DNA of 64,000 nt, from the NCBI GenBank assembly GCA_903944345.1, contig CAJARJ010000021.1, positions 5,528-69,527 on the forward strand. Reading direction: 5' to 3'. Both the position numbers and the translations under genes were made by a program. Of the stretch, positions 1 through 64,000 are shown piece after piece; the first letter of the stretch is position 1, and the number at the start of each line of letters is the position of its first letter. The stretch is from Candidatus Omnitrophota bacterium (GTDB taxonomy: Bacteria > Omnitrophota > Gorgyraeia > Zapsychrales > Fredricksoniimonadaceae). The notes beneath the pieces were generated by a model. The model saw only the letters and a list, made by a program, of their open reading frames with translations. It searched no databases and had not been told where the DNA came from.

Positions 1-697
1 ACGCCGCTCCAAGCAGCACGGAAGCTGCCATGGTTAAATCAGGTAGAACACAAAAAGGCATTGCATTCGCCAGAATGGCGCGCAGGCCTTGCTGGTTCAT
101 GTATAAGAGTGTTTTGAGAAGTTTTTGAAAAGCGGGGATTTCAGATCGGGGATCAGTCAAGGGAAGAGCCATTGGCCGGAAGAGCTCCCAGCTGTTAGGA
201 CGGAGAGTTTTTATAAACAGGAAATAGGCCGGAAGTCTGTCCAGCAGAGGTTGGGAGATAACTGTACCAACTCGGAAAATAGGAATAATTGTACGCAGTT
301 GGAAAAGATGGCGAATTTTTTCTGTAAAGGAATGCTGTGCATCATTGGTCAGTTCTTTCTCCGAGTCGGCATCATGGCCTTGCAGAGACACCAGAATGTT
401 GTCGACAGTCCTGGCCAGAACCTGGCGGGTGGCATCCGGAAGAATGGTTGCGTTGGTGTTTAGCAGAACATAAAAGCCCATTTGCTTGGCCAGCGAGAGC
501 ATTTGGAGCAGTTCGGGATGAAGCAGGGGCTCTCCACCGGTAAAGCGAACTGCACGGATGCCGAGAGCGAGTGCTTCGTCAAGAACGGTGCGCACTTGGG
601 CAAAGGAAAGTTCGGTGTGGGCTTGTTTGATGCCGGTGCAATAACGACAGGAAAGGTTGCAGCGGGCGGTGATTTCAAAAACAATCTCGTTGGGCAT
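1..697 (-). CDS. Radical SAM domain protein, partial (C-terminus lies beyond the window start); not in the ORF track because the ORF is open at the window edge
   Basis: Reverse-strand translation from the ATG at ~695-697 reads MPNEIVFEITARCNLSCRYCTG...FTGGEPLLHPEL..., i.e. a CxxxCxxC rSAM cluster motif followed by a GGEP SAM-binding motif. The ORF runs off the window with no stop. Confidence 0.6.
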   Translation of the reverse strand, partial: MPNEIVFEITARCNLSCRYCTGIKQAHTELSFAQVRTVLDEALALGIRAVRFTGGEPLLHPELLQMLSLAKQMGFYVLLNTNATILPDATRQVLARTVDNILVSLQGHDADSEKELTNDAQHSFTEKIRHLFQLRTIIPIFRVGTVISQPLLDRLPAYFLFIKTLRPNSWELFRPMALPLTDPRSEIPAFQKLLKTLLYMNQQGLRAILANAMPFCVLPDLTMAASVLLGAA

Positions 698-1103
698 ATC
701 TATAACAGGCTGTATCCGGGACAATGGATAGGAAGATTTTGCCGGCCAGCCGGGGCACTTTCCCTGCAGACAACAACTGCCGCAGGCCTCAATGGTTCGG
801 GTTGTTTGTTTTCTGAGCCCTGGATAAAGGATGCGGTGTCGGGCATAAGGCAGGAAGCAGAAAGGGACGCCTCGCAATACAAGAAAATGGGTGTCCTTAA
901 CGCTGAGCCAGACAAGTTCCAGTATTTTGTATATGGTTGGAGTGAGTTGGCCGGCATCGACGTCAAGGCAAAGGAAAAGATTCTCGGAGGTGACAAGAAT
1001 ATTATGTCGCTTGAGCAGCTTGGCTAGACTTGGGTAAGAGTTTGGGTAGTTCATGGAAGGAACATTATAACATAGCCGGGGTCGTGTCAAAGGGGCGGGC
1101 ATA

Positions 1104-1856
1104 ATGCAGAGACCAAAAATTTTTATACGAGATGACGATGCGGGAGTTTTGTCGGAGGAGTTCTTGCTGTTTCATCAGATGGTTCGAGATCTTTCCGTCC
1201 CAGTGGTTTATGCCGTCGTTCCCTCTTGGGTTGACAAGAGGTCTGCGGCCTTTTTTCTGTCCGAGAAGAAAAGCGCAGGTTCGAGCTTTGATTTGGTGCA
1301 GCATGGCTGGGCGCACATTAACTATGCAGACAAGAATGACAACAAGTATGAGTTTGGCCCGCGCAGAACATATCAACAGCAAGAGGAAGATATCGGCAGG
1401 GGAAAGGATTTGTTACGGGAGCTGTTTGGGGAGCATTGTGTTCCGGCTTTTGTGCCGCCTTTTCACGGTTTCGACAGCAATACTGTCGGGGTGATCGAGG
1501 CGGCAGCTTTCAAGATATTCTCAGCCGGGCGGAATACCGGTTTTCGCTGGCAGGGGGTGATTGATTTGCCGGCTGGCGTTTATTTGAATGAATATGTATC
1601 GGATGGACGGTCGTTTTGTCTGGATGGTAAGCAGGCGCTTAGACGGTTGTCCTCCGCTCTTAAAACGGCCCCTTTAACCGGATGCCTGTTTCACCACGAA
1701 GCTTTTCAGCAAAAAGAGGGGATTGATCAGATTTATTTTTTTCTGCGGGCAGTTGCCAAGTTGCGCGAGCGCGGAGAGTTGGACATCATTCGGTTTTCCG
1801 ATCTTTGTCGGGAGGGGCGGCTGGCCGCAAGTCCGCAAGCAGTTGATACAAAATAA
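1104..1856 (+). CDS. Hypothetical protein, possibly a divergent polysaccharide-deacetylase-like (NodB/DUF2334-like) enzyme
   Basis: 250 aa. N-terminal FIRDDD and HGWAH motifs recall carbohydrate esterase 4-type deacetylases. I matched no other conserved blocks by eye. Confidence 0.3.
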   Translation: MQRPKIFIRDDDAGVLSEEFLLFHQMVRDLSVPVVYAVVPSWVDKRSAAFFLSEKKSAGSSFDLVQHGWAHINYADKNDNKYEFGPRRTYQQQEEDIGRGKDLLRELFGEHCVPAFVPPFHGFDSNTVGVIEAAAFKIFSAGRNTGFRWQGVIDLPAGVYLNEYVSDGRSFCLDGKQALRRLSSALKTAPLTGCLFHHEAFQQKEGIDQIYFFLRAVAKLRERGELDIIRFSDLCREGRLAASPQAVDTK

Positions 1857-3726
1857 GCTTGCAGCTGGTTTCTCTCCAAAAGAATCCCTGCCGTTTCTGA
1901 AAGTACATTTCCAGATCTGGGTTTCCTGGAAAGGCAATCAGTCTAAGGGGCATAAAATGCTTTAGCGGGTCAAGATAAGGATAGCGGACAGTAAGTCGCT
2001 GCTCTGCGAGTGTTTCGAGAGAGTAGCTTTGGCCTTCTTTGAGGGCGATTACGGATCCTTCGATGTTAAAAGAGTTATCTGCGTTAAGAAAATAGATTTT
2101 GGTGCTTAAGGGCGCATGCAGTAAAAGAGCAAAGAGACGATTAAGATTCGCATCGTACGCAGGATCCAACTCGAAAGAATAGAGAGCGTTGACCGGTAAG
2201 TCAAGCCGGTCGTTTTTATAAAGAGAGAATTGCAGGTCTTTCGAGAAGCGGTTGTTTGAAAGAAAAATCACCGGAGTTTCTGCTGATATTGAGCGAAGGT
2301 CATCAGCTAAAGTCTTCCCCAGTCCGCCGGTTAGCTGATTGATTTTAACAGACAGTTGCCGGACTGTTATAAGGTTTGACGCCTGATCCAACAGACCTAT
2401 AAAGAGTCCCGACAGGACAAATGCAAAGAGTCCGTGTGCGAGTTTGTTTCGGCGAAAAGATAGAGTGTTGTTAAGGAACACCCTGATGTTAAACAGAAGA
2501 ATAATGGTCAGGAACCCCAGGCTGTACATCAGATAGATTTCATTAAGAAATACAATCAGGCAGGGGAGCCAGGAAACAATAAATATAACGGGGAATATCC
2601 GGTGAATCCGGAAAGATGAATAGGCGATGGCCAGAATAAGAAGAGAAGAAATTGCGGCAGAGGCGAATGTTCCAAGTATGGGGGCGTCTGTCAGCAAAAA
2701 GAAAAAACTCCCGACAGCCAGAAGTGTGCCCGTGATTTTCCACGCAAGGGGTTGCCGGTAAAGATTAAAAATATTGGCAAAAACACTTAATATGCCCAAG
2801 AAGACAATAGTTGGAGGCAATGTAAACAGCAAGTGGCTGAAAAGATTGAATTTGAAATTCAGCGTGGCAACTCTTTCCCATATGCGCAGGCTCAGATAGG
2901 TTGAGGTGAATGTCAGGTTGTGATGAGCAATCAAATTAAGCCAGAAAGCCGGAGAAAGCGAGTAGCAGAAAAGTGCAGAAAAAAGAGTGATCAGTCGCCA
3001 GTCTTTTTTGTGGCCAAAACATTCGCAAAGCAGCAGCATAAGGCTGATGATTCCGGTGTATTCTTTATAAAGAGGGCCACATGCGCTAATCAGGAGAATT
3101 GGTGTTAGCCAGACCGGATGAAGTGTTTTTTTAAAGTAAAAATAAGAGATAACGGCAGAGTTGATGGCTAAAGGAACAACCGCGTGAATGCCGATAGTTT
3201 GCCAGGTTGCATTCAGTGAGGGTAAAGAGAACATCATAAAGAATGAGGATGCCAGAGAGAGCCAGAAATCCTTAAGAAAGATGTATGCCAAGGCGAATAA
3301 TGACGCTCCCGCCAGGCCCAGAAAGAACGAATTGATAAGAATCGGAAGCCAGGGCCAGTCATGAATAATGTGTGATGTCAGAACAATAAGTGAGCCAATA
3401 GTAATTTCCAGGGGGCGGTAGAAGTGGGCTTGAATGGGTCTGGAGTTGTGGGTTTCGGGGGTTTCTTTCCATATGGATAATGAATTCTGTGCATAGAATT
3501 CGGAAATACTTCGGATGTCCTGCCGTTTGACAAGGTCTCGGATTTGCAGGATAACACCGGTTTCATTGAAGATGGGTTCAATATTCTTGCGCAGGCCGAA
3601 CGTAATCAGGGTGACTGTAAAAATAATGGCTGAAAAGATGGCAAGAAATAGGGTGCGGGAAGAAGTCGGCATGCTATCCTTTACTGTAGGGCAAAAGCAT
3701 TGGAGCTTGGATTCAAGAGGGTTCAT
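1786..3726 (-). CDS. Large polytopic membrane protein (GT-C / O-antigen-polymerase-like topology); function unknown
   Basis: 646 aa, with one N-terminal TM helix, then a ~70-aa loop, then >=10 hydrophobic helices and a ~200-aa hydrophilic C-terminal domain. Its 3' end overlaps the convergent gene 1104..1856 by ~70 nt. Confidence 0.45.
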   Translation of the reverse strand: MNPLESKLQCFCPTVKDSMPTSSRTLFLAIFSAIIFTVTLITFGLRKNIEPIFNETGVILQIRDLVKRQDIRSISEFYAQNSLSIWKETPETHNSRPIQAHFYRPLEITIGSLIVLTSHIIHDWPWLPILINSFFLGLAGASLFALAYIFLKDFWLSLASSFFMMFSLPSLNATWQTIGIHAVVPLAINSAVISYFYFKKTLHPVWLTPILLISACGPLYKEYTGIISLMLLLCECFGHKKDWRLITLFSALFCYSLSPAFWLNLIAHHNLTFTSTYLSLRIWERVATLNFKFNLFSHLLFTLPPTIVFLGILSVFANIFNLYRQPLAWKITGTLLAVGSFFFLLTDAPILGTFASAAISSLLILAIAYSSFRIHRIFPVIFIVSWLPCLIVFLNEIYLMYSLGFLTIILLFNIRVFLNNTLSFRRNKLAHGLFAFVLSGLFIGLLDQASNLITVRQLSVKINQLTGGLGKTLADDLRSISAETPVIFLSNNRFSKDLQFSLYKNDRLDLPVNALYSFELDPAYDANLNRLFALLLHAPLSTKIYFLNADNSFNIEGSVIALKEGQSYSLETLAEQRLTVRYPYLDPLKHFMPLRLIAFPGNPDLEMYFQKRQGFFWRETSCKLILYQLLADLRPAAPPDKDRKTE

Positions 3727-3807
3727 TTGCCAGACATTCTACCGACGATTGTGTTTTATTCTAACAATCTCATGGATGCTTGACCAGACTAAATTGTTGT
3801 TTGATAA

Positions 3808-4827
3808 ATGCATCAAGATCGCGGGTTGAGTGGCGAATCGCGGCGTTTTAGAAAGTGGCTTAAAGATATGGGAAAACGGCTTCAAGCAGGGAAAGTTGAG
3901 CGGCCATCAATTCTGGTTGTCGGTTGCGGGGCTTTGGGCACGGCCTGCCTGTTTCATTTGCGAAAAATAGCACAAGTATTCGGGTATGATTGTGACCGAG
4001 CCAGGAGTGAGGAGCTTTCCCGTGCTGGCGCGGGATTTCTAGGTGCCGGACGGGTCAGGCCGGTTGTGTTTAATGTCGCAGCAACCATGGAATGTTATCG
4101 AGGCAAAGTATTTGACGGTGTAATTTTCGCGACCAAATGCCGGGGGCTCCGCCCTGCGGTCCGTGTTTTTTCAGCATCAGGACGTGCCACAAGGGTTTTG
4201 TTCTTGCAGAACGGAGGAGATGATCTGCTTTGGGCCAAGTCCCTTCTAAGAGGGAGCAGGATTTGCCGGGGAGTAACCACAATGGCGGTCAGCTTGCAAG
4301 AGAGAAGCCGGGTTCGTCTTTATACAGCCGGAGAAACATTTCTGGGATCAATTGACAGGCAGAGGGAGGGTGCGCAATGGTTTGCTCATGTTTTTGCTGC
4401 TGCCGGATTGAATGTGCACCTGGTTAAGAATATTGCAGGAGCGGTATGGGCGAAGCTGATATTTAATGCGGTTATGAATCCGCTGCCGGTTTTGTGTTCG
4501 CAGAGCTATGCGGTTCTTCATCGGGATCGTTTATTGTATGCTTTGGCCAGGGATGCGATTAGAGAAGGAGTTGCTGTTGCGCGCAAGGCGAAAATTTGTC
4601 TGGCGTTTGATCCGCTGGCAAAATTGCGCGCGGTTCGTGAAGGAAGATTGAACACGGATAATTATTTTGGATCTATGTACGCGGATGCGACCATGGGTCG
4701 GGCAACAGAAATTGAAGAACTCACCGGATTGTTGGTGCGTCAGGCAAAGAGGCTTGGGGTGCCGGTTCCCCGGCTGGATACAATCTATGCTTTGACTCGG
4801 GCCAGACTTGAGAAAAAAGATGGATGA
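3808..4827 (+). CDS. Ketopantoate reductase (PanE/ApbA) family NAD(P)-dependent oxidoreductase
   Basis: Rossmann motif ILVVGCGALG near the N-terminus; KLIFNAVMNPL and SMYADATMGRATEIEELTG blocks typical of the 2-dehydropantoate 2-reductase family. The true start may be the internal M at ~3868. Confidence 0.55.
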   Translation: MHQDRGLSGESRRFRKWLKDMGKRLQAGKVERPSILVVGCGALGTACLFHLRKIAQVFGYDCDRARSEELSRAGAGFLGAGRVRPVVFNVAATMECYRGKVFDGVIFATKCRGLRPAVRVFSASGRATRVLFLQNGGDDLLWAKSLLRGSRICRGVTTMAVSLQERSRVRLYTAGETFLGSIDRQREGAQWFAHVFAAAGLNVHLVKNIAGAVWAKLIFNAVMNPLPVLCSQSYAVLHRDRLLYALARDAIREGVAVARKAKICLAFDPLAKLRAVREGRLNTDNYFGSMYADATMGRATEIEELTGLLVRQAKRLGVPVPRLDTIYALTRARLEKKDG

Positions 4828-5998
4828 AAATATTCTTCGACAAATGACAGGTTTGCTGCGCGGGTTTGCAAAATATGACCAGCGTTGGCAGCTTGACGGA
4901 GCCCTGAGAAGTTATGAACAGATCCGGAAGCTTCCGGTCATGTCACGGGAAGATCTTTTTTCCCATGTTCTTAAGTATGGGCTGAAGAATGCCAGTAATA
5001 TTTCTGCGACATCGGGTTCTACGTCTTGCAGTGTGTTGATCGGACATAGTCTGGTGGCTTATCGTGCGCATTTAGAGCGGTTGGTGCGTCTTTATAAAAC
5101 TTTGCCTGTCGCGCGGGGCTCGTTGTGTCTGAATATGTGCTCGTATGCACTTAATGGCGGCGGAAGACTGATGGAGGCGGGATATAAGGGGGCAGGATAC
5201 AGGGTGGTTGCGCTTGGTCCGCTTGATATGGAGTTGAAGGCGGATGAATTGCGGAGGCTGGTGCGCTGCCTGCGTCCAGCAATGGTCAATGCTTATGCAA
5301 ATCAACTTTATGGATTATTTTCGGCCATTGGCCTGGACAATCACGGGATCAGGCTGTGCGTGGTTAATGGCGAACCCTTGCTGCGAAATTACAAGAAAAC
5401 AATTGAGCGTTCTGCCGGGGTTGAGGTCTTTAATCATTACGGGGCCATGGAAATCTCAGGATTGGCTCTAGCCCGACGTTCAGGTGATGTGTTTATGCGG
5501 GTTGAGCCGTACGGGCTTTTGCTGGAGGTTCTTAAGGATAACGGACAATCGGGGTTATCTGGAAGAGGGGCGCTGCTGGTTACAGATCTTTTTAATCGCA
5601 GTATGCCGGTCATTCGCTATCAAATTGGTGATCGGGTTGATCTGGTGCGAAGAGAAGATGGATTCTATATCAAGGTTCTTGGGCGTCAGAACGGGTCTTT
5701 TCTTTTTGACGGAGAGGTTTATGCCACGCAAGAGCTGGAAAGTGCGGTCGCAGAAGTTCTGGAGCATTGCGAGTATTATTTTGTGATCCGAAAGTCGGAG
5801 GACACGGGGAAAGACGCCATGGAGCTAAGGATAGTTGGAAGACAAGACAAAGGGCTTCTTGGCCGGCTGGAAAAGGTCATGATTGAGCGTTTTCGCTTTG
5901 GTCGGGCTGTGCGCGTGCTTGGTGTTTGTGCAGCCGTCCCGCGTACGATTACGGGGAAAATTCGCCGGATAATGGATTTACGGGAAAAAGATATATGA
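4808..5998 (+). CDS. PaaK/F390-synthetase-like adenylate-forming enzyme (ANL superfamily)
   Basis: AMP-binding P-loop-like motif ATSGSTS; C-terminal PRTITGKIRR block typical of phenylacetate-CoA ligase / CapK-like adenylating enzymes. Its stop overlaps the next start (ATGA). Confidence 0.55.
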   Translation: MRKKMDENILRQMTGLLRGFAKYDQRWQLDGALRSYEQIRKLPVMSREDLFSHVLKYGLKNASNISATSGSTSCSVLIGHSLVAYRAHLERLVRLYKTLPVARGSLCLNMCSYALNGGGRLMEAGYKGAGYRVVALGPLDMELKADELRRLVRCLRPAMVNAYANQLYGLFSAIGLDNHGIRLCVVNGEPLLRNYKKTIERSAGVEVFNHYGAMEISGLALARRSGDVFMRVEPYGLLLEVLKDNGQSGLSGRGALLVTDLFNRSMPVIRYQIGDRVDLVRREDGFYIKVLGRQNGSFLFDGEVYATQELESAVAEVLEHCEYYFVIRKSEDTGKDAMELRIVGRQDKGLLGRLEKVMIERFRFGRAVRVLGVCAAVPRTITGKIRRIMDLREKDI

Positions 5999-6996
5999 TC
6001 GCAGTGCATGCGCTCTTTATATATTTGACAGGACGTTGTCCGCTAAACTGTACCTATTGTTATTTGCGCAGACGTTCTGTGCGGGATTTATCCTGGCCGA
6101 CCGTTGTTCGAGTTCTGGATAGTATATCCAGAGATCTGGGGCTACCCCGGAAAATTGTTATCAGCGGCGGGGAGCCTTTTTTATGCTACCCAATGCTCAG
6201 AAAGCTTGCTCTGGAGGTGCGGCGGCGTTTTTCCTGGTTGCCTTTATCGGTGCAGAGCAACGGCTTGTTGCTGGACAAAAACAGGATCTCTTTCCTGAGG
6301 GCTGTGCAGGCCGGACTGGAAGTAGGGATAGATGGCAAAGAAGAGACTACGTTACGGCATCGTCGGGGACTTACCGGCAGTATTTATAACCGCCTTCTCG
6401 GAAATATTCGTGCTGCTGTCCGTTCAGGACTGTCGGTCAGTTGTACAATGACGGTTCATCCGGATCAGGTGGAGCATATGGAAGAGAATTTTATTTTTTT
6501 GAAATCCTTAGAATTGCGGTCAATTGACATCACCCCGGCCGCGTTTATGCTTTGGACGGACGCCTCGGTACGGGATTTCCGCAGGAATTACAGCCAGATT
6601 CTCCAGGGACAGTCAGGGCAAGGAAGGGTTCTGGTCGCGGAAGATAAGAATCTTTTTGGTGAAGCTTTCTTGGATCTTAGCGTCTACCCCGACGGAAGCG
6701 TGCTCTGTGGTGATGCCTATTCTTGTCTACCAGCCGGGGTCAAACGGGCCAGAAGCTTGGTTCTGCCATCGGGTCAGCTTGAAAAGAAACGGTTAAATTT
6801 TTTTGTCCGGCAGTATGCATCGCTTTGGAGGTCTGGGAGTTCTTGCAGTTACAGAGATTATGTCCGCAGGAGTTTCGAGATTGTGGATCGTTTGGCCGGA
6901 GGTGCTCTTGATGCGGGTCGGCTTAATGAAATGATGCGTTTTATAGGTGGGGCGAATTTGAGGTTGGTTTCAGCTGAAAGAATTTGTCCGGAATAA
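5995..6996 (+). CDS. Radical SAM protein; paralog of 22139..23152
   Basis: CPLNCTYC (CxxxCxxC) at the N-terminus when started at the internal ATG at 5995, which overlaps the upstream stop. GGEPFL SAM-binding motif; LSVQSNGL block shared with the 22139 gene. Confidence 0.8.
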   Translation: MIAVHALFIYLTGRCPLNCTYCYLRRRSVRDLSWPTVVRVLDSISRDLGLPRKIVISGGEPFLCYPMLRKLALEVRRRFSWLPLSVQSNGLLLDKNRISFLRAVQAGLEVGIDGKEETTLRHRRGLTGSIYNRLLGNIRAAVRSGLSVSCTMTVHPDQVEHMEENFIFLKSLELRSIDITPAAFMLWTDASVRDFRRNYSQILQGQSGQGRVLVAEDKNLFGEAFLDLSVYPDGSVLCGDAYSCLPAGVKRARSLVLPSGQLEKKRLNFFVRQYASLWRSGSSCSYRDYVRRSFEIVDRLAGGALDAGRLNEMMRFIGGANLRLVSAERICPE

Positions 6997-7687
6997 AAGA
7001 GTCTTGGTGTGGCCGCTTATCCATCAGCGTATAAACAGCGGTATTGGCACGCAGGATGTTGGACAGGGGTTGTTTGTGCCGACGTAGCTCAAAAGGTATG
7101 TCCAGGGTTGTGGCAATAAACGGCAGGGATATAAAGGGTGCGAGAAATCTCAGTTGATGGACAGCTGCTGCGCGGCGGTGCTGGATGAGGGAGATCGGTT
7201 CTTTGGCCAATAGAAGTTTCTTTAGGTATTTGTCGGAGGAGCATAGAACGTCATCGGCGCCCATACCGCTGAGAACCGTTTGGATGTCCTGTTGTTTCAT
7301 CAGGGTAAAAAGATGATCAGCGGCCGGCAGATATTGATCAAGGGAGTGTTGCCAGCGACGGCGTTGCAGAATTCTTAAATGTGCCTGGAAGATTTCCAGG
7401 CTAATGGGAACAGAATGGAAACGAAGAGACAGTCGACGGGCAAGATTACGACAGTGACGGATGGAGTGCTGGTTATAACTGGCGCAGGATGAGTCAAGAA
7501 TCTCGGCAAAATACAGTTCCGGGGACAGGTCTTGTGTGATGCAGGCAAGGGTGGTTGAGTCGATGCCGCCAGTAAAAAGAATTGCGATATGGCCTTTAGC
7601 GCAGCGGGGACGAATGGTTTGCTGCAGAACGGTTTCCAGTGATCGGCGTTCAGCGGGCGCAGATGAGGGTGAAGACTTGCTTATCAT
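6941..7687 (-). CDS. Asparagine-synthetase-like PP-loop (ATP pyrophosphatase) domain protein, short form
   Basis: AILFTGGIDSTTLA (SGGxDS PP-loop) and SGMGADDVL blocks as in the AsnB C-terminal synthetase domain. At 248 aa it has no N-terminal glutaminase domain. Confidence 0.5.
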   Translation of the reverse strand: MISKSSPSSAPAERRSLETVLQQTIRPRCAKGHIAILFTGGIDSTTLACITQDLSPELYFAEILDSSCASYNQHSIRHCRNLARRLSLRFHSVPISLEIFQAHLRILQRRRWQHSLDQYLPAADHLFTLMKQQDIQTVLSGMGADDVLCSSDKYLKKLLLAKEPISLIQHRRAAAVHQLRFLAPFISLPFIATTLDIPFELRRHKQPLSNILRANTAVYTLMDKRPHQDSFIPDKFFQLKPTSNSPHL

Positions 7688-7702
7688 GAAGGAAATTATA
7701 TC

Positions 7703-8416
7703 ATGCTTGCAGCGGTTGCCGCGCTGAAAAATGTGTTACAGGGTTGCATGCCTTGCGTAACGAGCAGACGCCGGATAGCCATCCTTTTTACGGGCGGACT
7801 GGATTCTACGGTACTAGCGGCTCTTGCTGCTCACCAGCGGCCTGTTTTGGTCTTTGGGGTCGTACTTGATCGGGATTGCCGGGTTTATAACGCCCGGTCT
7901 ATTCTGTATTCGCGGCGTATCGCCGCTATTCTGGGACTTACGTTTAAAACAATCGGGATAAGTCAGCGGGATTATCATGACGGAATAAGGGCGATGTTAT
8001 CAGCGGGCGTATATTCAAAAGACAGAGATTTGCCTGCGGCGGCTTTCCTTGTCAAAGCCCTACGAGCTCAGGGGGTGGGAGGGGTGGTGAGCGGTATGGG
8101 GAGTAATGAGCTTTTCTCTGCCAGTAAAAGAACGTTATCGATGATTCCAGAACTGCAGGCAGCTTACAGTGAACATCGCCTGCTGGGTCGCGCAGAAAAA
8201 ATTATCTTTCGAGCGCCTTTTCTTGAGGAGCCAGTCATAAAGGTTGTGCGTGGACTTGTGCGCTCGGGGCATGCGCGTACAGACGTTCTGGGAGCGCTTC
8301 TGGCCGGTTATCCGGATGTCTGCCGGCTGATGAAAAAGAGAGTGTCCGGACATTCTATGGTGCCTAAAAGATTCTTGCCGGTTCGGATGACAGTCGAACC
8401 AGAAAAGGGTGTATGA
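7703..8416 (+). CDS. Asparagine-synthetase-like PP-loop domain protein, short form
   Basis: AILFTGGLDSTVLA PP-loop and VSGMGSNELF block; 237 aa. It diverges from 6941..7687 with only ~15 nt between the annotated starts. Confidence 0.5.
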   Translation: MLAAVAALKNVLQGCMPCVTSRRRIAILFTGGLDSTVLAALAAHQRPVLVFGVVLDRDCRVYNARSILYSRRIAAILGLTFKTIGISQRDYHDGIRAMLSAGVYSKDRDLPAAAFLVKALRAQGVGGVVSGMGSNELFSASKRTLSMIPELQAAYSEHRLLGRAEKIIFRAPFLEEPVIKVVRGLVRSGHARTDVLGALLAGYPDVCRLMKKRVSGHSMVPKRFLPVRMTVEPEKGV

Positions 8417-9246
8417 GAAAATCTGTTATGCCTGGCATTCCTCCGCAGGAGGCTGTTACTGTTTACGGGGGGTATGTGCGATATTATCATTCAACCGAAT
8501 CATGTCGTGATTTGGCAAGGCTGGCCGAGGAACGCAAGCTAAAACAGGTTCTGGCCTGTTGTGGCGGAGGTGATCAGGCATTGACTCTTTTGGCCGGACT
8601 GGATAAAAAAGGAATCTTTTGGGCATTTGATCTTCAACCGGCTCAGTTGTTTGTGCTTGCGGCCAAAGCGCTTTATCTGCTGGAACGTAAAAGCCCTCCA
8701 TTTTATCCGTCCTTTTCTGTGATACAAAAGATGTATCCTGGCCGTATTTCTGCCCAGCCCCCGGATCGACGGAGAGTTGATCGATTATACGATGCCCGGC
8801 TTAAATGTTTTAGGGATCCGTTCAAAATGTTTCAGAAAAGATTTCTTTATGAATGCGACGGAGGATTGTTTGAGGACGGGCAGAGAACCCCATTCTGGTC
8901 CCGGGATCGGGATTACTGTCAGTGTATTTGCCGGAATATTGTCCGGCTCAGGCTTCTACGGGGAGATTTGTTCTATCTTGATCATTTTTTTAAACCGGCA
9001 ACAGTTGATTTGATATATGTGTCGGATATTTCTTTGGTTGCCGCCCAGGATTTCTTGTTGCAACGGATATCAGCGACTGTAGCCTTGTTGAGGCGAGGGG
9101 GGTGCCTGGCAGCTAATGCGGATTCCGGGGAGAGGTTTCTGGGAAATGGGATTTCGGTAGCTGATATGCTGGAGAGAAATTCTTCCCGACTGGGGCTAAT
9201 GGCTGGCGGGGTCAGCGGGGCGCTCAAAGTTTTTGAGAAGGCCTGA
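8413..9246 (+). CDS. DUF3419 / BtaA-like class-I SAM-dependent protein (homolog of 3-amino-3-carboxypropyl transferases); paralog of 18373..19296
   Basis: Blocks VLACCGGGDQALTLL, AFDLQPAQLFVL and DLIYVSDI resemble the BtaA/DUF3419 motifs VLSI(S/T)SAGCNxLxLL, AVDLNPxQ and LSNIxDW. GGYVRYY is conserved with the paralog. Confidence 0.45.
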   Translation: MRKSVMPGIPPQEAVTVYGGYVRYYHSTESCRDLARLAEERKLKQVLACCGGGDQALTLLAGLDKKGIFWAFDLQPAQLFVLAAKALYLLERKSPPFYPSFSVIQKMYPGRISAQPPDRRRVDRLYDARLKCFRDPFKMFQKRFLYECDGGLFEDGQRTPFWSRDRDYCQCICRNIVRLRLLRGDLFYLDHFFKPATVDLIYVSDISLVAAQDFLLQRISATVALLRRGGCLAANADSGERFLGNGISVADMLERNSSRLGLMAGGVSGALKVFEKA

Positions 9247-10660
9247 GCATGTGTCAGAGAAGGGCGCGTTAATGCGAGTAAGAAGAAAAAAGTTCGCTAT
9301 TCTGCAACTTATTCCCAAGCATCAGAACATGCTGCCGAATCAGTTGGTCAGAGCACTGTCTTTACTCAAATATCATCAGGTCGAATATGCTGTTTATGAT
9401 CTGGAGGCTTCGCTGGAGGCCGAGGCGGGGCAGGCGGTCGCTTCTCTTTTTGCAAAGATCAGGGAAGACGAGGTTGTTGTTTCCCTGGCTTGTCATTACA
9501 ATTATCCCAAATTGACCAGCCTAGTGCTTTTGTTTATGTACCAAGGCCTGTTGAAGGGCAAGCAGATTCATGTGTGTTCGCCGTATCTGTCTTTTTATCC
9601 GGTCAAACAGATTTGTTGCGAGAATATGTTTTTTCATTTTGTCGAGATCGATGAGTTTCTGGTTTCGTATTCAGGGTGGCCTTTTGTAGCTGAGGGCCTG
9701 TTGCTCAAGCCAATGGCTGAAGTTCTACGTGATCAGAATTACACGAATCGTGAATTCTGGACGCATCTGACCTGGGGGTGTCGTTCCTCCTGTTCTTTTT
9801 GTCATAATTGGGCGACAGCCAAGGGCAGAGAGCGGCTTGTCTATTCTGGGTACGATGAGGTGCTTTCCTTGATGCAGACGGCTCGTGCGCTTGGTGCGCG
9901 CAAATTTCAGTTTGCCGATCCTGACTTTCTGGGGGATGCTGCCTATGTTGGAGGGTTTCTTGAAAAGCTGACGGAGGCGGGTGGGTTCTTGCCCTGGCGA
10001 GCCAAGGCAAGGTTAGACAGGATCAATGAGTCAATGTATGAAAAAATGCTTGCTGCGGGGTGTGATCGTATATTCTTTGGTGTGGAGCATGTATCTTCTC
10101 GAATGTTAGACAGGGTCAATAAAGGTGAGAATACTCCGCGGCTGCTTTTGGACTTTATAAAATATTGGGGAACACGCGTGCAGCTCGATGTTTCTTTTCT
10201 CACAGGAATACGTGAAGAGACGGTGTCCGAGTTAAGAGAAAATATTCGTTATATATCCAGAATAGACAAGATTCGCGGGATAGAGGCTTATTTGGGGTAT
10301 GTGATTCTGTATTCCGGGTCTGCACGCAAAGTGGCTTTTAGCGATTATCTGGTGGCCTTTCTGCTGGTTTGCAATATGTTGCCCGAGGAATGGGAAATTG
10401 GGCAGGACTTTCTCAGAAGATTGTTGCAACTCTGTCAGCAAGAGCCCTTTTTTGGCTTTTTTATTCTTACCGAGAATGACCATAGTTTAGCGTTGTTCCA
10501 AGAACTGCTCCGGCAGAATAAGGCGGATATTGCGCCGGATTTTCTTTCAGATTTCGCCAGATTGTGGACATCGGTGGATGGGCGGCTCGCGAAGATTGTT
10601 GCGGGATCAAAGACGACAGGGGAGGTTAACCAAAAGATAGATCAATGGCTACTGAAGTAA
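9233..10660 (+). CDS. B12-binding-domain radical SAM protein (class B rSAM-like); paralog of 19289..20668
   Basis: WGCRSSCSFC cluster motif (CxxxCxFC) after a ~170-aa N-terminal domain consistent with a cobalamin-binding fold. FQFADPDFLGD block shared with the paralog (FKFRDPDFLGV). Confidence 0.65.
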   Translation: MRRPEHVSEKGALMRVRRKKFAILQLIPKHQNMLPNQLVRALSLLKYHQVEYAVYDLEASLEAEAGQAVASLFAKIREDEVVVSLACHYNYPKLTSLVLLFMYQGLLKGKQIHVCSPYLSFYPVKQICCENMFFHFVEIDEFLVSYSGWPFVAEGLLLKPMAEVLRDQNYTNREFWTHLTWGCRSSCSFCHNWATAKGRERLVYSGYDEVLSLMQTARALGARKFQFADPDFLGDAAYVGGFLEKLTEAGGFLPWRAKARLDRINESMYEKMLAAGCDRIFFGVEHVSSRMLDRVNKGENTPRLLLDFIKYWGTRVQLDVSFLTGIREETVSELRENIRYISRIDKIRGIEAYLGYVILYSGSARKVAFSDYLVAFLLVCNMLPEEWEIGQDFLRRLLQLCQQEPFFGFFILTENDHSLALFQELLRQNKADIAPDFLSDFARLWTSVDGRLAKIVAGSKTTGEVNQKIDQWLLK

Positions 10661-12237
10661 AACAAAACAATAAAAGTGGTTTTAGGGTTTCTACAGACGG
10701 CCTCTTTCTGCTGATGCAGCTTTGCGTTGCTTTGGGTGGCGGGCTGATCCTTGCCTGGGCATTAGCTGCCTGGGGAATCGGGATCAATAGTGATTCTGAG
10801 GCGTATCATGTTATGTCCCGGTGTTTGTCGGAGAAAGAGGGAGCTTTTAATGCTGTACCGGATTGTAAAACGCTGTCCCTGCATTTTCCTCCATTGTATC
10901 CGTTGCTAATTTCATTGATGCGTGGCTGGACCGAGAGTTTTATGGAGCGTTCGGCGGGATTGAATGTTTTTCTTTATTCGGGAAGCATTTTTGTTTCCGG
11001 AAGCTTGTTTAAAAGGCTTACCGGCTTGCCGTTTATGGGGCCCGCCGGAGCCCTGCTTGTTGCTGTTGCCCCGGTGGTTGTCAAGGCGCATACGGAAGCC
11101 ATGACTGAGGCCGTGTTTATATTCCTTACGTTGGCCGGCTTGTTCTTCTTTTTATGTTATTTGGAAAGAACCAGTTATTGGCGGTTGCTGGCAGCAGGGG
11201 TTCTCACCGGGTTATCGTTATTGTGCCGTTTTGCCGGACTGACTACCATTTTGGCGATGATGGTGACGATAGTTCTTTTTAAATCGCAACAAAGAAAGCC
11301 AGCGATTTTTGATTCTGTATTTTTTGTGCTGATAGCGTTGATGCCTATGGGGGGGTGGTGGATCAGGAATTTTTTTGATTACGGATTGTCGCTGGATCGG
11401 ATTGTTGTTTTTCATCCGCCAGGATGGTCTGGGTGGAGTGAGGCGTCCGGGGTTTTTTGTATGTGGCTCATGAGTCCGGTTTTCTGTTCTTTTATAAAAG
11501 AGATTGTTTTGTTGCTGGGATTCGTTGTTTTTTTTCTATTCTGCTGGCGGATTGGTAAGGCGCTGGCACTCAGGAACACAAAAGATACGGAAATTTTTCT
11601 TTTTTGGTCTTTTATGGCGGTTATGGCGATCTTGTTTTACCTGATTGGACTGGTGTTGACGATTTCCTGGCTGGACGGGTATATGACTTTGTCGCGAAGG
11701 TATTTGTTGCCGGTTTATGTTTTTGCAATGATCCTTTTTCCGGCATGGTTGCTCAGAAGAACGATCTGTTGCCAGGCGTCAGGCTCCTTGAGAGTGTTTC
11801 TGGGAAAGGTCTTACTTGTCTATTGGGTGTTTTTCAATTGTTCGGTTTCTGTTACCTGGTTGTGGCAGCAGCACTCACGCGGGAGTGGTTATGCGAGCCG
11901 TAACTGGCGGCAATCACCAACGATGCAGGAGCTCTGCCGACTGTCGCGTGAACATGTGATTTTCACCAACCTCAAGGCAGCAGCAGTAATTCATTCGGGT
12001 GCCCGCATATTTGAGATTCCGTGGTTGTCAGATCCGATGAACAGCCGCATGAATGCTCATTACCAGCAAGAACTAGAACAAATGGTGCGGCAGATAAAGG
12101 CGGGTAACGGCCTGCTGGTCTATTTCGATCAAGCTCCGAGTGACTTGCCGATTGAGTCTGCGCAGGTTCTGACGGAACGGTTGTCTTTGCGCATGGTGGC
12201 AAAGTTTGCTGACGGGGCGGTTTATTTGCCGGAATAA
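10645..12237 (+). CDS. GT-C-fold polytopic membrane glycosyltransferase-like protein (ArnT/PMT family-like)
   Basis: 530 aa with ~11-13 TM helices, an acidic first extracytoplasmic loop (INSDSEAYHV) and a ~110-aa hydrophilic C-terminal region, as in GT39/GT83 enzymes. It sits directly upstream of two Thr/Asn-rich secreted repeat proteins. Confidence 0.45.
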   Translation: MATEVKQNNKSGFRVSTDGLFLLMQLCVALGGGLILAWALAAWGIGINSDSEAYHVMSRCLSEKEGAFNAVPDCKTLSLHFPPLYPLLISLMRGWTESFMERSAGLNVFLYSGSIFVSGSLFKRLTGLPFMGPAGALLVAVAPVVVKAHTEAMTEAVFIFLTLAGLFFFLCYLERTSYWRLLAAGVLTGLSLLCRFAGLTTILAMMVTIVLFKSQQRKPAIFDSVFFVLIALMPMGGWWIRNFFDYGLSLDRIVVFHPPGWSGWSEASGVFCMWLMSPVFCSFIKEIVLLLGFVVFFLFCWRIGKALALRNTKDTEIFLFWSFMAVMAILFYLIGLVLTISWLDGYMTLSRRYLLPVYVFAMILFPAWLLRRTICCQASGSLRVFLGKVLLVYWVFFNCSVSVTWLWQQHSRGSGYASRNWRQSPTMQELCRLSREHVIFTNLKAAAVIHSGARIFEIPWLSDPMNSRMNAHYQQELEQMVRQIKAGNGLLVYFDQAPSDLPIESAQVLTERLSLRMVAKFADGAVYLPE

Positions 12238-12408
12238 AACCCGGCTAACTGGAGCATGAGAGGAATAGATATTCGTTATTGTCTGAAATGGTTATATTTA
12301 TAGCATTTCTTGCCTGGGAGCCAGCAAATGTATAGTATTCTTTCAGGAAAGGAGAATGGAAAGCCTTTTCTGTTTTGTCTCTGAGCAGCCAACATTGAGT
12401 GGTCTTGC

Positions 12409-12437
12409 TTGACAGCCTTTCTTGTTGAGTGTTAAAC
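12409..12437 (+). promoter_or_regulatory. Candidate sigma70-like promoter for the repeat-protein genes
   Basis: TTGACA (12409-12414), 17-nt spacer, TTAAAC (12432-12437); the Shine-Dalgarno AAGAGGGG sits ~5 nt upstream of the ATG at 12457. Confidence 0.3.
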
Positions 12438-12456
12438 TTAATCAGAAAGAGGGGTT

Positions 12457-13005
12457 ATGCTCAAACTATTGATTTCCATTGTTTTGTATTTTTTCTCGTG
12501 CGCAGCGGCTTGGTCGGAGGAAATTATTCTGACCACCTTTTATCCGCCCCCTAGCGGGCAGTTTTTGAATCTGACTGTGTTGGGCACTTTGGGTGTAGTG
12601 AACATCAATATTACGGGAACACTGACTATCGCCACTTTAAATGTCACGGGGAATGCTTCAGTTGGTGGAACTTTGAATGCTCGCAATACAACGCTTGGCG
12701 CAACGCTGAACGTGACCGGGGCCACAACTCTTGCCAGCACCCTGAGTGCCGGAGCCACCTCGATTAATGGGACATTGAACGTGAGTGGGCTAACAACGCT
12801 GGGTGCTCTGAGTGCTGCAGCCACCACGGTTAACGGGACTTTGAATGTGACCGGGGCCACCGTAATTACTGGCGCGTTAAATGCTCGGGCGACGACAGTT
12901 AACGGGACTCTGAATGTGAGCGGGGCCATGACCAGTGGTGGGATGTCCGCAGGAGGTTTTACGACAGCGGGGACAACCCAATGCGGTTCTTTGAATCTGT
13001 ATTGA
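12457..13005 (+). CDS. Secreted Thr/Asn/Gly-rich tandem-repeat protein (predicted beta-solenoid and/or glycoprotein)
   Basis: Signal peptide MLKLLISIVLYFFSCAAAWS, then conserved TTFYPPPSGQF, then repeats of the type (A/T)TT(I/V)NGTLNVTG(A/V)TTL. Most Asn lie in N-x-T sequons. Confidence 0.6.
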   Translation: MLKLLISIVLYFFSCAAAWSEEIILTTFYPPPSGQFLNLTVLGTLGVVNINITGTLTIATLNVTGNASVGGTLNARNTTLGATLNVTGATTLASTLSAGATSINGTLNVSGLTTLGALSAAATTVNGTLNVTGATVITGALNARATTVNGTLNVSGAMTSGGMSAGGFTTAGTTQCGSLNLY

Positions 13006-13089
13006 AGGTTGATCTTTTGGGATCTTCTTTTCGGAAACGCCTTGCGTGTGTTTTATGCAAATGTTAAGCTTTGTATTAGAAAGGGTCGC

Positions 13090-13644
13090 ATGGCAAAAAT
13101 CTGGGGTTTACTGCTTTTTATAGTTCTCTCCGCTAGCAGAGCCTGGTCGGATAACCTGGTTTTGACTACATTTTATCCGGCTCCAAACGGGCAGTATTTC
13201 AATATGAATGTAACGGGCACTCTGTCGGCCAATAATCTGACAGTTACCGGAACATTGACCGCTGCCACATTGAATGTGACCGGAAACATGACCGTTGGTG
13301 GTGCATTGAGTGTTACCGGGGCCACAACAATCAACGGGACGTTAAACGTAACGGGGGTCACAACGCTGAATGTTTTGAATGCCCGTAATACAACAATTAA
13401 TGGGACGTTAAACGTAACGGGGGTCACAACCCTTAGCACTCTGATTGCGGCCGCCACAACAATCAACGGGACGCTGAACGTGACCGGGGCCGCAACGCTT
13501 GCCAGCACTCTAAGTGCCGGTGCGACAACGGTGAACGGTGGGCTGGGTGTTACCGGAAATTCGACAGTAGGCGGCACGGTAACTGCCACCGGGTTTACAA
13601 CAGGGGGAACCCTGACGACCAATCGGCTGATTATTTGTCCCTGA
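13090..13644 (+). CDS. Secreted Thr/Asn/Gly-rich tandem-repeat protein, paralog of 12457..13005
   Basis: Start moved to the internal ATG at 13090, which has an AAGGG RBS (track ORF starts at 13009). Signal peptide MAKIWGLLLFIVLSASRAWS; conserved TTFYPAPNGQY; ~22-aa repeats VTGxTTLxxLxAxxTTINGTLN; 13 of ~21 Asn in N-x-T. Confidence 0.6.
   Translation: MAKIWGLLLFIVLSASRAWSDNLVLTTFYPAPNGQYFNMNVTGTLSANNLTVTGTLTAATLNVTGNMTVGGALSVTGATTINGTLNVTGVTTLNVLNARNTTINGTLNVTGVTTLSTLIAAATTINGTLNVTGAATLASTLSAGATTVNGGLGVTGNSTVGGTVTATGFTTGGTLTTNRLIICP
13230..13560. repeat. Intragenic near-identical tandem DNA repeats (~33 and ~66 nt units) encoding the NGTLNVTG repeats
   Basis: The units GGGACGTTAAACGTAACGGGGGTCACAAC and AACGGGACG(C/T)T(A/G)AACGT(A/G)AC(C/G)GGGG recur within 13.3-13.5 kb. 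A similar set lies at 12.6-12.93 kb in the upstream paralog. Confidence 0.55.
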
Positions 13645-13653
13645 TTCCATCAA

Positions 13654-14091
13654 ATGCGGGAGAACTTCATGAAGAAATTATTGCAAACGGCGGGCTGGGT
13701 CAGGCTGCCGGTTCAAACAGCTGTTTATCCTGTGCAGACAATTTATTCTGCCGGGTATGTTTTTCTAGATCGGGCCTATTTCTATCTGGAACCGGATGGC
13801 AAGAATGCTGTGTCCGTATGGATGAGTCCAAAAAAGAAAACAGATGATCTGGAATTGCTGGCCAAGGAGTTTTATCAGGAATTGCTTAATTACGCGCACT
13901 ATTTTATCAGCCTTAAGTCTAATGGAGATCACGTCAGGCTTTTGTTGCAGAGAGCGCTTTTTTCTGCCGCGCCTTCATTGGTCAAGGAGGCTGAAGAGCG
14001 CGAAATTCAGCAACTGATCAAGGAACTGGAGCAGGAGGATTTGTCGGCTTCGAAGAAGAAACAGAGCAAGAAGCCACCCGCTTCGACTTAG
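13654..14091 (+). CDS. Hypothetical protein (possible HxsD-like accessory protein of the maturase cassette)
   Basis: 145 aa, with a hydrophilic, Lys/Glu-rich C-terminus. It is first in the co-directional run 13654 > 14122 > 15092 > 16485 > 16933 with short gaps or overlaps. The functional call rests on position only. Confidence 0.35.
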   Translation: MRENFMKKLLQTAGWVRLPVQTAVYPVQTIYSAGYVFLDRAYFYLEPDGKNAVSVWMSPKKKTDDLELLAKEFYQELLNYAHYFISLKSNGDHVRLLLQRALFSAAPSLVKEAEEREIQQLIKELEQEDLSASKKKQSKKPPAST

Positions 14092-14121
14092 AATTGTACT
14101 TGTAGCAAGCGGGAACGGGAG

Positions 14122-15111
14122 TTGATTATGAGCGTTGCGATTGCCCCGGAGATGCAGAATCTTTTTAGCAGGCCGGCAGAAAAATTTGCCAAAAGAGTGG
14201 TTGTTTTTACAGGATTCAATTGTTCCAATAAATGCTGTTTTTGTGCGGTTGAGTCTAAGCGTCCGGCCGTAGATAAGACGACCGAAGAAGTTCTGCGGGA
14301 GATGGCGCGTGCTTACGAGCGGGGCGCCCGGCAACTGGTGCTTTCCGGAGGGGAATGCACTTTAAGAAAAGATATTGTTGATTTGGTGCGGGCCGCCCGT
14401 CAAAAAGGCTTTGTGGATGTGCATATTCAGAGCAATGGTCGAAGGTTTTCTGATATCGGGTTTTGCAAGGAAATGTTTGCGGCAGGCATGAGTTATCTAG
14501 GGACATCGATTCATGGCCCTAGCGGCGCGGTGCATGATGATTTGACCGCAAGGCCGGGCAGTCTGCGTGAAGTTGTTGAAGGCATTCATAATCTTAAAAG
14601 GCTTGCCCGGGGACGTATTGGCATTGCGATTAACTCGGTCATGGTCCGGCAGAATTTTGCTTTATTACCAGAGACAGCCAGTCTTTTAGTCAGATTACGG
14701 CCGGATTTGCTGCAGTTCGCGTTTGTGCATGCTTGCGGCTTTACAGAAGAGCGTTTCAGAAGATTTGTTCCCAGAAAGACGGACGTTGTTGCCTATGTCA
14801 AGCAGGGAGTAGATATAGCTGTTGGCGCAGGGATTCCGGTTATGGTGGAGGCAATTCCTTACTGTCTTTTGACCGGCTATGAGAAGCATTGTTCGGATCG
14901 GTTTATTCCCTCTACGGATGTGATTGAGCCGGGACGGGAAATTTTGAATTACGAGCAGGTTCGGCTTCGCAGCAGCAAACGCAAGTTTGCCCGTTGCCTG
15001 GACTGTCGTTTTGATGCGATTTGTGAAGGGCCGTGGCAGCAGTATCCTGAGCATTATGGAGATGAGGAATTCCAACCGGTAGAGGCAGAGTATGTCAACC
15101 AGAGAGCTTGA
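14122..15111 (+). CDS. Radical SAM protein (HxsC-like candidate)
   Basis: FNCSNKCCFC cluster motif; SGGECTL SAM-binding block; C-terminal Cys pairs (CLDCRFDAIC). Overlaps the next gene by 20 nt. Confidence 0.75.
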   Translation: MIMSVAIAPEMQNLFSRPAEKFAKRVVVFTGFNCSNKCCFCAVESKRPAVDKTTEEVLREMARAYERGARQLVLSGGECTLRKDIVDLVRAARQKGFVDVHIQSNGRRFSDIGFCKEMFAAGMSYLGTSIHGPSGAVHDDLTARPGSLREVVEGIHNLKRLARGRIGIAINSVMVRQNFALLPETASLLVRLRPDLLQFAFVHACGFTEERFRRFVPRKTDVVAYVKQGVDIAVGAGIPVMVEAIPYCLLTGYEKHCSDRFIPSTDVIEPGREILNYEQVRLRSSKRKFARCLDCRFDAICEGPWQQYPEHYGDEEFQPVEAEYVNQRA

Positions 15112-16501
15112 GTTTTTTGTTGTTCCCTACAACTCGAAGAAAATAGGCCAGCGGCATCTTGTGTCCAACAAGCTAGGCGGGTGGGCTTTTCTTGATCACA
15201 AGGACTTTGCGACGCTTTCTTCTCTGGATTGTCAGCCCGGCACGGAGCTTTTTGAGCGTTTGCGAAACGCCGGGGTGGTGGCGGATGTATCTAATATCGG
15301 GTCTTTGTTGAGCGGTTACCGCAAAATGAACCAGAATCTTTTTTCAGATACCAGTCTGCACATTGCAGTCGTGACGACTCGTTGCAATTTGGCCTGTCAA
15401 TATTGTCAGGCTCGGCCAGAGTCGGGCGAGGATATGTCCCCTGAGGTTGCCTCACGTGTCCTGAAATATCTTTTTGATGTCCGCAATCCTTCGGTCATGC
15501 TGGAATTTCAGGGCGGGGAGCCGCTAATGAATTGGCCGGTTGTTTCTCTTTTAACGGAGCATGCGCGCAAATTCAATACGTCCGGCAAGCAGTTGCAGAT
15601 TGCCATGGTCAGCAATTTCTTATTGTTGACCGAGGAGCAGATCAAGTTTCTTGTCGAGCACGAGGTTAATCTTTGTACGTCTCTGGATGGGCCGGAAGAT
15701 TTACATGATCAGAACCGGAAGGATTGGGCTGGCAAGGGGACTTACAAGGAATTAATGCGCAAAGTGGATCTTGTGCGCAAGAAATTCAACTGGCCGGTGC
15801 ACATGCTTCCGACGATTACCAGAGCTTCGCTCAAACACGCGCGCCGGATTATCGATGAGTATGTGCGTCAGGGGCAGCTGGAAATCTGCCTGCGTCCAGT
15901 GAATGATATGGGGGCGGCGCGTTGTTCCTGGAAGAGTCTGGGATATACGCCGGAAGAGTTTCTTGCTTTCTATCGGGAAGCCTGCGAATATATTTTTGAG
16001 TTGAATCGCAAGGGGATTGCCGTTCGGGAGCGAATGGCCAGAGTTCTTATGACCAAGGCTCTTTTTAAAGAAGATCCGCGCTATGTAGATGTGATGAATC
16101 CCTGTGGGGCCGGCAGAGTGGTTATGACGTATATGCCGGATGGTGGCTGCTTTCCTTGTGACGAAGCCCGGATGGTAGGCGGGGATCTTTTTAAACTGGG
16201 GAATATTTTAAAGGACGACTATAAAGATGTTATTTGTAGTGAGAACCTTTTGAATCTTTTGCAGTCTTCCTGTTCGGATCTTTGGCAAAGCGCTTCAGTT
16301 TACAGCCCTTGGACGGGATATTGTCCGGTCGTTAATTACGCGACTCAGCAGAATGTGATTGCAAAGTCAGCCTGTTCCCAGGCCCAGAGAATTTTGGAGG
16401 GGCAGTTTGATTATCTTTTCGAGAAACTGGAACAGGGTGGGGAAAACGAAATGTTTTTAAGGGAATGGGCGAAAGGAATGGCGCATGAAGAAAAAAAATA
16501 A
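15092..16501 (+). CDS. Radical SAM / SPASM-domain peptide-maturase-like protein (HxsB-like candidate)
   Basis: TTRCNLACQYCQ preceded by a ~90-aa N-terminal extension that may bind the precursor; GGEPLMN block. C-terminal auxiliary-cluster Cys pattern CGAGRVV...DGGCFPCDE...WTGYCPV...CS, typical of SPASM enzymes (anSME- and sactisynthase-like). Overlaps the start of the first precursor. Confidence 0.8.
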   Translation: MSTRELEFFVVPYNSKKIGQRHLVSNKLGGWAFLDHKDFATLSSLDCQPGTELFERLRNAGVVADVSNIGSLLSGYRKMNQNLFSDTSLHIAVVTTRCNLACQYCQARPESGEDMSPEVASRVLKYLFDVRNPSVMLEFQGGEPLMNWPVVSLLTEHARKFNTSGKQLQIAMVSNFLLLTEEQIKFLVEHEVNLCTSLDGPEDLHDQNRKDWAGKGTYKELMRKVDLVRKKFNWPVHMLPTITRASLKHARRIIDEYVRQGQLEICLRPVNDMGAARCSWKSLGYTPEEFLAFYREACEYIFELNRKGIAVRERMARVLMTKALFKEDPRYVDVMNPCGAGRVVMTYMPDGGCFPCDEARMVGGDLFKLGNILKDDYKDVICSENLLNLLQSSCSDLWQSASVYSPWTGYCPVVNYATQQNVIAKSACSQAQRILEGQFDYLFEKLEQGGENEMFLREWAKGMAHEEKK

Positions 16502-16916
16502 TCAGCAGCAAGCGCGCCCGAGAATTCCGCGTTCTCTGAGGCTATTTATCCGGGATGAAGAGGGGTTTGTCAGCAAAGAAACTATTTTGAATGTCGGATT
16601 GACGGCGATAGGTGTGGTCGGGCTGTTGGGAATTTCTTCTGATGTGGTCAATGCCGCGCACTCCAGTCACGCTTCACATTCCAGTTCCGGTGGCGAACAT
16701 GGCAGCACGACAATACCGGGGACAAGCTATGCCATGACCGCGCATATTAATGATGTTGTCTATCCCGCTACACCGGCCGGAGGATCCTGCATGGAGCTAA
16801 GTCCACCGACGCATTCCAATGTTGCGGCAACGCATTGCAACCGGGCGGCTGTGCATGGAAGCTCCATATCAACGCATACGAATGTTACGCCGCATGCAAA
16901 TCATGACTCGTATTAG
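16485..16916 (+). CDS. His-rich precursor-like protein A1 (His-Xaa-Ser/Asn triplets; HxsA-like)
   Basis: 143 aa. Basic N-region MKKKNNQQQARPRIPRSLRLFIRDEEGFVSKET, hydrophobic segment ILNVGLTAIGVVGLLGI, a VNA|AHS site, then a core AHSSHASHSSSGGEHG...GGSCMEL...THCN...HANHDSY with 11 His in 88 aa and 2 Cys. Confidence 0.65.
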   Translation: MKKKNNQQQARPRIPRSLRLFIRDEEGFVSKETILNVGLTAIGVVGLLGISSDVVNAAHSSHASHSSSGGEHGSTTIPGTSYAMTAHINDVVYPATPAGGSCMELSPPTHSNVAATHCNRAAVHGSSISTHTNVTPHANHDSY

Positions 16917-16932
16917 CAAAGCGAGAGGATAT

Positions 16933-17355
16933 ATGAAAATAGACAAGACCAAAAGCAGGATTTTCAAGGCCCCGCGGACGCTAAAAGGATTTCTTGACGG
17001 AGAAGATGGCTATGTCAGCAAGGAAGCTATTTTGAATGTCGGATTGGCCACGATTGGCGTTTTGGGGGTGATGGGATCTTTTTCCGACCCGGCTTATGCC
17101 GCGCACAGCAATCATGGTTCGCATAGCAATGGAGCCGGGACTTTTCATGCCAATGCCTCGGCAGGGCATGTCAATACGGCTGTGGCGCATAGTAATCTGC
17201 AGCATTATGATGATTTCCCATCCGGTGGGTGCCGCGAGTTGCTGCCGGATCACAACAATATTGCTGCGGCGCATTGCAATGTTGGGGCCACGCATTCCAA
17301 CATTCCGGGCACACATGGCAACACCAGCGGGCACGCCAATCATTCCTCGTATTGA
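16933..17355 (+). CDS. His-rich precursor-like protein A2, paralog of A1
   Basis: Start placed at the ATG at 16933, which has a GAGAGGA RBS (track ORF 16819 is a spurious 5' extension overlapping A1). N-region and hydrophobic segment ILNVGLATIGVLGVMG are near-identical to A1; AYA|AHS site; core AHSNHGSHSNGAG...GGCREL...AHCN...HANHSSY with 13 His in 87 aa and 2 Cys. Confidence 0.65.
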   Translation: MKIDKTKSRIFKAPRTLKGFLDGEDGYVSKEAILNVGLATIGVLGVMGSFSDPAYAAHSNHGSHSNGAGTFHANASAGHVNTAVAHSNLQHYDDFPSGGCRELLPDHNNIAAAHCNVGATHSNIPGTHGNTSGHANHSSY

Positions 17356-17426
17356 CAAGGCGAGAGAGATTGGAGTTTTGGTCAATAAACAGGCGTATTT
17401 TTTGACCATCAGCCAAAGGTTCTCGG

Positions 17427-18398
17427 ATGGATTTTCCATATCTTGATTCTGCTGATACCCCTCAGATTGCGGCATTATGGCTCAGGAACAATTATGCGCC
17501 CGCCGTTCCTCGAACCCAATTGATCGAGCATATTCGCTGGAAATATGATTCCCGACGAGCTGTGATTTACAGCCAAAGGGAAGAGGGCCGGATTTTTGCC
17601 ACAACAGGCTACTTAAAGGGATCTTTCTGCAATGGAAACAGCATTTTTAGTATTGGTTGGGGCATGGACTCTCTGATTGATGAGCCGTTAAGAGATGGTC
17701 GTGTGTTTGCCTTTATGCGTGTATTGCGCTCTACCATGCGTTCTGCCGAGCACGAAATTCTGGTTGCTTTTGCCAACAAGAACGTTCACGACACCTATTT
17801 ACGGATTGGTTTCCAGCCTTGGAATGGTTTTTTCTTTTATCAGGCAAAGCTGCAAGCCGGGATGGTGCTGCCAGTTCGACCCGACAGGGGGTTTGATCTT
17901 TTATGGAAAGATGAGCTGGATGTGTCGGGGGCTGAAGCTCTGTTCAGGCGAACGCAGGGGTTTTATCAGGGGATCAGTCCGAGAGACAAGGAATATCTGG
18001 ACTGGCGTTATGGTCAATGTCCTTTTCGTCGGCATGTGTTTCTGCATGTTTATCGGCAAAGGGTTTTGGTTGGATATTGTGCGGTACGCTTTGTTTTGCA
18101 ACCGGAATCGCGGACAGGCTATATTGTGGATCTTCTGGATTCTCCCGACGATGATGCCGTGCTGGAGGTTATGTTGCTGGAGCTTATGGCACGTTGCCGG
18201 CAGCGAGAAATTGCGCAGATCGAAACTGTTTTGACGAATGGGCGGATTTCACAGGGACTGTTGCGTTGTGGATTTTTTCGGCAGCAGCAGGAAACTGTGT
18301 TGGTGTGGCTGAAGAGTGACCGGGCACGCAGGTTTTTTGAACAGGGTTCGACAGGCATGCATTTGACGATGAGTGACGGCGATTATGATATGGAATAA
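17427..18398 (+). CDS. Hypothetical protein, possibly a GNAT-fold / FemAB-like acyltransferase
   Basis: 323 aa. The C-terminal half has a GNAT-like topology (VGYCAVRF...GYIVDLL...LELMARCRQREIAQIE); I recognised no diagnostic motif. Confidence 0.3.
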   Translation: MDFPYLDSADTPQIAALWLRNNYAPAVPRTQLIEHIRWKYDSRRAVIYSQREEGRIFATTGYLKGSFCNGNSIFSIGWGMDSLIDEPLRDGRVFAFMRVLRSTMRSAEHEILVAFANKNVHDTYLRIGFQPWNGFFFYQAKLQAGMVLPVRPDRGFDLLWKDELDVSGAEALFRRTQGFYQGISPRDKEYLDWRYGQCPFRRHVFLHVYRQRVLVGYCAVRFVLQPESRTGYIVDLLDSPDDDAVLEVMLLELMARCRQREIAQIETVLTNGRISQGLLRCGFFRQQQETVLVWLKSDRARRFFEQGSTGMHLTMSDGDYDME

Positions 18399-19296
18399 GT
18401 TAGGTAGTGGGCAAGGTTCGCAATGGCCCCGGAAGGAGAAGAGTATGGTTGGCGTTCACCGCAAGCCGCTGGATATAGAAGAAATGATGACAACGTGCGG
18501 CGGGTTTGTACGCTATTTTGGCACCAATGAACCGGTGTCGCATATTGCCAGTGTCCTGGAGAAAACAGTATTCCGTCGGGTTTTGGCTTGCTGTGGAGGA
18601 GGGGATCAGGCTTTGACATTGCTCGGGCTGGCGGGGCGCCCTTCAGAAATTTATGCGTTTGACATGAATCTGGCGCAGCTGTTTGTTCTGGCCTGCAAGG
18701 CCCAGCTCTTCAAGGATAAGAAAATGAAGACGTATGCTCCTTCTTTCGATCGGATCAGCCGGTTGAACATGGGAAGAATTCGCGCCCTTCCTAATGATGT
18801 TCGGCCCGTGGATACGCTGCTGACTATTCCAGGAGAAAGAAAGATTGCGCTGGAACATGTTTTTGCCGGCCGGTTTGGCTACGAGGTCGACACCGGGATG
18901 CACGATTTTCTCAAGAAGAATATTTACTGGGCAGATGATGCGCGTTTTATTTCCAGGATTCGTTCCGGATTGCCGGCGCTTAAAGGAATTCATTGTGATT
19001 TGCTTTCCTTGTCGGACTGGTTTGCGCCGGATTATCTCGATGTGATATATGTGTCGGATATCCCTTTGCACAATGCTATTCCTTATTATCTGGAAAGACT
19101 GCGTTGCCTGGTGGATTGTCTGGCGCCGGGTGGATTGTTTATTGGCAATCTGGAGGATCAGGCGGTTCTGGATCGCTGCCCGTCGGTGATTGAGGTGATG
19201 CGCAGTTATAAGGATTTGTTCGGGTTAGTGGAGTTCAGGAAAACAGGACAAATTCTGGCTTTACGCAAGGTGCGGCCTGTCAGAAGTATTGGATAA
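18373..19296 (+). CDS. DUF3419 / BtaA-like class-I SAM-dependent protein (paralog of 8413..9246)
   Basis: GGFVRYF, VLACCGGGDQALTLLGLAG, AFDMNLAQLFVL and LDVIYVSDIP blocks. Confidence 0.45.
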   Translation: MTAIMIWNKLGSGQGSQWPRKEKSMVGVHRKPLDIEEMMTTCGGFVRYFGTNEPVSHIASVLEKTVFRRVLACCGGGDQALTLLGLAGRPSEIYAFDMNLAQLFVLACKAQLFKDKKMKTYAPSFDRISRLNMGRIRALPNDVRPVDTLLTIPGERKIALEHVFAGRFGYEVDTGMHDFLKKNIYWADDARFISRIRSGLPALKGIHCDLLSLSDWFAPDYLDVIYVSDIPLHNAIPYYLERLRCLVDCLAPGGLFIGNLEDQAVLDRCPSVIEVMRSYKDLFGLVEFRKTGQILALRKVRPVRSIG

Positions 19297-20668
19297 AAGA
19301 ACGATGCCCCGAGAAATTGCTGTCATTTTTTTTGCGCAGGATGACCGTGTTGTGCCGGTGGATTTGGTTGAGGCCATTGCCTGGTTGGAACAGTCGGGAA
19401 TCAGGCACAAGCTTTACATGCCGGCACGCGGGAAAAGAGGCAGCTGGCGGCAAGCTGTTGCTGAAACTTTGAGCGGAGTCCAGGCGGATGAAGTGTTTGT
19501 ATGTTTTTTGAATGAAAATCATTATCTGGCAACAGCGTCTTTACTTCAGCTGGTCTTTTGTGCAGAGTTTCTCGGGGATAGAGATATTCATGTCTGCCTG
19601 CCGGCTTTAAGTTTGTTTAGGGGGCGGCCTGCGTTGCGGGGGCGTTTTGTCTGGCACGCAAAGAAACTGACGCAGGTTCTTGGTGAACGGCTGGACGGGT
19701 TGAAAAAAGAGCGGTTATTCTCACCGGAAGTCCTTGCCGATGTCACGGTTCGTCTCGGATACAGAAGACAGATCCTTTCGGCTCTCTGGTCGCCGGGGTG
19801 CGGGCACAGCTGTTCGTTTTGTTTTTCCCGTGACAACGGAGAAATGATTGAGCCTGATGCCGGCATTCGTCAGGAAAAACTAGTTTTTCTGCTTGAGCTG
19901 GCGCGTTTAACCGAAGCAAGTTGTTTTAAATTTCGTGATCCTGACTTTCTGGGAGTTCCCGCTAACGCCTGGGAGGCGTTGCGGATTCTTGGTTCTGTCG
20001 CTCCGGGTACAGCGTTTAGATGTAACGCACGACTGGAAGACCTCAATAGAGAGGCACTTGTGCGTCTTGCGGACGCCGGATGCTCCCAGGTATTTTCCGG
20101 TGTGGAGCATGTTTCGATGCGCCTGGTGGAGGCGACAGGAAAACAGGAGAAAGTTCTCGGTCTATTAGCGGGCGTGTTGGCCCATAAACCCCGCAAGATG
20201 GATCTTGCCTTGTCTTTTCTGGCCGGCCTTCCGGGAGAGACCTTGCCGGAGGCGAAGGATAATTTGTGTTTGATCAGGAAGTTAATGAAGTTGAAGGGGG
20301 TTAAACCATATCTTGGGTATTATGTTTTGTTTGCCCAAGAGGTCCGGTCAGGGGCTTTTTTCGATCCCTTGCTGGCTTGCCTGAATTTTTCGGCGATTGT
20401 TCCCGAGGGCATGTTTCTGGATTATCAGGATTATTGTGGCCTGCTAAAGACAGTTAGAGAAGATGCTTTTTTCAGTTTTTTTGCTGCTGCCCTTAATCGA
20501 AACAGCGCTGAGGTTATTCGAATGTTGCTGCGCGAATTTAGCGCGGACGCATGCTTGTCTGAGTGCATGCCGATGGCTAGAAAACTGCTTCTGTTGCGCC
20601 CGGAGCTGGCCAATAGAATAATGAGTGAGCTTGGTGCGCCAACGTTTTTGTGCAGGGGGGCTGTGTGA
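19289..20668 (+). CDS. B12-binding-domain radical SAM protein (paralog of 9233..10660)
   Basis: PGCGHSCSFC cluster motif after a ~165-aa N-terminal domain; FKFRDPDFLG and FSGVEHVSMRL blocks shared with the paralog. Confidence 0.65.
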   Translation: MDKRTMPREIAVIFFAQDDRVVPVDLVEAIAWLEQSGIRHKLYMPARGKRGSWRQAVAETLSGVQADEVFVCFLNENHYLATASLLQLVFCAEFLGDRDIHVCLPALSLFRGRPALRGRFVWHAKKLTQVLGERLDGLKKERLFSPEVLADVTVRLGYRRQILSALWSPGCGHSCSFCFSRDNGEMIEPDAGIRQEKLVFLLELARLTEASCFKFRDPDFLGVPANAWEALRILGSVAPGTAFRCNARLEDLNREALVRLADAGCSQVFSGVEHVSMRLVEATGKQEKVLGLLAGVLAHKPRKMDLALSFLAGLPGETLPEAKDNLCLIRKLMKLKGVKPYLGYYVLFAQEVRSGAFFDPLLACLNFSAIVPEGMFLDYQDYCGLLKTVREDAFFSFFAAALNRNSAEVIRMLLREFSADACLSECMPMARKLLLLRPELANRIMSELGAPTFLCRGAV

Positions 20669-22155
20669 TCAGATTGGCTGTTGACAAAAAAGTTTCATTG
20701 TCCTCTCTGTGCCCGAAACAGGATTTTTTCGAGGTTCTCAATGGAGCCGGTATCGCGGCTTTTGATGAGCGCGGTTTTTTTAATCGTGTTTATGCGCGGG
20801 AGGCCCTGGAGCTTTATCAGCGGCACGAATTGGGGGCTCTCAGGCAGATAGCCAGCCGGGGGGCAGTGCTTGTTTGTGATGAGGTTCGACAGAGACTGTT
20901 TCTTGTGGCAGACAGCGCCGGGCATTCGACTTTTTATTATCTGTTGCGGCAGGGAGAGCTGATTTTTTCCAGTCGGCTTCAGGAACTGGATGAGTATTTT
21001 CGTTTTGACTTGAGTGAACGCTCTACCGATGAATATCTGGCCTGTGGTTTCATAAGTTCTCCGTTGACCGTTTTTGATGGTGTAGGAAAACTTCCTCCCG
21101 GAGGATATTTATTGCTTGAAAATGGCCGGGTTCAGGTTTCTGTTTGTCGAAAGACAAAGATTCCTGCCAGCGATAAAGTATCGGATAACTATCAACGAGA
21201 GCTTGAGGCTGCTTTTGAGAGTTGCCTGGCTCGAACGGCGGATGCTCCGTCCGGGTTGATGCTCAGCGGTGGTTACGATTCTTCTCTTTTAGGGGAGCTT
21301 CTATTGCGCCGTTACGGTCGGCTGCGGACCTGGGTCGTTGATATGATGGGGTATAATGCGGCAACTGTCCGTCAAGCCCAGGAAATGTCGCGCATTCTGG
21401 GGACAGACCATTCTTGTATTCCGGTGAGTGCCCGTGATTATATGGGATATTTCAGAAAGGCGCTCGGATTGGTTGAGGAACCGCTGCTTGACCTGGATTT
21501 TCCGGTTATTCGTCAGGCGGTGCTGGCGATAGGGAACAAGGCCCAATATGTTTGGCATGGATTTGGCAGTGACGAGGTTTTGGGAGAAAGGGTTATTGAT
21601 TTCAAGGGGGCGCTTACTCTTTTTGCCGCACAAAAAGGGAGGTCATCCTGGAAAGGGAAGATATCTGTGCGTCAGATCGGGCAGGCTTTTCTTGCCACCA
21701 AAGTTCCCCAGGAATTGCGGGCGCATTATCGTTTATGCGAAGCAAGCGGAACTTGCCTGGTTTTTCCGTTTTTTGAACCGGAACTGATTAGTGTGGCAGC
21801 CCGGATGCCAATTAATCTGATGAAAAATAAACGGCTTCTACGAGGGATGTCTTCCCGTCTTCATCAGCTTCTGCCTGTGCAGCCAAGAGAGGAGCGGGGG
21901 CAGATGCCGGCGCTGATCAAGCATGTGCTGATTGAAGGGCACAAGGAGTCCTTGCTGGCGGACAGTTTTCTGGCAGTTTTTATAAAGAAGAACGGCGCTT
22001 CTGCAATTTTTGAGCGCAAGAGTGAAGATTTGCTTTTACGGATGATAGTTTTTCTTGTCTGGAAGCAGGAAAGAGATCGTCGCTTGTCGCTGGTTTTTTT
22101 TGACCCGCGGAGTTCGGGGGCCAGCAGGGGAGAAATAAGTGTTGCCCGCGATTGA
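20650..22155 (+). CDS. Asparagine synthetase (AsnB)-like amidotransferase homolog, full length
   Basis: 501 aa; PP-loop LMLSGGYDSSLLGELL at ~residue 205; HGFGSDEVLGE block. The N-terminus MQGGC is not a canonical Cys-2 Ntn glutaminase start, so it may be a non-glutaminase family member as in lasso-peptide-cyclase-type AsnB homologs. Confidence 0.6.
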   Translation: MQGGCVIRLAVDKKVSLSSLCPKQDFFEVLNGAGIAAFDERGFFNRVYAREALELYQRHELGALRQIASRGAVLVCDEVRQRLFLVADSAGHSTFYYLLRQGELIFSSRLQELDEYFRFDLSERSTDEYLACGFISSPLTVFDGVGKLPPGGYLLLENGRVQVSVCRKTKIPASDKVSDNYQRELEAAFESCLARTADAPSGLMLSGGYDSSLLGELLLRRYGRLRTWVVDMMGYNAATVRQAQEMSRILGTDHSCIPVSARDYMGYFRKALGLVEEPLLDLDFPVIRQAVLAIGNKAQYVWHGFGSDEVLGERVIDFKGALTLFAAQKGRSSWKGKISVRQIGQAFLATKVPQELRAHYRLCEASGTCLVFPFFEPELISVAARMPINLMKNKRLLRGMSSRLHQLLPVQPREERGQMPALIKHVLIEGHKESLLADSFLAVFIKKNGASAIFERKSEDLLLRMIVFLVWKQERDRRLSLVFFDPRSSGASRGEISVARD

Positions 22156-23152
22156 TCATGTCTGGATATTCATTACCGGCCGGTGTAATGTGCGTTGTGA
22201 GCATTGTTTTTTTGCACACAAATCGGAGCGCCTGCGTTTGTCAAGTCGTTCGCAGGACGCTCTGTTTCGCTTTCTGTCTGCTGCCGGCAAGAAACAATTC
22301 ATTATCTCGGGAGGTGAGCCGTTTATGGTATGGCCGGCCACACGCGCGCTGCTACTGCGGATCAGGCAGGCGTATCCGCAGGCGTATTTGTCTGTCCAGT
22401 CTAACGGGTTAATGATGAAGCCGGGACATTTGGTTACGCTTAAATCAATGCGGGCGAATCTGGAGCTTGGCATAGATGGTGATGAGGCGGCGGTGGCCGC
22501 CAGTCGGCGGGGGTTGCCGAGGGGCGGCTTTCAGAGGTTATGCGCATCTTTGTCAGCTGCGCGGACGGCAGGGGTTGGTCTGAGCACAACCATGACAGTC
22601 ACTCCGCAAAATGTGGCGAATTTATCGGATAATTTTATGGCGTTGCTTGGCTTGCGCGCGCGCGCGATTGAGATTCATCCGGCTTTTATGGCGCAGTGGC
22701 GGCGGGCAGAAAGCAGGCTTTTTTTGCAGGGATACCGTCGCGCCCTTGCCAGCGAACTACGAATGGGAGAGCGGGGACTGATTAGCAGGGAATACAGCCT
22801 GCCAGCCAAAGGGGTTTGGGATATGGTTATTCTTCCTGACGGGAAGGTGCTTGCGAACTGGACCTTTTTGTCATTCCCGGAGCATGTGCGTGAACAATTT
22901 GTGGTGATGGATTTATCAAAGAGGGATGGAGAATTCTTGCCGGCGGCGAAGAGCTATTTTTCCGCCTTGCGCAAGTTTCTCGGGCAAGGTTCTGCTCCGG
23001 TTTCGTATCGCCGTTTAAGTAATTTTAATGCCTCTCTGGCCATTTCTGCCTGGGGGAATCCGCAGTCCGGACGATGTTTTAAGGAGTATGTCCGCTTGTG
23101 CGATGAGATTGAGCAGATTGATCTTGCAACCATAAGGAGACGGCCCGCATGA
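22139..23152 (+). CDS. Radical SAM protein (paralog of 5995..6996)
   Basis: ITGRCNVRCEHC cluster motif; SGGEPFM and LSVQSNGL blocks. Confidence 0.8.
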   Translation: MLPAIDHVWIFITGRCNVRCEHCFFAHKSERLRLSSRSQDALFRFLSAAGKKQFIISGGEPFMVWPATRALLLRIRQAYPQAYLSVQSNGLMMKPGHLVTLKSMRANLELGIDGDEAAVAASRRGLPRGGFQRLCASLSAARTAGVGLSTTMTVTPQNVANLSDNFMALLGLRARAIEIHPAFMAQWRRAESRLFLQGYRRALASELRMGERGLISREYSLPAKGVWDMVILPDGKVLANWTFLSFPEHVREQFVVMDLSKRDGEFLPAAKSYFSALRKFLGQGSAPVSYRRLSNFNASLAISAWGNPQSGRCFKEYVRLCDEIEQIDLATIRRRPA

Positions 23153-24261
23153 TTCGCTATGAGAGTGTGTTTGTGGAGCAGGTTCTGGCTAAAGAGTACG
23201 CAGTGCTGATGCAGGCACTTCTTAAGAATATACAAGGGTTAAACGATATAAAACCTCTTATTCGGGATTTCGAGCAGGAGTTTGCGCAATATATCGGCGT
23301 CAGGCATGCTCTGGCCATCAATTCAGGAAGCGATGGTTTGCGTCTGGTTTTACGGGCGGCCGGAGTGCGTCCGGGTGACGAGGTGATTATTCCCGATCTG
23401 ACCTATCAGGCGGTGGCCCTGGCCGTGGTTTACAGTGGTGCCCGTCCGGTCATAGCGGATGCGTGCTCAGACGATCTAAATATTAGTGCCGCAGATGTGG
23501 AGAGACTTGTAACGCCTCGCACGCGGGCGATTATTGCAGCACATATGTTTGGCCGGGCCTGCAATCTGGACGCTTTACAGGACATTTGTCGCCGCCGGGG
23601 GATTGTTTTGATCGAGGATGTGTGTCAGGCGGAAAGTTCGACTTATAGAGGCAAGATGTTGGGGAGTTTTGGTGAGTTGGCAGTTTTTTCGTTCTCCTAT
23701 TACAAGCCGTTGTCCTCCTGTGGAGGCGGTGGCGGAATGGTGGCGTTTAACCGGGAGGAATTTGGTTCGATTGCAGACTGGCAGAATGACTGGCAGGACA
23801 AGCCGGAGTTGTTGACTAACGGGCAGCGTTTTGCGCCGCTGTCCTTTATGGATCTGGTGGTGCTCAAAGTCAAGTTTTCCCATCTGAAAAAGATTGTCGA
23901 TTCGCGCAAGAAAATCAAGGGGATTTACGAGCGAACCTTGAAAGATGTTCCAGGGCTGGAGCTGTATATTGATCCTCCCGCGACGGATTCGGTTCCGCAA
24001 AACTTTGTAATTGCTTGCGAATGCCGTGATGAGCTTATGCGTTATCTTTTTGCGAAGGATATTATGGTGCAAAAACCGTATATTCCTTTGCATCTTATGT
24101 CAGCCTACCGGACTTTTTCAGGCTCGGATTATCCGGTCAGTGACAGGTATTATCAGAGGGCGCTGCACCTTCCATTGTATTCGTTCATGAGCGAGGAGAA
24201 AGCGCTGCGGGTGGTGGCTGTCTGTCGGGCGTTTTTTGGCGCAAAGGCTGGTCAGAAATGA
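23149..24261 (+). CDS. DegT/DnrJ/EryC1/StrS-family PLP-dependent aminotransferase
   Basis: FSFSYYKPLSSCGGGGGMV block, the family's SFHxxKxxxxGEGG-like PLP-lysine region; N-terminal LAINSGSDGL; overall length and order of motifs match the family. Confidence 0.7.
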   Translation: MIRYESVFVEQVLAKEYAVLMQALLKNIQGLNDIKPLIRDFEQEFAQYIGVRHALAINSGSDGLRLVLRAAGVRPGDEVIIPDLTYQAVALAVVYSGARPVIADACSDDLNISAADVERLVTPRTRAIIAAHMFGRACNLDALQDICRRRGIVLIEDVCQAESSTYRGKMLGSFGELAVFSFSYYKPLSSCGGGGGMVAFNREEFGSIADWQNDWQDKPELLTNGQRFAPLSFMDLVVLKVKFSHLKKIVDSRKKIKGIYERTLKDVPGLELYIDPPATDSVPQNFVIACECRDELMRYLFAKDIMVQKPYIPLHLMSAYRTFSGSDYPVSDRYYQRALHLPLYSFMSEEKALRVVAVCRAFFGAKAGQK

Positions 24262-25376
24262 AGGATTTGCGGGGACGGGATCTGTTGCGGTTACGGGGGG
24301 TGGCGGCGGGACACCCCTTGATCGGTCCACGTTCGGTTAACATTCATTTGACCAATGTTTGCAATCTTGCCTGTCGTTTTTGCTGGTACCATTCTCCTTT
24401 GGTGACTTTTGAGGAGAAAAAGCAAGAGCTGGACATTGCGGTGTTCAAGCGGGTTATTGATGACTGTGCCGCCATGTCAGTAGACGCCGTTGATCTGGAG
24501 GGAGGGGAAGTGGTTTGCTATTCACACGCTGAGGAGGCTTTCCGCTATGCCTCCCGGTCAGGGGTAGCTTTGCATGCCTATACCAATCTCGCCTATGGAC
24601 GCAGGCCCTTGGCTTATATCGCGCTGGCGGATCGATTGAATGTTAATTTCTCAGCGGTGAATCGCGAGTCTTATCGGAAGATGCACGGCGCGGATCATTT
24701 TGATCAGGTGGTGGAGAATATTCGCATCTTGACAAGTCTGCATGCCAAAAAGAAGAAGCCGCGTATCTGGTTGACATTTATTATTAACGAAAATAATTTC
24801 CGGGATATCGAACTTTTTCTGGCTTTGGCGGACAGACTGGGTGTGGAGCATGTATTTTTTCGTCTGTTTGAGGCTACGCTTGAGATGAAATCCCTGGTGT
24901 TCAGCAAAGCATCGGCGCGGGAGTTGGGACCGCTGCTGCTTCGTCTTCTGGGGAGTTCATATAAAATTCCCAATAATCTGGCAGAAATCTCTGCAGTAGT
25001 CAACAATGGGCAGTTTCTGAAAAATATTGTCGATATTCCGCGAACGGCACATAATAACGACCGTTTCTTTTATTATCATAACCTGCGTTCTGCCACCACG
25101 CGCTGTTATACAGGCTGGTTTTTCTCTCTTATAGACGAAAAGGGTCGGGTGATTGCTCCCTGCGACAACATAGGCGTTTGTATTGCGGGTAATGTTTATA
25201 AGGATTCGTTTAGGGATATCTGGTATTCTTCTGAAAAATTCTGCCGTATTCGTCAGGAAGCCCTGCACTGTATTGATACCCGTAAGCGCAAATGGAAAGA
25301 ATGCCGTTATTGCGGTCACGCCGTGTTTAATCAGGAGATGGATGACTTTATTGCGCAAAGAAGGGGCACGTCATGA
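24258..25376 (+). CDS. Radical SAM / SPASM-domain protein
   Basis: HLTNVCNLACRFCWY; C-terminal CYTGWFF...APCDN...CIAGN...CRYCGH Cys pattern. Overlaps its neighbours by 4 nt. Confidence 0.8.
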   Translation: MKDLRGRDLLRLRGVAAGHPLIGPRSVNIHLTNVCNLACRFCWYHSPLVTFEEKKQELDIAVFKRVIDDCAAMSVDAVDLEGGEVVCYSHAEEAFRYASRSGVALHAYTNLAYGRRPLAYIALADRLNVNFSAVNRESYRKMHGADHFDQVVENIRILTSLHAKKKKPRIWLTFIINENNFRDIELFLALADRLGVEHVFFRLFEATLEMKSLVFSKASARELGPLLLRLLGSSYKIPNNLAEISAVVNNGQFLKNIVDIPRTAHNNDRFFYYHNLRSATTRCYTGWFFSLIDEKGRVIAPCDNIGVCIAGNVYKDSFRDIWYSSEKFCRIRQEALHCIDTRKRKWKECRYCGHAVFNQEMDDFIAQRRGTS

Positions 25377-26350
25377 TTCTTGACGCTGCCGAAACGAGAA
25401 AAAGATTTTTGCTGCGCATGGCAGGCGTGCGCGATGGCAAGGCCTATATCGGTCCGGAGATTGTGCATTTGCATATGACCACCCGCTGTAATCTTTCTTG
25501 CGCCTATTGTTCGTATCACCCGCCGGGATATAAAATCGGTCCGGATCGCCCGATGGATTTTTCGTTGCCGCTTTTTTTGCGCCTGATCGATGAAGCCGTC
25601 AAGTTGCGGTCGAACGCGGTGTATTTGTCCGGGGAGGGTGAGCCGACCATGCATCCACATTTTCGAGAGATGATTTCCGCGCTGGAGAAGGCACCGATCG
25701 AGACGACTTTGTTTACAAATGCGACTTATGATCCCCGCCTTTCAGAGGAGTTGGTCAAGGCGGATCGGCTGATTGTTAATTTAAGTGCTGCTAATGCGAA
25801 GAGTTATCTTGAGATGCAGGGTCGGGATTTCTTTGAACGGGTGCTGGAGAATTTACGGATTCTGGTGCATTTACGCGATACGCAAAAGCCCGGCTTGAGG
25901 GTGGAGATTTCATTTATTTCCAACCGCAAGAATGCAGGAGAGCTTCAAGAGCTCCAGAGCCTGGGAAAGCGGCTCGGGGTTTGCGCTGTTAATGATATTC
26001 GGATGCTCCCGACACCGTACAGCGGGGAGCTTGGCCTTGATGTTGACCAGGAGCAGGAGTCTGTCCGGCCCAGGACGGCGTTTCCTTTGTGTTTTAACGG
26101 GTGGTTCTATTTTGTAGTTTCGGTCGATGGCAAAGTCAGTCTGTGTTGTTCGATCGACCGGATGGTGAAAGCTGATTTTCGCAAATCGTCGCTGGTCGAG
26201 ATCTGGAATTCGAAAGAATTCCAGGCCATGCGGGCGGGGGGAACCAGAGGAGTCTTTCATCAGGTTTTTCCGGAATGTCGAAATTGTTTTGCGGATGGGC
26301 GCAATCGCTCGGTTGCCAGAAACCTCGGGATTTTACCTGTATATGGATAA
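25373..26350 (+). CDS. Radical SAM / SPASM-domain protein
   Basis: HMTTRCNLSCAYCSY; SGEGEPTM SAM-binding block; C-terminal CFNGWFY...SLCCS...CRNC Cys pattern. Confidence 0.8.
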   Translation: MILDAAETRKRFLLRMAGVRDGKAYIGPEIVHLHMTTRCNLSCAYCSYHPPGYKIGPDRPMDFSLPLFLRLIDEAVKLRSNAVYLSGEGEPTMHPHFREMISALEKAPIETTLFTNATYDPRLSEELVKADRLIVNLSAANAKSYLEMQGRDFFERVLENLRILVHLRDTQKPGLRVEISFISNRKNAGELQELQSLGKRLGVCAVNDIRMLPTPYSGELGLDVDQEQESVRPRTAFPLCFNGWFYFVVSVDGKVSLCCSIDRMVKADFRKSSLVEIWNSKEFQAMRAGGTRGVFHQVFPECRNCFADGRNRSVARNLGILPVYG

Positions 26351-27344
26351 ACTGCAGCTTGACGGCATAACGATCGAGATTACTAACCATTGTCAGCTCA
26401 AATGTGCGATATGCGGTATCGGGGGCGAGGTTTCGCGCCAGCAGATTGCGGCGGATGATTTTGTGTTGATGATGGATCGTTTGCAGGAGCGCTTTGACCT
26501 GCAGTGGGTTTCCGTTACGGGAGGCGAGCCCTTTCTGCATCCGCAGCTGCGGGAAATCCTGAGATATCTGGCGCGGTTAAAATTGCAAAGAAGGCTGGAG
26601 TCTTTCGGTCTTTATACCAACGGAGTGGCAACCCAAAAAATTCAGACTCTGTTGGCACAGGATCGCAAGTTTCTGTCCGGCATGAGGATTGGTGTCAGCC
26701 TGGATGGGTTGCAGCGGGCGCATGACCGCAGGCGGGGCCGGGGGAGTTATTGTAAAACGATGGCGACCTTAAACTGGTTGTCGCGAGAATGTGCCGGTGT
26801 TTATGATCTGGAAGTCAAGTTTACTGTCGGGACAGATAATGTTGGCGAAATGCTTCATGTTTATCGCCTGGCAAATGCTCTTGGGGCCAGGTTTTCTCCC
26901 AAACTTCTGGAGAGCGGCGTGGGTGCTTATTATCATCGCCATGAAGATGGCTCAGGTCCGCTCGTGCTTCCCTGGGGCGACGAAGAGTGTTTGACTCAAA
27001 TTCGTAGTGTTATGCGTGAGGACATCGAGTCGCGCCGCAAGGCGGTGGATCTTAAGGCACTCAAGGTTTTGTTGTGCTTGGTGCGTGATGGAGAGAGGAT
27101 TATACGTCGTTGCCGGACACCGGAACGCTGTCTGTTTGTGACTTCTTGCGGAAAGGTGTATCCATGTCTGTATATGGCACCGGCGGGGACGATTTATTCG
27201 TCAGATTTTCCCGGCGAAGATTTTTTTAAGGAACGTCAAAAGCAGATTGCGACAGGGAAGAATGGAAAGTGTTCGCGCTGTTTTGCCTATCATGGTTTTA
27301 TGAAAGATTTTAATTTTGATCCTGATTTGGGCAATCTGCTTTAG
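26343..27344 (+). CDS. Radical SAM / SPASM-domain protein
   Basis: Start at the internal ATG at 26343, which overlaps the upstream stop by 8 nt. EITNHCQLKCAICGI; TGGEPFLH; C-terminal CLFVTSCGKVYPC...CSRCFAYHG. Confidence 0.8.
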   Translation: MDKLQLDGITIEITNHCQLKCAICGIGGEVSRQQIAADDFVLMMDRLQERFDLQWVSVTGGEPFLHPQLREILRYLARLKLQRRLESFGLYTNGVATQKIQTLLAQDRKFLSGMRIGVSLDGLQRAHDRRRGRGSYCKTMATLNWLSRECAGVYDLEVKFTVGTDNVGEMLHVYRLANALGARFSPKLLESGVGAYYHRHEDGSGPLVLPWGDEECLTQIRSVMREDIESRRKAVDLKALKVLLCLVRDGERIIRRCRTPERCLFVTSCGKVYPCLYMAPAGTIYSSDFPGEDFFKERQKQIATGKNGKCSRCFAYHGFMKDFNFDPDLGNLL

Positions 27345-27381
27345 CCGGGATGCTATGTCCGATGCATTCTGAGCTGGGGAA

Positions 27382-28584
27382 TTAAGGTTTCAGGATTTCG
27401 ATGGTGCGGGCTGTTCCGGTAAACCATTCTTGCGGCGGCGCGGGAAAGTTTCCAGGTTTTTCGCATTTCTCTCGTATTGCTGCTGCCAGTGTTGCGGGTT
27501 CCAGTTCGTGATAGTTAAGGACAGTGCTGTTGATCCGTTCCTTGAGTAACAGGGCCCGGGATTGCTGGTCGTTGGCGGGTTCATTCTGGGTTTTATTAAT
27601 ATATGGAACGATTATGCTTTGCGTTCCCGAGGTCAATAGTTGTACGGAAGTGTTGTAGCCGCACATGCTGATTGACAGCTGGCAGGAGCGCATGAGTTGA
27701 GCCAGTCCGGGGACGTGGTCAAAGAGGCGGATGCGGCTGCGATCCGATAAAGACAGGCAGGCCTCGAAGAGTTTTTTTTCTTCAGGGGTTGTTGAGGGAC
27801 CGCAGGCGATGGTCATGCGATACTTTTCACCCAGATGCTTGTGCGCCCGGATGGCACAGGCAATTATATTAGGGTAAACCGCCCCGCCCCCCCGGCTGAT
27901 AACAATATGATATGGTGCCGGATGCGGCCAATTAATGATTTGTGGCGGGCAGGGATCTTCAGCTGGAAGGACATAGCCGGTATAAGTGATTTTATCCCGG
28001 ATACGTTCAAAGAACTGGTCGTAGCCTGTCTGCAATTCGGGTTTTGCCAGAACTGTTCGAAGATAAGGATTTTCCAGTTGAGGAGGGGTGTGGATCAGCA
28101 ACTGGTCATAGAGGCCGATCAGGCGTATGGTCAGATCCATATCGCCCGACTTGGCCAGATTATAGATTTGAATCAGAAAAGGATAGCCGATACTGGCATA
28201 GATTTTTTTTCCGCATTGGCGTAGATGGCGTAAGGCCGGCAGCAGTTCCGGCGTGTAGTCCGCCCGTCCGAAAGGAAAAAATTCGGTTACGAAGATGTCA
28301 GGATTAACACTGCGGACTGTTTTCATAACGAACTCGCAGCGCAGGGGCAGAGATGTTGCGCTGCGCCCGCCGTGGAAGCTGAGTCGGGAATCGAATGGAT
28401 AAGGAATTGGGTGCAGGCCAACATTCTTTGGAAAGCGGATTGCGGGTTGCTCGGTTCCGGCCTGCAGAAGATGCACGCGGACTCCTGCCCGGGAGAGTCC
28501 ATGGCAGAGGGCGTGAACCCGGGTGCTGTGTCCCAGAGTGCCTTTGTGGGTGTAGTGAATCAGTACCGAGGGTTTCTTTTGCAT
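27382..28584 (-). CDS. GT1-family glycosyltransferase (MurG/MGT-like fold)
   Basis: Start placed at the internal M (MQKKPSVLIHYTHKGTLGHSTR), which gives the Gly/His-rich N-terminal loop typical of GT-B GT1 enzymes. The 448-aa track ORF would otherwise overlap the divergent CorC gene. Confidence 0.5.
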   Translation of the reverse strand: MQKKPSVLIHYTHKGTLGHSTRVHALCHGLSRAGVRVHLLQAGTEQPAIRFPKNVGLHPIPYPFDSRLSFHGGRSATSLPLRCEFVMKTVRSVNPDIFVTEFFPFGRADYTPELLPALRHLRQCGKKIYASIGYPFLIQIYNLAKSGDMDLTIRLIGLYDQLLIHTPPQLENPYLRTVLAKPELQTGYDQFFERIRDKITYTGYVLPAEDPCPPQIINWPHPAPYHIVISRGGGAVYPNIIACAIRAHKHLGEKYRMTIACGPSTTPEEKKLFEACLSLSDRSRIRLFDHVPGLAQLMRSCQLSISMCGYNTSVQLLTSGTQSIIVPYINKTQNEPANDQQSRALLLKERINSTVLNYHELEPATLAAAIREKCEKPGNFPAPPQEWFTGTARTIEILKP

Positions 28585-28707
28585 GTTATCGGAATGTTGA
28601 TTACAATGATGCAACAGCTTGCTGTACGAACGGTTTGATCGGAGCCCCCCGATAATTATAGAGCTTGAGTTTAATTCTATATATTTAGAACAAGGAACAT
28701 TGGAATC

Positions 28708-30042
28708 ATGATAAACAGTTTTGCGCAAATTGTCATAATCTTTTTGATGTTGTTGTTAAATGCCGTATTTGCTGCGTATGAAATGGCTCTGGCCTCTGTT
28801 TCCCAGTCCCGGCTTAACGCTTTATCTGCTCGTCAGGTCAAGGGCGGAGCGGAGGCCGCATTTATGAAGTCCAGGATTGAGGCCAGCCTGGCAGTTATCC
28901 AGATGGGGATTACCCTGGTGGCCGCGATTGCAGCGGCAACCGGGGGGTTGAGTGCAGTGGATTCTTTTGCTCCGTGGCTGGTGAAAGAGCTTGGCTGGCA
29001 CAAGACCCTGGCCGGAATGGTGGCGGTGATTATTGTTGTAATTCCCCTGAGCAGCGTAACGATTATTTTTGCCGAGCTGGTTCCCAAAATGCTTGCGCTT
29101 AACTATCGTGAGCGAGTGTGTTTGCGGCTGTCACCATTGATGAAAAGGCTTTTTCTTTTCTTGCATCCGGTGGTCAATGTATTTGAGCGGATTGTCAAAT
29201 GGCTGGTGCAGGCAGGAAGCAGACATTTCCCCGGACGTTCGTCTGCAGAAGAGTCCCCTGGACTGCATGAACTTCAGGCTGCTGCGGCTTTGGCGCGAAC
29301 GGCACGCCTGATCGGAGCACATCAGGAGAAAATTCTTTTGTCCGCGGCCCAGCTGTCTGCCCGGCAGGTGCGGGAGATACTTATCCCTTTATCGGAAGTG
29401 TCAACTATTCCGTCGACATTTACGCTCAGTCAGGCTTTGGTTCGGGCGCATCTGGATATGCACACCCGGTTTCCTGTCTGTCGGCAGGAAGGCGATTCTC
29501 AGAGTATCGACGGGTATGTGAATTTCAAGGATATTATTTCGGCCTTGCGCCTGAATCCGGAAGATCCTTCGGTTTGCGGGATTGTCCGGCCGCTCAAGAG
29601 CGTTGAGGCAGAACGCACCATTTCTGCGGTTCTGGAAATCATGATTCAGGAAAAGATGCACATTATTCTGGTTTGTTCGCGAGGTGGCCGGTATCTGGGA
29701 ATTGTGACGCTTGAGGATATTATTGAGGAATTGGTCGGAGAGATCGAGGATGAGTTTGATCGTCTGCCGGCCTATATTCATGCCTTTGCCGGAGGCTGGA
29801 TTGTTGGCGGGGGAACTTTAATGGAAAATATTTCCGGCGCGGCGGGTTTGTCCGGGACATTTCTCCCGGGAGAGCGCCTGGCCGATTGGTGTCTGCGACA
29901 GATCCCCGGAGGCAATCTTGAGGGTGGGCAGACGATCGAGGCCGATGGGTTGCGTGTAAGCTTGCGCAAGTTTCGCCGGCATAAGGTTAGTGAAGCGGCG
30001 ATTGCGCGGACACGTGAGGGAATAAAGGATGCACGGATGTAG
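28708..30042 (+). CDS. CorC/HlyC (TlyC) family transporter-like protein: DUF21/CNNM TM domain + CBS pair + CorC_HlyC domain
   Basis: N-terminal 4-TM DUF21 (AAYEMALASVSQSRL), a CBS-pair region (GIVTLEDIIEELVGEIEDEFD), and a C-terminal transporter-associated domain. Confidence 0.8.
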   Translation: MINSFAQIVIIFLMLLLNAVFAAYEMALASVSQSRLNALSARQVKGGAEAAFMKSRIEASLAVIQMGITLVAAIAAATGGLSAVDSFAPWLVKELGWHKTLAGMVAVIIVVIPLSSVTIIFAELVPKMLALNYRERVCLRLSPLMKRLFLFLHPVVNVFERIVKWLVQAGSRHFPGRSSAEESPGLHELQAAAALARTARLIGAHQEKILLSAAQLSARQVREILIPLSEVSTIPSTFTLSQALVRAHLDMHTRFPVCRQEGDSQSIDGYVNFKDIISALRLNPEDPSVCGIVRPLKSVEAERTISAVLEIMIQEKMHIILVCSRGGRYLGIVTLEDIIEELVGEIEDEFDRLPAYIHAFAGGWIVGGGTLMENISGAAGLSGTFLPGERLADWCLRQIPGGNLEGGQTIEADGLRVSLRKFRRHKVSEAAIARTREGIKDARM

Positions 30043-30107
30043 TTTGTCGCCGATCAGGGGCGGCTTTTTGTCTTGCAACTTTCCGGGGCATAAACAATAA
30101 TAGGCAG

Positions 30108-30827
30108 TTGCCGGTTGCTCCAGGTGCTTTATTGAAAGAGGTTGTTATGTTGCCAGATAAAGATGTGGTCGATCGCCTTGTCGACTTGAGGGCGGAACAG
30201 GAGCGCACCCTGTCGGCGCCCCCGTTGCGGGCAAATTTCTTTTTGCGATGCATGTTTTTGTCAGTCGATCTTGTTTATGGCAGGCAGCGTACGCTGGCTC
30301 GCTTTCTGGTTCTGGAAACATTGGCCAGTTGCTTTTACCAGACATTGGGAAAACTTGAGAGAGTGGAAGCTTTTCTTCTTCGCCCGGATGGAAAAAATTC
30401 CCGGGGACTCAGTGCCCGGAATTTGGTCGGCTGTATCCAGCTGGGAAGATCGGGAAGAGATCTTTCCCGCTGGCACTTTTTGCTGCTGACAGATCTTGTC
30501 CGGCAGCAGAAGATCAAGTTGGACAAGTTTCGTTATTCATTTCTTCCGGCGGTCATGGCGTTTAAGTATCGGTTATTCCTGAGTATTGTTTTCTGGCTTC
30601 ATCCGGACTGGCTTTTGGGTATGACGGCGTCTTTTGGGTCCTATCTTGAGCATCAGTATATGTTGCTGGCGCGCGAAAATTCCGGCTGGGATACCCAGGC
30701 GGTGCAAAGCCGCTGGTTTGAGTGTTACCCTGCACAGAGGACCCTCGGAGATCTGATTCGCCGGATTGCTCTGGATCAGAGGGAATTAATGCAGTCTTTC
30801 CTGAGAAGAGATGCAGACAAAACGTAG
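30108..30827 (+). CDS. Hypothetical protein, possibly a diiron-carboxylate alternative-oxidase/PTOX-like protein
   Basis: LETLAS and LEHQ (E..H) segments loosely resemble the AOX iron-binding motifs LET(V/I)A and ExxH. I did not find the NERMHL and RADE..H motifs cleanly. Confidence 0.25.
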   Translation: MPVAPGALLKEVVMLPDKDVVDRLVDLRAEQERTLSAPPLRANFFLRCMFLSVDLVYGRQRTLARFLVLETLASCFYQTLGKLERVEAFLLRPDGKNSRGLSARNLVGCIQLGRSGRDLSRWHFLLLTDLVRQQKIKLDKFRYSFLPAVMAFKYRLFLSIVFWLHPDWLLGMTASFGSYLEHQYMLLARENSGWDTQAVQSRWFECYPAQRTLGDLIRRIALDQRELMQSFLRRDADKT

Positions 30828-30909
30828 GCGTTAAAATTAAAGGTTGGTTTGGATTCCGGATTTTGAAAAGGAGTCTGGCGTAATCAGAGGTTAACAAAGG
30901 AGAAGGTGT

Positions 30910-32562
30910 ATGTTGTCTGACCGGATTAAAAAAGGATTGGAGCGGATGCCCAACCGGGCTCTTTTGTATGCGACAGGTCTGCATCGTTCGCATATGGATC
31001 GCCCGTTCATCGGAATTGCCTCTTCCTATACAGACATTATTCCCGGACATGTTCACATGCGTTCGCTGGAGCGCTATATTGAGCGCGGCGTCGAGAATGG
31101 GGGAGGGACTCCTTTTATTTTTGGTGTTCCGGGCATTTGCGACGGGATTGCCATGGGGCATTCCGGCATGCGCAATTCTCTTCCTTCCCGTGAAATTATT
31201 GCGGATGTCATCGAGAATGTGGCAGGAGCCAATGCTTTTGACGGGTTGATTTTGCTGACTAATTGCGACAAGATTACCCCGGGCATGATCATGGGGGCCT
31301 TGCGTCTTAATATTCCGGTCATTGTAATGACTGCCGGAGCAATGATGACCGGGCATCACAAAAAGCGTCGTCTGAATCTTATTACCGATACATTTGAGGC
31401 GGTAGGCCAGGTTAAGGCGGGGACGTTGACAGAAGAGGATCGGCAGGTTCTGGAGAAAGAGGCTTGTCCGACTTGCGGTTCTTGTCAGGGAATGTATACG
31501 GCCAATACGATGGCATGTTTGTCCGAGGCAATGGGGCTTTCTCTGCCCTATTGTGCCACAACGATGGCGGTGTTGTCCGAGAAGAGCCGGATTGCTTACG
31601 AGAGTGGACAGCGTGTGGTTGATCTGGTGCGAAAAGGTGTTCGGGTGCGCGACATCGTAACGCCCAAAGCACTTGAAAATGCGATCCGGGTTGATATGGC
31701 TTTGGGCGGGTCATCAAACACTGTTTTACATTTGATGGCTATTGCGCATGAAGCGCGGGCAGATATCTCTTTACGTGATTTTGACCGCCTCAGCAAGACC
31801 ACGCCACATTTGTGCAGCATGAATCCGGCGGGCAAATGGTATATGGAAGACCTGCATTACGCCGGAGGCATTCCTGCGGTTATGCGGATGATTGGCAAGA
31901 GTTTGCATGATTTGCCAACTGTCAGCGGGCGCTCAGTCTACGAGATTCTTTCGGCCGTTAAGTATTGTGATGCCGAGGTTATTCGCACTCCAGAGGATCC
32001 CGAGCATCAGCAGGGCGGATTGGCGGTTCTTTACGGCAATCTTGCCGAGGAGGGATGTGTGGTCAAGCAGTCGGCTGTGGAAACATCCATGTTGGCGTTC
32101 AGTGGTCAGGCGGTTGTTTTTAATTCGGAAGAAGACGCCATGGAGGCGATTTTGTCCGGTAAGATTGTCAAGGGATCAGTTGTTGTTGTGCGTTATGAAG
32201 GCCCTGCTGGCGGTCCGGGAATGCGTGAAATGCTAGGGCCCACAGCTGCGATTGCAGGCATGGGGCTGCACAAGGATGTGGCTCTTATTACCGATGGACG
32301 TTTTTCGGGGGGGACGAGGGGGCCCTGTATCGGGCATATTTCTCCCGAAGCGGCGGCCGGAGGACTTATTGCTTATCTAAAAGACGGAGATACTATAGAT
32401 CTGGATATTCCTGGTAACAAGATCAATGTGCGCCTGACCGATAACGAGATTGAGAAGCGCAAGAAAGAAATGACTTTGCTTGCTCCAAGGGTGTGTGAAG
32501 GTTTTCTTGGGCGCTATGCGCGTGCAGTCACATCTGCTTCGACTGGGGCGGTTTTACGTTAG
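30910..32562 (+). CDS. ilvD: Dihydroxy-acid dehydratase
   Basis: 550 aa; conserved blocks across the whole length, including CDGIAMGH and the Fe-S ligand region [18 protein letters not shown]. Confidence 0.95.
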
Positions 32563-32618
32563 TGTCGGATGATTTTTAGTTGGTTATTACGTTTATATAA
32601 AAGTAATTCAATTTATTG

Positions 32619-32650
32619 GCGGACACCCCGTTTTGAAGGGGGGAGTCCGC
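32619..32650 (+). terminator. GC-rich hairpin ~55 nt downstream of ilvD (candidate weak intrinsic terminator or RNA structure)
   Basis: GCGGACaCCCC-gttttgaa-GGGGggaGTCCGC: a 6+4 bp stem with one mismatch. No U-tract follows, so terminator function is uncertain. Confidence 0.25.
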
Positions 32651-32820
32651 AATGACTTATAGATGCTTATCATTGTCGCGCAACAACTTACAATCCTGAT
32701 AAAATCCGGACTAAGGAAGAGCTGCCTTGTTGCGCATTTTTTCTTTTTGAGCGATTTTTGGACACAAGCAGGCAGATTGGTTCTTGGTCAGGACCTCTTC
32801 GAAATCCTCCGAAAAACATA

Positions 32821-32848
32821 TTGACGTATGTTTGGGGTGGAGTATAAT
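32821..32848 (+). promoter_or_regulatory. Near-consensus sigma70-type promoter upstream of glgP
   Basis: TTGACG (32821-32826), 16-nt spacer, TATAAT (32843-32848), ~65 nt upstream of the glgP ATG at 32912, which has a GAAGGAGGAAGG RBS. Confidence 0.45.
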
Positions 32849-32911
32849 TCTTGATCGAGACGTAACTTATTTTTATCCAGGCGCTTATCGCATTTTCTGT
32901 GATCGGGTTTT

Positions 32912-35374
32912 TTGGTGTTCCCGAAGGAGGAAGGCATGTCGAAGTCCGAGGAAAAGAGTGGCTTACCCGCCGATATGAGCAAAGAGGATATCAAGCGTTG
33001 TTTTCAGGATATTCGGGCTCATTATCTTGCAAAAAATCAAGACAGCGCAACAACTTTAGACAATTTTCATGCCTTGGCCTTGACGGTGCGTCATCGCATT
33101 GTTGATCGCTGGATGCGCACCCAGAAAAGCTATCATGAGCGTAATGCAAGGCGGGTCTACTATTTGTCCATGGAATTCCTGATCGGGCGCCTCATGGGCA
33201 ATTATATGTTCAATCTTGGCAAGGAGAAAGATATTGAGGCGGCCTTGCGCGAGATGGATATAAGCTTGGATGATGTGCGTAACGAAGAGCTGGATGCCGG
33301 GCTCGGCAATGGCGGTCTTGGGCGTTTGGCGGCTTGTTTTCTGGATTCTATGGCGACGTTGCGTGTTCCGGCGTATGGGTACGGCATTCGATACGATTAC
33401 GGGATTTTTAATCAGAAGATACAGGATGGTAATCAATTCGAGCTGCCGGACGAATGGATGCGCAATGGCAATCCCTGGGAAATTCCCCGGCCCGAATATA
33501 CGGTCAAGATTAACTTCTACGGACGCATTGATCACTCTTCGCAATTCACTTCTCCTTGGGTTGATACTGAAGCCGTTCTGGCGGTTCCCTACGATATTCC
33601 AATTCCTGGTTACAAGAATGATGTGGTCAATACCTTGCGATTGTGGTCGGCTCGGGCAACTGATGAGTTTGAGTTCGATTATTTCAACCACGGTAATTAC
33701 GATCGGGCTGTTCAAAAGAAAATTCTTTCTGAAAGCATTTCCAAGGTGCTTTATCCGAACGACAACGTTAATCAGGGCAAGGAGTTGCGGCTCAAGCAGG
33801 AGTATTTCTTTACAGCGGCCGCTATTGCAGACATTATTCGTCGCCATAAGGTAGGCAAAAATGATATCCGCTCCTTGCATAACAAGGCTTGCATCCAGTT
33901 AAACGATACGCATCCTACGCTGGCTATTCTCGAGCTTATGCGGGTCTTGCTTGACCAGGAGGGACTCTCTTGGGAGGATGCCTGGAGTATTACCAGCCAG
34001 ACTTTTGCTTACACCAATCACACGCTTTTGCCCGAAGCGCTGGAATGTTGGACAGTTCCTTTGATGCAAACGGTGTTGCCGCGCCATCTTGAGATCGCTT
34101 ATGAAGTTAATGCGCGTTTCTTGGCGGATGTTGCCAGAAAATTTCCCGGAGATAATGCCCGTTCTATCCGCATGTCCGTCATTCAGGAGGGGGATATCAA
34201 GCGGGTGCGCATGGGGTTTCTGGCCATTATTGGAAGTTTTTCTGTGAACGGGGTTTCTGCCCTGCATTCGACTTTGCTTAAAACAGATTTGTTCAAAGAT
34301 TTTTATGAAATGTTCCCGGAGCGGTTTAACAACAAGACCAACGGGATAACTCCCAGGCGTTGGTTGTTAAAAGCCAATCCCCGCCTGGCAGACCTGATTA
34401 CGGAAACTGTGGGCGACAGATGGGTAACCGAGCTCGAAGATTTGCGCGGGCTTGAGCGGCATAAGGATAGTCGGGAGTTTCGCCGCCGCTGGCAGGCAAT
34501 CAAGCAGGCAAATAAGGTTGCTCTTTCCGAGTATGTTTTTCGCGCTATGGATGTACCGGTTGACCCCAATTCTCTTTTTGATGTTCAGGTCAAGCGAATA
34601 CACGAATACAAGAGACAGTTCCTTTTCGGGCTTTATATTATTTCCCAGTATTTGAGCATCAAGAACAATCCCGCTGCGTTTGTCCAGCCGCGTACTTTTA
34701 TAATCGGCGGCAAAGCGGCACCCGGGTATTATTTGGCAAAGCTGATCATCAAGTTCTTGAACAATGTGGCTATGGTTATTAATCAGGACAAGCCTGTGCG
34801 CGAGAAAATCCGTTTGGTGTTTCTGGAAAACTATCGAGTGTCGCTTGCCGAAAAAATCATGCCTGCGGCGGATCTTTCCGAGCAGATTTCCACGGCTGGC
34901 ATGGAAGCGTCGGGTACTGGTAATATGAAATTCATGCTGAACGGGGCGTTGACGATCGGAACTTATGACGGGGCCAATGTGGAGATGTCCGAGCAGCTTA
35001 ATGGCGAAGACATTTTTATTTTTGGCCTGAGGGCCGGTGAAGTGGCGGATTTACGTGCCAAGGGGTATAATCCCAGAGACTATATCAAGGCGTCGGCATC
35101 GCTGCGTGAAACTTTTCGTTTGCTGGAGAATGATTTCTTTTCCCCTGGGCAGCCAGGGCTTTTTGATCCTTTGCTGGATACTATCTATCATGGTGACCAT
35201 TTTATGGTGTGCGCGGATTATGACGCTTATTTAAAGGCGCAGGATGCCGTTTCGCGTGCTTATAGCGACCGCGATTCCTGGACAGGAAAAACAGTTGTGA
35301 ATGTCGCCCGTAGCGGATTTTTTTCCAGTGACCGCACTATTCGCGAGTATGCCAGGGAGATATGGCGTGTCTAG
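32912..35374 (+). CDS. glgP: Glycogen/maltodextrin phosphorylase
   Basis: 820 aa; PLP-lysine signature EASGTGNMKFMLNGALTIGTYDGANVEM; colinear with GlgP/MalP throughout. Confidence 0.95.
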   Translation: MVFPKEEGMSKSEEKSGLPADMSKEDIKRCFQDIRAHYLAKNQDSATTLDNFHALALTVRHRIVDRWMRTQKSYHERNARRVYYLSMEFLIGRLMGNYMFNLGKEKDIEAALREMDISLDDVRNEELDAGLGNGGLGRLAACFLDSMATLRVPAYGYGIRYDYGIFNQKIQDGNQFELPDEWMRNGNPWEIPRPEYTVKINFYGRIDHSSQFTSPWVDTEAVLAVPYDIPIPGYKNDVVNTLRLWSARATDEFEFDYFNHGNYDRAVQKKILSESISKVLYPNDNVNQGKELRLKQEYFFTAAAIADIIRRHKVGKNDIRSLHNKACIQLNDTHPTLAILELMRVLLDQEGLSWEDAWSITSQTFAYTNHTLLPEALECWTVPLMQTVLPRHLEIAYEVNARFLADVARKFPGDNARSIRMSVIQEGDIKRVRMGFLAIIGSFSVNGVSALHSTLLKTDLFKDFYEMFPERFNNKTNGITPRRWLLKANPRLADLITETVGDRWVTELEDLRGLERHKDSREFRRRWQAIKQANKVALSEYVFRAMDVPVDPNSLFDVQVKRIHEYKRQFLFGLYIISQYLSIKNNPAAFVQPRTFIIGGKAAPGYYLAKLIIKFLNNVAMVINQDKPVREKIRLVFLENYRVSLAEKIMPAADLSEQISTAGMEASGTGNMKFMLNGALTIGTYDGANVEMSEQLNGEDIFIFGLRAGEVADLRAKGYNPRDYIKASASLRETFRLLENDFFSPGQPGLFDPLLDTIYHGDHFMVCADYDAYLKAQDAVSRAYSDRDSWTGKTVVNVARSGFFSSDRTIREYAREIWRV

Positions 35375-35446
35375 AAATATCCGGTTCGCCCGCGAAGTTG
35401 GGGTGGCCTGTTCGGAAATAAAAAAACAGATCGTTAGCGCGTTCTA

Positions 35447-37492
35447 ATGACAGGAGACATTATGCAAACGACTATAATCACCAGCCGGCGTAAAAGTGCA
35501 AAAACATATTATGCGGCCAAGGTTGCCCAGCCCGCAACGGCTGCGCCGGAAGAGTCGTTTGTTTGCAGTGAACCGGAAATGCGGGAGGACGAAAAGATGT
35601 CCTGTCAGATCACCGACTTTGATACCCACCTTTTACGGGAAGGGCATCATTATCGTTTGTATCGTAAGTTGGGAGCGCATATTGTTGTGCAGGACGGTCT
35701 CAAGGGTGTCAAATTTGCGCTTTGGGCACCCAACGCCAAGAAGGTTTCGGTTGTTGGTGATTTCAATGGCTGGAAGCGCGGGGCGAATGTGCTGCAGTCC
35801 CGTGGAGATGGCTCAGGAATATGGGAGGGGTTTATTCCCCGCCTAGGTCACGGAACTTTGTACAAATACGCTATTCTCAGTCCTCAGGGCTGGCAGTTGG
35901 AAAAAGCCGATCCGGTTGGATTTCATTCCGAAGTTCCGCCGAAATCTGCCTCGATTGTCTGGGATACAAGTTATTCCTGGCAGGACGGGGCATGGATGGC
36001 CAAGCGATCGCAGTACAATGCTCTTAACCGACCGATGTCAGTCTATGAAGTGCATTTGGGTTCCTGGATGCGTTCGGTTGATAATGGCGGGCGTGCTTTG
36101 ACATATGTCGAACTTGCGGACAAACTGGTGGATTATGTGCGCAAGATGGGTTACACGCATGTGGAGCTTATGCCGGTTATGGCACATCCTTTTCAGGGGT
36201 CATGGGGGTATCAAACTATCGGACATTTTGCTCCGGCATCTTTTTTTGGCAGTCCTCAGGACTTGATGTATCTCATTGATCGCTTTCACCAATATGATAT
36301 TGCTGTTATTCTGGATTGGGTTCCGTCGCATTTTCCAAATGACGGGCACGGACTCTGGCAGTTTGACGGCACGGCTCTTTACGAGCATGAAGATATGCGC
36401 AAAGGTTTTCATCCCGACTGGAAAAGCTCCATTTTCAATTATGGCCGGGTTGAGGTGCGCAGTTATCTTATTTCCAGCGCCATGTTCTGGCTTGACCTTT
36501 ATCATGCGGACGGTTTGCGCGTGGATGGAGTGGCGTCCATGCTTTATCTGGATTATTCACGTCAGGAAGGGGAGTGGATTCCCAACTGTTTCGGTGGACG
36601 TGAAAATCTGGAGGCTATTGATTTTATTCGCAAGCTCAATGAGGCGGTTTATTCCGCACATCCTGATATTCAGATGATTGCGGAAGAATCGACCGCTTGG
36701 AGCAAGGTGTCTCGTCCGGTTTTTGAGGGGGGTCTTGGTTTCGGGATGAAATGGAATATGGGTTGGATGCACGATACGTTGGTCTATTTCACCAAGGATC
36801 CGGTCTACCGCAAACATCATCATAATCAGCTGACGTTCGGGCTTTTGTATGCTTTCACTGAAAACTTTATGATGTCTTTATCGCATGATGAGGTTGTCCA
36901 TGGCAAAGGCTCTCTTCTGCGCAAGATGCCTGGAGATGACTGGCAGAAATTTGCCAATTTACGGTTGTTGTTTGGCTACATGTTTGGTCAGCCCGGGAAA
37001 AAGTTGCACTTTATGGGTGGGGAGTTTGGGCAGTGGGATGAATGGAACTATCAGGCCAGTCTGGACTGGCACTTGCTGCAGTGGGCACCGCATCAGGGAG
37101 CACAAAAGTGGATGCAGGATCTTAATGAAATGTATCGTCGCGAGCCGGCACTTTATCAGCGGGATTTCACGCATGACGGGTTTGAATGGGTGGACTGCGG
37201 GGCGTGGGAGGATAGCGTGCTAACCTGGCTGCGCAAGGGAGACGATCCTGCACAAGATGTTCTGGTGGTTTGTAATTTTACGCCTGTTTTGCGTGAGAAG
37301 TATCCTGTCGGGGTTCCTCGTGCGGGCTACTGGAGAGAACTGCTGAACTCTGATGGGAAAATGTATGGCGGCAGCGACCAGGGAAATGCTGGCGGGATAA
37401 TGTCTTCTCCCGTTGAGGTTCAGGGGCGTCCACATTCGCTTTTGATGAATCTGCCTCCTTTGTCGATTGTGTTTTTGAAAAAAGAAAGTTAA
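35447..37492 (+). CDS. glgB: 1,4-alpha-glucan branching enzyme
   Basis: GH13 blocks DWVPSHF, GLRVDGVASMLYLDY and GGEFGQWDEW; N-terminal CBM48-like region. The start could be the internal M at 35462. Confidence 0.9.
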   Translation: MTGDIMQTTIITSRRKSAKTYYAAKVAQPATAAPEESFVCSEPEMREDEKMSCQITDFDTHLLREGHHYRLYRKLGAHIVVQDGLKGVKFALWAPNAKKVSVVGDFNGWKRGANVLQSRGDGSGIWEGFIPRLGHGTLYKYAILSPQGWQLEKADPVGFHSEVPPKSASIVWDTSYSWQDGAWMAKRSQYNALNRPMSVYEVHLGSWMRSVDNGGRALTYVELADKLVDYVRKMGYTHVELMPVMAHPFQGSWGYQTIGHFAPASFFGSPQDLMYLIDRFHQYDIAVILDWVPSHFPNDGHGLWQFDGTALYEHEDMRKGFHPDWKSSIFNYGRVEVRSYLISSAMFWLDLYHADGLRVDGVASMLYLDYSRQEGEWIPNCFGGRENLEAIDFIRKLNEAVYSAHPDIQMIAEESTAWSKVSRPVFEGGLGFGMKWNMGWMHDTLVYFTKDPVYRKHHHNQLTFGLLYAFTENFMMSLSHDEVVHGKGSLLRKMPGDDWQKFANLRLLFGYMFGQPGKKLHFMGGEFGQWDEWNYQASLDWHLLQWAPHQGAQKWMQDLNEMYRREPALYQRDFTHDGFEWVDCGAWEDSVLTWLRKGDDPAQDVLVVCNFTPVLREKYPVGVPRAGYWRELLNSDGKMYGGSDQGNAGGIMSSPVEVQGRPHSLLMNLPPLSIVFLKKES

Positions 37493-37507
37493 CGAAAAGG
37501 GTTTTCT

Positions 37508-39202
37508 ATGCAAAGCTGGCGAATTGGTTTTATTTTCCTTTTCTTTCTTATGATGGCAGATGCTTTTGTCGCTGCAGACAATTTGCCGGTGGAATCCAAA
37601 ATCATTTCGGCAGTAGTTTATCCGCAAGGGGCGCGCATAACCCGCAGCACCAGAGTCCAGCTTAAAGAAGGAACGCAAACGATAACTCTGGAAGGTGTTC
37701 TGCCCGATTTTGATGAAAATTCGATGTCTGTTTCCGGGGCAGGGACGGCTCTGGCCAAAATTCTGGGGGCGGGTATTCGGACGGTTTATTTGCAGGAATC
37801 CTCGGATGTTCGTGTCCGGGAATTGCAGACGGCGCTTCAGCAGGCAGATGACCAGATTGAAGAAGCGAAGGCTGCGGCCTCTGTTCTGGCAGAAAAGAAA
37901 GCCTTTCTTGATTCTCTGCGGCTTTTTTCCCAGGGGCAATTGCCCAAAGACCTGGTCACCAAGTTGCCGACGGTTGACGAACTTAAGGGAACTTTGTCTT
38001 TTCTTGAACAGGAAAATAAACTTTACCAGGAAGGGCGAATTGCTTCCACTGTTCTATTACGCGAGCTTGCTTCAAAAAAAATGGTTCTTGCGCAAGAGTT
38101 AAATCAGTTGAATTCCGGAGTGCGCAAGGCGGAACGTGTTCTTGCGGTGGATGTGGAATGTGAACGGGCGGGCGAATTAAAGCTGGAGATTGCCTACACA
38201 GTTAATAATGTTAGCTGGCAGCCAATATATGATGCCCGGGTCAATTTTGAAAAAGCCAAGACTGTTCTTAGCGCTTTTGCAGTGGCCGCCCAGGCTACCG
38301 GCGAGGACTGGAATGACGTAGCTTTGACTCTTTCCACAGCGCGGCCTTCAGTCGGGGGGACCATGCCGGAGCTGTCAGCCTGGTATTTGAGTCCGGTTAT
38401 GCCAATGCCGTCTCGCCGTAAAATGGCCAAGGGAATGATGATGGACGCCGGAGAATCCACTTTTGCTTCGTCTGGGATTGCGCAGGAGATGGATTTCGAC
38501 AGCAACAAATCAGACAAGCTTGTAGAGCGGGAAGCTGCTCCGGTGTATGCCCAGTCCGAGTCCTCCGGTGTTTCGCTGGTCTATAAGGCGGCTCGTCCGG
38601 TAACAATCAAGTCGGACGGAAGTGAAACACGTGTTCCGCTTCTTTCCCAGAATTTTGATGCAGATTTCGAGTATGCCGCTACTCCCAAACTTTCTCCTTA
38701 TGCCTATCTGACAACCCGGGTGACCAATGGTTCCCAGGATCAGCTGATGTCCGGCCGGGTTAACATTTTTCTGGACGGGACATTCGTTGGTGCGTCGGCT
38801 ATCGATCGCACTGTGTCGGCAGGGGAGTCGTTTATGCTGCACCTGGGGATCGACGAGGGGGTCGAGGTCAAACGGGAATTGCTCGAGCAGAAAACTGATG
38901 ATACTTTGATCGGGAATATTCCTTCTCCGACAAAAAAGGTTTCATATGCATACAAGTTCAAGTTGGAGAACAAGAAAGCACGTCCGGTGCGGATCAAGGT
39001 TTTTGACCATGTTCCGGTTTCCCAGGATGACAAGATCAAGGTTTCGGGCATCCGTCTGGAGCTTAAGCCTGATACGGACCGTTATGAAGGACGCCCCGGC
39101 GTTTATTGCTGGACGCTGACGCTGCAGCCCGGAGAAAAGAAAGAATTTGCGCTGGCCTATGTTGTGGAGTACCCCAGGGATTTGATCGTGAGCGGTTTGT
39201 AA
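37508..39202 (+). CDS. DUF4139/DUF4140 domain protein (MuiA-like conserved hypothetical) with signal peptide
   Basis: Signal peptide FIFLFFLMMADAFVAA; a coiled-coil middle; C-terminal blocks resembling DUF4139 (VSWQPIYDARV, VNIFLDGTFVG). Confidence 0.5.
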   Translation: MQSWRIGFIFLFFLMMADAFVAADNLPVESKIISAVVYPQGARITRSTRVQLKEGTQTITLEGVLPDFDENSMSVSGAGTALAKILGAGIRTVYLQESSDVRVRELQTALQQADDQIEEAKAAASVLAEKKAFLDSLRLFSQGQLPKDLVTKLPTVDELKGTLSFLEQENKLYQEGRIASTVLLRELASKKMVLAQELNQLNSGVRKAERVLAVDVECERAGELKLEIAYTVNNVSWQPIYDARVNFEKAKTVLSAFAVAAQATGEDWNDVALTLSTARPSVGGTMPELSAWYLSPVMPMPSRRKMAKGMMMDAGESTFASSGIAQEMDFDSNKSDKLVEREAAPVYAQSESSGVSLVYKAARPVTIKSDGSETRVPLLSQNFDADFEYAATPKLSPYAYLTTRVTNGSQDQLMSGRVNIFLDGTFVGASAIDRTVSAGESFMLHLGIDEGVEVKRELLEQKTDDTLIGNIPSPTKKVSYAYKFKLENKKARPVRIKVFDHVPVSQDDKIKVSGIRLELKPDTDRYEGRPGVYCWTLTLQPGEKKEFALAYVVEYPRDLIVSGL

Positions 39203-39261
39203 GGGCTCTTTCGGAAAGTTGGGAAAGGTTTATCTTAATGGTTTGACAACACGCCTGTGGC

Positions 39262-41706
39262 GTGGAACAGGATAGAGAAGTGAACAAGTTCGTTTGTCTG
39301 CATGGTCATTTTTACCAGCCTCCTCGAGAAAATCCTTGGCTGGAAGAAGTTGAACTTCAGGAATCTGCCCATCCTTATCATGACTGGAATGAGCGGATTA
39401 CCGCCGAGTGTTATGCCCGCAACGGCGCCTCCCGTATTATGGATCATCAGGGGCGCATCATTGAAATTGTTAATAATTATTCCAAAATCAGTTTTAATAT
39501 GGGGCCGACGCTTTTGTCCTGGATGGAAAAATGCGACCCGGAAGCCTATCGCGCGGTTATTGAAGCAGACCGTTTGAGTCGCCAGCGTTTTTCCGGGCAT
39601 GGTTCGGCGATGGCGCAGGTTTATAATCATATGATTATGCCTCTGGCTAATGCCCGGGACAAGCGGACACAGGTGCTTTGGGGAATTCGTGATTTTGAAA
39701 GTCGCTTTAATCGCAAGCCGGAAGGGATGTGGCTGGCGGAAGCGGCTGTCGATCTGGAGAGCCTGGACATCATGGCGGAAGAGGGCATTCTTTTTACGGT
39801 TTTAGCGCCGCATCAGGCCCGGAGGGTGCGCAAACTGAAAGAAAAGCGTGCCTGGGAGCCGCAGGATGAGGAGCATATCGATCTGCGTCGGCCGTATTTA
39901 TGTCATTTGCCGTCGGGGCGTTCAATTGCAATATTTTTTTATGATGGTCCGATTTCTCTTTCAGTGGCCTTCGAGGGGCTTTTGCATAACGGTGAGTCGT
40001 TGGCCCGTCGAGTATTGGGTGCGCTTGATCAGAATGCCCGGGAGCCTCAGCTGGTGCATATTGCCACTGACGGAGAGTCCTACGGACATCACCACAAGTT
40101 TGGAGATATGGCGCTGGCTTATGCGCTGCGTTATATCGAATCCCACAGTCATGCGCGCTTGACGGTTTATGGAGAGTATCTTGAAAAGTATCCTCCGGAA
40201 TACGAGGTTGAGATAGTTGAGAACAGCTCTTGGAGTTGTATTCATGGTATCGAGCGTTGGAGAGACAACTGTGGCTGCAACAGCGGCACCAAGGCCGGAT
40301 GGCATCAGGAATGGAGAGCCCCGTTGCGTCAGGCGCTGGACTGGCTGCGCGATCGTGCGGCTAAGGTATTCGTCGAGCAGACGGCATCCTATGTCAAGGA
40401 TCCATGGGCGCTGCGCGATGCGTATATTGATGTGATTCTTGATCGTAACCGGTATAATGTCGAGCGTTTTCTTGCCCAGCATATCCAGCATCCTTTGCAT
40501 GCGGACGACAAGAATCGTTTTTTGCGTGCGCTCGAAGTCCAGCGTAACGCCTTGCTCATGTATACCAGTTGCGGATGGTTTTTTGATGATATCTCCGGGA
40601 TTGAAACTGTTCAGATCATCAAGTATGCTGCTCGAGTTATACAGCTTGTCCGTCGCTTGACCGGTGAAGATTTTGAGCCGGGCTTTGTCGAACTTTTGTC
40701 CAAGGCCCGCAGTAATGTTGCCGAAGCCAATAACGGGGCACGCATTTATAAGTCGTATGTTGAGCCTTCGGTAGTGGATATTTTACGGGTTGGTGCGCAT
40801 TATGCGATGAGCTCCTTGTACCAGGAGTACCCCAAAGAAGCCCGTCTGTATTGTTTTACTGTGCGTCAGCAGGCCTATGAGAAACAGGTGGTCGGCAAGC
40901 TGGAACTGGCGGTCGGCCGTGCCGAGATTGTTTCCGAGGTGACTTGGACGAGTATCCCGGTGCAGTTTTGTGTGATGCATCTGGGAGACCATAACTTTAT
41001 TTGCGGAGTGGATTATTTCCGGGAGGAGCCGGATTTCGAGAAAAGGCTTGTCGAGATGAAGGCTCTTTTTGCCGAAGGAGATATCCCTCGGGCTATTCAG
41101 GCGATTAATGCTTCCTTTGGCCTTAAAAGTTATTCGCTGTGGCATTTGTTCAAACAGGAACAGAAAATTATTCTCGATCAGATTTTTGAGAGCACTCTGC
41201 GGGAAATGGAGTCTTCGTTCCGTCGTCTTTATGACGACCATTTCTCTCTTATCAGGATGATCAATGAGCACAGCATTCCTTTACCCAAAGCTCTGGCGAA
41301 TGTAGTGGAGTTTGTGCTTAATCGCGACCTGACGCAGGTTCTCGAAATGGAAGAGGTTCCGCTGGATCGGCTGGATCGGCTGGTTAAGGAGATTCGCCGC
41401 TGGGAGTTTAAACGGGACAAGGCCAGTCTGGATATGCTGGCTTCAGAGAAGATTCGCAGCATTATGGCCATCTTCGGACGGGATCCGTCGGATACGCGTT
41501 TTCTTGAATATGCTCTGGCTGTAATTGAGCGTTTAAGTGAGTTGCAGCTGGATATTGATTTATGGCATCCGCAGAATGTATTCTTCAGGGTTGGCAAGGA
41601 ACTTTATCCGAACAGAAAACGACTGGCGGAAAGTGATGATCTTTCCCGCCGGTGGGTTGCCGCATTCGACCGTCTGGGCGAGATCCTGAAAGTGCGCGTT
41701 ATTTAG
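39262..41706 (+). CDS. Glycoside hydrolase family 57 protein (alpha-glucan-active; GH57 catalytic domain + C-terminal helical domain)
   Basis: The N-terminal CLHGHFYQPPRENPW is the GH57 signature region; IATDGESYGHHHKFGDMALAY is the catalytic nucleophile region. Confidence 0.8.
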   Translation: MEQDREVNKFVCLHGHFYQPPRENPWLEEVELQESAHPYHDWNERITAECYARNGASRIMDHQGRIIEIVNNYSKISFNMGPTLLSWMEKCDPEAYRAVIEADRLSRQRFSGHGSAMAQVYNHMIMPLANARDKRTQVLWGIRDFESRFNRKPEGMWLAEAAVDLESLDIMAEEGILFTVLAPHQARRVRKLKEKRAWEPQDEEHIDLRRPYLCHLPSGRSIAIFFYDGPISLSVAFEGLLHNGESLARRVLGALDQNAREPQLVHIATDGESYGHHHKFGDMALAYALRYIESHSHARLTVYGEYLEKYPPEYEVEIVENSSWSCIHGIERWRDNCGCNSGTKAGWHQEWRAPLRQALDWLRDRAAKVFVEQTASYVKDPWALRDAYIDVILDRNRYNVERFLAQHIQHPLHADDKNRFLRALEVQRNALLMYTSCGWFFDDISGIETVQIIKYAARVIQLVRRLTGEDFEPGFVELLSKARSNVAEANNGARIYKSYVEPSVVDILRVGAHYAMSSLYQEYPKEARLYCFTVRQQAYEKQVVGKLELAVGRAEIVSEVTWTSIPVQFCVMHLGDHNFICGVDYFREEPDFEKRLVEMKALFAEGDIPRAIQAINASFGLKSYSLWHLFKQEQKIILDQIFESTLREMESSFRRLYDDHFSLIRMINEHSIPLPKALANVVEFVLNRDLTQVLEMEEVPLDRLDRLVKEIRRWEFKRDKASLDMLASEKIRSIMAIFGRDPSDTRFLEYALAVIERLSELQLDIDLWHPQNVFFRVGKELYPNRKRLAESDDLSRRWVAAFDRLGEILKVRVI

Positions 41707-41724
41707 GCGCAGGAAGGAGGGCCT

Positions 41725-43257
41725 ATGGCCGCCGGAGTAATTGATATCGGTTCCAATTCGGTCAAGCTTCTTATCGGGGAACCCGGGGACGGCGATGTCA
41801 TGGTTCTGGAGTCGCTGAGGAATATATCTCCCATCGGGCGCTCGACGTTCCTGAAAGGTTATATTGCCCAGGAACCGATTAATCTGACCATCGAGATTCT
41901 GCACAAATATCGCAAGGCCCTTCGGGAATACCAGATCGACAAGGTTTTTGTTATTGCCACCACCGCGGTGCGTGAGGCTTCCAATCGTAATATATTCGTG
42001 GATACTGTCCGTCGCAAAACCGGCTTTGAGATCGAAGTGCTCAATGTCGGTGATATTGTTTATTATATTGATGCTTATATTGCCTTCAAGCTCAAGGAGC
42101 GCTACCCGGTTCATAACCGGAACCTGTTGATTTGCGAGATGGGGGCGGGCAGCGTGGATGTTTCGTTTTTGAAAAAAGGGTTTACGGTCATGAACACCGG
42201 CCTGGCTTTGGGCTCCCTGCGCTTTCGTCAGCTGGTTAGCCGTCTTGGTGGCAGCATGGAAGAAACGACCGAAGCCCTGCAGGAATATATCGAGAACGAG
42301 TTTGCTTTTCTGCGCCAGAGATTGCCCTCTGGTGCGATCGATGATATTTTTTTGATCGATGAGAATCAGGAATATTTGCGGGCGATCTTGCCTAATCGCA
42401 AGATTGCCAGCAATTTCTTCCAGTTCGGAATCAGTGATGTCGAGCAAATTATCGCCGCACTTACGGGCAAAACCAATGAGGAGATTTCCGAGGTCTATGA
42501 TATGCCTCCGGAAGGGGCGGACGCGTTGTTGCCCTATATGATCATTCTGAAAATGTTTTTTGAGTTGACCCGTAATCCGCATGTTTATATTCTGGAAACG
42601 TCCCTGGCCGAGGCGGTTTTGGCCAATAAACTGCTGGGTCTGGAATTAAGCCGGCGTTACAGTAAAACCAATCAGTTGCTTTCAGTGGCGCACTCCATTT
42701 GCGAGAAATATCATATGGATCTGGATCACGCCAAGCATACTTCGCATGCCGCCCGGATTCTTTTTGAGGGCCTTGCGGAGCAACTGGGTCTTGAGCCCAG
42801 TCATCAGCTTTATCTGGTGCTGGCGGCCTATTTGCATGATATAGGAAAGTTTATCTCGAATCGTTCGCACCACAAGCATTCAGAGTACATCATCAACTCG
42901 TTAAATCTTTCGCGCTTGACCGAGGAAGAAGTCCGGATTATCGCTTGCGTGGCGCGTTATCATCGTCGGGGAGATCCTTCCAAGTCGCACCTTCTTTACA
43001 ATAGTTTGGCAGAAGACAAGCAGATTCTGGTACAGAAACTGTCGGCACTCCTGCGTCTGGCCAATGCGCTGGATCATTCGCATCGGCAGAAGGTTAAGGG
43101 GATGCGGGTGCTGGGGGCGGACAGTGATGATATAACGGTGCAGGTCGATACACGTTCGAATTTTTTGCTGGAAAAGAACGATTTTAATGACAAAAAAGAT
43201 CTGCTGGAAAAGATCACCGGCAGCCGTATCAAACTGGCGGTTAACGAGAATTTTTAG
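41725..43257 (+). CDS. ppx: Exopolyphosphatase / guanosine pentaphosphate phosphohydrolase family protein (Ppx/GppA)
   Basis: N-terminal actin-like ATPase motifs (IDIGSNSVKLLIGE; CEMGAGSVDVSF) and a C-terminal HD-like domain (LAAYLHDIGKFISNRSHHKHSEYII). Confidence 0.85.
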   Translation: MAAGVIDIGSNSVKLLIGEPGDGDVMVLESLRNISPIGRSTFLKGYIAQEPINLTIEILHKYRKALREYQIDKVFVIATTAVREASNRNIFVDTVRRKTGFEIEVLNVGDIVYYIDAYIAFKLKERYPVHNRNLLICEMGAGSVDVSFLKKGFTVMNTGLALGSLRFRQLVSRLGGSMEETTEALQEYIENEFAFLRQRLPSGAIDDIFLIDENQEYLRAILPNRKIASNFFQFGISDVEQIIAALTGKTNEEISEVYDMPPEGADALLPYMIILKMFFELTRNPHVYILETSLAEAVLANKLLGLELSRRYSKTNQLLSVAHSICEKYHMDLDHAKHTSHAARILFEGLAEQLGLEPSHQLYLVLAAYLHDIGKFISNRSHHKHSEYIINSLNLSRLTEEEVRIIACVARYHRRGDPSKSHLLYNSLAEDKQILVQKLSALLRLANALDHSHRQKVKGMRVLGADSDDITVQVDTRSNFLLEKNDFNDKKDLLEKITGSRIKLAVNENF

Positions 43258-43259
43258 TT

Positions 43260-45284
43260 ATGGCTGATATTGAAAATCGCGATAAGTACATTCACCGGGA
43301 TCTGAGCTGGCTGGCTTTTAACAGCCGGGTGCTGGAAGAGGCGTTGGAACCAGAGAATCCGCTGCTGGAGCAGGCTCGTTTTCTGGCGATCTGCGCCAGC
43401 AACCTCGACGAATTTCTTATGGTGCGCTATGCCGGCATCCGCAGCCTGCAGGATGCCCGGCATAATCATAAGGATGCTTATGGTTATTACCCGCAGGATA
43501 TTTTTCGTCAGCTGAGAACCGAGGTAGACGGATTTATTCGCCGGTTGTATGGAGTCTTTGAAGGCAAGATCAAGCCCGGGCTGGTAGCAGAAAGAATTTA
43601 TCTTCGTCGCTGCAGCGAGCTTAACGGTGAGCAGCAGAAATTTGTTAAAAGATTTTTTGACGGCACTCTGTACCCGGTGGTCACCCCGATGGCCATTGAT
43701 CAGGGGCATCCGTTTCCGGTTCTGATTTCGCGGACTATGGCTTTTGCTGTGCATCTGGAGCGTAAAGGCGAACCTCGTCTGGCGCTGGTGCCTGTTCCGG
43801 CTAATCTGCCCCGGCTGGTCAAATTACCCTCGCAGGCGGACACTCACGAGTTTATTTTGCTGGACGAGATTTTACGAGAACATCTGAGTATTTTTTTCCG
43901 AGGGTTTGAGTTGTCTGCTTGCGCTTTGTTCCGGATTATTCGCGACGGTGATCTGGCCGTGGACGAGGAGTTCTCTCCGAATTTGCTTAAATCCATCGAA
44001 GAAGAGGTCAAGAAACGTCCCCAGGCGCGGGTGGTGCACTTATGTGTGGAGGAAGGCTGCTCTCCCGGTTTGCTGGAAGTTTTGACCGACGCGCTCAATT
44101 TCCCGCTGGAAGAGGTGGCTTTTCTCCGCGGCGAGTTTGACCTGACTTTTCTTTTTACTCTTGCAGGCGTCGTGCCGCGTCCGGAATTGATTTATCCGGC
44201 GCTCATGCCGGCCAAACTGGCATACGATAATATTTTTAACCGCATTCGTGAGGGAGATTTTTTGCTGCATATGCCGTACCAGTCGTTTCAGCCGACGGTT
44301 GATTTGCTCAAGACGGCAGCGATTGATCCGGATGTGCTGGCGGTGAAGATGACCCTTTATCGTGCGAGTGAGGATTCCGAGATTGTTGCCGCGCTCAAAG
44401 AGGCAGCCCGGCGCAAGAAGCAGGTGACGGTCCTGGTCGAGATCAAGGCTCGCTTTGACGAGGAACGCAATATTGTTTGGGCACGGCAACTGGAAGAAGC
44501 AGGTTGTCACGTGATTTATGGTATTCCCGGGGTCAAGATTCATTCCAAGATCTGTCTTGTGGTCCGACGGGAGGAGGGGCGAACGCGTCGTTATGTGCAT
44601 TTGTCCACCGGCAATTATAATGAAAAGACGGCCCGGGTTTACACTGATCTTGGATATTTCACGGCCAATGATGATTTTGCCCGGGATATTTCGGATCTGT
44701 TTAATGTTATTACCGGGTATTCCCGTCCGGCGCGCTGGAAAAGGGTTATTTCTTCGCCGAATGATCTGCGGGAATATTTCTTCGAGTTGATTGACCGCGA
44801 GATAGCTTTTCAGAAAGAGCACCGTAACGGGTTTATTATTGCCAAGATGAACTCTCTGGAGGATACCCGTATTGTTGACAAGCTGTATGAGGCATCCAAG
44901 GCAGGGGTGCGCATTCATTTGATTGTGCGCGGTATCTGTATTCTGGTCGCCGGAGTTCCTGGTTTGAGTGACACTATTACTGTCAAGAGCGTAGTTGGAC
45001 GTTTTCTCGAACATTCCCGGATATTTCTTTTTAACAATAACTCCGACCACCGGATTTTTTTATCTTCTGCGGACTGGATGTCGAGAAACTTTGATCGTCG
45101 CATCGAACTGTTATTTGAAATTCTTCAGCCGGAACTCAAGGAGCATTTGCGTACCATTCTTGAGATGACCTGGAAAGACAATCAGAAAGCCCGGCTGCTC
45201 TTGCCGCAAAGGACGTATTCTTTTCTCAAGGCGCATGAAGACAGGCATAGCGTGCAGGGGTTTTTTCTTGGATATTATGCATGA
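43260..45284 (+). CDS. ppk: Polyphosphate kinase 1
   Basis: 674 aa; PPK1 blocks including HSKICLVVRRE, RYVHLSTGNYN and the PLD-like SADWMSRNFDRRIEL. Confidence 0.95.
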   Translation: MADIENRDKYIHRDLSWLAFNSRVLEEALEPENPLLEQARFLAICASNLDEFLMVRYAGIRSLQDARHNHKDAYGYYPQDIFRQLRTEVDGFIRRLYGVFEGKIKPGLVAERIYLRRCSELNGEQQKFVKRFFDGTLYPVVTPMAIDQGHPFPVLISRTMAFAVHLERKGEPRLALVPVPANLPRLVKLPSQADTHEFILLDEILREHLSIFFRGFELSACALFRIIRDGDLAVDEEFSPNLLKSIEEEVKKRPQARVVHLCVEEGCSPGLLEVLTDALNFPLEEVAFLRGEFDLTFLFTLAGVVPRPELIYPALMPAKLAYDNIFNRIREGDFLLHMPYQSFQPTVDLLKTAAIDPDVLAVKMTLYRASEDSEIVAALKEAARRKKQVTVLVEIKARFDEERNIVWARQLEEAGCHVIYGIPGVKIHSKICLVVRREEGRTRRYVHLSTGNYNEKTARVYTDLGYFTANDDFARDISDLFNVITGYSRPARWKRVISSPNDLREYFFELIDREIAFQKEHRNGFIIAKMNSLEDTRIVDKLYEASKAGVRIHLIVRGICILVAGVPGLSDTITVKSVVGRFLEHSRIFLFNNNSDHRIFLSSADWMSRNFDRRIELLFEILQPELKEHLRTILEMTWKDNQKARLLLPQRTYSFLKAHEDRHSVQGFFLGYYA

Positions 45285-46180
45285 CCGCTAAAGGATCCAT
45301 GGACGAAAAAGAGTTGTATTTTGTATTGGCCGGGGAGCATGTCAGGGCTGTGGAAGCCGAGGTCGCCGGGGTGCGTTCGGCCCGGGACATTGAATGTCTG
45401 CACCGGATGCGAGTAGCGTTAAGACGCCTTAAAGCCACACTTTCGGATTTTCGAGAACTGCTGCCGGCGCGTGAATATGTTTCTCTTCTGGGTAATGTGG
45501 ACAAGTTGCTCAGAGCCCTGGGACAGGCGAGGGATATTGACACCAAAATAGCTTTTCTGAATGCTCTTCTTTCCGGCGGGCAGGCAGAATCTGTTCGTGC
45601 GGGCATTCTTGAAATTATTGATGAACTGGCGGAAGATCGCAGCGAGATACAACCTAAAATACTTAAATGGATTTCGCGCTTGCGGCAGAAACAGGTCTTT
45701 CGCGCCGCGGTCAAACTCAGGCCCGCGCTTGAGAATACGGGAATGACTTTGGATGAGTGGGCCAGGAACCGTATTCTTGCCCGTTTGGAGAAGTTTTTTT
45801 CGCTCGAAGCGTATGTTCGCCGCCCGGGTTGTATCAGGGAACTGCACGGAATGCGGATTGCCGCCAAGAATCTGCGCTATACGCTGGAGAATTTCTCCCG
45901 TCTTTATGGAAAAGAAGCTCTGGATTTCGCCGGTTCCGCCATGCTCGTCCAGCGGGCGCTTGGAGAGGTTCACAGTTTTGATATCTGGCTGGGATTACTC
46001 GATATCCTGGCGGACAGTTCCGGGCGTGAGCCGTCTTTTCGCCGGGCTGTTGTTTTTCTTCGCAAGGAGTGCCAGAGTCGCCGGTCAGCAGCGTATCAAT
46101 CTTTTCTCGAGCTCTGGTCGGATCTCAAGCACAAAAAGACCTGGGCGCGGCTGGGTTTCTTCGCTTTGGATCGTTCATGA
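45281..46180 (+). CDS. CHAD domain-containing protein
   Basis: Helical repeat blocks RMRVALRRLKATL and MRIAAKNLRYTLE typical of CHAD. Translationally coupled to ppk upstream and the MPP gene downstream. Confidence 0.7.
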   Translation: MTAKGSMDEKELYFVLAGEHVRAVEAEVAGVRSARDIECLHRMRVALRRLKATLSDFRELLPAREYVSLLGNVDKLLRALGQARDIDTKIAFLNALLSGGQAESVRAGILEIIDELAEDRSEIQPKILKWISRLRQKQVFRAAVKLRPALENTGMTLDEWARNRILARLEKFFSLEAYVRRPGCIRELHGMRIAAKNLRYTLENFSRLYGKEALDFAGSAMLVQRALGEVHSFDIWLGLLDILADSSGREPSFRRAVVFLRKECQSRRSAAYQSFLELWSDLKHKKTWARLGFFALDRS

Positions 46181-47466
46181 AAATTGCCCTGGTTTCCGAT
46201 GTGCATGCCAACCTCCCGGCGCTTGAGGCGGTCATAGCGCATGCGCGTGCGCGCGGGGCGGAAGAGTTCTGGAGCCTCGGAGATATTGTCGGCTGCGGCC
46301 CTTTTCCTGATGAATGTGCCCGTTTGCTTTCAGATGCTTTTCGTTATAGTGTGCAGGGCAATCACGATGTGCGGGCGCTACCTTTCTGGCGGGATCGGCG
46401 TAAGGAGAAAGAGGCCAGAGATCCGGACAAGGCCACGCTTGTCGAATGGACCAGGACGAATTGTTCCCGCAAAACACGGGCCTATCTGCAGGGCCTTCCT
46501 CCAGTCATGACGGTTGTTGTGCGAGGGCACAAAATTCAGCTGACGCATTCTCTGCCAGAAGAGCCGTGGGGTCAGCTTTTGCAGGGCACCGAGCTTGTCC
46601 TTTCTGGGCATACCCACGGTGCCAGTGACCGGAGGATGAGGGGTATTCGTTGCATTAATCCTGGGACAGCGGGATCTGCTTTCGACGGGGACCCGCGTGC
46701 TGCTTATGCACTGCTGGAAATTGACGATCAGAGGGTGGATGTTGTTTTTGAACGGGTCGCTTACGACTGTGCGCGAGTGGAGCGGGCAATGAAAGAACAC
46801 GGTTTTCCGGTCCGCAGTATTCGGGCGTTTTCTGCTGCCCGCAGCCTTGACGGGCTGGATCGTCAGGAGATGTCTGTTCTGGTCTGCGAACTTCCGGACC
46901 GGGCCGAGCAGATCGGTCTGCGCGAGTCCTTTGACCGGGGCCATGCGCTTAAGGTTTGTCAGTTGGCCCTGAAGCTTTTCGATGGGCTTTCCGCTTACCA
47001 TGGCTTTGGTGTTCGGGAACGTCTTTTGTTGCAAAGCGCGGCGATCTTACATGATTCGGGTTTTAACCGGAACCCTCGTGCTCATCATAAAATCGCGCGG
47101 GATATAATTCTTTGTGACCGGACTTTGCCTTTAACCTGGAAAGAGCGGGTTGTTGCGGCTCTGGTAGCTCGATATCATCGACGCGCCTTGCCGGATCTTC
47201 GGCACCGTTATTACGGGGTTATCGGGCCTGCCCGCAGGCGCGTGGTTGATGTTCTGGGAGGGATTCTGCGGATGGCTGACGGAATGGATCGCCTGCATCT
47301 TGGAGAAGTTCACGATATTGCTCTGGATGTTTTTGCGCGTCGACTTGAAGTGACCCTGCTGAGCGAGATGCCGGTACCTGAATCAGAGCGCGGTGCCGGG
47401 CAGAAATCTGATCTATTGTCTCGTGCCTTGAACCGGATAATCCGTGTCAGGCACAAATTCCTTTAG
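46177..47466 (+). CDS. Metallophosphoesterase (calcineurin-like) fused to a Ppx/GppA-C-terminal-like HD domain
   Basis: Start at the internal ATG at 46177, which overlaps the CHAD stop (ATGA). MPP motifs MKIALVSDVHAN, SLGDIVG, GNHD and SGHTHG; C-terminal ~170 aa (HALKVCQLALKLFD...AAILHDSGFNRNPRAHHKIARDII) resembles the helical HD-type domain of Ppx/GppA. Confidence 0.65.
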   Translation: MKIALVSDVHANLPALEAVIAHARARGAEEFWSLGDIVGCGPFPDECARLLSDAFRYSVQGNHDVRALPFWRDRRKEKEARDPDKATLVEWTRTNCSRKTRAYLQGLPPVMTVVVRGHKIQLTHSLPEEPWGQLLQGTELVLSGHTHGASDRRMRGIRCINPGTAGSAFDGDPRAAYALLEIDDQRVDVVFERVAYDCARVERAMKEHGFPVRSIRAFSAARSLDGLDRQEMSVLVCELPDRAEQIGLRESFDRGHALKVCQLALKLFDGLSAYHGFGVRERLLLQSAAILHDSGFNRNPRAHHKIARDIILCDRTLPLTWKERVVAALVARYHRRALPDLRHRYYGVIGPARRRVVDVLGGILRMADGMDRLHLGEVHDIALDVFARRLEVTLLSEMPVPESERGAGQKSDLLSRALNRIIRVRHKFL

Positions 47467-47502
47467 CCGCAGTGTCCGGGATTCCTGCAACAACAGAAAC
47501 TT

Positions 47503-48825
47503 CTAGAGAACAAAAACAATTGTTTTGCGGTCAGAGTTTTTGTTGTACGCCGCCAGGGCCCGGCGCAGGGGCAGAATGCAGAAAGAAATTTTTTTCTTTC
47601 TAAGCAGGCGCAGCCCTTTGGGAGAAAACGCGGTACGAACACCCGGGGCACAGGCAATATAAAGACTGTCCGGGCCTTTTTTGCAGAGCCAGGCCAGATT
47701 TTTGTCATTAATAATCTGCCGCAGGCATTCTTGCGGCTGTTTGATTTTTCCGTCAGCCCGGACGAGGGTTGTACTGGCAAAAGGTTTGCCGTCAATCCGG
47801 ATAGAGCCCTCTGTTGAAATTTTTATCTGGGGATAGCTTAGAGTAGCCAGACGAGTATGTCCGGCATTCTGCAGGGCGATAGCGACCGCACCCAGCATGA
47901 CAGCGTCGTCTCCCAGGCGTGCCGAGATGACGCGGGGAGGGGGCAGTTTTTTGAAGAAAGGGTCGGCTTTAAGAGCTTTTTCAACGCGCGCAAGAATAAA
48001 GTCTCCGCAGGCCTCGATCAGGCCTCCGCCAAACAGAAATATATCAGGATTAAAAAGATGGTTGAGAGATACACAGCTGTAAGCCAGAGACTGTGCGGCG
48101 GCGTCCATGATCCTGGTGACCAAAGGATCTTTTAACTGCAGGGCGCGGGCCAAGGCGCTGCTTTTGATGCGTTCAAGATTGCGGTCGGCCAGTTCAGTAA
48201 TGAGGGAGTGTTCGCCTTTTTTGATGGCCGCACGTATATCGCGTTCTATGGCCCAGCGGCCAGCCAGAGCTTCCAGGCAGCCGCGATTGCCGCAGGAACA
48301 TTCCGGACCCAGCGGGTCTACGGTCATATGCCCGAGTTCTGCAGCGGCGCCCTGGCTGCCGGTCATCAGTTTTCCGTTAATGACAATACCGCCACCAATT
48401 CCTGTTCCAGGGAAGATGCCGACGATTGAGGAAGCTTTGCGTCCGGCACCCAGCCATTGTTCACCCAGGACACCGAGGTTCACGTCGTTGCCGATCGAAA
48501 CCCGGAGGTGCAGGCGTTTTTCAAGGATATTTTTAAGATCGGATTTTTCCAGATTAAGATTGGGTGTGGCCAGTACTCGTCCGGCATTATCGACAATACC
48601 GGGTATAGCCAGACCGATGCCGGCGAGTTCCGAAGTTTTTTGGCCAGATTCCAGTAAAAGGGTTTTGACGATTTTGTCTATTAGGGCACAAATTTCTTTG
48701 GCTCCGGCTTTGGGCGGTGTCGCCAGTTTGTGCTGGCAGAGAATAACTCCTGCGGGAGTCACCAGCCCGCCAAGAATTTTTGTGCCGCCGACATCGATAC
48801 CTATGAAGTTTTTTTCATTTAGCAT
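47503..48825 (-). CDS. ROK-family glucokinase with a ~120-aa C-terminal extension
   Basis: FIGIDVGGTKI ATP-binding start; ROK zinc motif CSCGNRGCLEA; GIGGGIVING block. Residues ~325-440 fall outside the normal ROK length. Confidence 0.8.
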   Translation of the reverse strand: MLNEKNFIGIDVGGTKILGGLVTPAGVILCQHKLATPPKAGAKEICALIDKIVKTLLLESGQKTSELAGIGLAIPGIVDNAGRVLATPNLNLEKSDLKNILEKRLHLRVSIGNDVNLGVLGEQWLGAGRKASSIVGIFPGTGIGGGIVINGKLMTGSQGAAAELGHMTVDPLGPECSCGNRGCLEALAGRWAIERDIRAAIKKGEHSLITELADRNLERIKSSALARALQLKDPLVTRIMDAAAQSLAYSCVSLNHLFNPDIFLFGGGLIEACGDFILARVEKALKADPFFKKLPPPRVISARLGDDAVMLGAVAIALQNAGHTRLATLSYPQIKISTEGSIRIDGKPFASTTLVRADGKIKQPQECLRQIINDKNLAWLCKKGPDSLYIACAPGVRTAFSPKGLRLLRKKKISFCILPLRRALAAYNKNSDRKTIVFVL

Positions 48826-49293
48826 GGAGGTATTGTGTCATAAAAAGATTCGGGAGTCAAAACGACAGATATACTTTTTTGCTGGATATTCTGGAAGGTG
48901 GGCGTTCGGGGCAGGATTCCTGCAGTGTTCCACTGTCTGGTTTTCATTTGTTTTATGTTCTATACTTCAATCCAGCAGGAGGATGTGGGCACAACGTATT
49001 TGGGATTTGTTATTTTATTCCAGGCGGATTTTTAGTGGGCTGTCAGAGCCCTCCCAAAGACGAATCCACCAAGTTGATAAAAATCCTCCTTGCATCTCTG
49101 GCGGCCCTTTTCTAATTGCGATTGTGCATTAGCTGGTCAATCTTTAAGCGGCCTTAAGCACGCAAGAGTTCAGACGGAGTCAACTCAGCCTTCCTGAATA
49201 TTCAACTTAGTGGTCAGATCTGGATTTTCATTTTTTATGAAAGGTCCGGATTAAATTGTATTTAAGGGCTTTATTTCTATTTATTTCGCTTAT

Positions 49294-49322
49294 TTGACAT
49301 ACAACGCAATAGGTGTTATTTT
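49294..49322 (+). promoter_or_regulatory. Candidate sigma70-like promoter in the 570-nt AT-rich divergent intergenic region
   Basis: TTGACA (49294-49299), 17-nt spacer, TATTTT (49317-49322). The -10 is weak. Confidence 0.2.
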
Positions 49323-49394
49323 TTACAGTGTTGTTTTGGGTTCGGGTTTCATGTTAAATCAAAACTTATAAACAGTTCTGAAAGGTTTGCTGAT

Positions 49395-52300
49395 ATGGCT
49401 AAGCGTTTTCTTTTATTCCGCAGGGTCACGGCAGTTGTGGTTCTAGGATCTTTTTTACTTTCCAGTCTTTTCCCTTCCGATCTGGTGGCTCAGCAGCTTG
49501 CGGCAGGCCTGCCGGGGGTATCAGATCTCCCCGCTCCTGGCGCGATGGTTGCGCTCAGTGGTCCGGGGCAGGATGTTCTGTTAAACGGGTTACATGTCGA
49601 TTCTTTTGACCCTTTCAAATTCCAGTTTATTGCCGACCGTCGACCCGCTTCTATGGGCGATCGTTCTTATGAAGCGGAGATAAACAAAAGTATCCGATAT
49701 TTTCTTGCCACTCTGGTTTTTCCGGAAACGTCTATTTGGGTAAACTTGTCTCCTTATGAAAAAGACAGGATGCTGGATCCTGGTGTTAGCGAAACTGTGC
49801 TTGGGGAAGGGCTTGTTCGTCAGGATTATTTGTTGAAACAGATGGTGTCCAGCCTGTTGCACCCCGACATGGACCTTGGTCGGAGTTTCTGGAGCCAGGT
49901 GTATTCGCAAATGGGGGAGAAATACGGAACAACGGAAGTTCCAGTGGAAACTTTTAATAAAGTCTGGATCGTGGCGGACTATGCGACGGTATATGAAGAC
50001 CAGGGCACAGCCTATATCAAGAATTCCAGGCTGAAGGTTCTGACTGATGTTGATTACCAGGCATACAAAGCTGGATCTACGGAGTTGCACCAGCAAGATG
50101 CGTCTTTGCCCAGTCTGGTGGCAACGGATGCAATTCGGGAGGTGATTATCCCGATTTTGGAAAAGGAAGTTAATACCGGGGCGAATTTTGCTAATTTACG
50201 TCAAATTTTCCATGGGTTTATTCTGGCGTCCTGGTACAAGAAATCTTTGAAGAATTCATTGCTCGGTCAGCATTATGCCGATCATGGATTAACCGGGGGT
50301 GTAGAGGCTGCCGATGCCCGGATTGCAGAGAAAGTTTATGCCCGTTATCTGGAGGCTTTTCGTACTGGCGTGTTTAACCTGATCCGGGAAGACCGGGTGG
50401 CAGATGAAATCGTTCCGAGAAAGTATTTCTCGGGTGGAGTCGGGTTCGTTGATGCGGCTCGGTATGAAAGAATGCCGGAGCAATTTGTACCGGCAGCGCA
50501 GGCTGTTATTGATACGGAGGTTTTGCCTATAAACGCAGAAAAGGTTCCTTCTGATGAAATTGTAGGGACTGATTCCGACATTACCCGGGAGGACGCGGCC
50601 CAGATAACGGCTGTTGCAAATACAGGTTCAGTCCAGGAGTTGTCTTCTTTTAATTTCCTGAAGGTTTCCGAAGCTTTTGGGGCTAAAGCATCTGCAGTCG
50701 ATTCAAAGGTTATGCAGGAGCTAGTTAGCGATCAAGACCGGGAAGTTCTTCCGGGTATTGGTCAGGTGTCAGTCATGGTTGTTGCAGATGAGAATAAAGG
50801 AGACTTGCCGCTGGGATTTGCCCTTGATTCGCAAACAAAGACAATTTATGTGTCTGCGGATTACCTGTCCAGGGTTCGCTCAGGTGGCGATTTGTCAGAC
50901 AATAAATTTGTTTTGAGAAAAGCGTATGCAGTGTTGCACGGTGGGTCAAGAGAGGGAATCGGTTCTATTTATGCTGATGTCCGTTCCGGGCTTGCTCACG
51001 AGCAAGAGATCGTTCAAACCACGTTTGATGAGTTCTCCCGGGACATGGTGGTTAGTGATGATCCCGCCCGTACCGAGGAGTATTACCGGGCCTTGGCCGG
51101 ACAGGTATCCGGTTTGGAGAAAGAGAAGCTGGATGTTGTTTTGCCGTCCATGGAAATGGTCAGGGGTATGGGGAGGTTGCGAACGGATTTTAAGCGCATG
51201 CTTTATGATATTACAGAAAACAGGCTGGATGGCATTACCCGGGCGACGACAGAACAATTTGAAATTGCCCCGGAAGAGCTTGGACAATACTCTTCGGTGG
51301 CATTTATTGCTACAAAGTTGGCGCCGCCAACGGTCGTTCACAAGCTTTTGCAGACGGCATTGTCAGCTTATTTTGGCACGGACATTTCAGTTATTGATGT
51401 GACGGCTCTTGATTCGCGAAAGCCATCTGTTCAATGGACGCATGCGACGAGAAAACGCCTGGCAGCCCTTACCCTGGAACCGTTAAAAGCATTTGTCAAG
51501 ATGATCAGAGTGCAGGAACCTGAACTGCAAGGTTTCAATGGGGAGCCGATGTCGTTCAAGTTGCTGGCGCGTTTGCGCACGGCGGGACAACAAACGGGCA
51601 AGATGATCAAAAAATATGTCTATCAGGCCGGCTCGGATCACGCCGGAGTTGCTGGCATAAAGGGTGTCCGGGATCTTATTGGGATGGTGACTTATGAGAG
51701 TGCGGCCCAATTTCGGGACGGGATTGCGCCGATTGAGGAAAATCCGGCAGCTTATCAGGATTTGATTGCATCTATCCTGGTGCTCGCAGGACCTTCGATA
51801 AATATAGATAGTGAGACGGGGTTGTTGAAGGAAGGGCAGGCGCTGCCGCCACTTGTTCAGTACCTGGCAGCACATCCTGACAGCATGGCGGCCAGGATTG
51901 ATAAGGAACGGAATCGTCTTCTGGAGCAAGTTGGCGTTACATCATATTATCTGGAGCCTGGTGAGCTTTTAGATATCTTACGTCAGTTGGCGGCAGATTC
52001 CGGACTGGCCAGACAGGTGCTCAGCGAGATTGCCTCAGAGTTGCAGGTGGTTTATACAGACGCCAAGGAAGCAATAATTCAGATATCGGCGATGATAAAC
52101 ACGAAGAATGAAAAGCGTGTGCGTACAGCTTTGGAGAATGCCTTGACGCACCAGTTGGATAACAAGGAATTACTGCAGTCTATCGGTGATTTCGATATTG
52201 ATCAATTGCTGGACGAGAGGACAAGAGTGATTGCGCGCAATATTGTTGCCGGGACAGTGGATGTTTCCGGCTTGGATTATCGCAGATTGAACCGGAACCT

Positions 52301-53663
52301 ATTACGGGTCTATTTTGGGCAGGCGGGAAGAAATCTGACATATAGCTATATTGGGCGTCCAAAGATGTTCTGGACGGAAGGCGAGATCAGGAATCATGCC
52401 AGAAAAATAGGTAATGAGTCCGGTATGAACGCGACAGTACAACAGCATAAAAGAAGACGGGATATTGTTGGCCTTATTCTGGAAACGCCCGCAGAGAAGC
52501 TGTCCGCAGCTTTGGCGGGAAAAAGAGAGCAAGGCAATATTATTGATCTTCCTTACATCGATACGGTGGGGCTTCTGTATATGCTGCAACGCAGCAATCC
52601 GGACACACAGATTGTTTTTGCTCACACGGTTCGTCCGGATGCTATGCGAGTCGATATTTTACGGGATTATATTATTAATGAAAGACTGCTTAGTGTTGCC
52701 AATGTTCCTCTGGCCGAGGTGCCTGTTGCCGCAACCTGGACCCGGCATGCCATGTTAAGGCGACTGTTGGAGCATACCGGAATAGTTGAGGCTGAGCAGC
52801 TGGCCGGTTTCAGATCAGGATCCGAGTGGGATCCGGAGAATATCCGGGGTGTCTGGGAGCGTGTAGGAAACGGTTTCGTGCGATTAAAAGATGCCTATCT
52901 GACGGCCACGAAAGAAGAAGTGTCGTCGTATTTCGATGGGGATGTTGAGAGTGTCTGGCCGGTTATTGCTGAAGCCCGGTTGCGAGGGAAAACAACAATT
53001 GATCTGGGATTGCTGGCCTCAGCGGGAGATATTCATACAGCTACGGCTGTTTTGTCGGAACCCGAAACGATGAGGACAATATTGGCCGGGGCTGAACAGG
53101 GCCTGCCTGCGTTCTTTCCTTCTTTGTGGGATTCCCGGTTGAAAGAAATAGCTGATGTGATAAGCCGGAAAGTTTCTGAAACATACTCTATCGGGCTGGA
53201 AGTAATTCTAACGCCTCCTGTTGTAAGTGGCGAGAAGTTTGATGCGGGAAAAACCAGGCTGGTTTTTTATGATGATGGTAAACCGGTTGGACGGATGAGT
53301 TTTGATGTGAGGTTTTCTTTTAGTCGGGATGGACAAATAGAGACCGTGCCTGAAGTAAGTACTTTTGAGTTAGATGAGTCCGCTCGAGCAAAGATCCGGG
53401 ATGTGGATGCGTTTAAACAGAGAATTGCCAGTGTTTTTGCGGGAAAAGAATGGGCCGATGCCAGTATGGCGGCCCCGGGTGGTGTGGATCTTGGAAATCG
53501 TGATTTCCAAATGAATATCGAGGCCGGCAGACAGTCGCCTGAGATTACGGATACTGCGATGGAAGCTGTTCTTGTCCGCGATGATTTCGCCGGGTTGAGT
53601 TTCCGGGTTCTGGGTATTTCAACTCTTGCAGAGACCCCTTTGTCTATGGCTATAGGTAGATAA
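49395..53663 (+). CDS. Giant signal-peptide protein (1422 aa), function unknown; paralog of the downstream gene
   Basis: Signal peptide VTAVVVLGSFLLSSLFPSDLVAQQ. The N-terminal ~350 aa are colinear with the downstream paralog (VNLSP..., K/RVWIV, ILA(S/D)WYKK, GVFN(L/F)(I/V)RE(D/E), PRKYFSGG). Confidence 0.7.
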   Translation: MAKRFLLFRRVTAVVVLGSFLLSSLFPSDLVAQQLAAGLPGVSDLPAPGAMVALSGPGQDVLLNGLHVDSFDPFKFQFIADRRPASMGDRSYEAEINKSIRYFLATLVFPETSIWVNLSPYEKDRMLDPGVSETVLGEGLVRQDYLLKQMVSSLLHPDMDLGRSFWSQVYSQMGEKYGTTEVPVETFNKVWIVADYATVYEDQGTAYIKNSRLKVLTDVDYQAYKAGSTELHQQDASLPSLVATDAIREVIIPILEKEVNTGANFANLRQIFHGFILASWYKKSLKNSLLGQHYADHGLTGGVEAADARIAEKVYARYLEAFRTGVFNLIREDRVADEIVPRKYFSGGVGFVDAARYERMPEQFVPAAQAVIDTEVLPINAEKVPSDEIVGTDSDITREDAAQITAVANTGSVQELSSFNFLKVSEAFGAKASAVDSKVMQELVSDQDREVLPGIGQVSVMVVADENKGDLPLGFALDSQTKTIYVSADYLSRVRSGGDLSDNKFVLRKAYAVLHGGSREGIGSIYADVRSGLAHEQEIVQTTFDEFSRDMVVSDDPARTEEYYRALAGQVSGLEKEKLDVVLPSMEMVRGMGRLRTDFKRMLYDITENRLDGITRATTEQFEIAPEELGQYSSVAFIATKLAPPTVVHKLLQTALSAYFGTDISVIDVTALDSRKPSVQWTHATRKRLAALTLEPLKAFVKMIRVQEPELQGFNGEPMSFKLLARLRTAGQQTGKMIKKYVYQAGSDHAGVAGIKGVRDLIGMVTYESAAQFRDGIAPIEENPAAYQDLIASILVLAGPSINIDSETGLLKEGQALPPLVQYLAAHPDSMAARIDKERNRLLEQVGVTSYYLEPGELLDILRQLAADSGLARQVLSEIASELQVVYTDAKEAIIQISAMINTKNEKRVRTALENALTHQLDNKELLQSIGDFDIDQLLDERTRVIARNIVAGTVDVSGLDYRRLNRNLLRVYFGQAGRNLTYSYIGRPKMFWTEGEIRNHARKIGNESGMNATVQQHKRRRDIVGLILETPAEKLSAALAGKREQGNIIDLPYIDTVGLLYMLQRSNPDTQIVFAHTVRPDAMRVDILRDYIINERLLSVANVPLAEVPVAATWTRHAMLRRLLEHTGIVEAEQLAGFRSGSEWDPENIRGVWERVGNGFVRLKDAYLTATKEEVSSYFDGDVESVWPVIAEARLRGKTTIDLGLLASAGDIHTATAVLSEPETMRTILAGAEQGLPAFFPSLWDSRLKEIADVISRKVSETYSIGLEVILTPPVVSGEKFDAGKTRLVFYDDGKPVGRMSFDVRFSFSRDGQIETVPEVSTFELDESARAKIRDVDAFKQRIASVFAGKEWADASMAAPGGVDLGNRDFQMNIEAGRQSPEITDTAMEAVLVRDDFAGLSFRVLGISTLAETPLSMAIGR

Positions 53664-53738
53664 TCCTAAAGCAGGACCCCATGGGGGGCTTTGTTTCGTG
53701 GGGCAGAGATCCGGGCTAACACACAGTCGGGAATATGT

Positions 53739-56700
53739 ATGGGGCGTAGACTAGCGGCATCGTTGCTGGTATTAGTTCTTCTTTTCGAGAACGGGTTGAC
53801 CCAGGCTCAGGGTTTGTATTGGCTTCCCGCTCCGAACAGAATGATCCTTCCAGGAGCTCCTTTTGCCCCCTCTCTTTTTCAGGGCCTGCGGCTAGAGGCT
53901 TCCGATCCGCTTAATTTTCAGTTTTTGCTGGAGGATGGAGAATCTTCAGCGGATCATTCCGAGATTGAGCGTATGCTGCGGTATTTTATGGCTGCTTTGG
54001 CTCTGCCGCAGAAAGATGTCTGGGTGAATCTCTCTCCCGGAGAGAGTCGACGTGTGGCTCCTCAGGCACTGGCTCTTACCGAAATTGGCCGTGAGTTGCT
54101 GGGGCAGGATTATGTGCTCAAGCAGCTGGCAGCATCATTGCTCTTTCCCGAAAGTGAGGGGGGTCGGGCTTTCTGGGAGAATGTTTACCGGCAAGCCTGG
54201 ATCCGGTTTGGCACGGTGGATATACCACTAGAAACTCAAAGCCGTGTTTGGATCGTCCCAGGCGAGATTTCACTTTATCAACAAAAAGGTGTTGTGCTTG
54301 TTGCTTCAGCGCGTTTACAGGTTTTAGCGGAGGATGATTACCTGCGCTTTAAAGATGGAAAGCCAGAAGGTTCGGGGCAGTCGGATATTCGACGGCTTGT
54401 TAGCGATGTTTTTCGCCAAATGATTTTGCCCGAGTTAGAGCGGGAGGTGAATTCAGGCCCTGCTTTCTCTCGTTTACGGCAGGTTTATTATGCCTTGATT
54501 CTGGCGGACTGGTACAAGAAAAATTTCCAGATGATTTCGGGCTTATCTTCTTATGTAGATCAGGGGCGATTGGCGGGGTTGGCCACGGAGAGTCCGCATT
54601 TGCGTGAGCAGGTCTGGGGTCAGTATATGCAGGCGTATCAGATCGGTGTTTTTAATTTTGTGCGTGAAGAGTCCTCTCCGGATGGCGGGCAGATTCCTCG
54701 TAAATATTTTTCGGGAGGGATTTCTCTGGATGTTGCGGCTAATGCCGAAGTAACAGATTCCAGAGAGCTTCCCCGTTACGCGCGCCCACTTCGGTTGGTT
54801 AATGTGCAGGCTGTTGACCGGGCCCAGGTCCCGGAAGAGTATTTGTCAGCCGATCCGCGCAGTGCCGGCAACAAGGGGAGAAATCTACAGGCTTTGGATT
54901 CGCTTCTGCCGGATATCGTACCGCCTTTTCTGGTGATTTCCGGTCATCTTTACAGTGCGGCCACAGGAGATCCGCAAATGGTTGCGCTGGTGTGTGCGAA
55001 AGTTCTTGAAAGGCTGGAAAGAGTGTTGCGCTCTGGAGCCACTCTGGCGGTTCGACCGGCGGGTTATATTAATATGCCCGGGATTTTGCCTACTATAAAG
55101 CAGGTCAGGACCCATCAGGAGCTTGTGCAGGCAGTATGGGACATATACAAGGCATGGGAAATGCCGGAGGTTCGCGCCTATCTTTCTACCGAGACCGCCC
55201 GGCTTGAGGCCGCACTTGCGATAGACAAGAAATTCCCGGTTGACATTGGGCCGGCGATTGTAGTTCAGCAGGAAGTTTTCTCGGATCGGGGCGCGTATAG
55301 CGGTAGCGGTGTTTTTGTATCCAGAAATATCAAGAGCGGGGATTTTCATGTTTCGGGTTCATTAGGGATCAATGTAGTTCCGGAGGATATTCGTAACGGC
55401 AGCGTGCGGTCCCTCTTGAATCTGGGCCCTTCTGTGGATGAGCAATTCCCTTCATTTTCTCAAGATGGGGGAGCAGGTTTTTATGCGACACTTGAGAGTG
55501 CGGCCCGTAAATTGGAGAAGGCTTATCATTTTCCGGTGGAGGTGGAGTTTGTTGTGGAGCGTGGTAAGCTTTGGGTTCTTCAGGTTAATCATCAGGACAT
55601 CCCTGCGACAGTTGGAAGTCAGATATTGACCCGAATGGTTTCCGAGGGCATTCTAAGCCGTGCGGGTACGGTGCGGGAACGTGTGCGCATGATTCGCCAG
55701 CGTGTTGGCAAGATAAGATCAGGGGTCAATCTTGAGCCTTTGCTGGAAAATGTCAGAGGACTTTCTGTTGGTGCCGTCGATGGCGTGTTGTCTTTCAGCG
55801 TGCCGGAAGCCAAACAGATGCGCGCCCTCGGACAAAAGGTTATTCTGCTTTCTCTTGAGCCTGATCTACCCGGTGTGACTCAAGCCTTGATTGACGCGCA
55901 GATAGATGGTTTTGTGACGATGTATGGCGATTATCATATGCATAATGCCCGGTTGGCCCGTAATCGGCTTATTCCCGGACTTTCTCTTGTGGGGACATCG
56001 GCACGCATTGTTGCCGGAGTGTCGGCCCCCCGATTGCAGATCGGATCCCGGACGTATTCAGCCGGGGATCGGCTGGTAGTCAATGCAGAAGATTTTAATC
56101 GTGATGGAGAGGTTTTTCATTCCGGAGGGCTTTTTGTCAACGACCAGGAAGAGAGTGTTATTGACTATCATGAGGAAGCGGTAAATTATCTGGATTTTGA
56201 TGAACAGCAGGTGCGACAACAGGTGCGTCAACGTTTTGTGGGTCAAGACTATCAGGTTCTGACTGCTTTACACGCATTGCTGAAAGCCTATCTTTTTCTT
56301 AAGGTTGATCCGCAGGATTTTACGGTGGATCAGCTTGAGATCGCCACCAATGAACTGCATCAGATACTTGATGAAGCTTACAGAGAGGGAGAGCAGGTGG
56401 CGGAATCAGCCGATTATAATGGTGCGCGCGAGGCGGTCTTTGTGCCGATTGTGGAGGGGTTTGGAGATTCCTTTCCTTTTCCGGAGATGCGTACGCTCGG
56501 GGATCTTGAAAAAGGTTGGGAGCTTATGGCGTATTTTGTTGAGCGATATCGCGCGATGCCGCCGGCACGGATCGATTATTTTAATTATTCATCCGAGCGC
56601 CCCAATCTGGTTGCTGAAAGCTTATCTATTCCACTAAGTTTTTCTGTTTTGTTCAACGACCCTGAGCATATTAACTGGACGTATGAGAATGCGCAATTGT

Positions 56701-57818
56701 GGGCGCTTGTGCGCCATTTCAAGCCGGAGATTTCTTATAACAAGGACACTCTGGCCGGAAACTTTTTGTCAGCGCCCGCTATTGAGGGTCTGCGTTTTGT
56801 GGCGGATCCGCTTAATTCTTCGCAGATTCGGGTGAGCGGCCGAGCCGATGTTCTTTCGGGATCTCCCAGCCGGACATTCTCCCTGATGGCCAGAGACCCT
56901 TTGGCCGATGCCTGGGATCGTAAGGTTTTATTCTTTGCGCATCGGGAGGTTCTTGTTGATGTAGCCGATTTCAGGGATTATATACGACACAGGTCTGAAG
57001 AAGCGCTGAGCCGGTATCCTCCTTTGCGCAGAGGGAAGTCGCCGTCTTTTGTTTCAGAAGAATCTGTTGCGGAAATGTTGCAAGAGTTTTTTCTTCCCCG
57101 AACGTATCAAACGGCGGCACTAAGATCCCTTAAAGGAGGGGATTTTGTTGCAGAAGATGAGCCGGGTGAAACTAAAGACGACGGATACGATATATTAGAC
57201 GGGGATTTGTTGTGGCGACTTTCCCAGCAGACGCTGGGCTCATATTTTGTCGGGGAAGAATTGCGGCCCGGGATTGTTCGCCCCCCGGATCCGCACAGGA
57301 CCAGGGAGTCAAGGTTATTGCTTAATCTTTTACGTGAAGTTTTTCCCTCGGGTCGCCTGATTCATCGGGCAGGCCGTCGCAGGGAACAGGGGTTTATGAA
57401 TCATAATCTGGCAACCGTTGAGACAGTCCATTATTATTCGTGGATCATTCTTGGCGAAGAGGTGGTGGGCGAGTTAGCCAGAGAGTTGTCCGGATTGGCT
57501 TTGCGGTATGACCTTTCCCGAGCGGTTAGCGTAGAGGAGCAGGCCCGTGTACTGGATCTTGAAGGACTGTTGTTCCTTTTGTATCTCGACAAGAACAAAC
57601 AGCTCGAAGATCTGCAGGCTCTGGATCCGGTATCTCCGGTAGGAGGGATTGATCTGAGTCTTTCCTGGGGGACGGGGAGAGACTCTTTGTCTGCAGTTGA
57701 GTCTGCGCAAGATGCCCTCGTTCCTGATTTGGACAACGGGTTACTGATTAAAATGATGAAGGTGTGTTTTCTGCCGGATGTGGCCGCTTTTATTCCCGAT
57801 TTTTCTTTGAAGAAATAA
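53739..57818 (+). CDS. Giant signal-peptide protein (1360 aa from the internal start) with an internal PPDK-N/PEP-utilising ATP-grasp-like domain
   Basis: Start at the ATG at 53739 (MGRRLAASLLVLVLLF signal peptide). Residues ~395-640 carry GNKGRNLQALDSLLPDIVPPFLVISGHLY, AVRPAGYINMPG and FPVEVEFVVERGKLWVLQVN, which resemble the GGKxxNLxEL..VPpGFvIt and DIE(F/W)..E.GKL(W/Y).LQ blocks of the pyruvate,phosphate dikinase N-terminal nucleotide-binding domain. Confidence 0.65.
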   Translation: MGRRLAASLLVLVLLFENGLTQAQGLYWLPAPNRMILPGAPFAPSLFQGLRLEASDPLNFQFLLEDGESSADHSEIERMLRYFMAALALPQKDVWVNLSPGESRRVAPQALALTEIGRELLGQDYVLKQLAASLLFPESEGGRAFWENVYRQAWIRFGTVDIPLETQSRVWIVPGEISLYQQKGVVLVASARLQVLAEDDYLRFKDGKPEGSGQSDIRRLVSDVFRQMILPELEREVNSGPAFSRLRQVYYALILADWYKKNFQMISGLSSYVDQGRLAGLATESPHLREQVWGQYMQAYQIGVFNFVREESSPDGGQIPRKYFSGGISLDVAANAEVTDSRELPRYARPLRLVNVQAVDRAQVPEEYLSADPRSAGNKGRNLQALDSLLPDIVPPFLVISGHLYSAATGDPQMVALVCAKVLERLERVLRSGATLAVRPAGYINMPGILPTIKQVRTHQELVQAVWDIYKAWEMPEVRAYLSTETARLEAALAIDKKFPVDIGPAIVVQQEVFSDRGAYSGSGVFVSRNIKSGDFHVSGSLGINVVPEDIRNGSVRSLLNLGPSVDEQFPSFSQDGGAGFYATLESAARKLEKAYHFPVEVEFVVERGKLWVLQVNHQDIPATVGSQILTRMVSEGILSRAGTVRERVRMIRQRVGKIRSGVNLEPLLENVRGLSVGAVDGVLSFSVPEAKQMRALGQKVILLSLEPDLPGVTQALIDAQIDGFVTMYGDYHMHNARLARNRLIPGLSLVGTSARIVAGVSAPRLQIGSRTYSAGDRLVVNAEDFNRDGEVFHSGGLFVNDQEESVIDYHEEAVNYLDFDEQQVRQQVRQRFVGQDYQVLTALHALLKAYLFLKVDPQDFTVDQLEIATNELHQILDEAYREGEQVAESADYNGAREAVFVPIVEGFGDSFPFPEMRTLGDLEKGWELMAYFVERYRAMPPARIDYFNYSSERPNLVAESLSIPLSFSVLFNDPEHINWTYENAQLWALVRHFKPEISYNKDTLAGNFLSAPAIEGLRFVADPLNSSQIRVSGRADVLSGSPSRTFSLMARDPLADAWDRKVLFFAHREVLVDVADFRDYIRHRSEEALSRYPPLRRGKSPSFVSEESVAEMLQEFFLPRTYQTAALRSLKGGDFVAEDEPGETKDDGYDILDGDLLWRLSQQTLGSYFVGEELRPGIVRPPDPHRTRESRLLLNLLREVFPSGRLIHRAGRRREQGFMNHNLATVETVHYYSWIILGEEVVGELARELSGLALRYDLSRAVSVEEQARVLDLEGLLFLLYLDKNKQLEDLQALDPVSPVGGIDLSLSWGTGRDSLSAVESAQDALVPDLDNGLLIKMMKVCFLPDVAAFIPDFSLKK

Positions 57819-57968
57819 GATCCCCACTTTGTGTAGACCCTTCTTTCGGGCGGGTTTCTATGCGAAAATGCTGTGGATTTACCGGGAATTATTTGAACAG
57901 ATATGCTATTTTATCCCTGCGCACGCTTTGTTCCGGATTTTTTGTTAGCGATACGGGGTAAATGGTTT

Positions 57969-58505
57969 ATGCTTCTGAATCGATGGGGTATTCTTTTGGT
58001 TGTGTTGGCGTTGTCGGGGGCTGCCTCCGGTTGTGATCGTATTTACGGCTTATTGCATAAACCGGGCGGAGAAGAACGCAGCGTCCTGGGGGAAGTTGTT
58101 TTTAATGAGTATAATCCCAAAGTCGAAGAGTTGCAGCAGATTCTGAAAACTCTGGGTTACAATATTGGTCGAGCTGACGGCAAGTTTGGCGCGGCGACGC
58201 GTGAGGCTGTGGCAAAATTTCAGGCCGAGGAAAAACTTGAGGTGACCCGGTTTGTTGACAAACTCACCTGGGAGCGGTTGCGCAGTTATGCGGACGGGCC
58301 ATTTATCAGTCAGGGACAGGTTAAGGCCCTTAATGTTCAGCGGGCACTTCTCGCCGCGGGCTATGATCCTGGCAGGATAGACGGGCAGATGGGGACGCGC
58401 ACGCGCGAGGCAGTCAAGTCCTTTCAGCGTGACCGCGGATTGTCTCCCGACGGACAGGTCGGACTAAGGACGATCAAGCTTCTTGCAGAGTACCATCGCG
58501 AATGA
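57969..58505 (+). CDS. Lipoprotein with two peptidoglycan-binding (PG_binding_1-like) domains
   Basis: Start at the internal M: MLLNRWGILLVVLALSGAASGC is an SPase II lipobox. Two repeats LGYNIGRADGKFGAATREAVAKFQ and AGYDPGRIDGQMGTRTREAVKSFQRDRGLSPDGQVG. Confidence 0.65.
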   Translation: MLLNRWGILLVVLALSGAASGCDRIYGLLHKPGGEERSVLGEVVFNEYNPKVEELQQILKTLGYNIGRADGKFGAATREAVAKFQAEEKLEVTRFVDKLTWERLRSYADGPFISQGQVKALNVQRALLAAGYDPGRIDGQMGTRTREAVKSFQRDRGLSPDGQVGLRTIKLLAEYHRE

Positions 58506-58549
58506 CAGTTCCGGAGGGGCCTCTGCAGACTGCCGGGGGCGCTTAATTC

Positions 58550-59908
58550 ATGGCAAGATGTATCCGCATAAGAAAAGGCCGCAATCTTCCGTTGACAGGG
58601 GAGGCGGGCAGACAATGGCGTGATTGCCGGATTCCTTCTGTTGTCAGAGTTCCTTTCTACGAATTTACCGCGCAGGATTTCCGTTTTCTTGTTCAGCCGC
58701 ACGACCGGGTTCTTCTGGGGTCACCTCTTCTGCAGAAAAGAAATAATCCAGCGCTGGTTATTGTTTCTCCGGTTAGTGGTCGGGTGACAGGTATTGTGCG
58801 CGGTGAGCGCAGGATTCCGGAATATCTTGAGATTAAGACCGATATTCGGCAGGAAACGGTGACGCCTCGTCCGTTTTCTCCGGAACGGTTGCCGCACCTG
58901 GACAGAGACGAGATTATCGCCCGGATGCTTGAGGGGGGCGTGTGGCCTTTTGTTTGTCAGCGTCCATTTGGCCGCATGGCGGATCCTTCGGTTTTGCCGC
59001 AGGCTGTTTTTGTTCGTGCCATGGACACCTCTCCTCTGGCGCCGGATATCAACATGATTCTTCAGGGACAAGAAGACGATTTTCTGCTAGGACTTTCCCT
59101 TGTGCGCCGGCTGACAACCGGATCGACATATTTATGTCATGGTCCCGAGGCAGCTTCCCGGGCCATTGGGGATTTCCCCGGCATCGAGCGGGCTGTTTTC
59201 AGGGGCCCCCATCCAGCGGGAAATACGGGAACACATGTGCATCATCTTTTTTCTTTATCCAGAGGAAAGGTGGTCTGGACTTTTGATGTCCAGGACGTTA
59301 TAGCGGTTGCGCGGCTTTTTCGGGAAGGAGTTTTTTGTCCCTGGCGGGTGGTGGCACTTACTGGTGAAGGACTTCCCCCTGACCGCAGGGGGTACGTGCG
59401 GGTTATGGCAGGAACTCCGCTGGAATCTTTAACCGGAGCGATTAATCCTCAGGCCAAGGTTGTTGCCGGCAATGCACTTTGGGGCGTGTTGCGCGAGAAA
59501 AGCTCCGGATTGGGTTTTATGACGAACCAGCTGACGATCTTGCCCGGAGGAAGTGGTCGGAAATTTCTGGGTTGGCTTGCCCCGGGAGAAAATCTCTTTA
59601 GTTTCCGGCGGTTATTCTTGTCGTCTTTCTTGCCGGGAACGTTCTTTAAAATGGAAATTTGTTTAAACGGCAGCCCGCGGGCCATTGTTCTCAATGATGT
59701 TTACGATGATCTGGTGGCGCTGGATGTGCTGACTTTTTTTCTGATCAAGGCGATCCTGGCCGGAGAGATTGAGGAAATGGAGCGCCTGGGAATCCTTGAA
59801 TGCTCACCGGAAGACTTTGCCCTGGCTGCGTTCGCCTGTCCTTCAAAGACAGATATTCCTGCTCTGATTGCTCGCGGACTGGAGTTGATGGAGAAAGAGG
59901 GGATATGA
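58550..59908 (+). CDS. nqrA: Na+-translocating NADH:quinone oxidoreductase subunit A
   Basis: IRIRKGRNLPLTGEA start; VFVRAMDTSPLAPD and GPHPAGNTGTHVHHL blocks match NqrA. Confidence 0.9.
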   Translation: MARCIRIRKGRNLPLTGEAGRQWRDCRIPSVVRVPFYEFTAQDFRFLVQPHDRVLLGSPLLQKRNNPALVIVSPVSGRVTGIVRGERRIPEYLEIKTDIRQETVTPRPFSPERLPHLDRDEIIARMLEGGVWPFVCQRPFGRMADPSVLPQAVFVRAMDTSPLAPDINMILQGQEDDFLLGLSLVRRLTTGSTYLCHGPEAASRAIGDFPGIERAVFRGPHPAGNTGTHVHHLFSLSRGKVVWTFDVQDVIAVARLFREGVFCPWRVVALTGEGLPPDRRGYVRVMAGTPLESLTGAINPQAKVVAGNALWGVLREKSSGLGFMTNQLTILPGGSGRKFLGWLAPGENLFSFRRLFLSSFLPGTFFKMEICLNGSPRAIVLNDVYDDLVALDVLTFFLIKAILAGEIEEMERLGILECSPEDFALAAFACPSKTDIPALIARGLELMEKEGI

Positions 59909-61086
59909 GGTTTTTAAGAAAGATCTTTGATTGTGCCGGGGAGGTGTTTCGTCCGGGCCGTCCTCTGGAACGGCTGTTTCCCCTGTTTGAAGCGGTCGAC
60001 ACGTTTCTTTTTACGCCCGGGGAAACGCCTCGATGCGCTCCCTTTGTTCGTGATGCCGCAGATCTCAAACGGGTCATGGTTACCGTTATTGCCGCACTCT
60101 TGCCGTCGGCATTGTTTGGTATTTACAATACCGGTTACCAGGCTATTCTTGCGTCGGGCAAGGAGCCGGCATTGATGGAGGCCATGATGCTGGGCGCACA
60201 CATTGTCCTTCCGATTATTTTGGTCAGTTATTTGGCTGGCGGATTCTGGGAAGTTCTTTTTGCCTGTGTTCGCAAACGGACGATTAGTGAAGGGTTTCTG
60301 GTGACGGGACTGCTTTTTGCTCTCACCCTTCCGGCGACGATCCCTTTGTGGCAGGTGGCTGTTGGCGTTTCTTTTGGCGTGGTGATCGGTAAGGAAGTGT
60401 TTGGCGGAACAGGCATGAATCTGGTTAATCCGGCCCTGGCGGGTCGGGCGTTTTTGTTTTTTGCCTATCCCGCTTCCATCTCGGGGGATACGGTCTGGGT
60501 TGCGGTTGACGGGGTAACCCGGGCCACGCCTTTGTCGGTGGTGGCCTCGGCTCCTGCCGGAACAAATCCTGTCGAACTTTTGGTGTCCCGCGGGTATGAC
60601 TGGAGCGCCTTGTTCTTTGGCTTTTGTCCGGGGTCAATAGGCGAAACCTCCCGCCTGGCTTGTTGCGTTGGACTGGGAGTTCTTTTAATCGCCGGGGTAG
60701 CCAGCTGGCGGATTGTGGTCGGGTGTGTACTGGGGCTTTTGGCTGTCAGCGGATTGCTTTTGTTTTTTGCCGGGCCGCAGGCATCAGCTTTTATGCGCCT
60801 TCCTCCTTATTGGCACATGGTTCTTGGCAGTTTTGCCTTTGGCGCGGTTTTTATGGCAACTGATCCGGTTTCCTCGGCGGCGACATCTTTCGGACGTTGG
60901 GTTTATGGTTTTTGTATTGGAGCGCTTGTTGTGGTCATTCGGGTGTTTAATCCGGCTTATCCGGAAGGAACCATGCTGGCTATTCTGCTTATGAATATTT
61001 TTGCGCCTTTGCTGGATTTTGTTGCGGTTGAGTGGCACGTGACGCGCCGGAATCACCGTTTGCAAGGCGCAAAGGGGGGGCGATGA
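59905..61086 (+). CDS. nqrB: Na+-translocating NADH:quinone oxidoreductase subunit B
   Basis: Start at the ATG at 59905, which overlaps the nqrA stop (ATGA). Polytopic membrane protein with a GKEVFGGTGMNLVNPALAGRAF block and an FMN-attachment-type region (FMATDPVSS). Confidence 0.9.
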   Translation: MRFLRKIFDCAGEVFRPGRPLERLFPLFEAVDTFLFTPGETPRCAPFVRDAADLKRVMVTVIAALLPSALFGIYNTGYQAILASGKEPALMEAMMLGAHIVLPIILVSYLAGGFWEVLFACVRKRTISEGFLVTGLLFALTLPATIPLWQVAVGVSFGVVIGKEVFGGTGMNLVNPALAGRAFLFFAYPASISGDTVWVAVDGVTRATPLSVVASAPAGTNPVELLVSRGYDWSALFFGFCPGSIGETSRLACCVGLGVLLIAGVASWRIVVGCVLGLLAVSGLLLFFAGPQASAFMRLPPYWHMVLGSFAFGAVFMATDPVSSAATSFGRWVYGFCIGALVVVIRVFNPAYPEGTMLAILLMNIFAPLLDFVAVEWHVTRRNHRLQGAKGGR

Positions 61087-61814
61087 GACCGGATCGGGAG
61101 AGCGCGGGCTATACATTTGTATTTGCTTTCGTGGTGTGCGTGGCCTGCGGGCTGGTTCTTTCTTTTGTGGCGCAGAGCCTGCGCGCGCGCCAGGAGTTTA
61201 ACGCGGCGCTGGAAGTGCGAAAAAGTATTTTGCAGGCGGCGCGAGTTGTACCCGGGGCGCTGCAGAAGGTTCCTTTACAGGAGATCAACAGCCTGTTCGA
61301 GCGGAACATCCGTTCGGTCCGGGTTGACAGCCAGGGAGGTGTCCAGGCTTTTTCCGGGGCGAAAGATCAAAACCCCTCACAGGAGGGGAATCCTTTGTAT
61401 ATTTACCATGAACAGGATCGACCCGTGGCCTATATTTTTCCGGTGGAAGGCAGCGGATTGTGGGGACAGATACACGGTTTTCTTGCGCTGGAGGCAGACG
61501 GGATAACGGTGCGCGGACTGGCGTTTAGTTCCCATTCGGAAACTCCAGGGCTTGGCGGAGAAATAGACAAAGAATCGTTTCTTAAAGGGTTTTATGGAAA
61601 AAAGATCTGGGATGAAAAGAGCCGGCAGCTGGTGAGTGTCACGATTGCCAAAGGCCGGGCCGCCGACCGGGTGGGTTCTGAACGCTTGCCGTATTATGTT
61701 GATGGCATAAGCGGAGCCACCTTGACGGGAGACGGCATCAATGTTTTTCTGAAGGACACTCTGCTCCGGTATAAGCCGTTTCTTGCCCGGATCCGGGTGG
61801 GAGAAAGGCCATGA
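61083..61814 (+). CDS. nqrC: Na+-translocating NADH:quinone oxidoreductase subunit C
   Basis: Start at the ATG at 61083 (ATGA overlap with nqrB). A single N-terminal TM helix, then the FMN-binding motif ISGATLTG. Confidence 0.9.
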   Translation: MRPDRESAGYTFVFAFVVCVACGLVLSFVAQSLRARQEFNAALEVRKSILQAARVVPGALQKVPLQEINSLFERNIRSVRVDSQGGVQAFSGAKDQNPSQEGNPLYIYHEQDRPVAYIFPVEGSGLWGQIHGFLALEADGITVRGLAFSSHSETPGLGGEIDKESFLKGFYGKKIWDEKSRQLVSVTIAKGRAADRVGSERLPYYVDGISGATLTGDGINVFLKDTLLRYKPFLARIRVGERP

Positions 61815-62437
61815 TCCGGTTAACCCGCAAAGAGATGACCGTTTTGAAGGAAGGCCTCTGGTCGGGCAATCCGGTGACTTTCCAGGTTTTGGGGGTTTGC
61901 TCTGCCCTGGCGGTCACAGTCAAAGTGGAAACCGCTCTTCTTATGGGGATCGGGCTGACGTTTGTTGCCGCCAGTTCTTCTTTGCTTGTTTCGTTGCTGC
62001 GGGCGTTTATTCCGTCGAGGATCAGAATCATTGTTCAGCTTCTGGTCGTTTCCGTTCTGGTGATTACGGTCGATCAGTTGCTGCGGGCATTTTTTTATGC
62101 GGTTTCAAAACAGATGAGTGTGTTTGTTGGTCTTATTATTACAAACTGTATTGTGATGGGGCGGGTGGAAGGGTATGCCATGATCAATCCGCCGAGGCGG
62201 GCATTTCTGGACGGACTGGCCAACGGGCTGGGTTATGCGGCGGTGCTGGTATTGATCGCGGTGGTGCGCGAGCTCGCAGGCAGCGGAACAATTTTGGGTG
62301 GAGCCGTTTTGCCCCGGGAGTTGTATGAGCACGGGTATGTCAATAACGGCCTCATGGTTCTGGCGCCGGGAGCATTCTTTTTGCTGGGTCTTGTGGTCTG
62401 GCTGCAGCGGGCCTTGAGCGGTTACCGGGAAAAATAA
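61811..62437 (+). CDS. nqrD: Na+-translocating NADH:quinone oxidoreductase subunit D
   Basis: NPVTFQVLGVCSALAVT start region typical of NqrD/RnfE-like subunits; ATGA overlap with nqrC. Confidence 0.9.
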   Translation: MIRLTRKEMTVLKEGLWSGNPVTFQVLGVCSALAVTVKVETALLMGIGLTFVAASSSLLVSLLRAFIPSRIRIIVQLLVVSVLVITVDQLLRAFFYAVSKQMSVFVGLIITNCIVMGRVEGYAMINPPRRAFLDGLANGLGYAAVLVLIAVVRELAGSGTILGGAVLPRELYEHGYVNNGLMVLAPGAFFLLGLVVWLQRALSGYREK

Positions 62438-62451
62438 AAAAGGGAAGAACC

Positions 62452-63060
62452 GTGGCGGATTATTGGGGGCTTTTTTTCAGTACAGTTTTTGTTAACAATA
62501 TCCTTTTCTCCGGGTTTCTGGGCATGTGCTCGTTTTTGGCCTGTTCCCGGCGAATGTCCACCGCGCTTGGTTTGGGGGCGGCGGTTGTTTTTGTTCTGAC
62601 GGTAACAGTTCCTCTTAATTGGTTGCTCAAGGAGTTCCTGCTGCGCAAGGGGGCGCTGGCCTGGGCCGGCCTTCCGGAAACAGATTTGAGTTTTTTGGTG
62701 CTCATTGTTTTTGTTTCCAGTATTGCGGCGTTGACGCAGATAGTTGAAATTGTGATTGAACGTTATAGTCCGGCGCTGCATGAATCTTTGGGTGTTTTTC
62801 TTCCTCTTATTGCGGTGAATTGTGCCATTCTTGGCACGTCCCTTTTTATGGATCAGCGCGGATACACGTTTGTGCAGGCGGCTGTTTACGGTGCGGCGTC
62901 CGGAACCGGATGGGGTTTGGCTATTGTTCTGATGGCGGCGATCAGAAAAAAGTTGTGGTATTCGGATGTTCCCGGACCGCTTAAAGGCTTGGGAATTTCC
63001 CTTCTGATCACGGGATTAATGGCTATGGCTTTTATGGCTTTTTCCGGAATTAGACTGTAG
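62452..63060 (+). CDS. nqrE: Na+-translocating NADH:quinone oxidoreductase subunit E
   Basis: FSTVFVNNILFSGFLGMCSFLACS is typical of NqrE/RnfA-like subunits. Confidence 0.9.
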   Translation: MADYWGLFFSTVFVNNILFSGFLGMCSFLACSRRMSTALGLGAAVVFVLTVTVPLNWLLKEFLLRKGALAWAGLPETDLSFLVLIVFVSSIAALTQIVEIVIERYSPALHESLGVFLPLIAVNCAILGTSLFMDQRGYTFVQAAVYGAASGTGWGLAIVLMAAIRKKLWYSDVPGPLKGLGISLLITGLMAMAFMAFSGIRL

Positions 63061-63094
63061 ATTTCAGGCGTAAAAAGGTTGGAGGAAGACGGCA

Positions 63095-64000
63095 GTGTTT
63101 GTTGTTGTTTTGAGTGTGCTGGTATTTTCCGGGATTATCATGTTCCTGGTGGCGGCTCTTTTTGTGATCACTCGCAAGCTGACCTCTGCCCGGACTTGCC
63201 GTATTGGTGTGAACGGTTTTGCGCGATCCATCGAGGTTTCCGCTGGAGGCAAGCTTCTGCCGGTTCTGGCGCAGCACGGAATTTTTTTGTCTTCGGCTTG
63301 TGGCGGCGGGGGGGTGTGCGGTCATTGCAAATGTCAGGTGCTCCAAGGCGGCAGCGGGGCGTTGGCCACTGAAAAGGGGCTTTTGTCGCGGGAAGAGTTG
63401 CGTCAGCATTATCGGCTGGCTTGTCAGGTCAGGGTTCGCGAAGATATGAATATTCGCGTTTCCGAGCGGGCGTTTCATTCCGGGCCGTTTGTGTGCGAGG
63501 TTGTTTCCAATAACAATGTCGCGACATTTATAAAGGAACTGGTATTGGTGCCGTTGGCGTCAGCATCGCCGGCGTTTCGGGCGGGAGAGTATTTGCAGAT
63601 TTCCGTGCCCGAGTATGATCTTAATTTCCGTGACTTTGTGATTGAGCAAGATTATTATTCGCAGTGGCAGCAACAGGGTTGGCTGGAAGTTCGTGCCGTT
63701 AATGATGAGCCTGTGATCAGGGCGTATTCCATCGCCAGTTATCCCGGGGAGAGAGGGGGACTTCGCCTGAATGTGCGCATGGCCCTTCCGCCGGCTGGAA
63801 CAAAGAAGGGTATCCCGGGGAGGGCTTCTTCTTTTTTGTTTTCGCTGAAGCCCGGCGACCGGGTTATGGTCAGCGGCCCGTACGGGGAGTTTCTTATCCG
63901 GGACAGCGACCGCGAAATGGTGTATATCGGAGGCGGCGCGGGAATGGCACCGTTGCGCAGTCATTTGGGCGATTTGTTTTATAACCGGAAAACGCAGCGG
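63095..64000 (+). CDS. nqrF: Na+-translocating NADH:quinone oxidoreductase subunit F, 5' partial (C-terminus beyond the window end); not in the ORF track
   Basis: GTG start at 63095 after a GGAGGA RBS. Translation reads TM helix, then the 2Fe-2S ferredoxin motif SACGGGGVCGHCKCQV...RLACQV, then FAD-binding RAYSIASYP and GGGAGMAPLRSH. The ORF is open to position 64000. The track's 63079..63372 ORF is in a different frame. Confidence 0.9.
   Translation, partial: MFVVVLSVLVFSGIIMFLVAALFVITRKLTSARTCRIGVNGFARSIEVSAGGKLLPVLAQHGIFLSSACGGGGVCGHCKCQVLQGGSGALATEKGLLSREELRQHYRLACQVRVREDMNIRVSERAFHSGPFVCEVVSNNNVATFIKELVLVPLASASPAFRAGEYLQISVPEYDLNFRDFVIEQDYYSQWQQQGWLEVRAVNDEPVIRAYSIASYPGERGGLRLNVRMALPPAGTKKGIPGRASSFLFSLKPGDRVMVSGPYGEFLIRDSDREMVYIGGGAGMAPLRSHLGDLFYNRKTQR

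Follow-up and report, generated by a model that had tools for sequence, protein, structure and literature searches.

The 64,000-nucleotide stretch of DNA analyzed here (hereafter, the window) encodes two small Thr- and Asn-rich repeat proteins (A and B) downstream of a GT-C membrane glycosyltransferase, raising the question of what these proteins are and whether the GT-C enzyme, or one of the radical SAM (rSAM) enzymes encoded around them, acts on them. A preliminary description of the window had suggested both kinds of modification. Its three open reading frames were confirmed on the plus strand at the coordinates it gave, and the DegT, glycosyltransferase (GT28-like), and deacetylase-like (DUF2334) genes that it assigned to the same cluster were also present (Table 1).

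Table 1. Features of the locus, in window coordinates
Feature	Positions	Strand	Remarks
DUF2334/deacetylase-like gene	1104-1856		
Upstream operon	7703-10660	+	GT-C gene last; successive ORFs overlap by 4, 14, and 16 nt
PP-loop protein	7703-8416	+	Asn-synthase-like; first gene of upstream operon; Pfam/NCBIfam matches
277-aa protein	8413-9246	+	No Pfam/NCBIfam family match
rSAM enzyme	9233-10660	+	Weak best matches are B12-binding rSAM families (Pfam/NCBIfam)
GT-C membrane glycosyltransferase	10645-12237	+	530 aa; polytopic; PMT_2-like
Promoter candidate, sigma-70-like	12409-12438	+	TTGACA, 18-nt spacer, TAAACT, TG-extended; consensus match only
Repeat protein A	12457-13005	+	182 aa; signal peptide residues 1-20; repeats of 11/22 aa
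N-terminal motif of A	12532-12564	+	TTFYPPPSGQF, residues 26-36
Repeat protein B	13090-13644	+	184 aa; signal peptide residues 1-20; C-terminus ...RLIICP
N-terminal motif of B	13165-13197	+	TTFYPAPNGQY, residues 26-36
DNA tandem repeat within gene B	13321-13500	+	66-nt period, 2.8 copies, 75% matches (TRF)
HxsD-like	13654-14091	+	
HxsC-like	14122-15111	+	
HxsB	15092-16501	+	
HxsA3-like, copy 1	16485-16916	+	His-x-Ser repeat protein
HxsA3-like, copy 2	16933-17355	+	His-x-Ser repeat protein
DegT gene	23149-24261		
GT28-like gene	27382-28728	-	

Two exported repeat proteins under purifying selection

For B, the candidate start TTG 13009 was replaced by ATG 13090, which is preceded by an AAAGGG ribosome-binding site and was also picked by gene callers on identical metagenome contigs. 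A and B share 55% identity, and both possess the signal peptide and the N-terminal TTFYP(P/A)P(S/N)GQ(F/Y) motif previously ascribed to them, with both signal peptides ending in AWS. The proposed ~11/22-aa repeats were recovered as autocorrelation peaks at 11 and 22/23 residues (z 3.3-7.6 vs shuffles), and B contains three near-perfect 22-aa repeats. The claim that Thr exceeds 25% of the residues held for mature B (26.2%) but not for mature A (21.6%) or for the precursors (19% in A, 23% in B). Both proteins are almost uncharged, each mature chain carries only one Cys (near the C-terminus in A), and His is absent from both, which hence lack His-x-Ser repeats. Against orthologs, dN/dS was 0.17-0.18 in A and 0.07 in B, indicating purifying selection and thus that A and B are real genes; the repeat accounts for the long antisense ORFs at 12540-12929 and 13173-13622, which are by-products.

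Concerning transcription, the GT-C gene shares 16 nt with the end of the rSAM gene preceding it and is translationally coupled to that operon, whereas a 220-nt gap, holding the promoter candidate (10/12 consensus matches), separates it from A, so the GT-C gene and A probably belong to different operons. On the other side, the stop codon of B lies 10-25 nt before the hxsD start, and no terminator-like site was found between the two.

Repeat family, fold, and the N-terminal motif

A search with an A+B profile retrieved 1,582 protein-cluster representatives at E<=1e-3 and 328 at E<=1e-10, matching query positions ~40-175. Many of these proteins ran to 1,000-4,200 aa, the profile matching as many as 19 stretches in one protein, and E-values reached 1e-67. 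Among 67 shorter family members, 13 carried Peptidase_S74 and two Gp34_trimer, with Peptidase_G2, Collar, Gp53-like_C, and YadA_anchor likewise present. Judged by sequence, the A/B repeat belongs to a common type, that of tail-fibre shafts, and is not peculiar to this locus, a point overlooked in the preliminary description; the unit x-T-L-x-V-T-G-x-T-T-L is widespread and builds the shafts of numerous tail fibres in phages and fibre adhesins in bacteria. A and B resemble the phage tail-fibre and bacterial fibre shafts of proteins terminating in Peptidase_S74, Gp34_trimer, or Collar domains in their 11-residue x-T-L-x-V-[TS]-G-x-T-T-L repeat and beta-rich composition, but differ in their tiny size (~160 aa mature), Sec signal peptides, near-absence of charge, and Asn in place of Asp/Gly at the turn position. 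Pfam scans also detected no trimerisation, chaperone, collar, tip, or head domain in A or B; most fibre adhesins do have a tip or head, which is a counterpoint to reading A and B as fibres.

Only two word-index matches were obtained for A (P0001 and P0002), both located in phage tail-gene modules, as might be expected if A and B had been left over from the tail fibre gene of a prophage. Such an origin is nevertheless extremely unlikely, considering the Sec signal peptides on both proteins, the conservation of paired orthologs under purifying selection, an N-terminal motif common to cellular secreted proteins, and the lack of any phage gene in the neighbourhood in Pfam/NCBIfam scans.

With regard to the fold, the low-confidence AF2 monomer model of B (pLDDT 56) was all-beta, repeating three short strands every 22 residues, and its Foldseek neighbours were nearly all beta-solenoids, none of them significant (including PDB). 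No solved structure carried the A/B repeat at a sequence-detectable level. The right-handed beta-helix of bactofilin (PF04519) offers a profile comparison: it was matched by 23 of the 67 shorter family members (best E 1e-30) and weakly by A and B (E 0.008, 0.002), and the B model shows comparable short three-strand coils. A and B as bactofilins proper were rejected, as they scored 16.8 and 18.8 bits, respectively, against a gathering cutoff of 27.9 and carry signal peptides; bactofilins are cytoplasmic cytoskeletal polymers without them. The suggested likeness to beta-solenoid, ice-binding folds was borne out in part, by the all-beta model and the bactofilin matches of the repeat family, whereas A and B themselves had no match, even at E<=10, to the ice-binding-like adhesive domain pAdhesive_15 (PF20597). 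P0148, a relative sharing the N-terminal motif, did match this domain (26 bits vs a cutoff of 23.8). The A/B rods could be either monomeric solenoids or trimeric fibres.

The TT[FY]YPxPxGQ[FY] motif has no model in Pfam or NCBIfam. Elsewhere it was found 5-8 residues past the signal-peptide cleavage site, in tandem paralogs with differing C-termini, and its carriers comprised two Omnitrophota-labelled, one Kiritimatiellales-labelled, and one Planctomycetales-labelled MAGs plus nine metagenome contigs, with motif loci often adjoining type IV pilin-like genes. In P0050 and P0148 the motif is near-identical to that of A and B (LVLTTYYPAPNGQY); beyond it, the shafts are longer and carry a coiled coil or, at the C-terminus, a Cys-rich knob. 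The motif is the sole element common to A/B and otherwise unrelated secreted fibre-like proteins of Omnitrophota/PVC bacteria. It marks a wider family, which had likewise escaped the preliminary description, and its pattern of conservation suggests a role as an assembly, anchoring, or export handle.

A similar architecture logic is known from the mosaic adhesive trimer (MAT) fibres of Bdellovibrio bacteriovorus, which bear a signal peptide, are surface-displayed and phage-tail-fibre-like, and join a conserved element at the N-terminus to fibre and tip parts that vary (PMC10769870). Compared by description, the conserved part of A and B is a ~20-residue motif and not the ~130-aa beta-rich domain that directly follows the signal peptide in MATs (PMC10769870), and a tip domain is missing from A and B. 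Only ~20 residues separate their cleavage site from the first repeat.

Most likely, A and B are short fibres of the cell surface, beta-helical in structure, whose conserved N-terminal motif serves assembly or anchoring. As Sec-exported paralogs with a structural role in the cell envelope or at the surface, they would be cut by signal peptidase I after AWS, placing the motif five residues from the new N-terminus. The remaining ~160 residues would form a solenoid or fibre rod with Leu/Val/Ile pointing inward and Thr/Asn on flat, uncharged outer faces. The motif would then act as the handle, and the rod as the exposed, possibly adhesive part.

Sequons and the GT-C enzyme

The report that about 60% of Asn residues sit in N-x-T was accurate (A 9/16, B 12/20), and the proportion in N-x-T or N-x-S was 12/16 in A and 12/20 in B, compared with shuffled means of 4.2 and 5.5 sequons, respectively (5,000 shuffles, p <= 0.001). 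Sequon density reached 7.4 per 100 aa, about twice the 90th percentile of the repeat family (3.2). Moreover, Asn filled 9/9 'TLxV[TS]G' positions in A/B against 7.6% across the family, which usually has Asp or Gly at this turn. The N-x-T richness probably reflects Thr fixed at certain positions of the repeat together with Asn, an unusual choice, at the turns; the family consensus explains neither the 9/9 Asn nor the high sequon density, and both leave room for glycosylation.

For the enzyme itself, the product of 10645-12237 has a polytopic GT-C fold and matched Pfam PMT_2 over residues 121-238 (30.4 bits vs a gathering cutoff of 26.1), while neither STT3 (by Pfam match or WWDYG motif) nor the dedicated lipid A Ara4N transferase class was matched; fold and profile scores do not discriminate between protein and lipid/glycan acceptor classes for this enzyme. 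An identity as ArnT was rejected, with NCBIfam returning only the LA_3751/LA_3752 family (36 bits vs a cutoff of 200); 'ArnT-like' names are JGI labels on homologs of 23-24% identity. Only seven homologs were retrieved at E<=1e-5 among 5.8 billion clustered proteins. Invariant residues were D50-S51 and F81-P82-P83-x-Y85, and D50, unchanged in all seven homologs down to 23% identity, lies between modelled helices 17-43 and 49-62, as a conserved acidic residue of the first extracytoplasmic loop. Residues ~415-530 form a small alpha/beta domain. The enzyme resembles the PMT/ArnT/STT3 class (GT-C_A) in its polytopic fold, first-loop Asp, and small extracytoplasmic C-terminal domain, but none of ArnT, Pmt, or PglB was matched at equivalog level.

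Whether this enzyme glycosylates A and B in the periplasm from a polyprenyl-phosphate donor, on Thr (PMT-like O-glycosylation) or on the Asn of N-x-T, can be weighed against these features. The adjacency of GT-C, A, and B also in relatives with GT-C identities of 83% and 67%, the retained D50 (7/7 homologs), the Thr content of 22-26%, and the high sequon density with Asn replacing the usual Asp/Gly speak for it, as does an ortholog density that remains at 4.4-6.6 sequons per 100 aa. Individual sequons drift, however, with A losing 4/12 at 85% and 8/12 at 72% identity, and the synteny is limited to one narrow lineage. PglB modifies the bacterial extended sequon D/E-x-N-x-S/T, and D or E occupied position -2 in 0/24 sequons of A and B. 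In addition, the closest non-orthologous homolog (28% identity) lies among Wzy_C, GT2, and GT4 genes of an O-antigen-like polysaccharide cluster, and flanking DNA revealed no GT-C homolog at the 14 other motif loci examined. Together with the missing STT3 features and the probable separate operon, these observations make the suggested action of the GT-C enzyme on A and B rather unlikely.

The HXS module and wider meaning

About 10 rSAM genes lie between 5926 and 27344, and A and B sit within this region, directly upstream of HxsD, HxsC, and HxsB, a placement compatible with a role as precursor substrates of the rSAM enzymes (RiPP-like or protein-modification targets), along the lines of the earlier proposal. 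Such a role is very unlikely, because the downstream rSAM pair belongs to an HxsDCB module that brings two HxsA-like substrates of its own: HxsD stands upstream of HxsC and HxsB, and the two downstream HxsA3-like His-x-Ser repeat proteins are the expected, canonical substrates. A and B, in contrast, lack such repeats, have one Cys per mature chain, and fall in a structural repeat family mostly of large fibre proteins. NCBIfam scores were 35 bits for HxsD (also a precomputed Pfam match on an identical contig), 131 bits for HxsC4, 95 bits for HxsC, and 368.9 bits for HxsB (cutoff 370), and the two HxsA3-like proteins matched HisXaaSer_A3 at E 2.7e-10 and 3.3e-8, both below cutoff.

The module recalls the HXS system (HxsABCD; PMC13128918) in its HxsD, HxsC, HxsB, and HxsA-like genes. 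It departs from that system in its gene order (D-C-B-A-A vs D-B-C-A in 99.6% of described systems; PMC13128918), in matching the HxsC4 and HxsA3 variants below cutoffs, and in a source organism apparently outside Pseudomonadota. No peptidoglycan-binding domain was detected in the HxsA-like proteins (Pfam for copy 2; NCBIfam for both copies, matching only HxsA3). Because HXS acts from the periplasm to keep phage DNA from entering (PMC13128918), A and B, built of a tail-fibre-type repeat, might be envelope accessories of an anti-phage module, co-transcribed with hxsDCB-AA and acting with HxsA at phage adsorption or DNA entry. The short B-hxsD interval, equal in the relative L017, and its lack of a terminator-like site fit this idea, but over 99.8% of the HXS systems described are made up of HxsA to HxsD only (PMC13128918), PADLOC gives no match for A or B, the adjacency was seen in one lineage only, and motif-bearing relatives in the other loci examined have no nearby Hxs genes. 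Such an accessory role is accordingly improbable.

Beyond the surface-fibre reading, we tentatively suggest, as a speculative extension, that [signal peptide]-x(4-8)-TT[YF]YPxPxG[QE][YF] constitutes an undescribed N-terminal sorting/assembly signal of mosaic tail-fibre-like surface proteins in Omnitrophota/PVC bacteria, perhaps operating via type IV pilus/T2SS-like machinery, and that the present locus holds a minimal two-protein version, densely glycosylated by the neighbouring GT-C or partnering an HXS-type phage-entry barrier. At present, the locus offers a well-defined, not extraordinary, pair of fibre-like envelope proteins. If A and B were glycosylated by the orphan GT-C, it would be a protein-glycosylating GT-C enzyme outside the known PglB and Pmt lineages. 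If the handle is real, the motif would provide a simple sequence tag, paralleling the MAT fibres of Bdellovibrio, with which to find surface fibres and adhesins in Omnitrophota, Kiritimatiellota, and Planctomycetota; these groups are largely uncultured, and little is known of the biology of their cell surfaces or of how they might attach to hosts or prey.

Coding constraint on genes A and B

ORF calling recovered all three plus-strand ORFs of the preliminary description, namely the gene for the GT-C membrane glycosyltransferase (hereafter GT-C) and the downstream genes encoding the exported repeat proteins A and B, which share 55% identity. The start codon of B is preceded by AAAGGG, and the same start was picked by gene callers on identical metagenome contigs. 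In both proteins, the signal peptide ends in AWS and the N-terminal motif TTFYP(P/A)P(S/N)GQ(F/Y) follows five residues on. Residue autocorrelation revealed periodicities of 11 and 22/23 residues (z 3.3-7.6), and TRF detected a 66-nt tandem repeat within the B gene. The Thr content of more than 25% claimed for both proteins held for B (26.2% of the mature chain) and not for A (21.6%). Asp was absent from mature A, and charged residues made up ~2%. Comparison with orthologs put dN/dS at 0.17-0.18 (A) and 0.07 (B), similar to 0.14-0.18 for GT-C and 0.08 for HxsC, indicating that A and B are genuine constrained genes.

Antisense ORFs were also present on the minus strand across the repeat regions (12540-12929, 129 aa; 13173-13622, 149 aa), and, since purifying selection acts on the sense frames, they are by-products of the repeat codon composition. 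A lipoprotein reading of A, which has FFSC before AAAWS, was rejected due to the conserved context being an AWS/AWA/CWS cleavage site, not a lipobox; no lipobox occurs in B or its orthologs. An exact look-up for A and B in a 15-billion-protein collection came back empty, yet the genes were called on the identical contigs L005-L008 from stratified-lake samples. The word index may under-represent low-complexity proteins.

Features of the region from GT-C to the HxsA3-like genes (positions in the window)
Feature	Coordinates	Strand	Description
GT-C	10645-12237	+	530 aa, polytopic membrane protein
Promoter candidate	12409-12438		sigma-70-like, TTGACA-18-TAAACT, extended -10
Ribosome-binding site	5' of gene A		AGAGGGG
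Protein A	12457-13005	+	182 aa
Protein B	13090-13644	+	184 aa; start codon ATG at 13090
HxsD-like	13654-14091
HxsC-like	14122-15111		top match HxsC4
HxsB	15092-16501		368.9 bits vs cutoff 370
Two HxsA3-matching small proteins	downstream of HxsB, to 17355		N-terminal membrane anchor, His-x-Ser repeats

Operon layout and the Hxs-type neighbours

The GT-C ORF overlaps the preceding radical SAM (rSAM) gene by 16 nt and this gene likewise overlaps its predecessors, indicating that GT-C is the final gene of an upstream operon (7703-12237). A gap of 220 nt separates GT-C from A, and the stop codon of B is followed after 10-25 nt by the next gene, with no terminator-like site between them. The genes at 13654-17355 constitute a complete but divergent HXS-type module in the order HxsD-HxsC-HxsB-HxsA-HxsA, with HxsC4 being a rare model. 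HXS is an anti-phage system in which rSAM-matured HxsA acts from the periplasm to stop phage DNA from entering (PMC13128918). Pseudomonadota reportedly account for 99.7% of HXS systems and the order D-B-C-A for 99.6% (PMC13128918), different from the D-C-B-A-A order observed here. PADLOC had no match for A, B, or GT-C, and for HxsB and HxsC it reported viperin-like rSAM similarity of a generic kind only; Rfam gave no match in 10000-18000. The preliminary description had also raised the alternative that A and B are the real substrates of the rSAM machinery; this is very unlikely, because the adjacent rSAM enzymes HxsB and HxsC possess their own cognate HxsA3-like substrates with His-x-Ser repeats.

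Positions 5926-27344 hold a co-directional cluster with about ten radical SAM genes, in which a module of DUF3419-like (~280-300 aa), rSAM, and Asn-synthase-like genes occurs twice (7703-10660 and 18373-22155), with the A/B-Hxs block placed between the two copies. The rSAM proteins of this module showed weak matches to B12-rSAM families. Other genes here are those for a DegT aminotransferase (23149-24261), three rSAM/SPASM proteins, and a PaaK-like adenylating enzyme (4808-5998). Over the whole window, GC skew was strongly positive (+0.09 to +0.26 per 2 kb), the plus strand carried nearly all of the long ORFs, and no tRNA genes were detected. The IlvD protein shares 59% identity with its counterpart in an Omnitrophota MAG, a level that does not fix the lineage. 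In addition, 49395-57818 is occupied by a pair of neighbouring giant ORFs (1,422 and 1,375 aa), the first of which encodes a signal peptide and had no Pfam match.

The GT-C glycosyltransferase and the sequons

GT-C matched Pfam PMT_2 just above the cutoff, and its only NCBIfam match, to the LA_3751/LA_3752 family, was weak. A homolog search at E<=1e-5 recovered no more than seven proteins, in which D50-S51 and FPP-x-Y were invariant. The AF2 model (pLDDT 67, pTM 0.72) matched GT-C enzymes only, with STT3, ArnT, and PglB retrieved together by Foldseek at E~1e-5. The PMT_2 match, the invariant residues, and the fold matches identify the protein as a bona fide GT-C with a fold of known kind; among the classes considered previously, the PMT_2 type was supported and an STT3-like enzyme was not, the nearest group being PMT-like, and the acceptor is not readable from either sequence or fold.

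The sequon saturation described for A and B was borne out, with 12 N-x-S/T sequons in each protein against shuffle expectations of 4.2 and 5.5, respectively (p <= 0.001). As Thr occupies fixed positions of the family consensus, a sequon arises wherever Asn stands two residues before such a Thr; comparison with the wider repeat family suggests that the richness is only partly such a repeat effect. At position x of TLxV[TS]G, the family has G (29%), D (25%), A (14%), or N (7.6%), while A and B have N in 9/9 cases, and their sequon density (7.4 per 100 aa) exceeds both the median (2.25) and the 90th percentile (3.2) of the family; in orthologs it is still high, at 4.4-6.6. Orthologs at 85% identity kept 8 of the 12 sequons of A and those at 72% kept 4; the substitutes were neutral (A, T, G, or NVN), and Asp was never among them. 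An uncharged Thr/Asn surface as the selected trait fits this pattern no worse than specific glycosylation sites do. PglB-type enzymes need D/E at sequon position -2; among the sequons of A and B, 0/24 had D/E there.

The genomic context of GT-C argues both ways. Relatives with GT-C proteins 83% and 67% identical, all belonging to one narrow lineage, retain GT-C, A, B, and HxsD side by side, whereas a 28%-identical homolog resides in an O-antigen-like polysaccharide cluster (L016, 1-20298). Besides this homolog, that cluster encodes two other GT-C-like proteins (DUF6311 and PMT_2), Wzy_C, an MptE-like protein, an STM0557-like glycosyltransferase, and several GT2/GT4 enzymes. The conserved GT-C-A-B adjacency would favor glycosylation of A and B by the neighbouring GT-C, for which O-linkage on Thr is more plausible than N-linkage, but this is unlikely considering that GT-C probably belongs to a separate upstream operon, that the sequon sites drift, and that a GT-C HMM found no match among all ORFs of 14 other loci carrying the N-terminal motif. 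The phmmer searches with HxsB, HxsC, and HxsD against the same ORFs also yielded no match. A function of A and B as accessories to the HXS-type module next to them appears quite improbable.

Fibre repeats and the N-terminal motif family

A full HMMER scan of 1.84 billion cluster representatives with the A+B profile revealed the repeat family: 1,582 matches passed E<=1e-3 and 328 passed E<=1e-10, all confined to the repeat region. Many of the matched proteins were 1,000-4,200 aa long and contained as many as 19 stretches of similarity. The word index missed A itself, returning with A as query only two phage tail-fibre-like proteins, both within phage tail-gene modules, and residues 1-80 of B retrieved only two short fragments. 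That A and B are a prophage remnant is the least likely of the readings considered. A Pfam scan of 67 shorter family members detected the Bactofilin beta-helix profile in 23 (best E 1e-30), Peptidase_S74 in 13, Gp34_trimer and Peptidase_G2 in two each, and Collar, Gp53-like_C, Gp10_C, and YadA_anchor in one each. The repeat is a common fibre-shaft repeat of a known kind. Sequence searches of the PDB with B and with P0151, another family member, matched the S74 domain only and recovered no structure of the repeat. The AF2 model of B (two-sequence alignment, pLDDT 56) was all-beta and placed three short strands in every 22 residues, and the non-significant Foldseek neighbours of this low-confidence model (fusolisin, bactofilin, tapirin, CsgA, LpxD, and tailspike) were nearly all beta-solenoids, a weak indication of an all-beta solenoid. 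The family context thus supports a putative beta-solenoid or fibre, either monomeric or trimeric, for A and B, as does the modelling weakly.

The back-translated motif was searched in GTDB genomes and JGI metagenomes, recovering four and nine loci, respectively, with the genome of the window itself not among them; because the pattern was strict, the family extent and the pilin link are under-sampled. Every match lay within an ORF, 5-8 residues past the signal-peptide cleavage site, usually as part of a tandem array of 2-3 paralogs with otherwise wholly different sequences, including YadA-like NTAxG repeats, 'VGIGT...KLxV' tail-fibre-like parts, Cys-rich domains, and a ~200-aa globular domain. 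The motif-bearing MAGs were labelled Omnitrophota (two), Kiritimatiellales (one), and Planctomycetales (one). In seven loci of two lineages (L011, L013, L014, L020, L021, L023, and L024), the array directly follows 2-3 type IV pilin/pseudopilin-like genes with GFTLIE-type N-termini, on the same strand and after gaps of roughly 40-370 nt, which suggests that the arrays are linked to pilus or T2SS-like machinery. GuaB of L011 (2678-3838) and L013 (576-1736) was nearly identical by eye and the flanking motif/pilin synteny was the same, with one MAG labelled Omnitrophota and the other Kiritimatiellales; one label is probably wrong.

A near-exact motif (LVLTTYYPAPNGQY) was also found in the closer relatives P0050/P0090, P0148, and P0079 and in three tandem genes of contig L027 (3-4766), all with longer shafts and coiled-coil or Cys-rich ends. 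The L027 fibre genes, two of them apparently frameshifted, encode GNLDMTSGxISNVTTLGTSGNVSxGG repeats and C-terminal knobs with 'GKMYAQTP...NTVATKxYVD', and lie downstream of a 5'-truncated polytopic membrane protein gene with a YYYYYYY run. Assignment of this 459-aa protein to GT-C found no support from Pfam/NCBIfam, hhalign, or hmmsearch; if it were a GT-C, the association of GT-C with fibres would be recurrent.

No Pfam or NCBIfam model matched the motif-bearing proteins, and literature searches on the motif, the repeat, and Omnitrophota tail fibres returned nothing relevant; the motif family thus appears undescribed. It resembles the Bdellovibrio MAT fibres in combining a conserved N-terminal element with mosaic fibre/tip parts in Sec-exported, phage-fibre-like proteins, but the conserved element there is a ~130-aa domain, unlike the motif here (PMC10769870). 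The tip-less, Asn-saturated minimal form of A and B is unusual. Overall, A and B are probably beta-helical proteins of the envelope or surface that are exported by the Sec route, form fibres or rods, and carry almost no charge. Their N-terminal motif would serve as a handle for assembly, anchoring, or export, and the rod, with its Thr/Asn faces, would be exposed and possibly adhesive.

Follow-up and report, generated by a model that had tools for sequence, protein, structure and literature searches.

Which modification system is encoded by five closely packed genes of an Omnitrophota bacterium, and what becomes of the two His-rich proteins that end the cassette? The genes lie at 13654-17355 of the window, that is, the whole 64,000-nucleotide stretch of DNA that was analysed. 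Judging from profile matches and recurrence in related genomes, the cassette is quite probably a divergent member of the His-Xaa-Ser (HXS) maturation systems, of a type common in Omnitrophota. Against this reading stand the model scores, all below the curated cutoffs, the gene order D-C-B-A-A and the results of NCBIfam and Pfam searches with the two precursors A1 and A2, which gave neither a peptidoglycan-binding domain nor a TIGR03979 match.

Organization of the cassette

All five open reading frames are present on the forward strand, overlapping or closely spaced, as the first-pass annotation had described them:

13654..14091, + strand: HxsD-like small accessory protein, 145 aa (probable start ATG 13669, the choice of gene callers, giving 140 aa)
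14122..15111, + strand: HxsC-like radical SAM enzyme, 329 aa (or 327 aa from ATG 14128)
15092..16501, + strand: HxsB-like radical SAM/SPASM enzyme, 469 aa
16485..16916, + strand: precursor A1, 143 aa, with an HxsA3 match and H-x-[S/N] triplets
16933..17355, + strand: precursor A2, a paralog of A1, 140 aa, with an HxsA3 match and H-x-[S/N] triplets

The five genes form one tightly coupled unit, with gaps of 30 nt between hxsD and hxsC and 16 nt between A1 and A2, and with overlaps of 20 nt between hxsC and hxsB and 17 nt between hxsB and A1. Their order had been taken to fit the Hxs system, but the canonical order is D-B-C-A. The start of A2 is assigned to ATG 16933, because a ribosome-binding site (GAGAGGA) lies 5-8 nt upstream and the leader shows homology from there on; the longer 178-aa open reading frame from 16819 was rejected on these grounds.

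Similarity to the HXS protein families

NCBIfam profile searches were judged against the curated cutoffs, and Peptidase_A24 matches against the Pfam gathering score. The first-pass annotation had proposed a His-Xaa-Ser-like maturation cassette, to be checked by profile searches against the Hxs families, and this proposal is borne out: the best NCBIfam match of every protein type is an Hxs model (D, C/C4, B, and A3). All these scores, that of HxsB included, fall under the curated cutoffs, and for this reason its wording "divergent or new subfamily" was apt. The model numbers, given there as D, A, C, and B for TIGR03976-TIGR03979, need correction, as HxsD is TIGR03976, HxsC TIGR03977, HxsB TIGR03978, and HxsA TIGR03979. 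By their sequences, the protein families of the cassette are homologous to HxsD, HxsC, HxsB, and the HxsA3-type precursors.

The strongest match is that of the HxsB-like protein, which scores 368.9 bits against TIGR03978 (E 3.5e-110), 1.1 bits short of the equivalog cutoff of 370, with residues 11-460 aligned to model positions 2-466. It is 29-34% identical over its full length to annotated plasmid HxsB. Its CX3CX2C motif (C98/C102/C105) is preceded by an extension of about 90 aa, in agreement with the N-terminal extension noticed earlier, and its Pfam matches are Radical_SAM, Fer4_12, and a weak SPASM. The HxsC-like protein aligns over its full length with HxsC4 (NF038332; 131.4 bits, E 4e-38, cutoff 500) and also matches HxsC (TIGR03977; 95.5 bits, E 2.5e-27, cutoff 267.9). 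In addition to the CX3CX2C motif (C34/C38/C41), it has four cysteines, C248, C292, C295, and C301, that are shared by all 11 orthologs and by canonical HxsC from Aeromonas and Nostoc. The HxsD-like protein scores 35.2 bits against TIGR03976 (E 1.2e-8, cutoff 50) and aligns with canonical HxsD across the ELLNYAHYF / LLNDYxLRE region, carrying an additional charged C-terminal tail of about 40 aa; a precomputed PF27806:HxsD match sits on the identical gene. Public pipelines already name the exact HxsB-like protein HxsB and the 145-aa form HxsD (JGI), while the HxsC-like protein is called MoaA; therefore annotation is missing or wrong only for the precursors and HxsC.

His-rich precursors

A1 and A2 are 47% identical (BLASTP E 8e-36) and match the HxsA3 model NF038309 with 39.9 bits (E 2.7e-10) and 33.2 bits (E 3.3e-8), respectively, at a cutoff of 65. 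In A1, a K/R-rich leader is followed by the acidic motif RDEEG/FVSKE, a hydrophobic segment, the array AHSSHASHSSS, four THxNxxx heptads, and a C-terminal HDSY; H-x-S-Y is conserved at the precursor C-terminus. Both precursors are built almost entirely from H-x-S/N triplets. Of the 86 aa that follow the hydrophobic segment in A1, 11 are His, and every one of these falls within H-x-[S/N]; of the corresponding 84 aa in A2, 13 are His, 12 of them within this motif. Shuffling the same residues yields on average 2.5 (A1) and 3.2 (A2) triplets, and the observed counts were reached in none of 20,000 shuffles. The mature regions had been described as largely H-x-S/N with 11-13 His in about 88 aa, and as three or so tandem HxS units with dispersed triplets and two Cys, and both descriptions stand: His residues are spaced by 3,3 (three tandem HxS units) and then by 7,7,7,6,3 near the C-terminus, and each core has two Cys. 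The heptad THxNxxx repeat had not been spelled out. Compared with the NCBIfam precursor variants, A1 and A2 contain an extra heptad-repeat insertion of about 45 aa and a second Cys. Both cores are acidic, with a net charge of -4 and one K/R each.

Distribution of the system and the role of HxsC

The cassette recurs in dozens of other genomes, so that the co-occurrence check by comparative genomics came out positive. About 50 loci that are labelled as or binned with Omnitrophota, among them Ca. Velamenicoccus archaeovorus, have HxsD and HxsB side by side with an A-like gene. Among the related loci that were fetched, 53 have a member of the precursor family after HxsB; nearly all of these carry an Omnitrophota label or were binned with Omnitrophota. 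HxsD orthologs occur upstream of HxsB in 59 loci. More than 120 HxsB homologs share 47-60% identity; most of them come from Omnitrophota MAGs, and many already bear the name HxsB. At 90% identity the A family falls into about 189 clusters, and at 50% it has 749 representatives; its members are nearly all publicly named 'hypothetical protein', and HxsA3 is matched by 42 of 42 aligned members (best E 2.9e-13).

An H..H..H array within 16 residues of the hydrophobic segment was found in 10 of 10 precursors from nine HxsC-containing loci and in only 2 of 46 precursors from HxsC-less loci (Fisher p 1.9e-9; p 5.7e-7 at the locus level with near-identical loci collapsed). Of the two HxsC-less exceptions, one, L023, has two HxsC fragments, 61 and 41 aa long. 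In the HxsB tree, HxsC-positive loci fall into at least three groups, each adjoining HxsC-negative groups. HxsC presence thus appears to track tandem HxxHxxH precursors, as a correlation among related genomes. This comparison of related loci suggests a division of labour, in which HxsB and HxsD would be the universal core acting on the C-terminal module (Cys ... H-x-N heptads ... H-x-S-Y-COOH), and HxsC would be an add-on acting on the tandem HxxHxxHxN array just past the hydrophobic segment.

By analogy with what is established for the family, the two radical SAM enzymes, aided by HxsD, would covalently modify the His triplets of A1 and A2 in the cytoplasm. The chemistry of Hxs systems, earlier called still unknown, has since been addressed by Li et al. 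(Nat Commun 2026, PMC13128918), who showed that HXS defends against phage, that its precursor is processed N-terminally, and that SHRSS carries a modification of +8 Da. In their report, radical SAM-dependent maturation places the +8 Da on the last HxS repeat and brings about the N-terminal processing, and HxsC binds HxsD.

Prepilin-like leader and the fate of the precursors

A1 and A2 look like small pilins rather than like the cell-wall-bound antiphage effector of E. coli. The Gly of the DExG/F motif is invariant in alignments of 42 and of 53 sequences. When the leader was compared by hhalign with five annotated Flp pilins (probability 84.7%, E 6.7e-6), FlkDEdG/fVSKE was set in register with FlrdEsG/ATAIEY. 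A Peptidase_A24 gene occurs within about 5 kb in 24 of the 32 related loci having at least 6 kb of downstream flank; Pfam scores are 43.7 and 29.4 bits (gathering score 26.5), and of the 28 full-length members, 27 or 28 retain the two catalytic Asp motifs. No neighbour other than the precursor has a prepilin-like N-terminus. The 64-kb window itself contains no A24 peptidase gene, Pfam Flp_Fap is matched by no member of the precursor family at a threshold as loose as E 10, the genes found next to the related loci include none for pilus assembly, and in the wider HxsA3/A4-like superfamily only about half of the members have an acidic residue at +5. We tentatively suggest that modified A1 and A2 may enter the membrane via the Flp-type prepilin-like leader, that an A24 peptidase would cut after the invariant Gly, and that the His-rich domain, probably cross-linked and possibly glycosylated, would then be displayed outside the cytoplasmic membrane; this route is plausible, though short of probable.

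The hydrophobic segment is short and is followed by small residues, VNA/A in A1 and AYA/A in A2, so that cleavage by signal peptidase I is a live alternative. A1 and A2 would then be ordinary Sec-exported proproteins, cut at VNA/AHSS and AYA/AHSN to release soluble cross-linked His-rich peptides that bind Ni, Cu, or Zn in the periplasm or outside the cell, while the acidic leader motif docks HxsD or HxsB. RiPP-type radical SAM/SPASM enzymes commonly recognise a leader motif. This scenario, which we consider unlikely but worth keeping in mind, accords with the missing A24 gene in the window, with the plain signal peptides of canonical HxsA and HxsA2, with the Gly/Ala/Ser-rich stretch of about 15 residues after +9 that ends in small-x-small in A1, A2, and the HxsC-positive group, and with a His content typical of metal-binding proteins. 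However, acidic residues before an invariant Gly are not a feature of Sec signal peptides, and the Flp register of the leader, the accompanying A24 peptidases with intact motifs, and the uniqueness of the precursor's N-terminus among its neighbours argue against it.

Somewhat less probable still is an E. coli-like antiphage function, with matured A1 and A2 blocking phage DNA entry in the periplasm. All four component families are homologous to those of E. coli, where defence needs all four genes and HxsA is the periplasmic effector (PMC13128918), and A1 and A2 share with it an export-type N-terminus and tandem HxS units. But the published model rests on the peptidoglycan-binding domain that A1 and A2 lack, and the published DNA-binding HxS repeats are basic (+4 over 25-35 residues), opposite to the charge of the A1 and A2 cores. 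The surroundings also speak against a defence island: radical SAM enzymes, AsnB-like genes, a DegT aminotransferase, glycosyltransferases, and polyphosphate, glycogen, and Nqr genes constitute housekeeping and glycan biosynthesis functions, and the same neighbour set recurs across distant Omnitrophota. PADLOC, whose library predates HXS, reports only generic viperin-type radical SAM similarity. For the membrane-displayed proteins proposed above, conceivable physiological roles are adhesion, metal binding, and, on the E. coli model, defence of the envelope.

Neighbouring genes

Several flanking features are conserved or may be co-transcribed with the cassette:

12409..12438, + strand: tentative candidate promoter for a U1-U2-hxsD-C-B-A1-A2 transcription unit (TTGACA-18-TAAACT, extended TG, 10/12 matches)
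12457..13005, + strand: U1, secreted repeat protein directly upstream, with a signal peptide and TLNVTG-type repeats
13090..13644, + strand: U2, a paralog of U1 (F152 family HMM E 2.1e-8; 12 sequons; 184 aa according to gene callers)
17427..18398, + strand: D1, 323-aa conserved neighbour, 71 nt past A2 (F335 family HMM E 1.4e-97)
27382..28728, - strand: GT28-like glycosyltransferase at the far cluster end (F405 family HMM E 3e-113; Glyco_tran_28_C 36.5 bits)

The candidate promoter lies in the only sizeable upstream intergenic gap (12238-12456), and promoter-like sites are no more numerous in this region than expected by chance. U1 contains 12 N-x-S/T sequons (shuffle mean 4.2) and weakly matches family F152 (E 1.2e-7); it is probably an accessory or cargo protein and is not a proven member of the system. 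D1, without Pfam or NCBIfam matches, has homologs downstream of the precursor in about 10 related loci, and 21 of the 32 related loci with sufficient flanking sequence carry a gene of the F405 glycosyltransferase family.

It is very doubtful that a small diffusible RiPP, a bacteriocin or signalling peptide, is excised from A1 and A2: radical SAM/SPASM enzymes beside small leader-bearing precursors are a classic RiPP layout, and HxsB resembles the PapB, QhpD, and SCIFF maturases (108-127 bits), but neither the cassette nor its conserved neighbours include a C39 peptidase/ABC exporter or other leader protease or transporter, and the precursors are long (88-143 aa), with an internal hydrophobic segment, a conserved extreme C-terminus (HxSY), and a core repetitive throughout that defines no short core peptide. 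Just as improbable is that the radical SAM enzymes have U1 and U2 as their substrates, or some non-protein compound of the surrounding glycan cluster: U2 ends 9-24 nt before the HxsD start, F152 relatives lie upstream of HxsD in 14 of 32 related loci, and the cluster has at least nine radical SAM genes and sugar-modifying enzymes, but most loci lack U-like genes while an A-like gene follows HxsB in nearly all, His triplets are absent from U1 and U2, and the A proteins match HxsA3 and co-vary in repeat architecture with HxsC.

Comparison with known systems

The cassette has the four protein families of the HXS systems of E. coli, Klebsiella, and other Pseudomonadota (TIGR03976-TIGR03979; PMC13128918), likewise encoded in a single operon: HxsD is small, both radical SAM enzymes have an additional Cys cluster, and the precursor is exported and contains tandem H-x-S repeats. 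The pattern of seven Cys in HxsC is identical. Among described systems, 99.7% belong to Pseudomonadota and the order D-B-C-A is found in 99.6% (PMC13128918), whereas the Omnitrophota cassette has the order D-C-B-A-A with two precursors, in the context of a glycan/radical SAM cluster. Its precursors differ from the canonical ones in having three tandem repeats instead of five, followed by H-x-N heptads, an acidic rather than basic core, a Flp prepilin-like leader instead of a plain signal peptide, and a conserved C-terminal HxSY, without a peptidoglycan-binding domain; its HxsD is about 45 aa longer.

Triceptides (HaaB, HtkB, YhhB; PMC11499958) likewise pair a SPASM-type radical SAM maturase with repeats of an aromatic-X-X triplet whose first residue is His. 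The cross-links formed there by radical SAM/SPASM enzymes from His-C2 to C-beta of the third residue on HAA, HNR, and HTK triplets (PMC11499958) are a chemically plausible fate for H-x-S/N. On the other hand, triceptides derive from short soluble peptides, HxsB reaches no more than 66.6 bits with the YhhB model (cutoff 445) and 69.9 bits with GrrM/OscB (cutoff 310), and the only mass measured for any Hxs system is +8 Da, not -2 Da (PMC13128918).

Among the NCBIfam variants, HxsA3 (NF038309) and HxsA4 (NF038313) have in common with A1 and A2 a basic N-terminus, an acidic motif ending in Gly, a hydrophobic segment, and H-x-S repeats; for instance, P0199, an Omnitrophota protein named HxsA4, has this leader architecture. 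HxsC4 (NF038332) shares its length of about 330 aa and end-to-end alignment with the HxsC-like protein. The scores of the cassette are nevertheless far under the cutoffs of these variants (39.9 and 33.2 versus 65; 131 versus 500).

Finally, unlike Flp/type IVb (Tad) prepilins, the precursors have a polar K/N at +9, a His-rich C-terminal domain, and radical SAM partners, and they lack the Flp_Fap match, adjacent Tad assembly genes, and an A24 gene in the window. Nevertheless, both share the leader F-[LI]-K/R-D-E-x-G followed by x-x-x-x-E and a hydrophobic helix, the short members of the precursor family are Flp-like in mature size (55-70 aa), and the A24 genes near most of the related loci parallel the TadV/CpaA-type peptidases of Flp/Tad systems. 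Tad and type IVa pili occur widely among Omnitrophota (PMC10066038).

Organization of the cassette and its precursors

The first-pass annotation had described a cassette of five genes, and all five were found in place on the plus strand:

13654-14091, + strand, HxsD-like protein, 145 aa (gene callers on identical contigs start at ATG 13669, giving 140 aa)
14122-15111, + strand, HxsC-like radical SAM enzyme, 329 aa
15092-16501, + strand, HxsB-like radical SAM/SPASM enzyme, 469 aa
16485-16916, + strand, His-rich precursor A1, 143 aa
start at ATG 16933, + strand, His-rich precursor A2, 140 aa

The overlaps are 20 nt (hxsC/hxsB) and 17 nt (hxsB/A1), and the remaining gaps are 16-30 nt. The start of A2 was placed at 16933 rather than at 16819, the start of the longest ORF, since a GAGAGGA ribosome-binding site lies just before it and the homology to A1 and all relatives begins there. 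At 47% identity, A1 and A2 are old paralogs.

Past the hydrophobic segment, all 11 His among the 86 residues of A1 and 12 of the 13 His among the 84 residues of A2 lie in H-x-[S/N] triplets. Shuffled cores contained on average 2.5 (A1) and 3.2 (A2) such triplets, and the observed count was reached in none of 20,000 trials. Each core has three tandem units (HSS-HAS-HSS in A1, HSN-HGS-HSN in A2) as well as further dispersed and heptad H-x-S/N triplets, with a His spacing of 3,3 at the N-terminal end and 7,7,7,6,3 at the C-terminal end. The triplets originally called dispersed are indeed of the H-x-S/N type but, given this spacing, are not scattered: they form four heptads (THxNxxx) ending in HANH-D/S-SY. 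The two Cys reported per core are present in both A1 and A2. These proteins are the longest members of their family, with an insertion of ~45 residues that multiplies the terminal heptad and adds the second Cys; the insertion is common only to near-identical relatives (79-88% identity).

Similarity to the Hxs protein families

The HMM searches proposed for the cassette proteins returned an Hxs model as the best match in each case, with every Hxs score under the curated cutoff, in agreement with the original description of the cassette as divergent.

Table. Matches of the cassette proteins to Hxs family models (protein; model; score; curated cutoff)
HxsD-like protein; HxsD TIGR03976; 35.2 bits; 50
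HxsC-like enzyme (329 aa); HxsC4 NF038332, residues 21-320 to model positions 11-335 of 335; 131.4 bits; 500
HxsC-like enzyme (329 aa); HxsC TIGR03977; 95.5 bits; 267.9
HxsB-like enzyme (469 aa); HxsB TIGR03978; 368.9 bits, E = 3.5e-110; 370 (1.1 bits short)
A1; HxsA3 NF038309 (equivalog-domain model); 39.9 bits; 65
A2; HxsA3 NF038309 (equivalog-domain model); 33.2 bits; 65

The alignment of HxsB to TIGR03978 is nearly full-length (residues 11-460 to model positions 2-466), and the HxsA model TIGR03979 gave no match in A1 or A2. A precomputed match to the newer Pfam family PF27806 (HxsD) exists for the identical hxsD gene (E <=1e-5); its alignment with canonical HxsD runs through the LLNDYxLRE region, which reads ELLNYAHYF here, and the protein carries an additional charged tail. 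The HxsC-like enzyme has the CX3CX2C motif (C34/C38/C41) and four further Cys (C248, C292, C295, C301), and all seven are shared by every ortholog and by the canonical HxsC proteins of one Aeromonas and one Nostoc plasmid. In public databases, the exact HxsB is named "His-Xaa-Ser system radical SAM maturase HxsB" and the 145-aa form "HxsD", the HxsC-like enzyme is named "MoaA", and A1 and A2 are "hypothetical protein". The assignment of the cassette to the Hxs group is thus supported, and the observation behind it confirmed.

Distribution of the cassette and the precursor family

The window seems to come from the chromosome of a metagenomic Omnitrophota bacterium: identical cassette genes are present on contigs reaching 104-311 kb, and the remainder of the window carries housekeeping genes (IlvD, glycogen phosphorylase, branching enzyme, polyphosphate kinase, and Nqr). 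Every 2-kb bin shows a positive GC skew (0.09-0.26), and the plus strand carries nearly all long ORFs, a pattern that fits a single replichore whose genes are strongly biased to one strand. Two adjacent ORFs at 49395-53663 (1422 aa) and 53691-57818 (1375 aa) have no Pfam match or a faint PPDK_N match (36 bits); they are not rpoB/rpoC, as domains of that kind are absent. They are followed by a 200-aa protein with two PG_binding_1 domains (57903-58505).

In line with this origin, HxsB has more than 120 homologs at 47-60% identity, mostly from "Candidatus Omnitrophica/Omnitrophota" MAGs. Scanning one genome per GTDB species with the HxsB alignment yielded 80 loci. About 57 have an Omnitrophota label or are binned with such sequences, and one of these is in the complete Ca. 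Velamenicoccus archaeovorus genome, where BU251_04190 is the A ortholog; the others are from Elusimicrobiota and other groups. The co-occurrence expected of a genuine cassette was observed, with HxsD (~140 aa), HxsB, and an A-like gene forming the conserved core of Omnitrophota-type loci. An A1/A2 homolog of 74-145 aa lies immediately 3' of HxsB in 53 loci. The nearest relative (L015) has HxsB, an A24 peptidase, and an extra radical SAM gene; HxsD, HxsC, and the precursor are absent there, and this locus therefore is not usable for interpreting the architecture of the window. In another locus (L060, 428-4742), the HxsD-HxsB pair is duplicated exactly in tandem.

In two alignments, the N-terminal consensus of the precursors is K-rich ... 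F-[ILM]-K-D-E-[DES]-G-F-V-S-K-E-x-I-L-K-[VI]-G-L-x-T-[VI]-[AS]-A-L-G, and after this leader the consensus runs H-x-[SN] motifs ... one Cys ... H-T-N-x-x-x-H-x-S-Y-COOH, with H-x-S-Y strictly C-terminal. Invariant positions are the Gly of DExG, a second Gly in the hydrophobic stretch, and the His at the fourth position from the C-terminus; conservation is at least 90% for the Cys, the final Ser, and the final Tyr. HxsA3 matches all 42 tested members (best E = 2.9e-13). Nearly all of the ~189 clusters of this family are called "hypothetical protein", one being named HxsA4, and a full profile search found 749 representatives at E <=1e-3. These observations point to a large, almost wholly unannotated, mostly Omnitrophota precursor family with a prepilin-like leader.

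More distant loci (L072-L087, labelled Elusimicrobia/Elusimicrobiota or unclassified bacterium) contain HxsB at 37-40% identity without HxsD or an A-like precursor. In at least four of them (L072, L075, L077, L081), a secreted, Cys-rich protein of ~375 aa (family F373) is encoded directly 3' of HxsB, and several also have a GT28-like gene. The proteins of these loci may represent a different substrate class for the HxsB enzyme family.

HxsC and the tandem His array

A true HxsC ortholog (E <1e-80) adjoins HxsD and HxsB in only nine loci, including the window. All ten precursors of these loci contain H-x-x-H-x-x-H within 16 residues of the hydrophobic segment (AHSSHASHSS in A1, AHSNHGSHSN in A2), compared with 2 of the 46 precursors from loci with HxsD but without HxsC. 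One of the two exceptions is L023, where HxsC is split into pieces of 61 and 41 aa (9579-9907) and the array is retained; the other is an outgroup. The association is significant both per peptide (Fisher p = 1.9e-9) and per locus with near-identical genomes collapsed (p = 5.7e-7). In a neighbor-joining tree of HxsB, loci with HxsC fall into no fewer than three groups, each beside groups without it, which indicates that the association was gained or lost repeatedly. HxS runs at the C-terminus also occur without HxsC, for instance ...HSSHSSHSSY in L052.

From this correlation, we infer that the two enzymes are divided by motif. HxsB together with HxsD would act on the C-terminal HxN/HxSY module of the precursor (residues ~100-143 of A1), and HxsC on the tandem HxS array beside the membrane segment (AHSSHASHSSS, residues 57-67 of A1). 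The Omnitrophota variant thus resembles a natural dissection of the system, where most loci use only HxsD and HxsB with a minimal precursor (88-91 aa in the short D-B-A loci L010 and L027); the presence of HxsC only alongside the tandem HxxHxxH array provides a direct and cheap hypothesis on enzyme-motif pairing.

Genomic neighborhood

The cassette lies within a long, almost wholly co-directional cluster (~1.1-28.7 kb; window ~1100-28730) with at least nine radical SAM genes and three AsnB-like amidotransferases. Other members include:

1104-1856, DUF2334 deacetylase-like gene
10645-12237, GT-C glycosyltransferase
12457-13005, U1, secreted protein with TLNVTG-type repeats, 182 aa
13090-13644, U2, paralog of U1, secreted, with TLNVTG-type repeats, 184 aa
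23149-24261, DegT/PseC-type sugar aminotransferase
27382-28728, minus strand, GT28-like glycosyltransferase (family F405), at the far end of the cluster

None of the radical SAM, AsnB-like, DegT/PseC, glycosyltransferase, or DUF2334 genes of the cluster reaches an NCBIfam cutoff. Several other genes of the cluster are again found next to the cassette in distant Omnitrophota such as V. archaeovorus, and subsets of them are found in L015, L019, L027, L043, L046, and L051. Among the 32 related loci whose downstream sequence extends to at least 6 kb, the GT28-like family accompanies the Hxs cassette in 21, and relatives of U1/U2 with a TTYYPAPYGVY motif (family F152) are located upstream of HxsD in 14. 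U1 and U2, which directly precede HxsD, contain 12 N-x-S/T sequons each (shuffle means 4.2 and 5.5, respectively), a conserved LTTFYPxPxGQ past the signal peptide, a Cys near the C-terminus, and weak bactofilin-like (beta-helix) matches. Given the cluster, its glycosyltransferases, and the sequon-rich U1 and U2, the setting looks like envelope or glycoconjugate biogenesis rather than a defense island. PADLOC, with a 2023 library that has no HXS model, found only generic viperin-like radical SAM similarity in the window.

Several further features of the neighborhood were noted. A two-gene module, encoding a protein of 277 or 307 aa with a faint DUF3419 match and then a radical SAM enzyme of 475 or 459 aa similar to PhpK, ApyD, and AprD4, flanks the cassette on each side (8413-10660 and 18373-20668; phmmer between the copies, E = 1e-40 and 2e-47). 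For D1 (17427-18398), the conserved 323-aa neighbor after A2, a single-sequence AlphaFold2 model was unusable (mean pLDDT 35), and a PDB profile search with the family alignment gave tubulin noise and a faint GNAT match (E = 0.29). In 19 of the 32 loci, a ~75-aa ORF (F77, MSxPFLKK...) lies between HxsD and HxsB/HxsC, e.g., at 8840-9073 of L014; it is absent from the window, has no family match, and is not a truncated HxsD paralog (hhalign probability 1.5%). Secreted, Cys-rich proteins of ~260-270 aa without a known domain (families F259 and F270) follow the precursor in 26 of the 32 loci, for instance at 1805-2590 of L007 and 11685-12515 of L018, and none is encoded in the window. Scans of the window gave no Rfam family at the gathering score, no rRNA, and chance-level counts of promoters and terminators; a single promoter, located in the gap that precedes U1, is suggestive.

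The precursor leader and the A24 peptidase

The precursor N-terminus resembles that of Flp (type IVb) prepilins with their class III signal peptide in having a charged leader, a Gly at -1, and then a hydrophobic helix. The leader Gly (G27) is invariant in both 42 and 53 aligned sequences and is followed by the hydrophobic segment ILNVGLTAIGVVGLLG; the acidic-Gly motif is kept in 132 of 139 superfamily representatives. Residue +5 is Glu in A1 (FVSKE) and A2 (YVSKE), and Glu or Asp in most Omnitrophota members. Five annotated Flp pilins have the pattern RFL[KR][DN]ESG|ATAIEYGLIAGLIAV, and hhalign of the precursor alignment against them (84.7% probability, E = 6.7e-6, 39 columns) aligns the invariant Gly with the Gly at which Flp is cleaved and the conserved E/D with Glu+5 of Flp. 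As independent support, a gene of the A24 (type IV leader peptidase) family occurs within ~5 kb of the precursor in 24 of the 32 loci. In L019, for instance, the peptidase gene is at 13857-14879 and the precursor at 11377-11661. Two Pfam scores of the family (43.7 and 29.4 bits) exceed the gathering score of 26.5 and a third is marginal (24.6), and both catalytic Asp motifs ([ST]D...I.N and GDxKL) are intact in 27 or 28 of 28 full-length copies. Since the other conserved neighbors carry ordinary Sec signal peptides, no plausible substrate for the A24 peptidase other than the precursor is encoded nearby. Pili of the Tad and type IVa kinds are widespread in Omnitrophota (PMC10066038).

Based on these similarities, we tentatively read the leader as that of a prepilin, and with some reserve: Pfam Flp_Fap (PF04964) matches none of 42 members at E <=10, an A24 gene is missing from the 64-kb window, the conserved neighbors include no assembly ATPase or platform genes, and the +5 residue is acidic in only half (66 of 132) of the motif-bearing representatives of the wider superfamily. 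Cleavage by signal peptidase I would suit the precursors as well, since AxA-like sites (VNA|A, AYA|A) come after a hydrophobic stretch of little length.

In eight loci (L019, L023, L046, L051, L062, L065, L068, and L015), the A24 gene is accompanied by a co-oriented gene for a ~430-aa radical SAM/SPASM enzyme, which usually overlaps it. The pair is convergent to the Hxs operon, and this enzyme, with only generic SPASM matches in NCBIfam, has no ortholog in the window.

A bolder proposal extends the prepilin reading from the leader to the whole protein, and we consider it unlikely: the Omnitrophota Hxs enzymes would mature an unrecognized pilin-like class, Flp-type prepilins with a short, radical SAM-cross-linked, His-rich, and probably glycosylated ectodomain. 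After cleavage by the A24 peptidase, such proteins would be polymerized by the Tad or type IV machinery of these host-dependent nanobacteria or be retained as membrane-anchored spikes. If true, the radical SAM "RiPP chemistry" would be a pilin-modification system and the first link of radical SAM peptide chemistry to pilin-type surface proteins, in a phylum that seems to rely on attachment between cells, and proteins of the HxsA3/A4 type would have to be reinterpreted generally.

Candidate chemistry of the maturases

In triceptides (three-residue cyclophane RiPPs), each cross-link in an aromatic-X-X motif joins the ring to the C-beta of X3 with a mass change of -2 Da. One guide to the chemistry is the +8 Da mark measured on SHRSS in the E. 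coli system described below; another is the precedent of radical SAM/SPASM enzymes that link His-C2 of HAA, HNR, and HTK triplets to the residue at position three, at its C-beta (PMC11499958). Set beside triceptide precursors, A1 and A2 contain H-x-S/N motifs; set beside triceptide maturases, HxsB falls outside the characterized 3-CyFE families (bits/cutoff: YhhB 66.6/445, GrrM/OscB 69.9/310, AmcB 62.5/425, FxsB 56.8/370). Its next-best matches after Hxs are PapB, QhpD, and SCIFF. Thioether formation as the general HxsB reaction is set aside because the canonical HxsA and HxsA2 sequences examined contain no Cys; on the conserved Cys of the Omnitrophota subfamily such chemistry may occur.

Comparison with the HXS defense system

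The statement in the first-pass annotation that the chemistry of Hxs systems is still unknown is outdated, as both function and modification mass have since been reported. HXS was shown to be a defense system only in 2026 (Li et al., Nat Commun, PMC13128918): HxsD-HxsB-HxsC-HxsA of E. coli keeps phage DNA from entering the cell and in this way gives protection from 110 of 113 phages. E. coli HxsA consists of a signal peptide, five basic HxS repeats, and a peptidoglycan-binding domain; its N-terminal cleavage requires HxsB, HxsC, and HxsD together, and the last repeat, SHRSS, is the site of a +8 Da modification. HxsC binds HxsD, and docking led to the proposal that HxsC-HxsD works on an HxS repeat (PMC13128918).

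In the window, the components likewise are encoded together, here in one overlapping unit. The order, which the first-pass annotation had taken to fit, is D-C-B-A1-A2 and not the canonical D-B-C-A. The latter is seen in 99.6% of HXS systems, 99.7% of which are in Pseudomonadota (PMC13128918), and in an annotated Aeromonas plasmid, whose HxsA has HRSHRSHSSHRSHSSHRSHYS and a peptidoglycan-binding tail; an annotated Nostoc plasmid has hxsA2...D-B-C. A1 and A2 have three tandem HxS units where E. coli HxsA has five repeats, and their cores have a net charge of -4, as against +4 in canonical repeat regions. They also lack the peptidoglycan-binding domain: neither has a Pfam domain at E <=0.1, and a scan of the precursor family at E <=10 gave only scattered chance matches, with no PG_binding or Flp_Fap among them.

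Since both the peptidoglycan-binding domain and the basic repeats are missing, the published E. coli mechanism is not transferable to A1 and A2. The cassette may have a defense role; no less likely is a cross-linked, His-rich module that serves in adhesion or binds metal. The effector half of these systems is plastic, with a prepilin-like leader, an acidic core, and A24 peptidase and glycosyltransferase partners, and the antiphage model of a basic, peptidoglycan-anchored HxsA therefore should not be transferred automatically to all "Hxs" annotations.

Thus the architecture of its precursors and its gene order place the cassette outside canonical HXS, as do the HMM cutoffs, which are missed narrowly or clearly depending on the model; it is a new variant of an already known kind of system. 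At the enzymatic level it most likely works like canonical HXS, and the division of HxsB and HxsC by motif agrees with the docking-based HxsC-HxsD proposal (PMC13128918). Its main value is comparative, as it provides an unannotated precursor family and a testable assignment of HxsB and HxsC to their motifs.

Follow-up and report, generated by a model that had tools for sequence, protein, structure and literature searches.

Candidate HxsA-type substrates with a Flp-prepilin-like N-region in a divergent His-Xaa-Ser cassette of Omnitrophota

Organisation of the cassette

The window analysed in this study, a 64,000-nt stretch of DNA from a Candidatus Omnitrophota bacterium (GCA_903944345.1), contains a cassette with the gene order D-C-B-A-A, which corresponds to HxsD, an HxsC-like radical SAM enzyme, HxsB and two precursors, A1 and A2 (Table 1). 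The preliminary description of this DNA had placed two adjacent precursor open reading frames (ORFs) at 16485-17355, and both were recovered there on the plus strand. The ATG of A1 lies 17 nt inside the 3' end of the upstream radical SAM gene, and the overlapping reading frames in the cassette suggest translational coupling of the overlapping genes. The ATG of A2 has the sequence GAGAGGA just 5' of it. A 178-aa ORF starting at 16819 was considered as the true A2 and was rejected on three grounds: overlap with A1, no ribosome-binding site, and homologues that start at the MK... position. A scan for promoters and terminators in 12200..17600 gave counts no different from the shuffled expectation. 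No Pfam, NCBIfam or PDB sequence match was found for orf323 (17427..18398), which is located directly 3' of A2.

Table 1. Coordinates of the cassette genes, of the parts of A1 and A2, and of a glycosyltransferase gene in the window (a slash marks a potential cleavage position)
Feature	Position	Strand	Basis
HxsD-like small protein, 145 aa	13654..14091	+	TIGR03976, PF27806
HxsC-like radical SAM enzyme, 329 aa	14122..15111	+	NCBIfam HxsC4/HxsC, Pfam Radical_SAM
HxsB radical SAM/SPASM maturase, 469 aa, RRE-like domain at residues ~1-85	15092..16501	+	TIGR03978
A1, HxsA-type precursor, 143 aa	16485..16916	+	HxsA3 NF038309, paralogue of A2
A1 leader, aa 1-27: Lys/Arg-rich N-terminus, F21-I-R-D-E-E-G27	16485..16565	+	family logo
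A1 aa 28-57: FVSKE (Glu +5), hydrophobic helix, V-N-A/A	16566..16655	+	Kyte-Doolittle, AF2
A1 tail, aa 58-143: H-x-(S/N) repeats, Cys102, Cys118, C-terminal HANHDSY	16656..16913	+	
A2, second HxsA-type precursor, 140 aa	16933..17355	+	HxsA3 NF038309
A2 leader, aa 1-26	to 17010	+	
A2 helix segment, aa 27-56	17011..17100	+	
A2 tail, aa 57-140		+	
GT28-family glycosyltransferase	27382..28728	-	Pfam Glyco_tran_28_C, E 6.4e-9

HxsD, HxsC-like and HxsB maturase genes

The NCBIfam scores of the cassette proteins all fall under the curated cut-offs, and the assignments are to be read with that limit. The HxsD-like protein matched TIGR03976 with 35.2 bits (E 1.2e-8; cut-off 50), Pfam PF27806 (HxsD) is recorded for the same gene in four related loci (L001-L004), and the exact sequence carries the JGI name 'His-Xaa-Ser system protein HxsD'. 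Public gene calls put the start of this gene at 13669, which gives a protein of 140 aa. In 25 of the 29 related loci, tblastn located an HxsD homologue with 52-64% identity on the upstream side of HxsB.

For the HxsC-like enzyme the best NCBIfam matches were HxsC4 (NF038332, 131.4 bits; cut-off 500) and HxsC (TIGR03977, 95.5 bits; cut-off 267.9), which are clearly its nearest families, other radical SAM families scoring ~60 bits, although both scores lie far under the families' own cut-offs. The enzyme matched Pfam Radical_SAM with 80 bits. Among the related loci, only one (L005) shares with the window an HxsC-like gene located between HxsD and HxsB.

HxsB matched TIGR03978 with 368.9 bits, which is 1.1 short of the curated cut-off (370) and 241 more than the score of the second-best family (127 bits), and the exact sequence carries the public name HxsB. 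In the AF2 model (pLDDT 87.9), residues 1-85 fold as b-b-b-b-a-a-b-a, and the N-terminal extension of the enzyme, which had been proposed earlier as the part that binds the precursors, does model as an RRE-like winged helix, seen by structure only, there being no sequence-level RRE match. The top Foldseek match in the PDB, aligned over the full length, was CteB, an RRE-containing sactipeptide synthase (5wgg/5why; E 1e-22, 473 aligned columns), which was the best match in sequence as well (phmmer, E 3e-25). In its model, HxsB thus resembles CteB and comprises RRE, radical SAM and SPASM domains.

A1 and A2 are paralogous precursors with H-x-(S/N) repeat tails

A1 and A2 are 47% identical over 131 aa by BLASTP, and the E value of 8e-36 indicates paralogy far beyond chance. 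The identity is 15% in residues 1-13, 57% (26/46) in residues 14-59, 29% in residues 60-97 and 42% in residues 98-143. The preliminary description had regarded the N-terminal parts as near-identical; the N-region is indeed the best-kept part of the two proteins, but its identity does not exceed the 57% given above and its first 13 residues are not conserved. A conserved N-region followed by a variable C-region, as had been described, was found both between the paralogues and across 40 homologues, in which the mean majority-residue share was 0.78 for A1 residues 14-52 vs 0.25 for residues 60-143. Conservation rises again at the end of A1 (0.62 over its last 13 residues), and H131, H140, S142 and Y143 of A1 were invariant in a 10-sequence alignment, C102 being conserved in homologues as well. 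The motif common to both N-regions is present, although the string given for it was slightly out of register and should read F-I-R-D-E-E-G in A1 and F-L-D-G-E-D-G in A2. The downstream scaffold GG(S)C.EL...H.N(V/I)AA.HCN...HANH(D/S)SY occurs in both proteins, and so does the Cys pair, with a spacing of 16 residues in A1 and 15 in A2 instead of ~17.

The sole NCBIfam match of A1 was HxsA3 (NF038309; 39.9 bits, residues 12-70), to which A2 scored 33.2 bits; both values are below the cut-off of 65, and the alignments cover just the N-region and the first repeats. Neither protein matched the HxsA family TIGR03979 in NCBIfam, and no Pfam family was found in A1, A2 or 90 relatives. Public records label A1 and A2 'hypothetical protein'. 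An orthologue of A2 (P0007) is 91% identical to it. A profile search returned 190 clusters, including some proteins that score 88-111 bits to HxsA3 and combine the same N-region with canonical HxSHxSHxS runs.

The C-terminal parts, described previously as divergent His-rich cores, are variable, yet they constitute an H-x-(S/N) repeat, the hallmark of HxsA, which that reading had missed. All 11 His residues of A1 and 12 of the 13 of A2 are in H-x-(S/N), and the A1 tail includes HSS-HAS-HSS. In most of the triplets Asn stands in place of Ser. Across 40 relatives, 180 of 194 His residues (93%) are in H-x-[SN], compared to 47 +/- 5.7 in shuffles. The A1 tail was predicted by AF2 as coil with low confidence. 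In most Omnitrophota homologues the tail is only ~25-30 aa long, with two H-T-N triplets, one Cys and a C-terminal H-x-S-Y as invariant features of such short tails. They define a minimal substrate of ~25 residues, which could make the radical SAM chemistry tractable in vitro.

HxsD, HxsC-like and HxsB genes precede A1 and A2, and the cassette is therefore assigned to a His-Xaa-Ser (Hxs) system. This system is already known, having reportedly been defined in silico by Haft and Basu in 2011 (cited in PMC13128918 and PMC9062424); it is present here in a divergent Omnitrophota form, with A1 and A2 as its probable, so far unannotated substrates. Of the earlier leader/core reading of A1 and A2 as precursors of a ribosomally synthesised and modified peptide (RiPP), the part that makes them substrates of the radical SAM maturases encoded directly upstream is supported, but the system is a catalogued one rather than an unrecognised RiPP family. 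The Hxs system thus reaches well beyond Pseudomonadota into Omnitrophota, where its substrates have been overlooked by current annotation.

The N-region resembles a Flp-type prepilin signal

Of all columns, only that of G27 of A1 is invariant in a set of 90 diverse family members; conservation reaches 90% or more at F21 and E25. The family logo, F[LMIV]KDE[DES]G/x[VI][ST][KR]E, was compared to that of annotated Flp pilins, F[LAV][KR][DN]E[SDQ]G/ATAIEY. Alignment of the family with nine annotated Flp pilins by hhalign was in register and included the helix segment (Prob 92.5%, P 4.9e-7), while the reversed control and 30 column-shuffled controls reached at most 3.3%. An acidic residue, Glu or Asp, occupies position +5 in 68% of the family members. 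The hydrophobic segment has a Kyte-Doolittle mean of 2.21 in A1 (residues 34-48) and of 2.09 in A2 (residues 33-47), and AF2 predicted a single long helix for A1 (residues 31-53, pLDDT 85-89), with coil after it. The family therefore has the elements of a class III signal, namely an invariant Gly, Glu at +5 and a hydrophobic helix thereafter, without Tyr at +6. These similarities make the N-region look less like the usual leader of a RiPP than like a prepilin leader of the Flp type joined to a membrane helix, and the proposal that it is a mere leader is not supported, as it contains a 23-residue hydrophobic helix and a motif that matches Flp-type prepilin signals.

A1 and A2 resemble type IVb prepilins of the Flp/Fap type, which are processed by TadV/CpaA A24 peptidases, in their small size, in the leader F-[hydrophobic]-[KR]-D-E-x-G, in Glu +5 and the hydrophobic helix, and in the A24 peptidase gene of related loci. 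They differ from these prepilins in several respects. No match to Pfam Flp_Fap (PF04964) was obtained for 90 family members even at E <= 10, so the link to Flp is based on profile-profile comparison and synteny; there are no Tad or PilB-PilB-PilC genes in the window; and Lys occupies positions +4 and +9, and +6 lacks the Tyr that Flp typically has there, which would give a mature N-terminus unusual among pilins. To our knowledge, a His-rich repeat targeted by radical SAM enzymes is not known as a C-terminal tail in pilins. The canonical motif of type IVa prepilins, G-F-T-L-I-E, was absent from the window and from all of the loci in a strict search. A looser rule, G-x4-E followed by a hydrophobic stretch, finds the HxsA-like genes and a few others, in L006, L007 and L031.

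Related loci and the A24 peptidase

The related loci, which are from Omnitrophota or 'uncultured Planctomycetales' MAGs, have an HxsB homologue beside the precursor in 25 of 29 cases; the remaining four (L026, L028, L032 and L033) are incomplete, have no HxsB match, or were retrieved by one of the two precursor queries only. Most Omnitrophota relatives have no HxsC in the cassette, the usual set being only D-B-A. Thirteen of the 29 related Omnitrophota loci contain, at a distance of 3-5 kb downstream, a gene for an A24 peptidase (cluster 5, Pfam PF01478). It is a core gene in all three HxsA3 loci with enough flanking sequence (L037, L047 and L048), where it is accompanied by the HxsD-like and MORN genes of the HxsA3 system. 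None of these three genes of the HxsA3 system is in the window, and tBLASTn found no A24 peptidase gene within its 64 kb.

The cassette is similar to these HxsA3 systems (NF038309) in the N-region, which has F..DE.G, x-(I/V)-x-(K/R), a hydrophobic helix and (A/G)H, and also in the location of HxsC before HxsB in the window and in the homologous A24 peptidase of the related Omnitrophota loci. It is unlike them in that A1 and A2 score at 33-40 bits, below the threshold, whereas bona fide members score in the range noted above; the long HxSHxSHxS run is cut to three triplets, with spaced H-x-N heptads containing Cys and an H-x-S-Y end instead; and the window neighbourhood is not a defence island.

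The combination of a Flp-prepilin-type signal with a dedicated A24 peptidase in this A3-like HxsA branch provides a concrete candidate for the N-terminal processing of Hxs effectors. Taken together, the hydrophobic helix, the Flp-like motif and the A24 genes in relatives lead to the expectation of a processed membrane or periplasmic product, and not of a small diffusible peptide, in which it would be comparable to the E. coli HXS effector (PMC13128918).

Alternative processing routes

One alternative is a classical RiPP pathway, in which the N-region would serve purely as a leader bound by the RRE and would be cut off, and a small modified His-rich peptide, for example a metallophore, would be released or exported. 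The cassette does share with RRE-dependent radical SAM/SPASM RiPP pathways (CteB/thermocellin, SuiB, PapB and QhpD) the domain layout of HxsB, with its RRE-like domain and resemblance to CteB and other RiPP maturases, and an adjacent substrate gene with a conserved N-part and a variable C-part; the short tail of most Omnitrophota homologues and a near-invariant Cys agree with this alternative as well, the nearest HxsB relatives (PapB, QhpD and SCIFF) being enzymes that form thioethers. However, A1 and A2 differ from the substrates of such pathways in carrying a membrane helix, and a hydrophobic helix of 23 residues with a Kyte-Doolittle mean > 2 after a strongly basic segment is a membrane-insertion pattern. 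The conserved target is H-x-(S/N) and not Cys, which bona fide HxsA3 proteins lack, and an accessory HxsD and a second radical SAM enzyme are present. No C39 peptidase/ABC exporter or other RiPP-type leader protease is encoded in the conserved neighbourhood, where the recurrent protease is of the A24 prepilin type, and the one family member that has been characterised is processed and located in the periplasm, and is not a diffusible peptide (PMC13128918). A classical RiPP pathway is thus considered improbable.

The N-region might instead be an extended Sec signal peptide, with a long n-region that serves maturase recognition. A good AxA-type site follows the helix, V-N-A/A-H in A1 and A-Y-A/A-H in A2, immediately before the first H-x-S, and a site of this type is found directly before the first His in many family members, so that signal peptidase I could remove the whole N-region by cutting after A57 (A1) or A56 (A2), which would leave a soluble periplasmic His-rich protein, a route also proposed for E. 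coli HxsA. The basic n-region (net +8 in A1 and +5 in A2) followed by a hydrophobic h-region agrees with such a signal, bona fide HxsA3 proteins show AFA/AH, AYA/GH and ASA/AH at the same spot, and a signal peptide is also present in E. coli HxsA, which reaches the periplasm. This route leaves unexplained, however, both the invariant Gly with the F..DE.G motif common to Flp prepilins and the dedicated A24 peptidase of HxsA3 systems. Moreover, many Omnitrophota homologues have TDISSGQ and no clean AxA, the permissive -3/-1 rule (134/169) is easily satisfied by chance in Ala/Ser/Gly-rich sequence, and the n-region would be 33 aa long and contain an acidic motif. Processing by signal peptidase I is therefore regarded as doubtful.

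A third possibility is that the Omnitrophota HxsA-like proteins are true Flp-like pilins, cut by the A24 peptidase and polymerised by PilB-PilB-PilC, whose genes are located upstream in seven related loci, with exposed C-terminal H-x-(N/S) tails cross-linked by a radical SAM enzyme and perhaps glycosylated by the conserved GT28; the window would then represent an expanded two-pilin version served by a tailoring island of nine radical SAM genes. If true, they would be the first radical-SAM-modified pilus subunits, but we consider this unlikely.

Proposed maturation and comparison with E. coli HXS

We consider it reasonably probable that A1 and A2 are HxsA-type substrates of a divergent Omnitrophota Hxs system, with a Flp-like signal and a membrane-anchored, modified tail. 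On the basis of the gene content, the family assignments, the repeat statistics, the Flp-like profile match, the A24 synteny and the HxsB fold, a tentative order of events, cleavage site, topology and function can be proposed. Each precursor comprises a basic leader ending in F-x-x-D-E-x-G, a segment with Glu +5 and one hydrophobic helix, and a disordered tail ending in H-x-S-Y. In the cytoplasm, HxsB and HxsD, at this locus together with the HxsC-like enzyme, would modify the H-x-(S/N) tail. The hydrophobic helix would then enter the inner membrane, which would keep the N-terminus in the cytoplasm and place the tail on the outer side, and an A24 aspartyl peptidase, putatively encoded elsewhere in the genome, would cleave behind the invariant Gly (G27 in A1 and G26 in A2) and so remove the leader. 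The product would be a membrane-anchored His-rich tail facing the periplasm, and an inner-membrane anchor with a periplasmic tail is the predicted topology for the A3-like HxsA branch in general. Such a product may, by analogy with the E. coli HXS effector, act at the cell envelope.

In E. coli, HXS (HxsA/B/C/D) is a broad antiphage system that blocks DNA entry (Li et al., Nat Commun 2026, PMC13128918). E. coli HxsA depends on HxsB, HxsC and HxsD both for an N-terminal cleavage of a non-canonical kind and for a site-specific modification in an HxS repeat, and matured HxsA acts in the periplasm (PMC13128918). The window cassette has in common with this system an HxsB-type radical SAM enzyme and an HxsC-like one, the small HxsD, a substrate with repeats resembling His-Xaa-Ser and an N-terminal export or anchor signal, and, as proposed here, a maturation that includes N-terminal cleavage beyond simple signal-peptide removal. 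It differs in its gene order (D-C-B-A-A vs D-B-C-A in 99.6% of E. coli-type systems), in having two substrates, and in an HxsC that is far under the family cut-off and is missing from most Omnitrophota cassettes. In A1 and A2 no peptidoglycan-binding domain was detected, H-x-N is as common as H-x-S, basic residues are not over-represented in the tails, and the N-terminus is Flp-prepilin-like. The host is also different, 99.7% of described systems being in Pseudomonadota and the present one in Omnitrophota.

Genomic neighbourhood and possible function

Action of the window cassette against phage DNA entry is suggested by analogy only, with the E. coli HXS effector as the model. PADLOC 2023 contains no Hxs models, and it gave generic viperin-like radical SAM similarity only. 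The cassette is located inside a ~21-kb island with nine radical SAM genes, three AsnB-like genes, a DegT aminotransferase gene, and PMT_2 and GT28 glycosyltransferase genes, and its neighbours are thus biosynthetic (radical SAM, AsnB-like, glycosyltransferases) and not defence genes. The product might accordingly not be antiphage at all, but a metal-binding or surface-structure part of an envelope-modification pathway of this island, whichever processing route applies. The composition of the island is consistent with such a role, as are the neighbours in related loci, which are PilB/PilC genes, a gene for a secreted Cys-rich protein and GT28 rather than defence genes, and the density of His, Asn and Ser/Thr in the tails. 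The window has no compositional anomaly either; a horizontal-transfer island was considered and rejected, because neither GC (~0.50) nor GC skew changes along the window. On the other hand, the sole experimental data for any Hxs system indicate phage defence (PMC13128918), and bona fide HxsA3 loci adjoin Abi_C, PycTM, McrA-like and HNH genes. An envelope-modification role is a plausible alternative, although it is judged somewhat less than probable.

A GT28 gene adjoins the cassette in 22 related loci and follows HxsA in most related loci, and from this synteny we infer that the window GT28 may be part of the Hxs pathway. In tblastn comparisons, the window GT28 was 30-31% identical to the GT28 proteins of these loci, with E values down to 8e-52.

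A1, A2 and the His-Xaa-Ser cassette

The genes upstream of A1 and A2 matched NCBIfam models of the His-Xaa-Ser (HXS) system, and exact-sequence look-up returned the public names 'His-Xaa-Ser system radical SAM maturase HxsB' and 'His-Xaa-Ser system protein HxsD' for two of them; A1 and A2, which are listed as 'hypothetical protein' in the same public sources, were therefore identified at the sequence level as the paired substrates of such a system. Haft and Basu, as cited in PMC13128918 and PMC9062424, reportedly gave the system its in silico definition in 2011. In the E. coli HXS system, characterised in 2026, a non-canonical N-terminal cleavage of HxsA and a modification of +8 Da located in an HxS repeat each require HxsB, HxsC and HxsD together, and HxsA in its mature form works in the periplasm to counter the entry of phage DNA (PMC13128918). 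A survey of HXS systems placed 99.7% of them in Pseudomonadota and found the D-B-C-A order in 99.6% (PMC13128918).

The locus is thus a genuine, non-random feature of an already known kind of system, and its radical-SAM (rSAM) genes are already annotated as such. The new elements are 1) the substrates A1 and A2, which carried no annotation, 2) a divergent Omnitrophota cassette, usually without HxsC, that uses H-x-N triplets, 3) the two expanded substrates in the window, located within an rSAM-rich island, and 4) an N-region that is Flp-prepilin-like across the whole A3-like branch and tied to a dedicated A24 peptidase. No mention of this Flp-prepilin/A24 link to the HxsA3-like branch was found in the 2026 HXS paper (PMC13128918) or in the literature searched.

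Features of the Hxs cassette and the surrounding island
Feature	Coordinates or start	Strand	Remarks
AsnB-like amidotransferase (first of three)	6941	-	
AsnB-like amidotransferase (second)	7703		
AsnB-like amidotransferase (third)	20650		
PMT_2 glycosyltransferase	10645		in island 5926..28728
Predicted secreted protein	12457..13005		182 aa; first of adjacent pair directly 5' of HxsD
Predicted secreted protein	13009..13644		~184-211 aa; second of adjacent pair directly 5' of HxsD
HxsD	13654..14091	+	TIGR03976 35.2 bits, cut-off 50 (NCBIfam)
HxsC-like	14122..15111	+	HxsC4 NF038332 131 bits, cut-off 500; HxsC TIGR03977 95.5 bits, cut-off 268 (NCBIfam)
HxsB	15092..16501	+	TIGR03978 368.9 bits, cut-off 370; next family 127 (NCBIfam)
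A1	16485..16916	+	143 aa; ATG overlaps stop region of 469-aa upstream gene by 17 nt; NF038309 HxsA3 39.9 bits, cut-off 65, sole NCBIfam match
A2	16933..17355	+	140 aa; GAGAGGA ahead of ATG; NF038309 HxsA3 33.2 bits, cut-off 65, sole NCBIfam match
DUF3419-like protein	18373		in island 5926..28728
DegT aminotransferase	23149		in island 5926..28728
GT28 homologue	27382..28728	-	in relatives sits right after HxsA

The preliminary description presented A1 and A2 as paralogous precursors with a near-identical N-terminal part and a common scaffold in divergent cores. BLASTP analysis confirmed the paralogy (47% identity across 131 residues, E 8e-36). Identity by segment was 15% (residues 1-13), 57% (14-59), 29% (60-97) and 42% (98-143), so that the N-part is the best-kept part, for which "near-identical" is too strong, and the scaffold common to the C-parts was recovered; the motif quoted for the N-part was off register by one position around F-I-R-D-E-E-G / F-L-D-G-E-D-G. 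Since the paralogy, the best-kept N-part and the common C-part scaffold were all found, the observation is real. Alignment of homologues, the check set in the preliminary description, also showed the N-region to be far better conserved than the core, with a majority-residue fraction of 0.78 versus 0.25 in the tail, the last 13 residues being exceptional at 0.62. Both paralogues have orthologues in close relatives (88%, 79% and 91% identity). The 140-aa form of A2, for which there is a ribosome-binding site, agrees with the family alignment. A longer ORF (16819..17355) was rejected as an over-extension overlapping A1; some public gene calls contain such a form (P0280, a 166-aa A2 with an N-terminal extension that overlaps A1).

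Histidine repeats of the tails

Each of the 11 His residues in the A1 tail begins an H-x-S or H-x-N triplet (HSS HAS HSS HGS HIN HSN HCN HGS HTN HAN HDS), and so do 12 of the 13 in A2. What had been described as a divergent His-rich core is built from H-x-(S/N) repeats. The rule was followed by 180 of 194 His (93%) across 40 family members (N 110, S 70), versus 47 +/- 5.7 (maximum 68) in 2000 composition-preserving shuffles. In most family members, an N-x-T sequon lies within the H-T-N-(V/I)-T-T-H element (A1 residues 131-137, window 16875..16895). Because this sequon lies in a conserved element and a GT28 gene is a conserved neighbour, glycosylation of the tail is a possibility raised by the sequences.

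Related loci in Omnitrophota

A scan of one genome per species yielded 29 related loci, all of them in Candidatus Omnitrophota or 'uncultured Planctomycetales' MAGs. With the window proteins as tBLASTn queries, 25 of the 29 loci had an HxsB homologue adjoining the precursor, and 25 had HxsD, most commonly in the order HxsD-HxsB-HxsA. No HxsB match was obtained with the window protein in two loci (L026 and L028); L032 was matched by just one of the two precursor queries, and the precursor of L033 was recovered by motif only. The D-C-B-A order of the window was found elsewhere only in L005, and the HxsC-like genes of a few other related loci were several kb off the cassette.

The usual Omnitrophota substrate is one protein of ~88 aa, such as that of L013 (88 aa). 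It opens with a Lys-rich stretch, continues with a near-invariant KSLxELMKDEDGFVSKETILKVGLSTVAALG and a linker that varies, and has a C-terminal H-T-N ... C ... H-T-N-(V/I)-T-T-H-(T/S)-S-Y. The 140-aa substrates of the window are an expanded form of this type, with additional H-x-N heptads and a second Cys.

In most Omnitrophota loci HxsA is followed, in order, by genes for a secreted Cys-rich protein, a GT28 glycosyltransferase and a convergent rSAM, with an A24 peptidase gene (Pfam PF01478, 28.9 bits) after the convergent rSAM in 13 loci. This companion set lies ~+0.3 to +5 kb from HxsA in L005-L033. The Cys-rich protein (~255 aa, 20 loci) is outside known families, the GT28 companion was present in 22 loci, the convergent rSAM is ~340 aa long, and the prepilin-type A24 companion (~300 aa) has a long C-terminal membrane extension and belongs to a family marked by the motifs TD[IL]K..[IV].N and AGGD.KL. 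PilB-PilB-PilC genes were located directly 5' of HxsD in seven loci, accompanied by a coiled-coil protein gene; in these loci the sole class-III-signal-like ORF within 10 kb is the HxsA-like gene.

A prepilin-like N-region

Searching 1.84 billion representatives with a profile yielded 190 clusters at E <= 1e-3, and 90 members chosen from the matches were aligned. G27 was the sole invariant column, and F21, E25 and G38 were at least 90% conserved. The family logo reads F(-7) [LMIV] K D(-4) E(-3) [DES] G(-1) before the putative cleavage point and x [VI] [ST] [KR] E/D(+5) x [ILV] L K [VI] G after it, followed by ~14 hydrophobic residues. A similar pattern, F[LAV][KR][DN]E[SDQ]G followed by ATAIEYGLI..., is seen in nine genes from plasmids that carry the annotation 'Flp family type IVb pilin', and both sets include the exact heptamer FLKDESG. 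Comparison of the N-region profile (175 sequences) with the Flp alignment by hhalign gave Prob 92.5% (P 4.9e-7) over 35 columns, in which G pairs with G and E(+5) with E(+5), while the reversed Flp alignment gave 2.3% and thirty column-shuffled versions gave at most 3.3%. Three observations speak against membership in the Flp family: HxsA-like proteins have a residue other than Tyr at +6, and Lys at +4 and +9; Pfam Flp_Fap matched none of the 90 family members; and no A24 gene was found within the 64-kb window.

The AF2 model of A1, built with the family alignment, has a short helix (18-23), a DEEG|FVS loop and a single long helix (31-53, pLDDT 85-89) that gives way to coil of low confidence. 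Mean Kyte-Doolittle hydropathy is 2.1-2.2 over the hydrophobic stretch, and the segment before it has a net charge of +8 in A1 and +5 in A2.

The synteny with an A24 peptidase in related loci agrees with a Flp-like N-region. Cleavage of A1 and A2 by signal peptidase I instead stays a rival explanation, because an AxA-type site directly precedes the first His (V-N-A|A in A1, A-Y-A|A in A2).

The Flp-like N-region extends to bona fide HxsA3 systems. In more distant profile matches this N-region leads into canonical HxSHxSHxS runs, and four of these proteins (P0105, P0119, P0148 and P0156) scored 88-111 bits against NF038309. Contig context was obtainable for three proteins with such runs (L037, L047 and L048), and all three loci encode HxsD, an HxsD-like protein (63-76 aa), a 333-454-aa membrane protein, HxsC, HxsB, a MORN-type protein and HxsA3, with scores in L037 of 293.8 bits for HxsC and 481 bits for HxsB. 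This seven-gene layout, with an A24 peptidase as its membrane protein, is absent from the description in the 2026 HXS paper (PMC13128918). The membrane proteins are mutually homologous (E 1e-16 to 1e-40), belong to Pfam Peptidase_A24 in L037 and L048, and the A24 peptidase of the Omnitrophota loci is homologous to the A24 of HxsA3 systems across the catalytic N-part (E 5e-9 to 1e-7). Defence genes are neighbours in two loci: PycTM in L037, and Abi_C, SRA/McrA-like and HNH in L048.

The HxsB maturase

In the AF2 model of HxsB (45 homologues, pLDDT 87.9, pTM 0.88), residues 8-79 form an N-terminal domain with the element order b-b-b-b-a-a-b-a, ahead of an rSAM barrel and a SPASM region. The model's top PDB match by Foldseek was the sactipeptide synthase CteB (5wgg/5why, E 1e-22), followed by anSME, ChlB, TigE and SuiB; CteB was also the best solved relative by sequence (E 3e-25, residues 94-429). 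The structural alignment has 473 columns and the CteB chain 440 residues, and therefore the RRE of CteB is within the alignment. Because HxsB aligns with CteB including its RRE, the earlier proposal that residues 1-90 of the 469-aa rSAM form a peptide-recognition domain receives structural support from the model.

Proposed processing and function

The gene families, repeat rule, Flp-like profile match, A24 synteny and HxsB fold were observed; the most likely course of events that we infer is as follows. Cytoplasmic HxsB, via its RRE, and HxsD would hold the basic, acidic-capped leader and the next segment, and the H-x-(S/N) tail would be modified by HxsB and, in the window, by the HxsC-like enzyme. 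The helix would then enter the membrane, leaving the N-terminus inside and the C-terminus outside; the leader would be cut off after G27 (A1) or G26 (A2) by an A24 peptidase, and the modified tail would be exposed in the periplasm while anchored to the inner membrane.

A cross-link in the Omnitrophota clade is suggested by the near-invariant Cys and by those relatives of HxsB that form thioethers. HxsA3 proteins, however, are Cys-free, which shows that it must be the H-x-S unit that is the conserved target. The function, by analogy with the HXS system of E. coli, might be that of an envelope barrier; a surface-structure or metal-binding role of the product, to which the biosynthetic and pilus-type neighbours point, is a serious alternative.

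Genomic context of the cassette

The cassette lies in a plus-strand island (~5926 to 28728) with nine rSAM gene starts (5926, 9233, 14122, 15092, 19289, 22139, 24258, 25373 and 26289) and also contains the three AsnB-like genes, the PMT_2 glycosyltransferase, the DUF3419-like protein, the DegT aminotransferase and the GT28 homologue; the island may form one pathway with the Hxs cassette. It is unusually dense in rSAM genes and is the same on four metagenome contigs (L001-L004); contigs of up to 312 kb contain this locus. Versus the common layout, the window has ~10 kb of extra enzymes separating the substrates from the GT28/rSAM module, and it lacks the secreted Cys-rich protein and the A24 peptidase. 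GC content and skew are uniform over the window and thus give no sign of recent transfer. GC content is flat at ~0.50 and the skew is strongly positive in every 2-kb bin (+0.09 to +0.26); nearly all long ORFs of the window (1..64000) are on the plus strand, an unusually marked strand bias, and probable rpoB and rpoC genes are located at 49395..57818 (+).

The two predicted secreted proteins encoded directly 5' of HxsD had no Pfam or NCBIfam match and no homologue in the 29 related loci. They have a common N-terminal TTFYP(A/P)P(N/S)GQ(F/Y) motif and many TLNVTG(A/V)TT repeats, each with an N-V-T sequon; a 66-bp tandem repeat (2.8 copies) is located at 13321..13500, and the genes adjoin the PMT_2-type glycosyltransferase. 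The 323-aa protein encoded right after A2 (17427..18398) had no Pfam, NCBIfam or PDB sequence match. Its homologues in L030 and L033 (29-30% identity) are encoded a few kb 3' of the cassette, and homologues of this protein are often accompanied by a DUF3419-like protein and a 459-aa rSAM.
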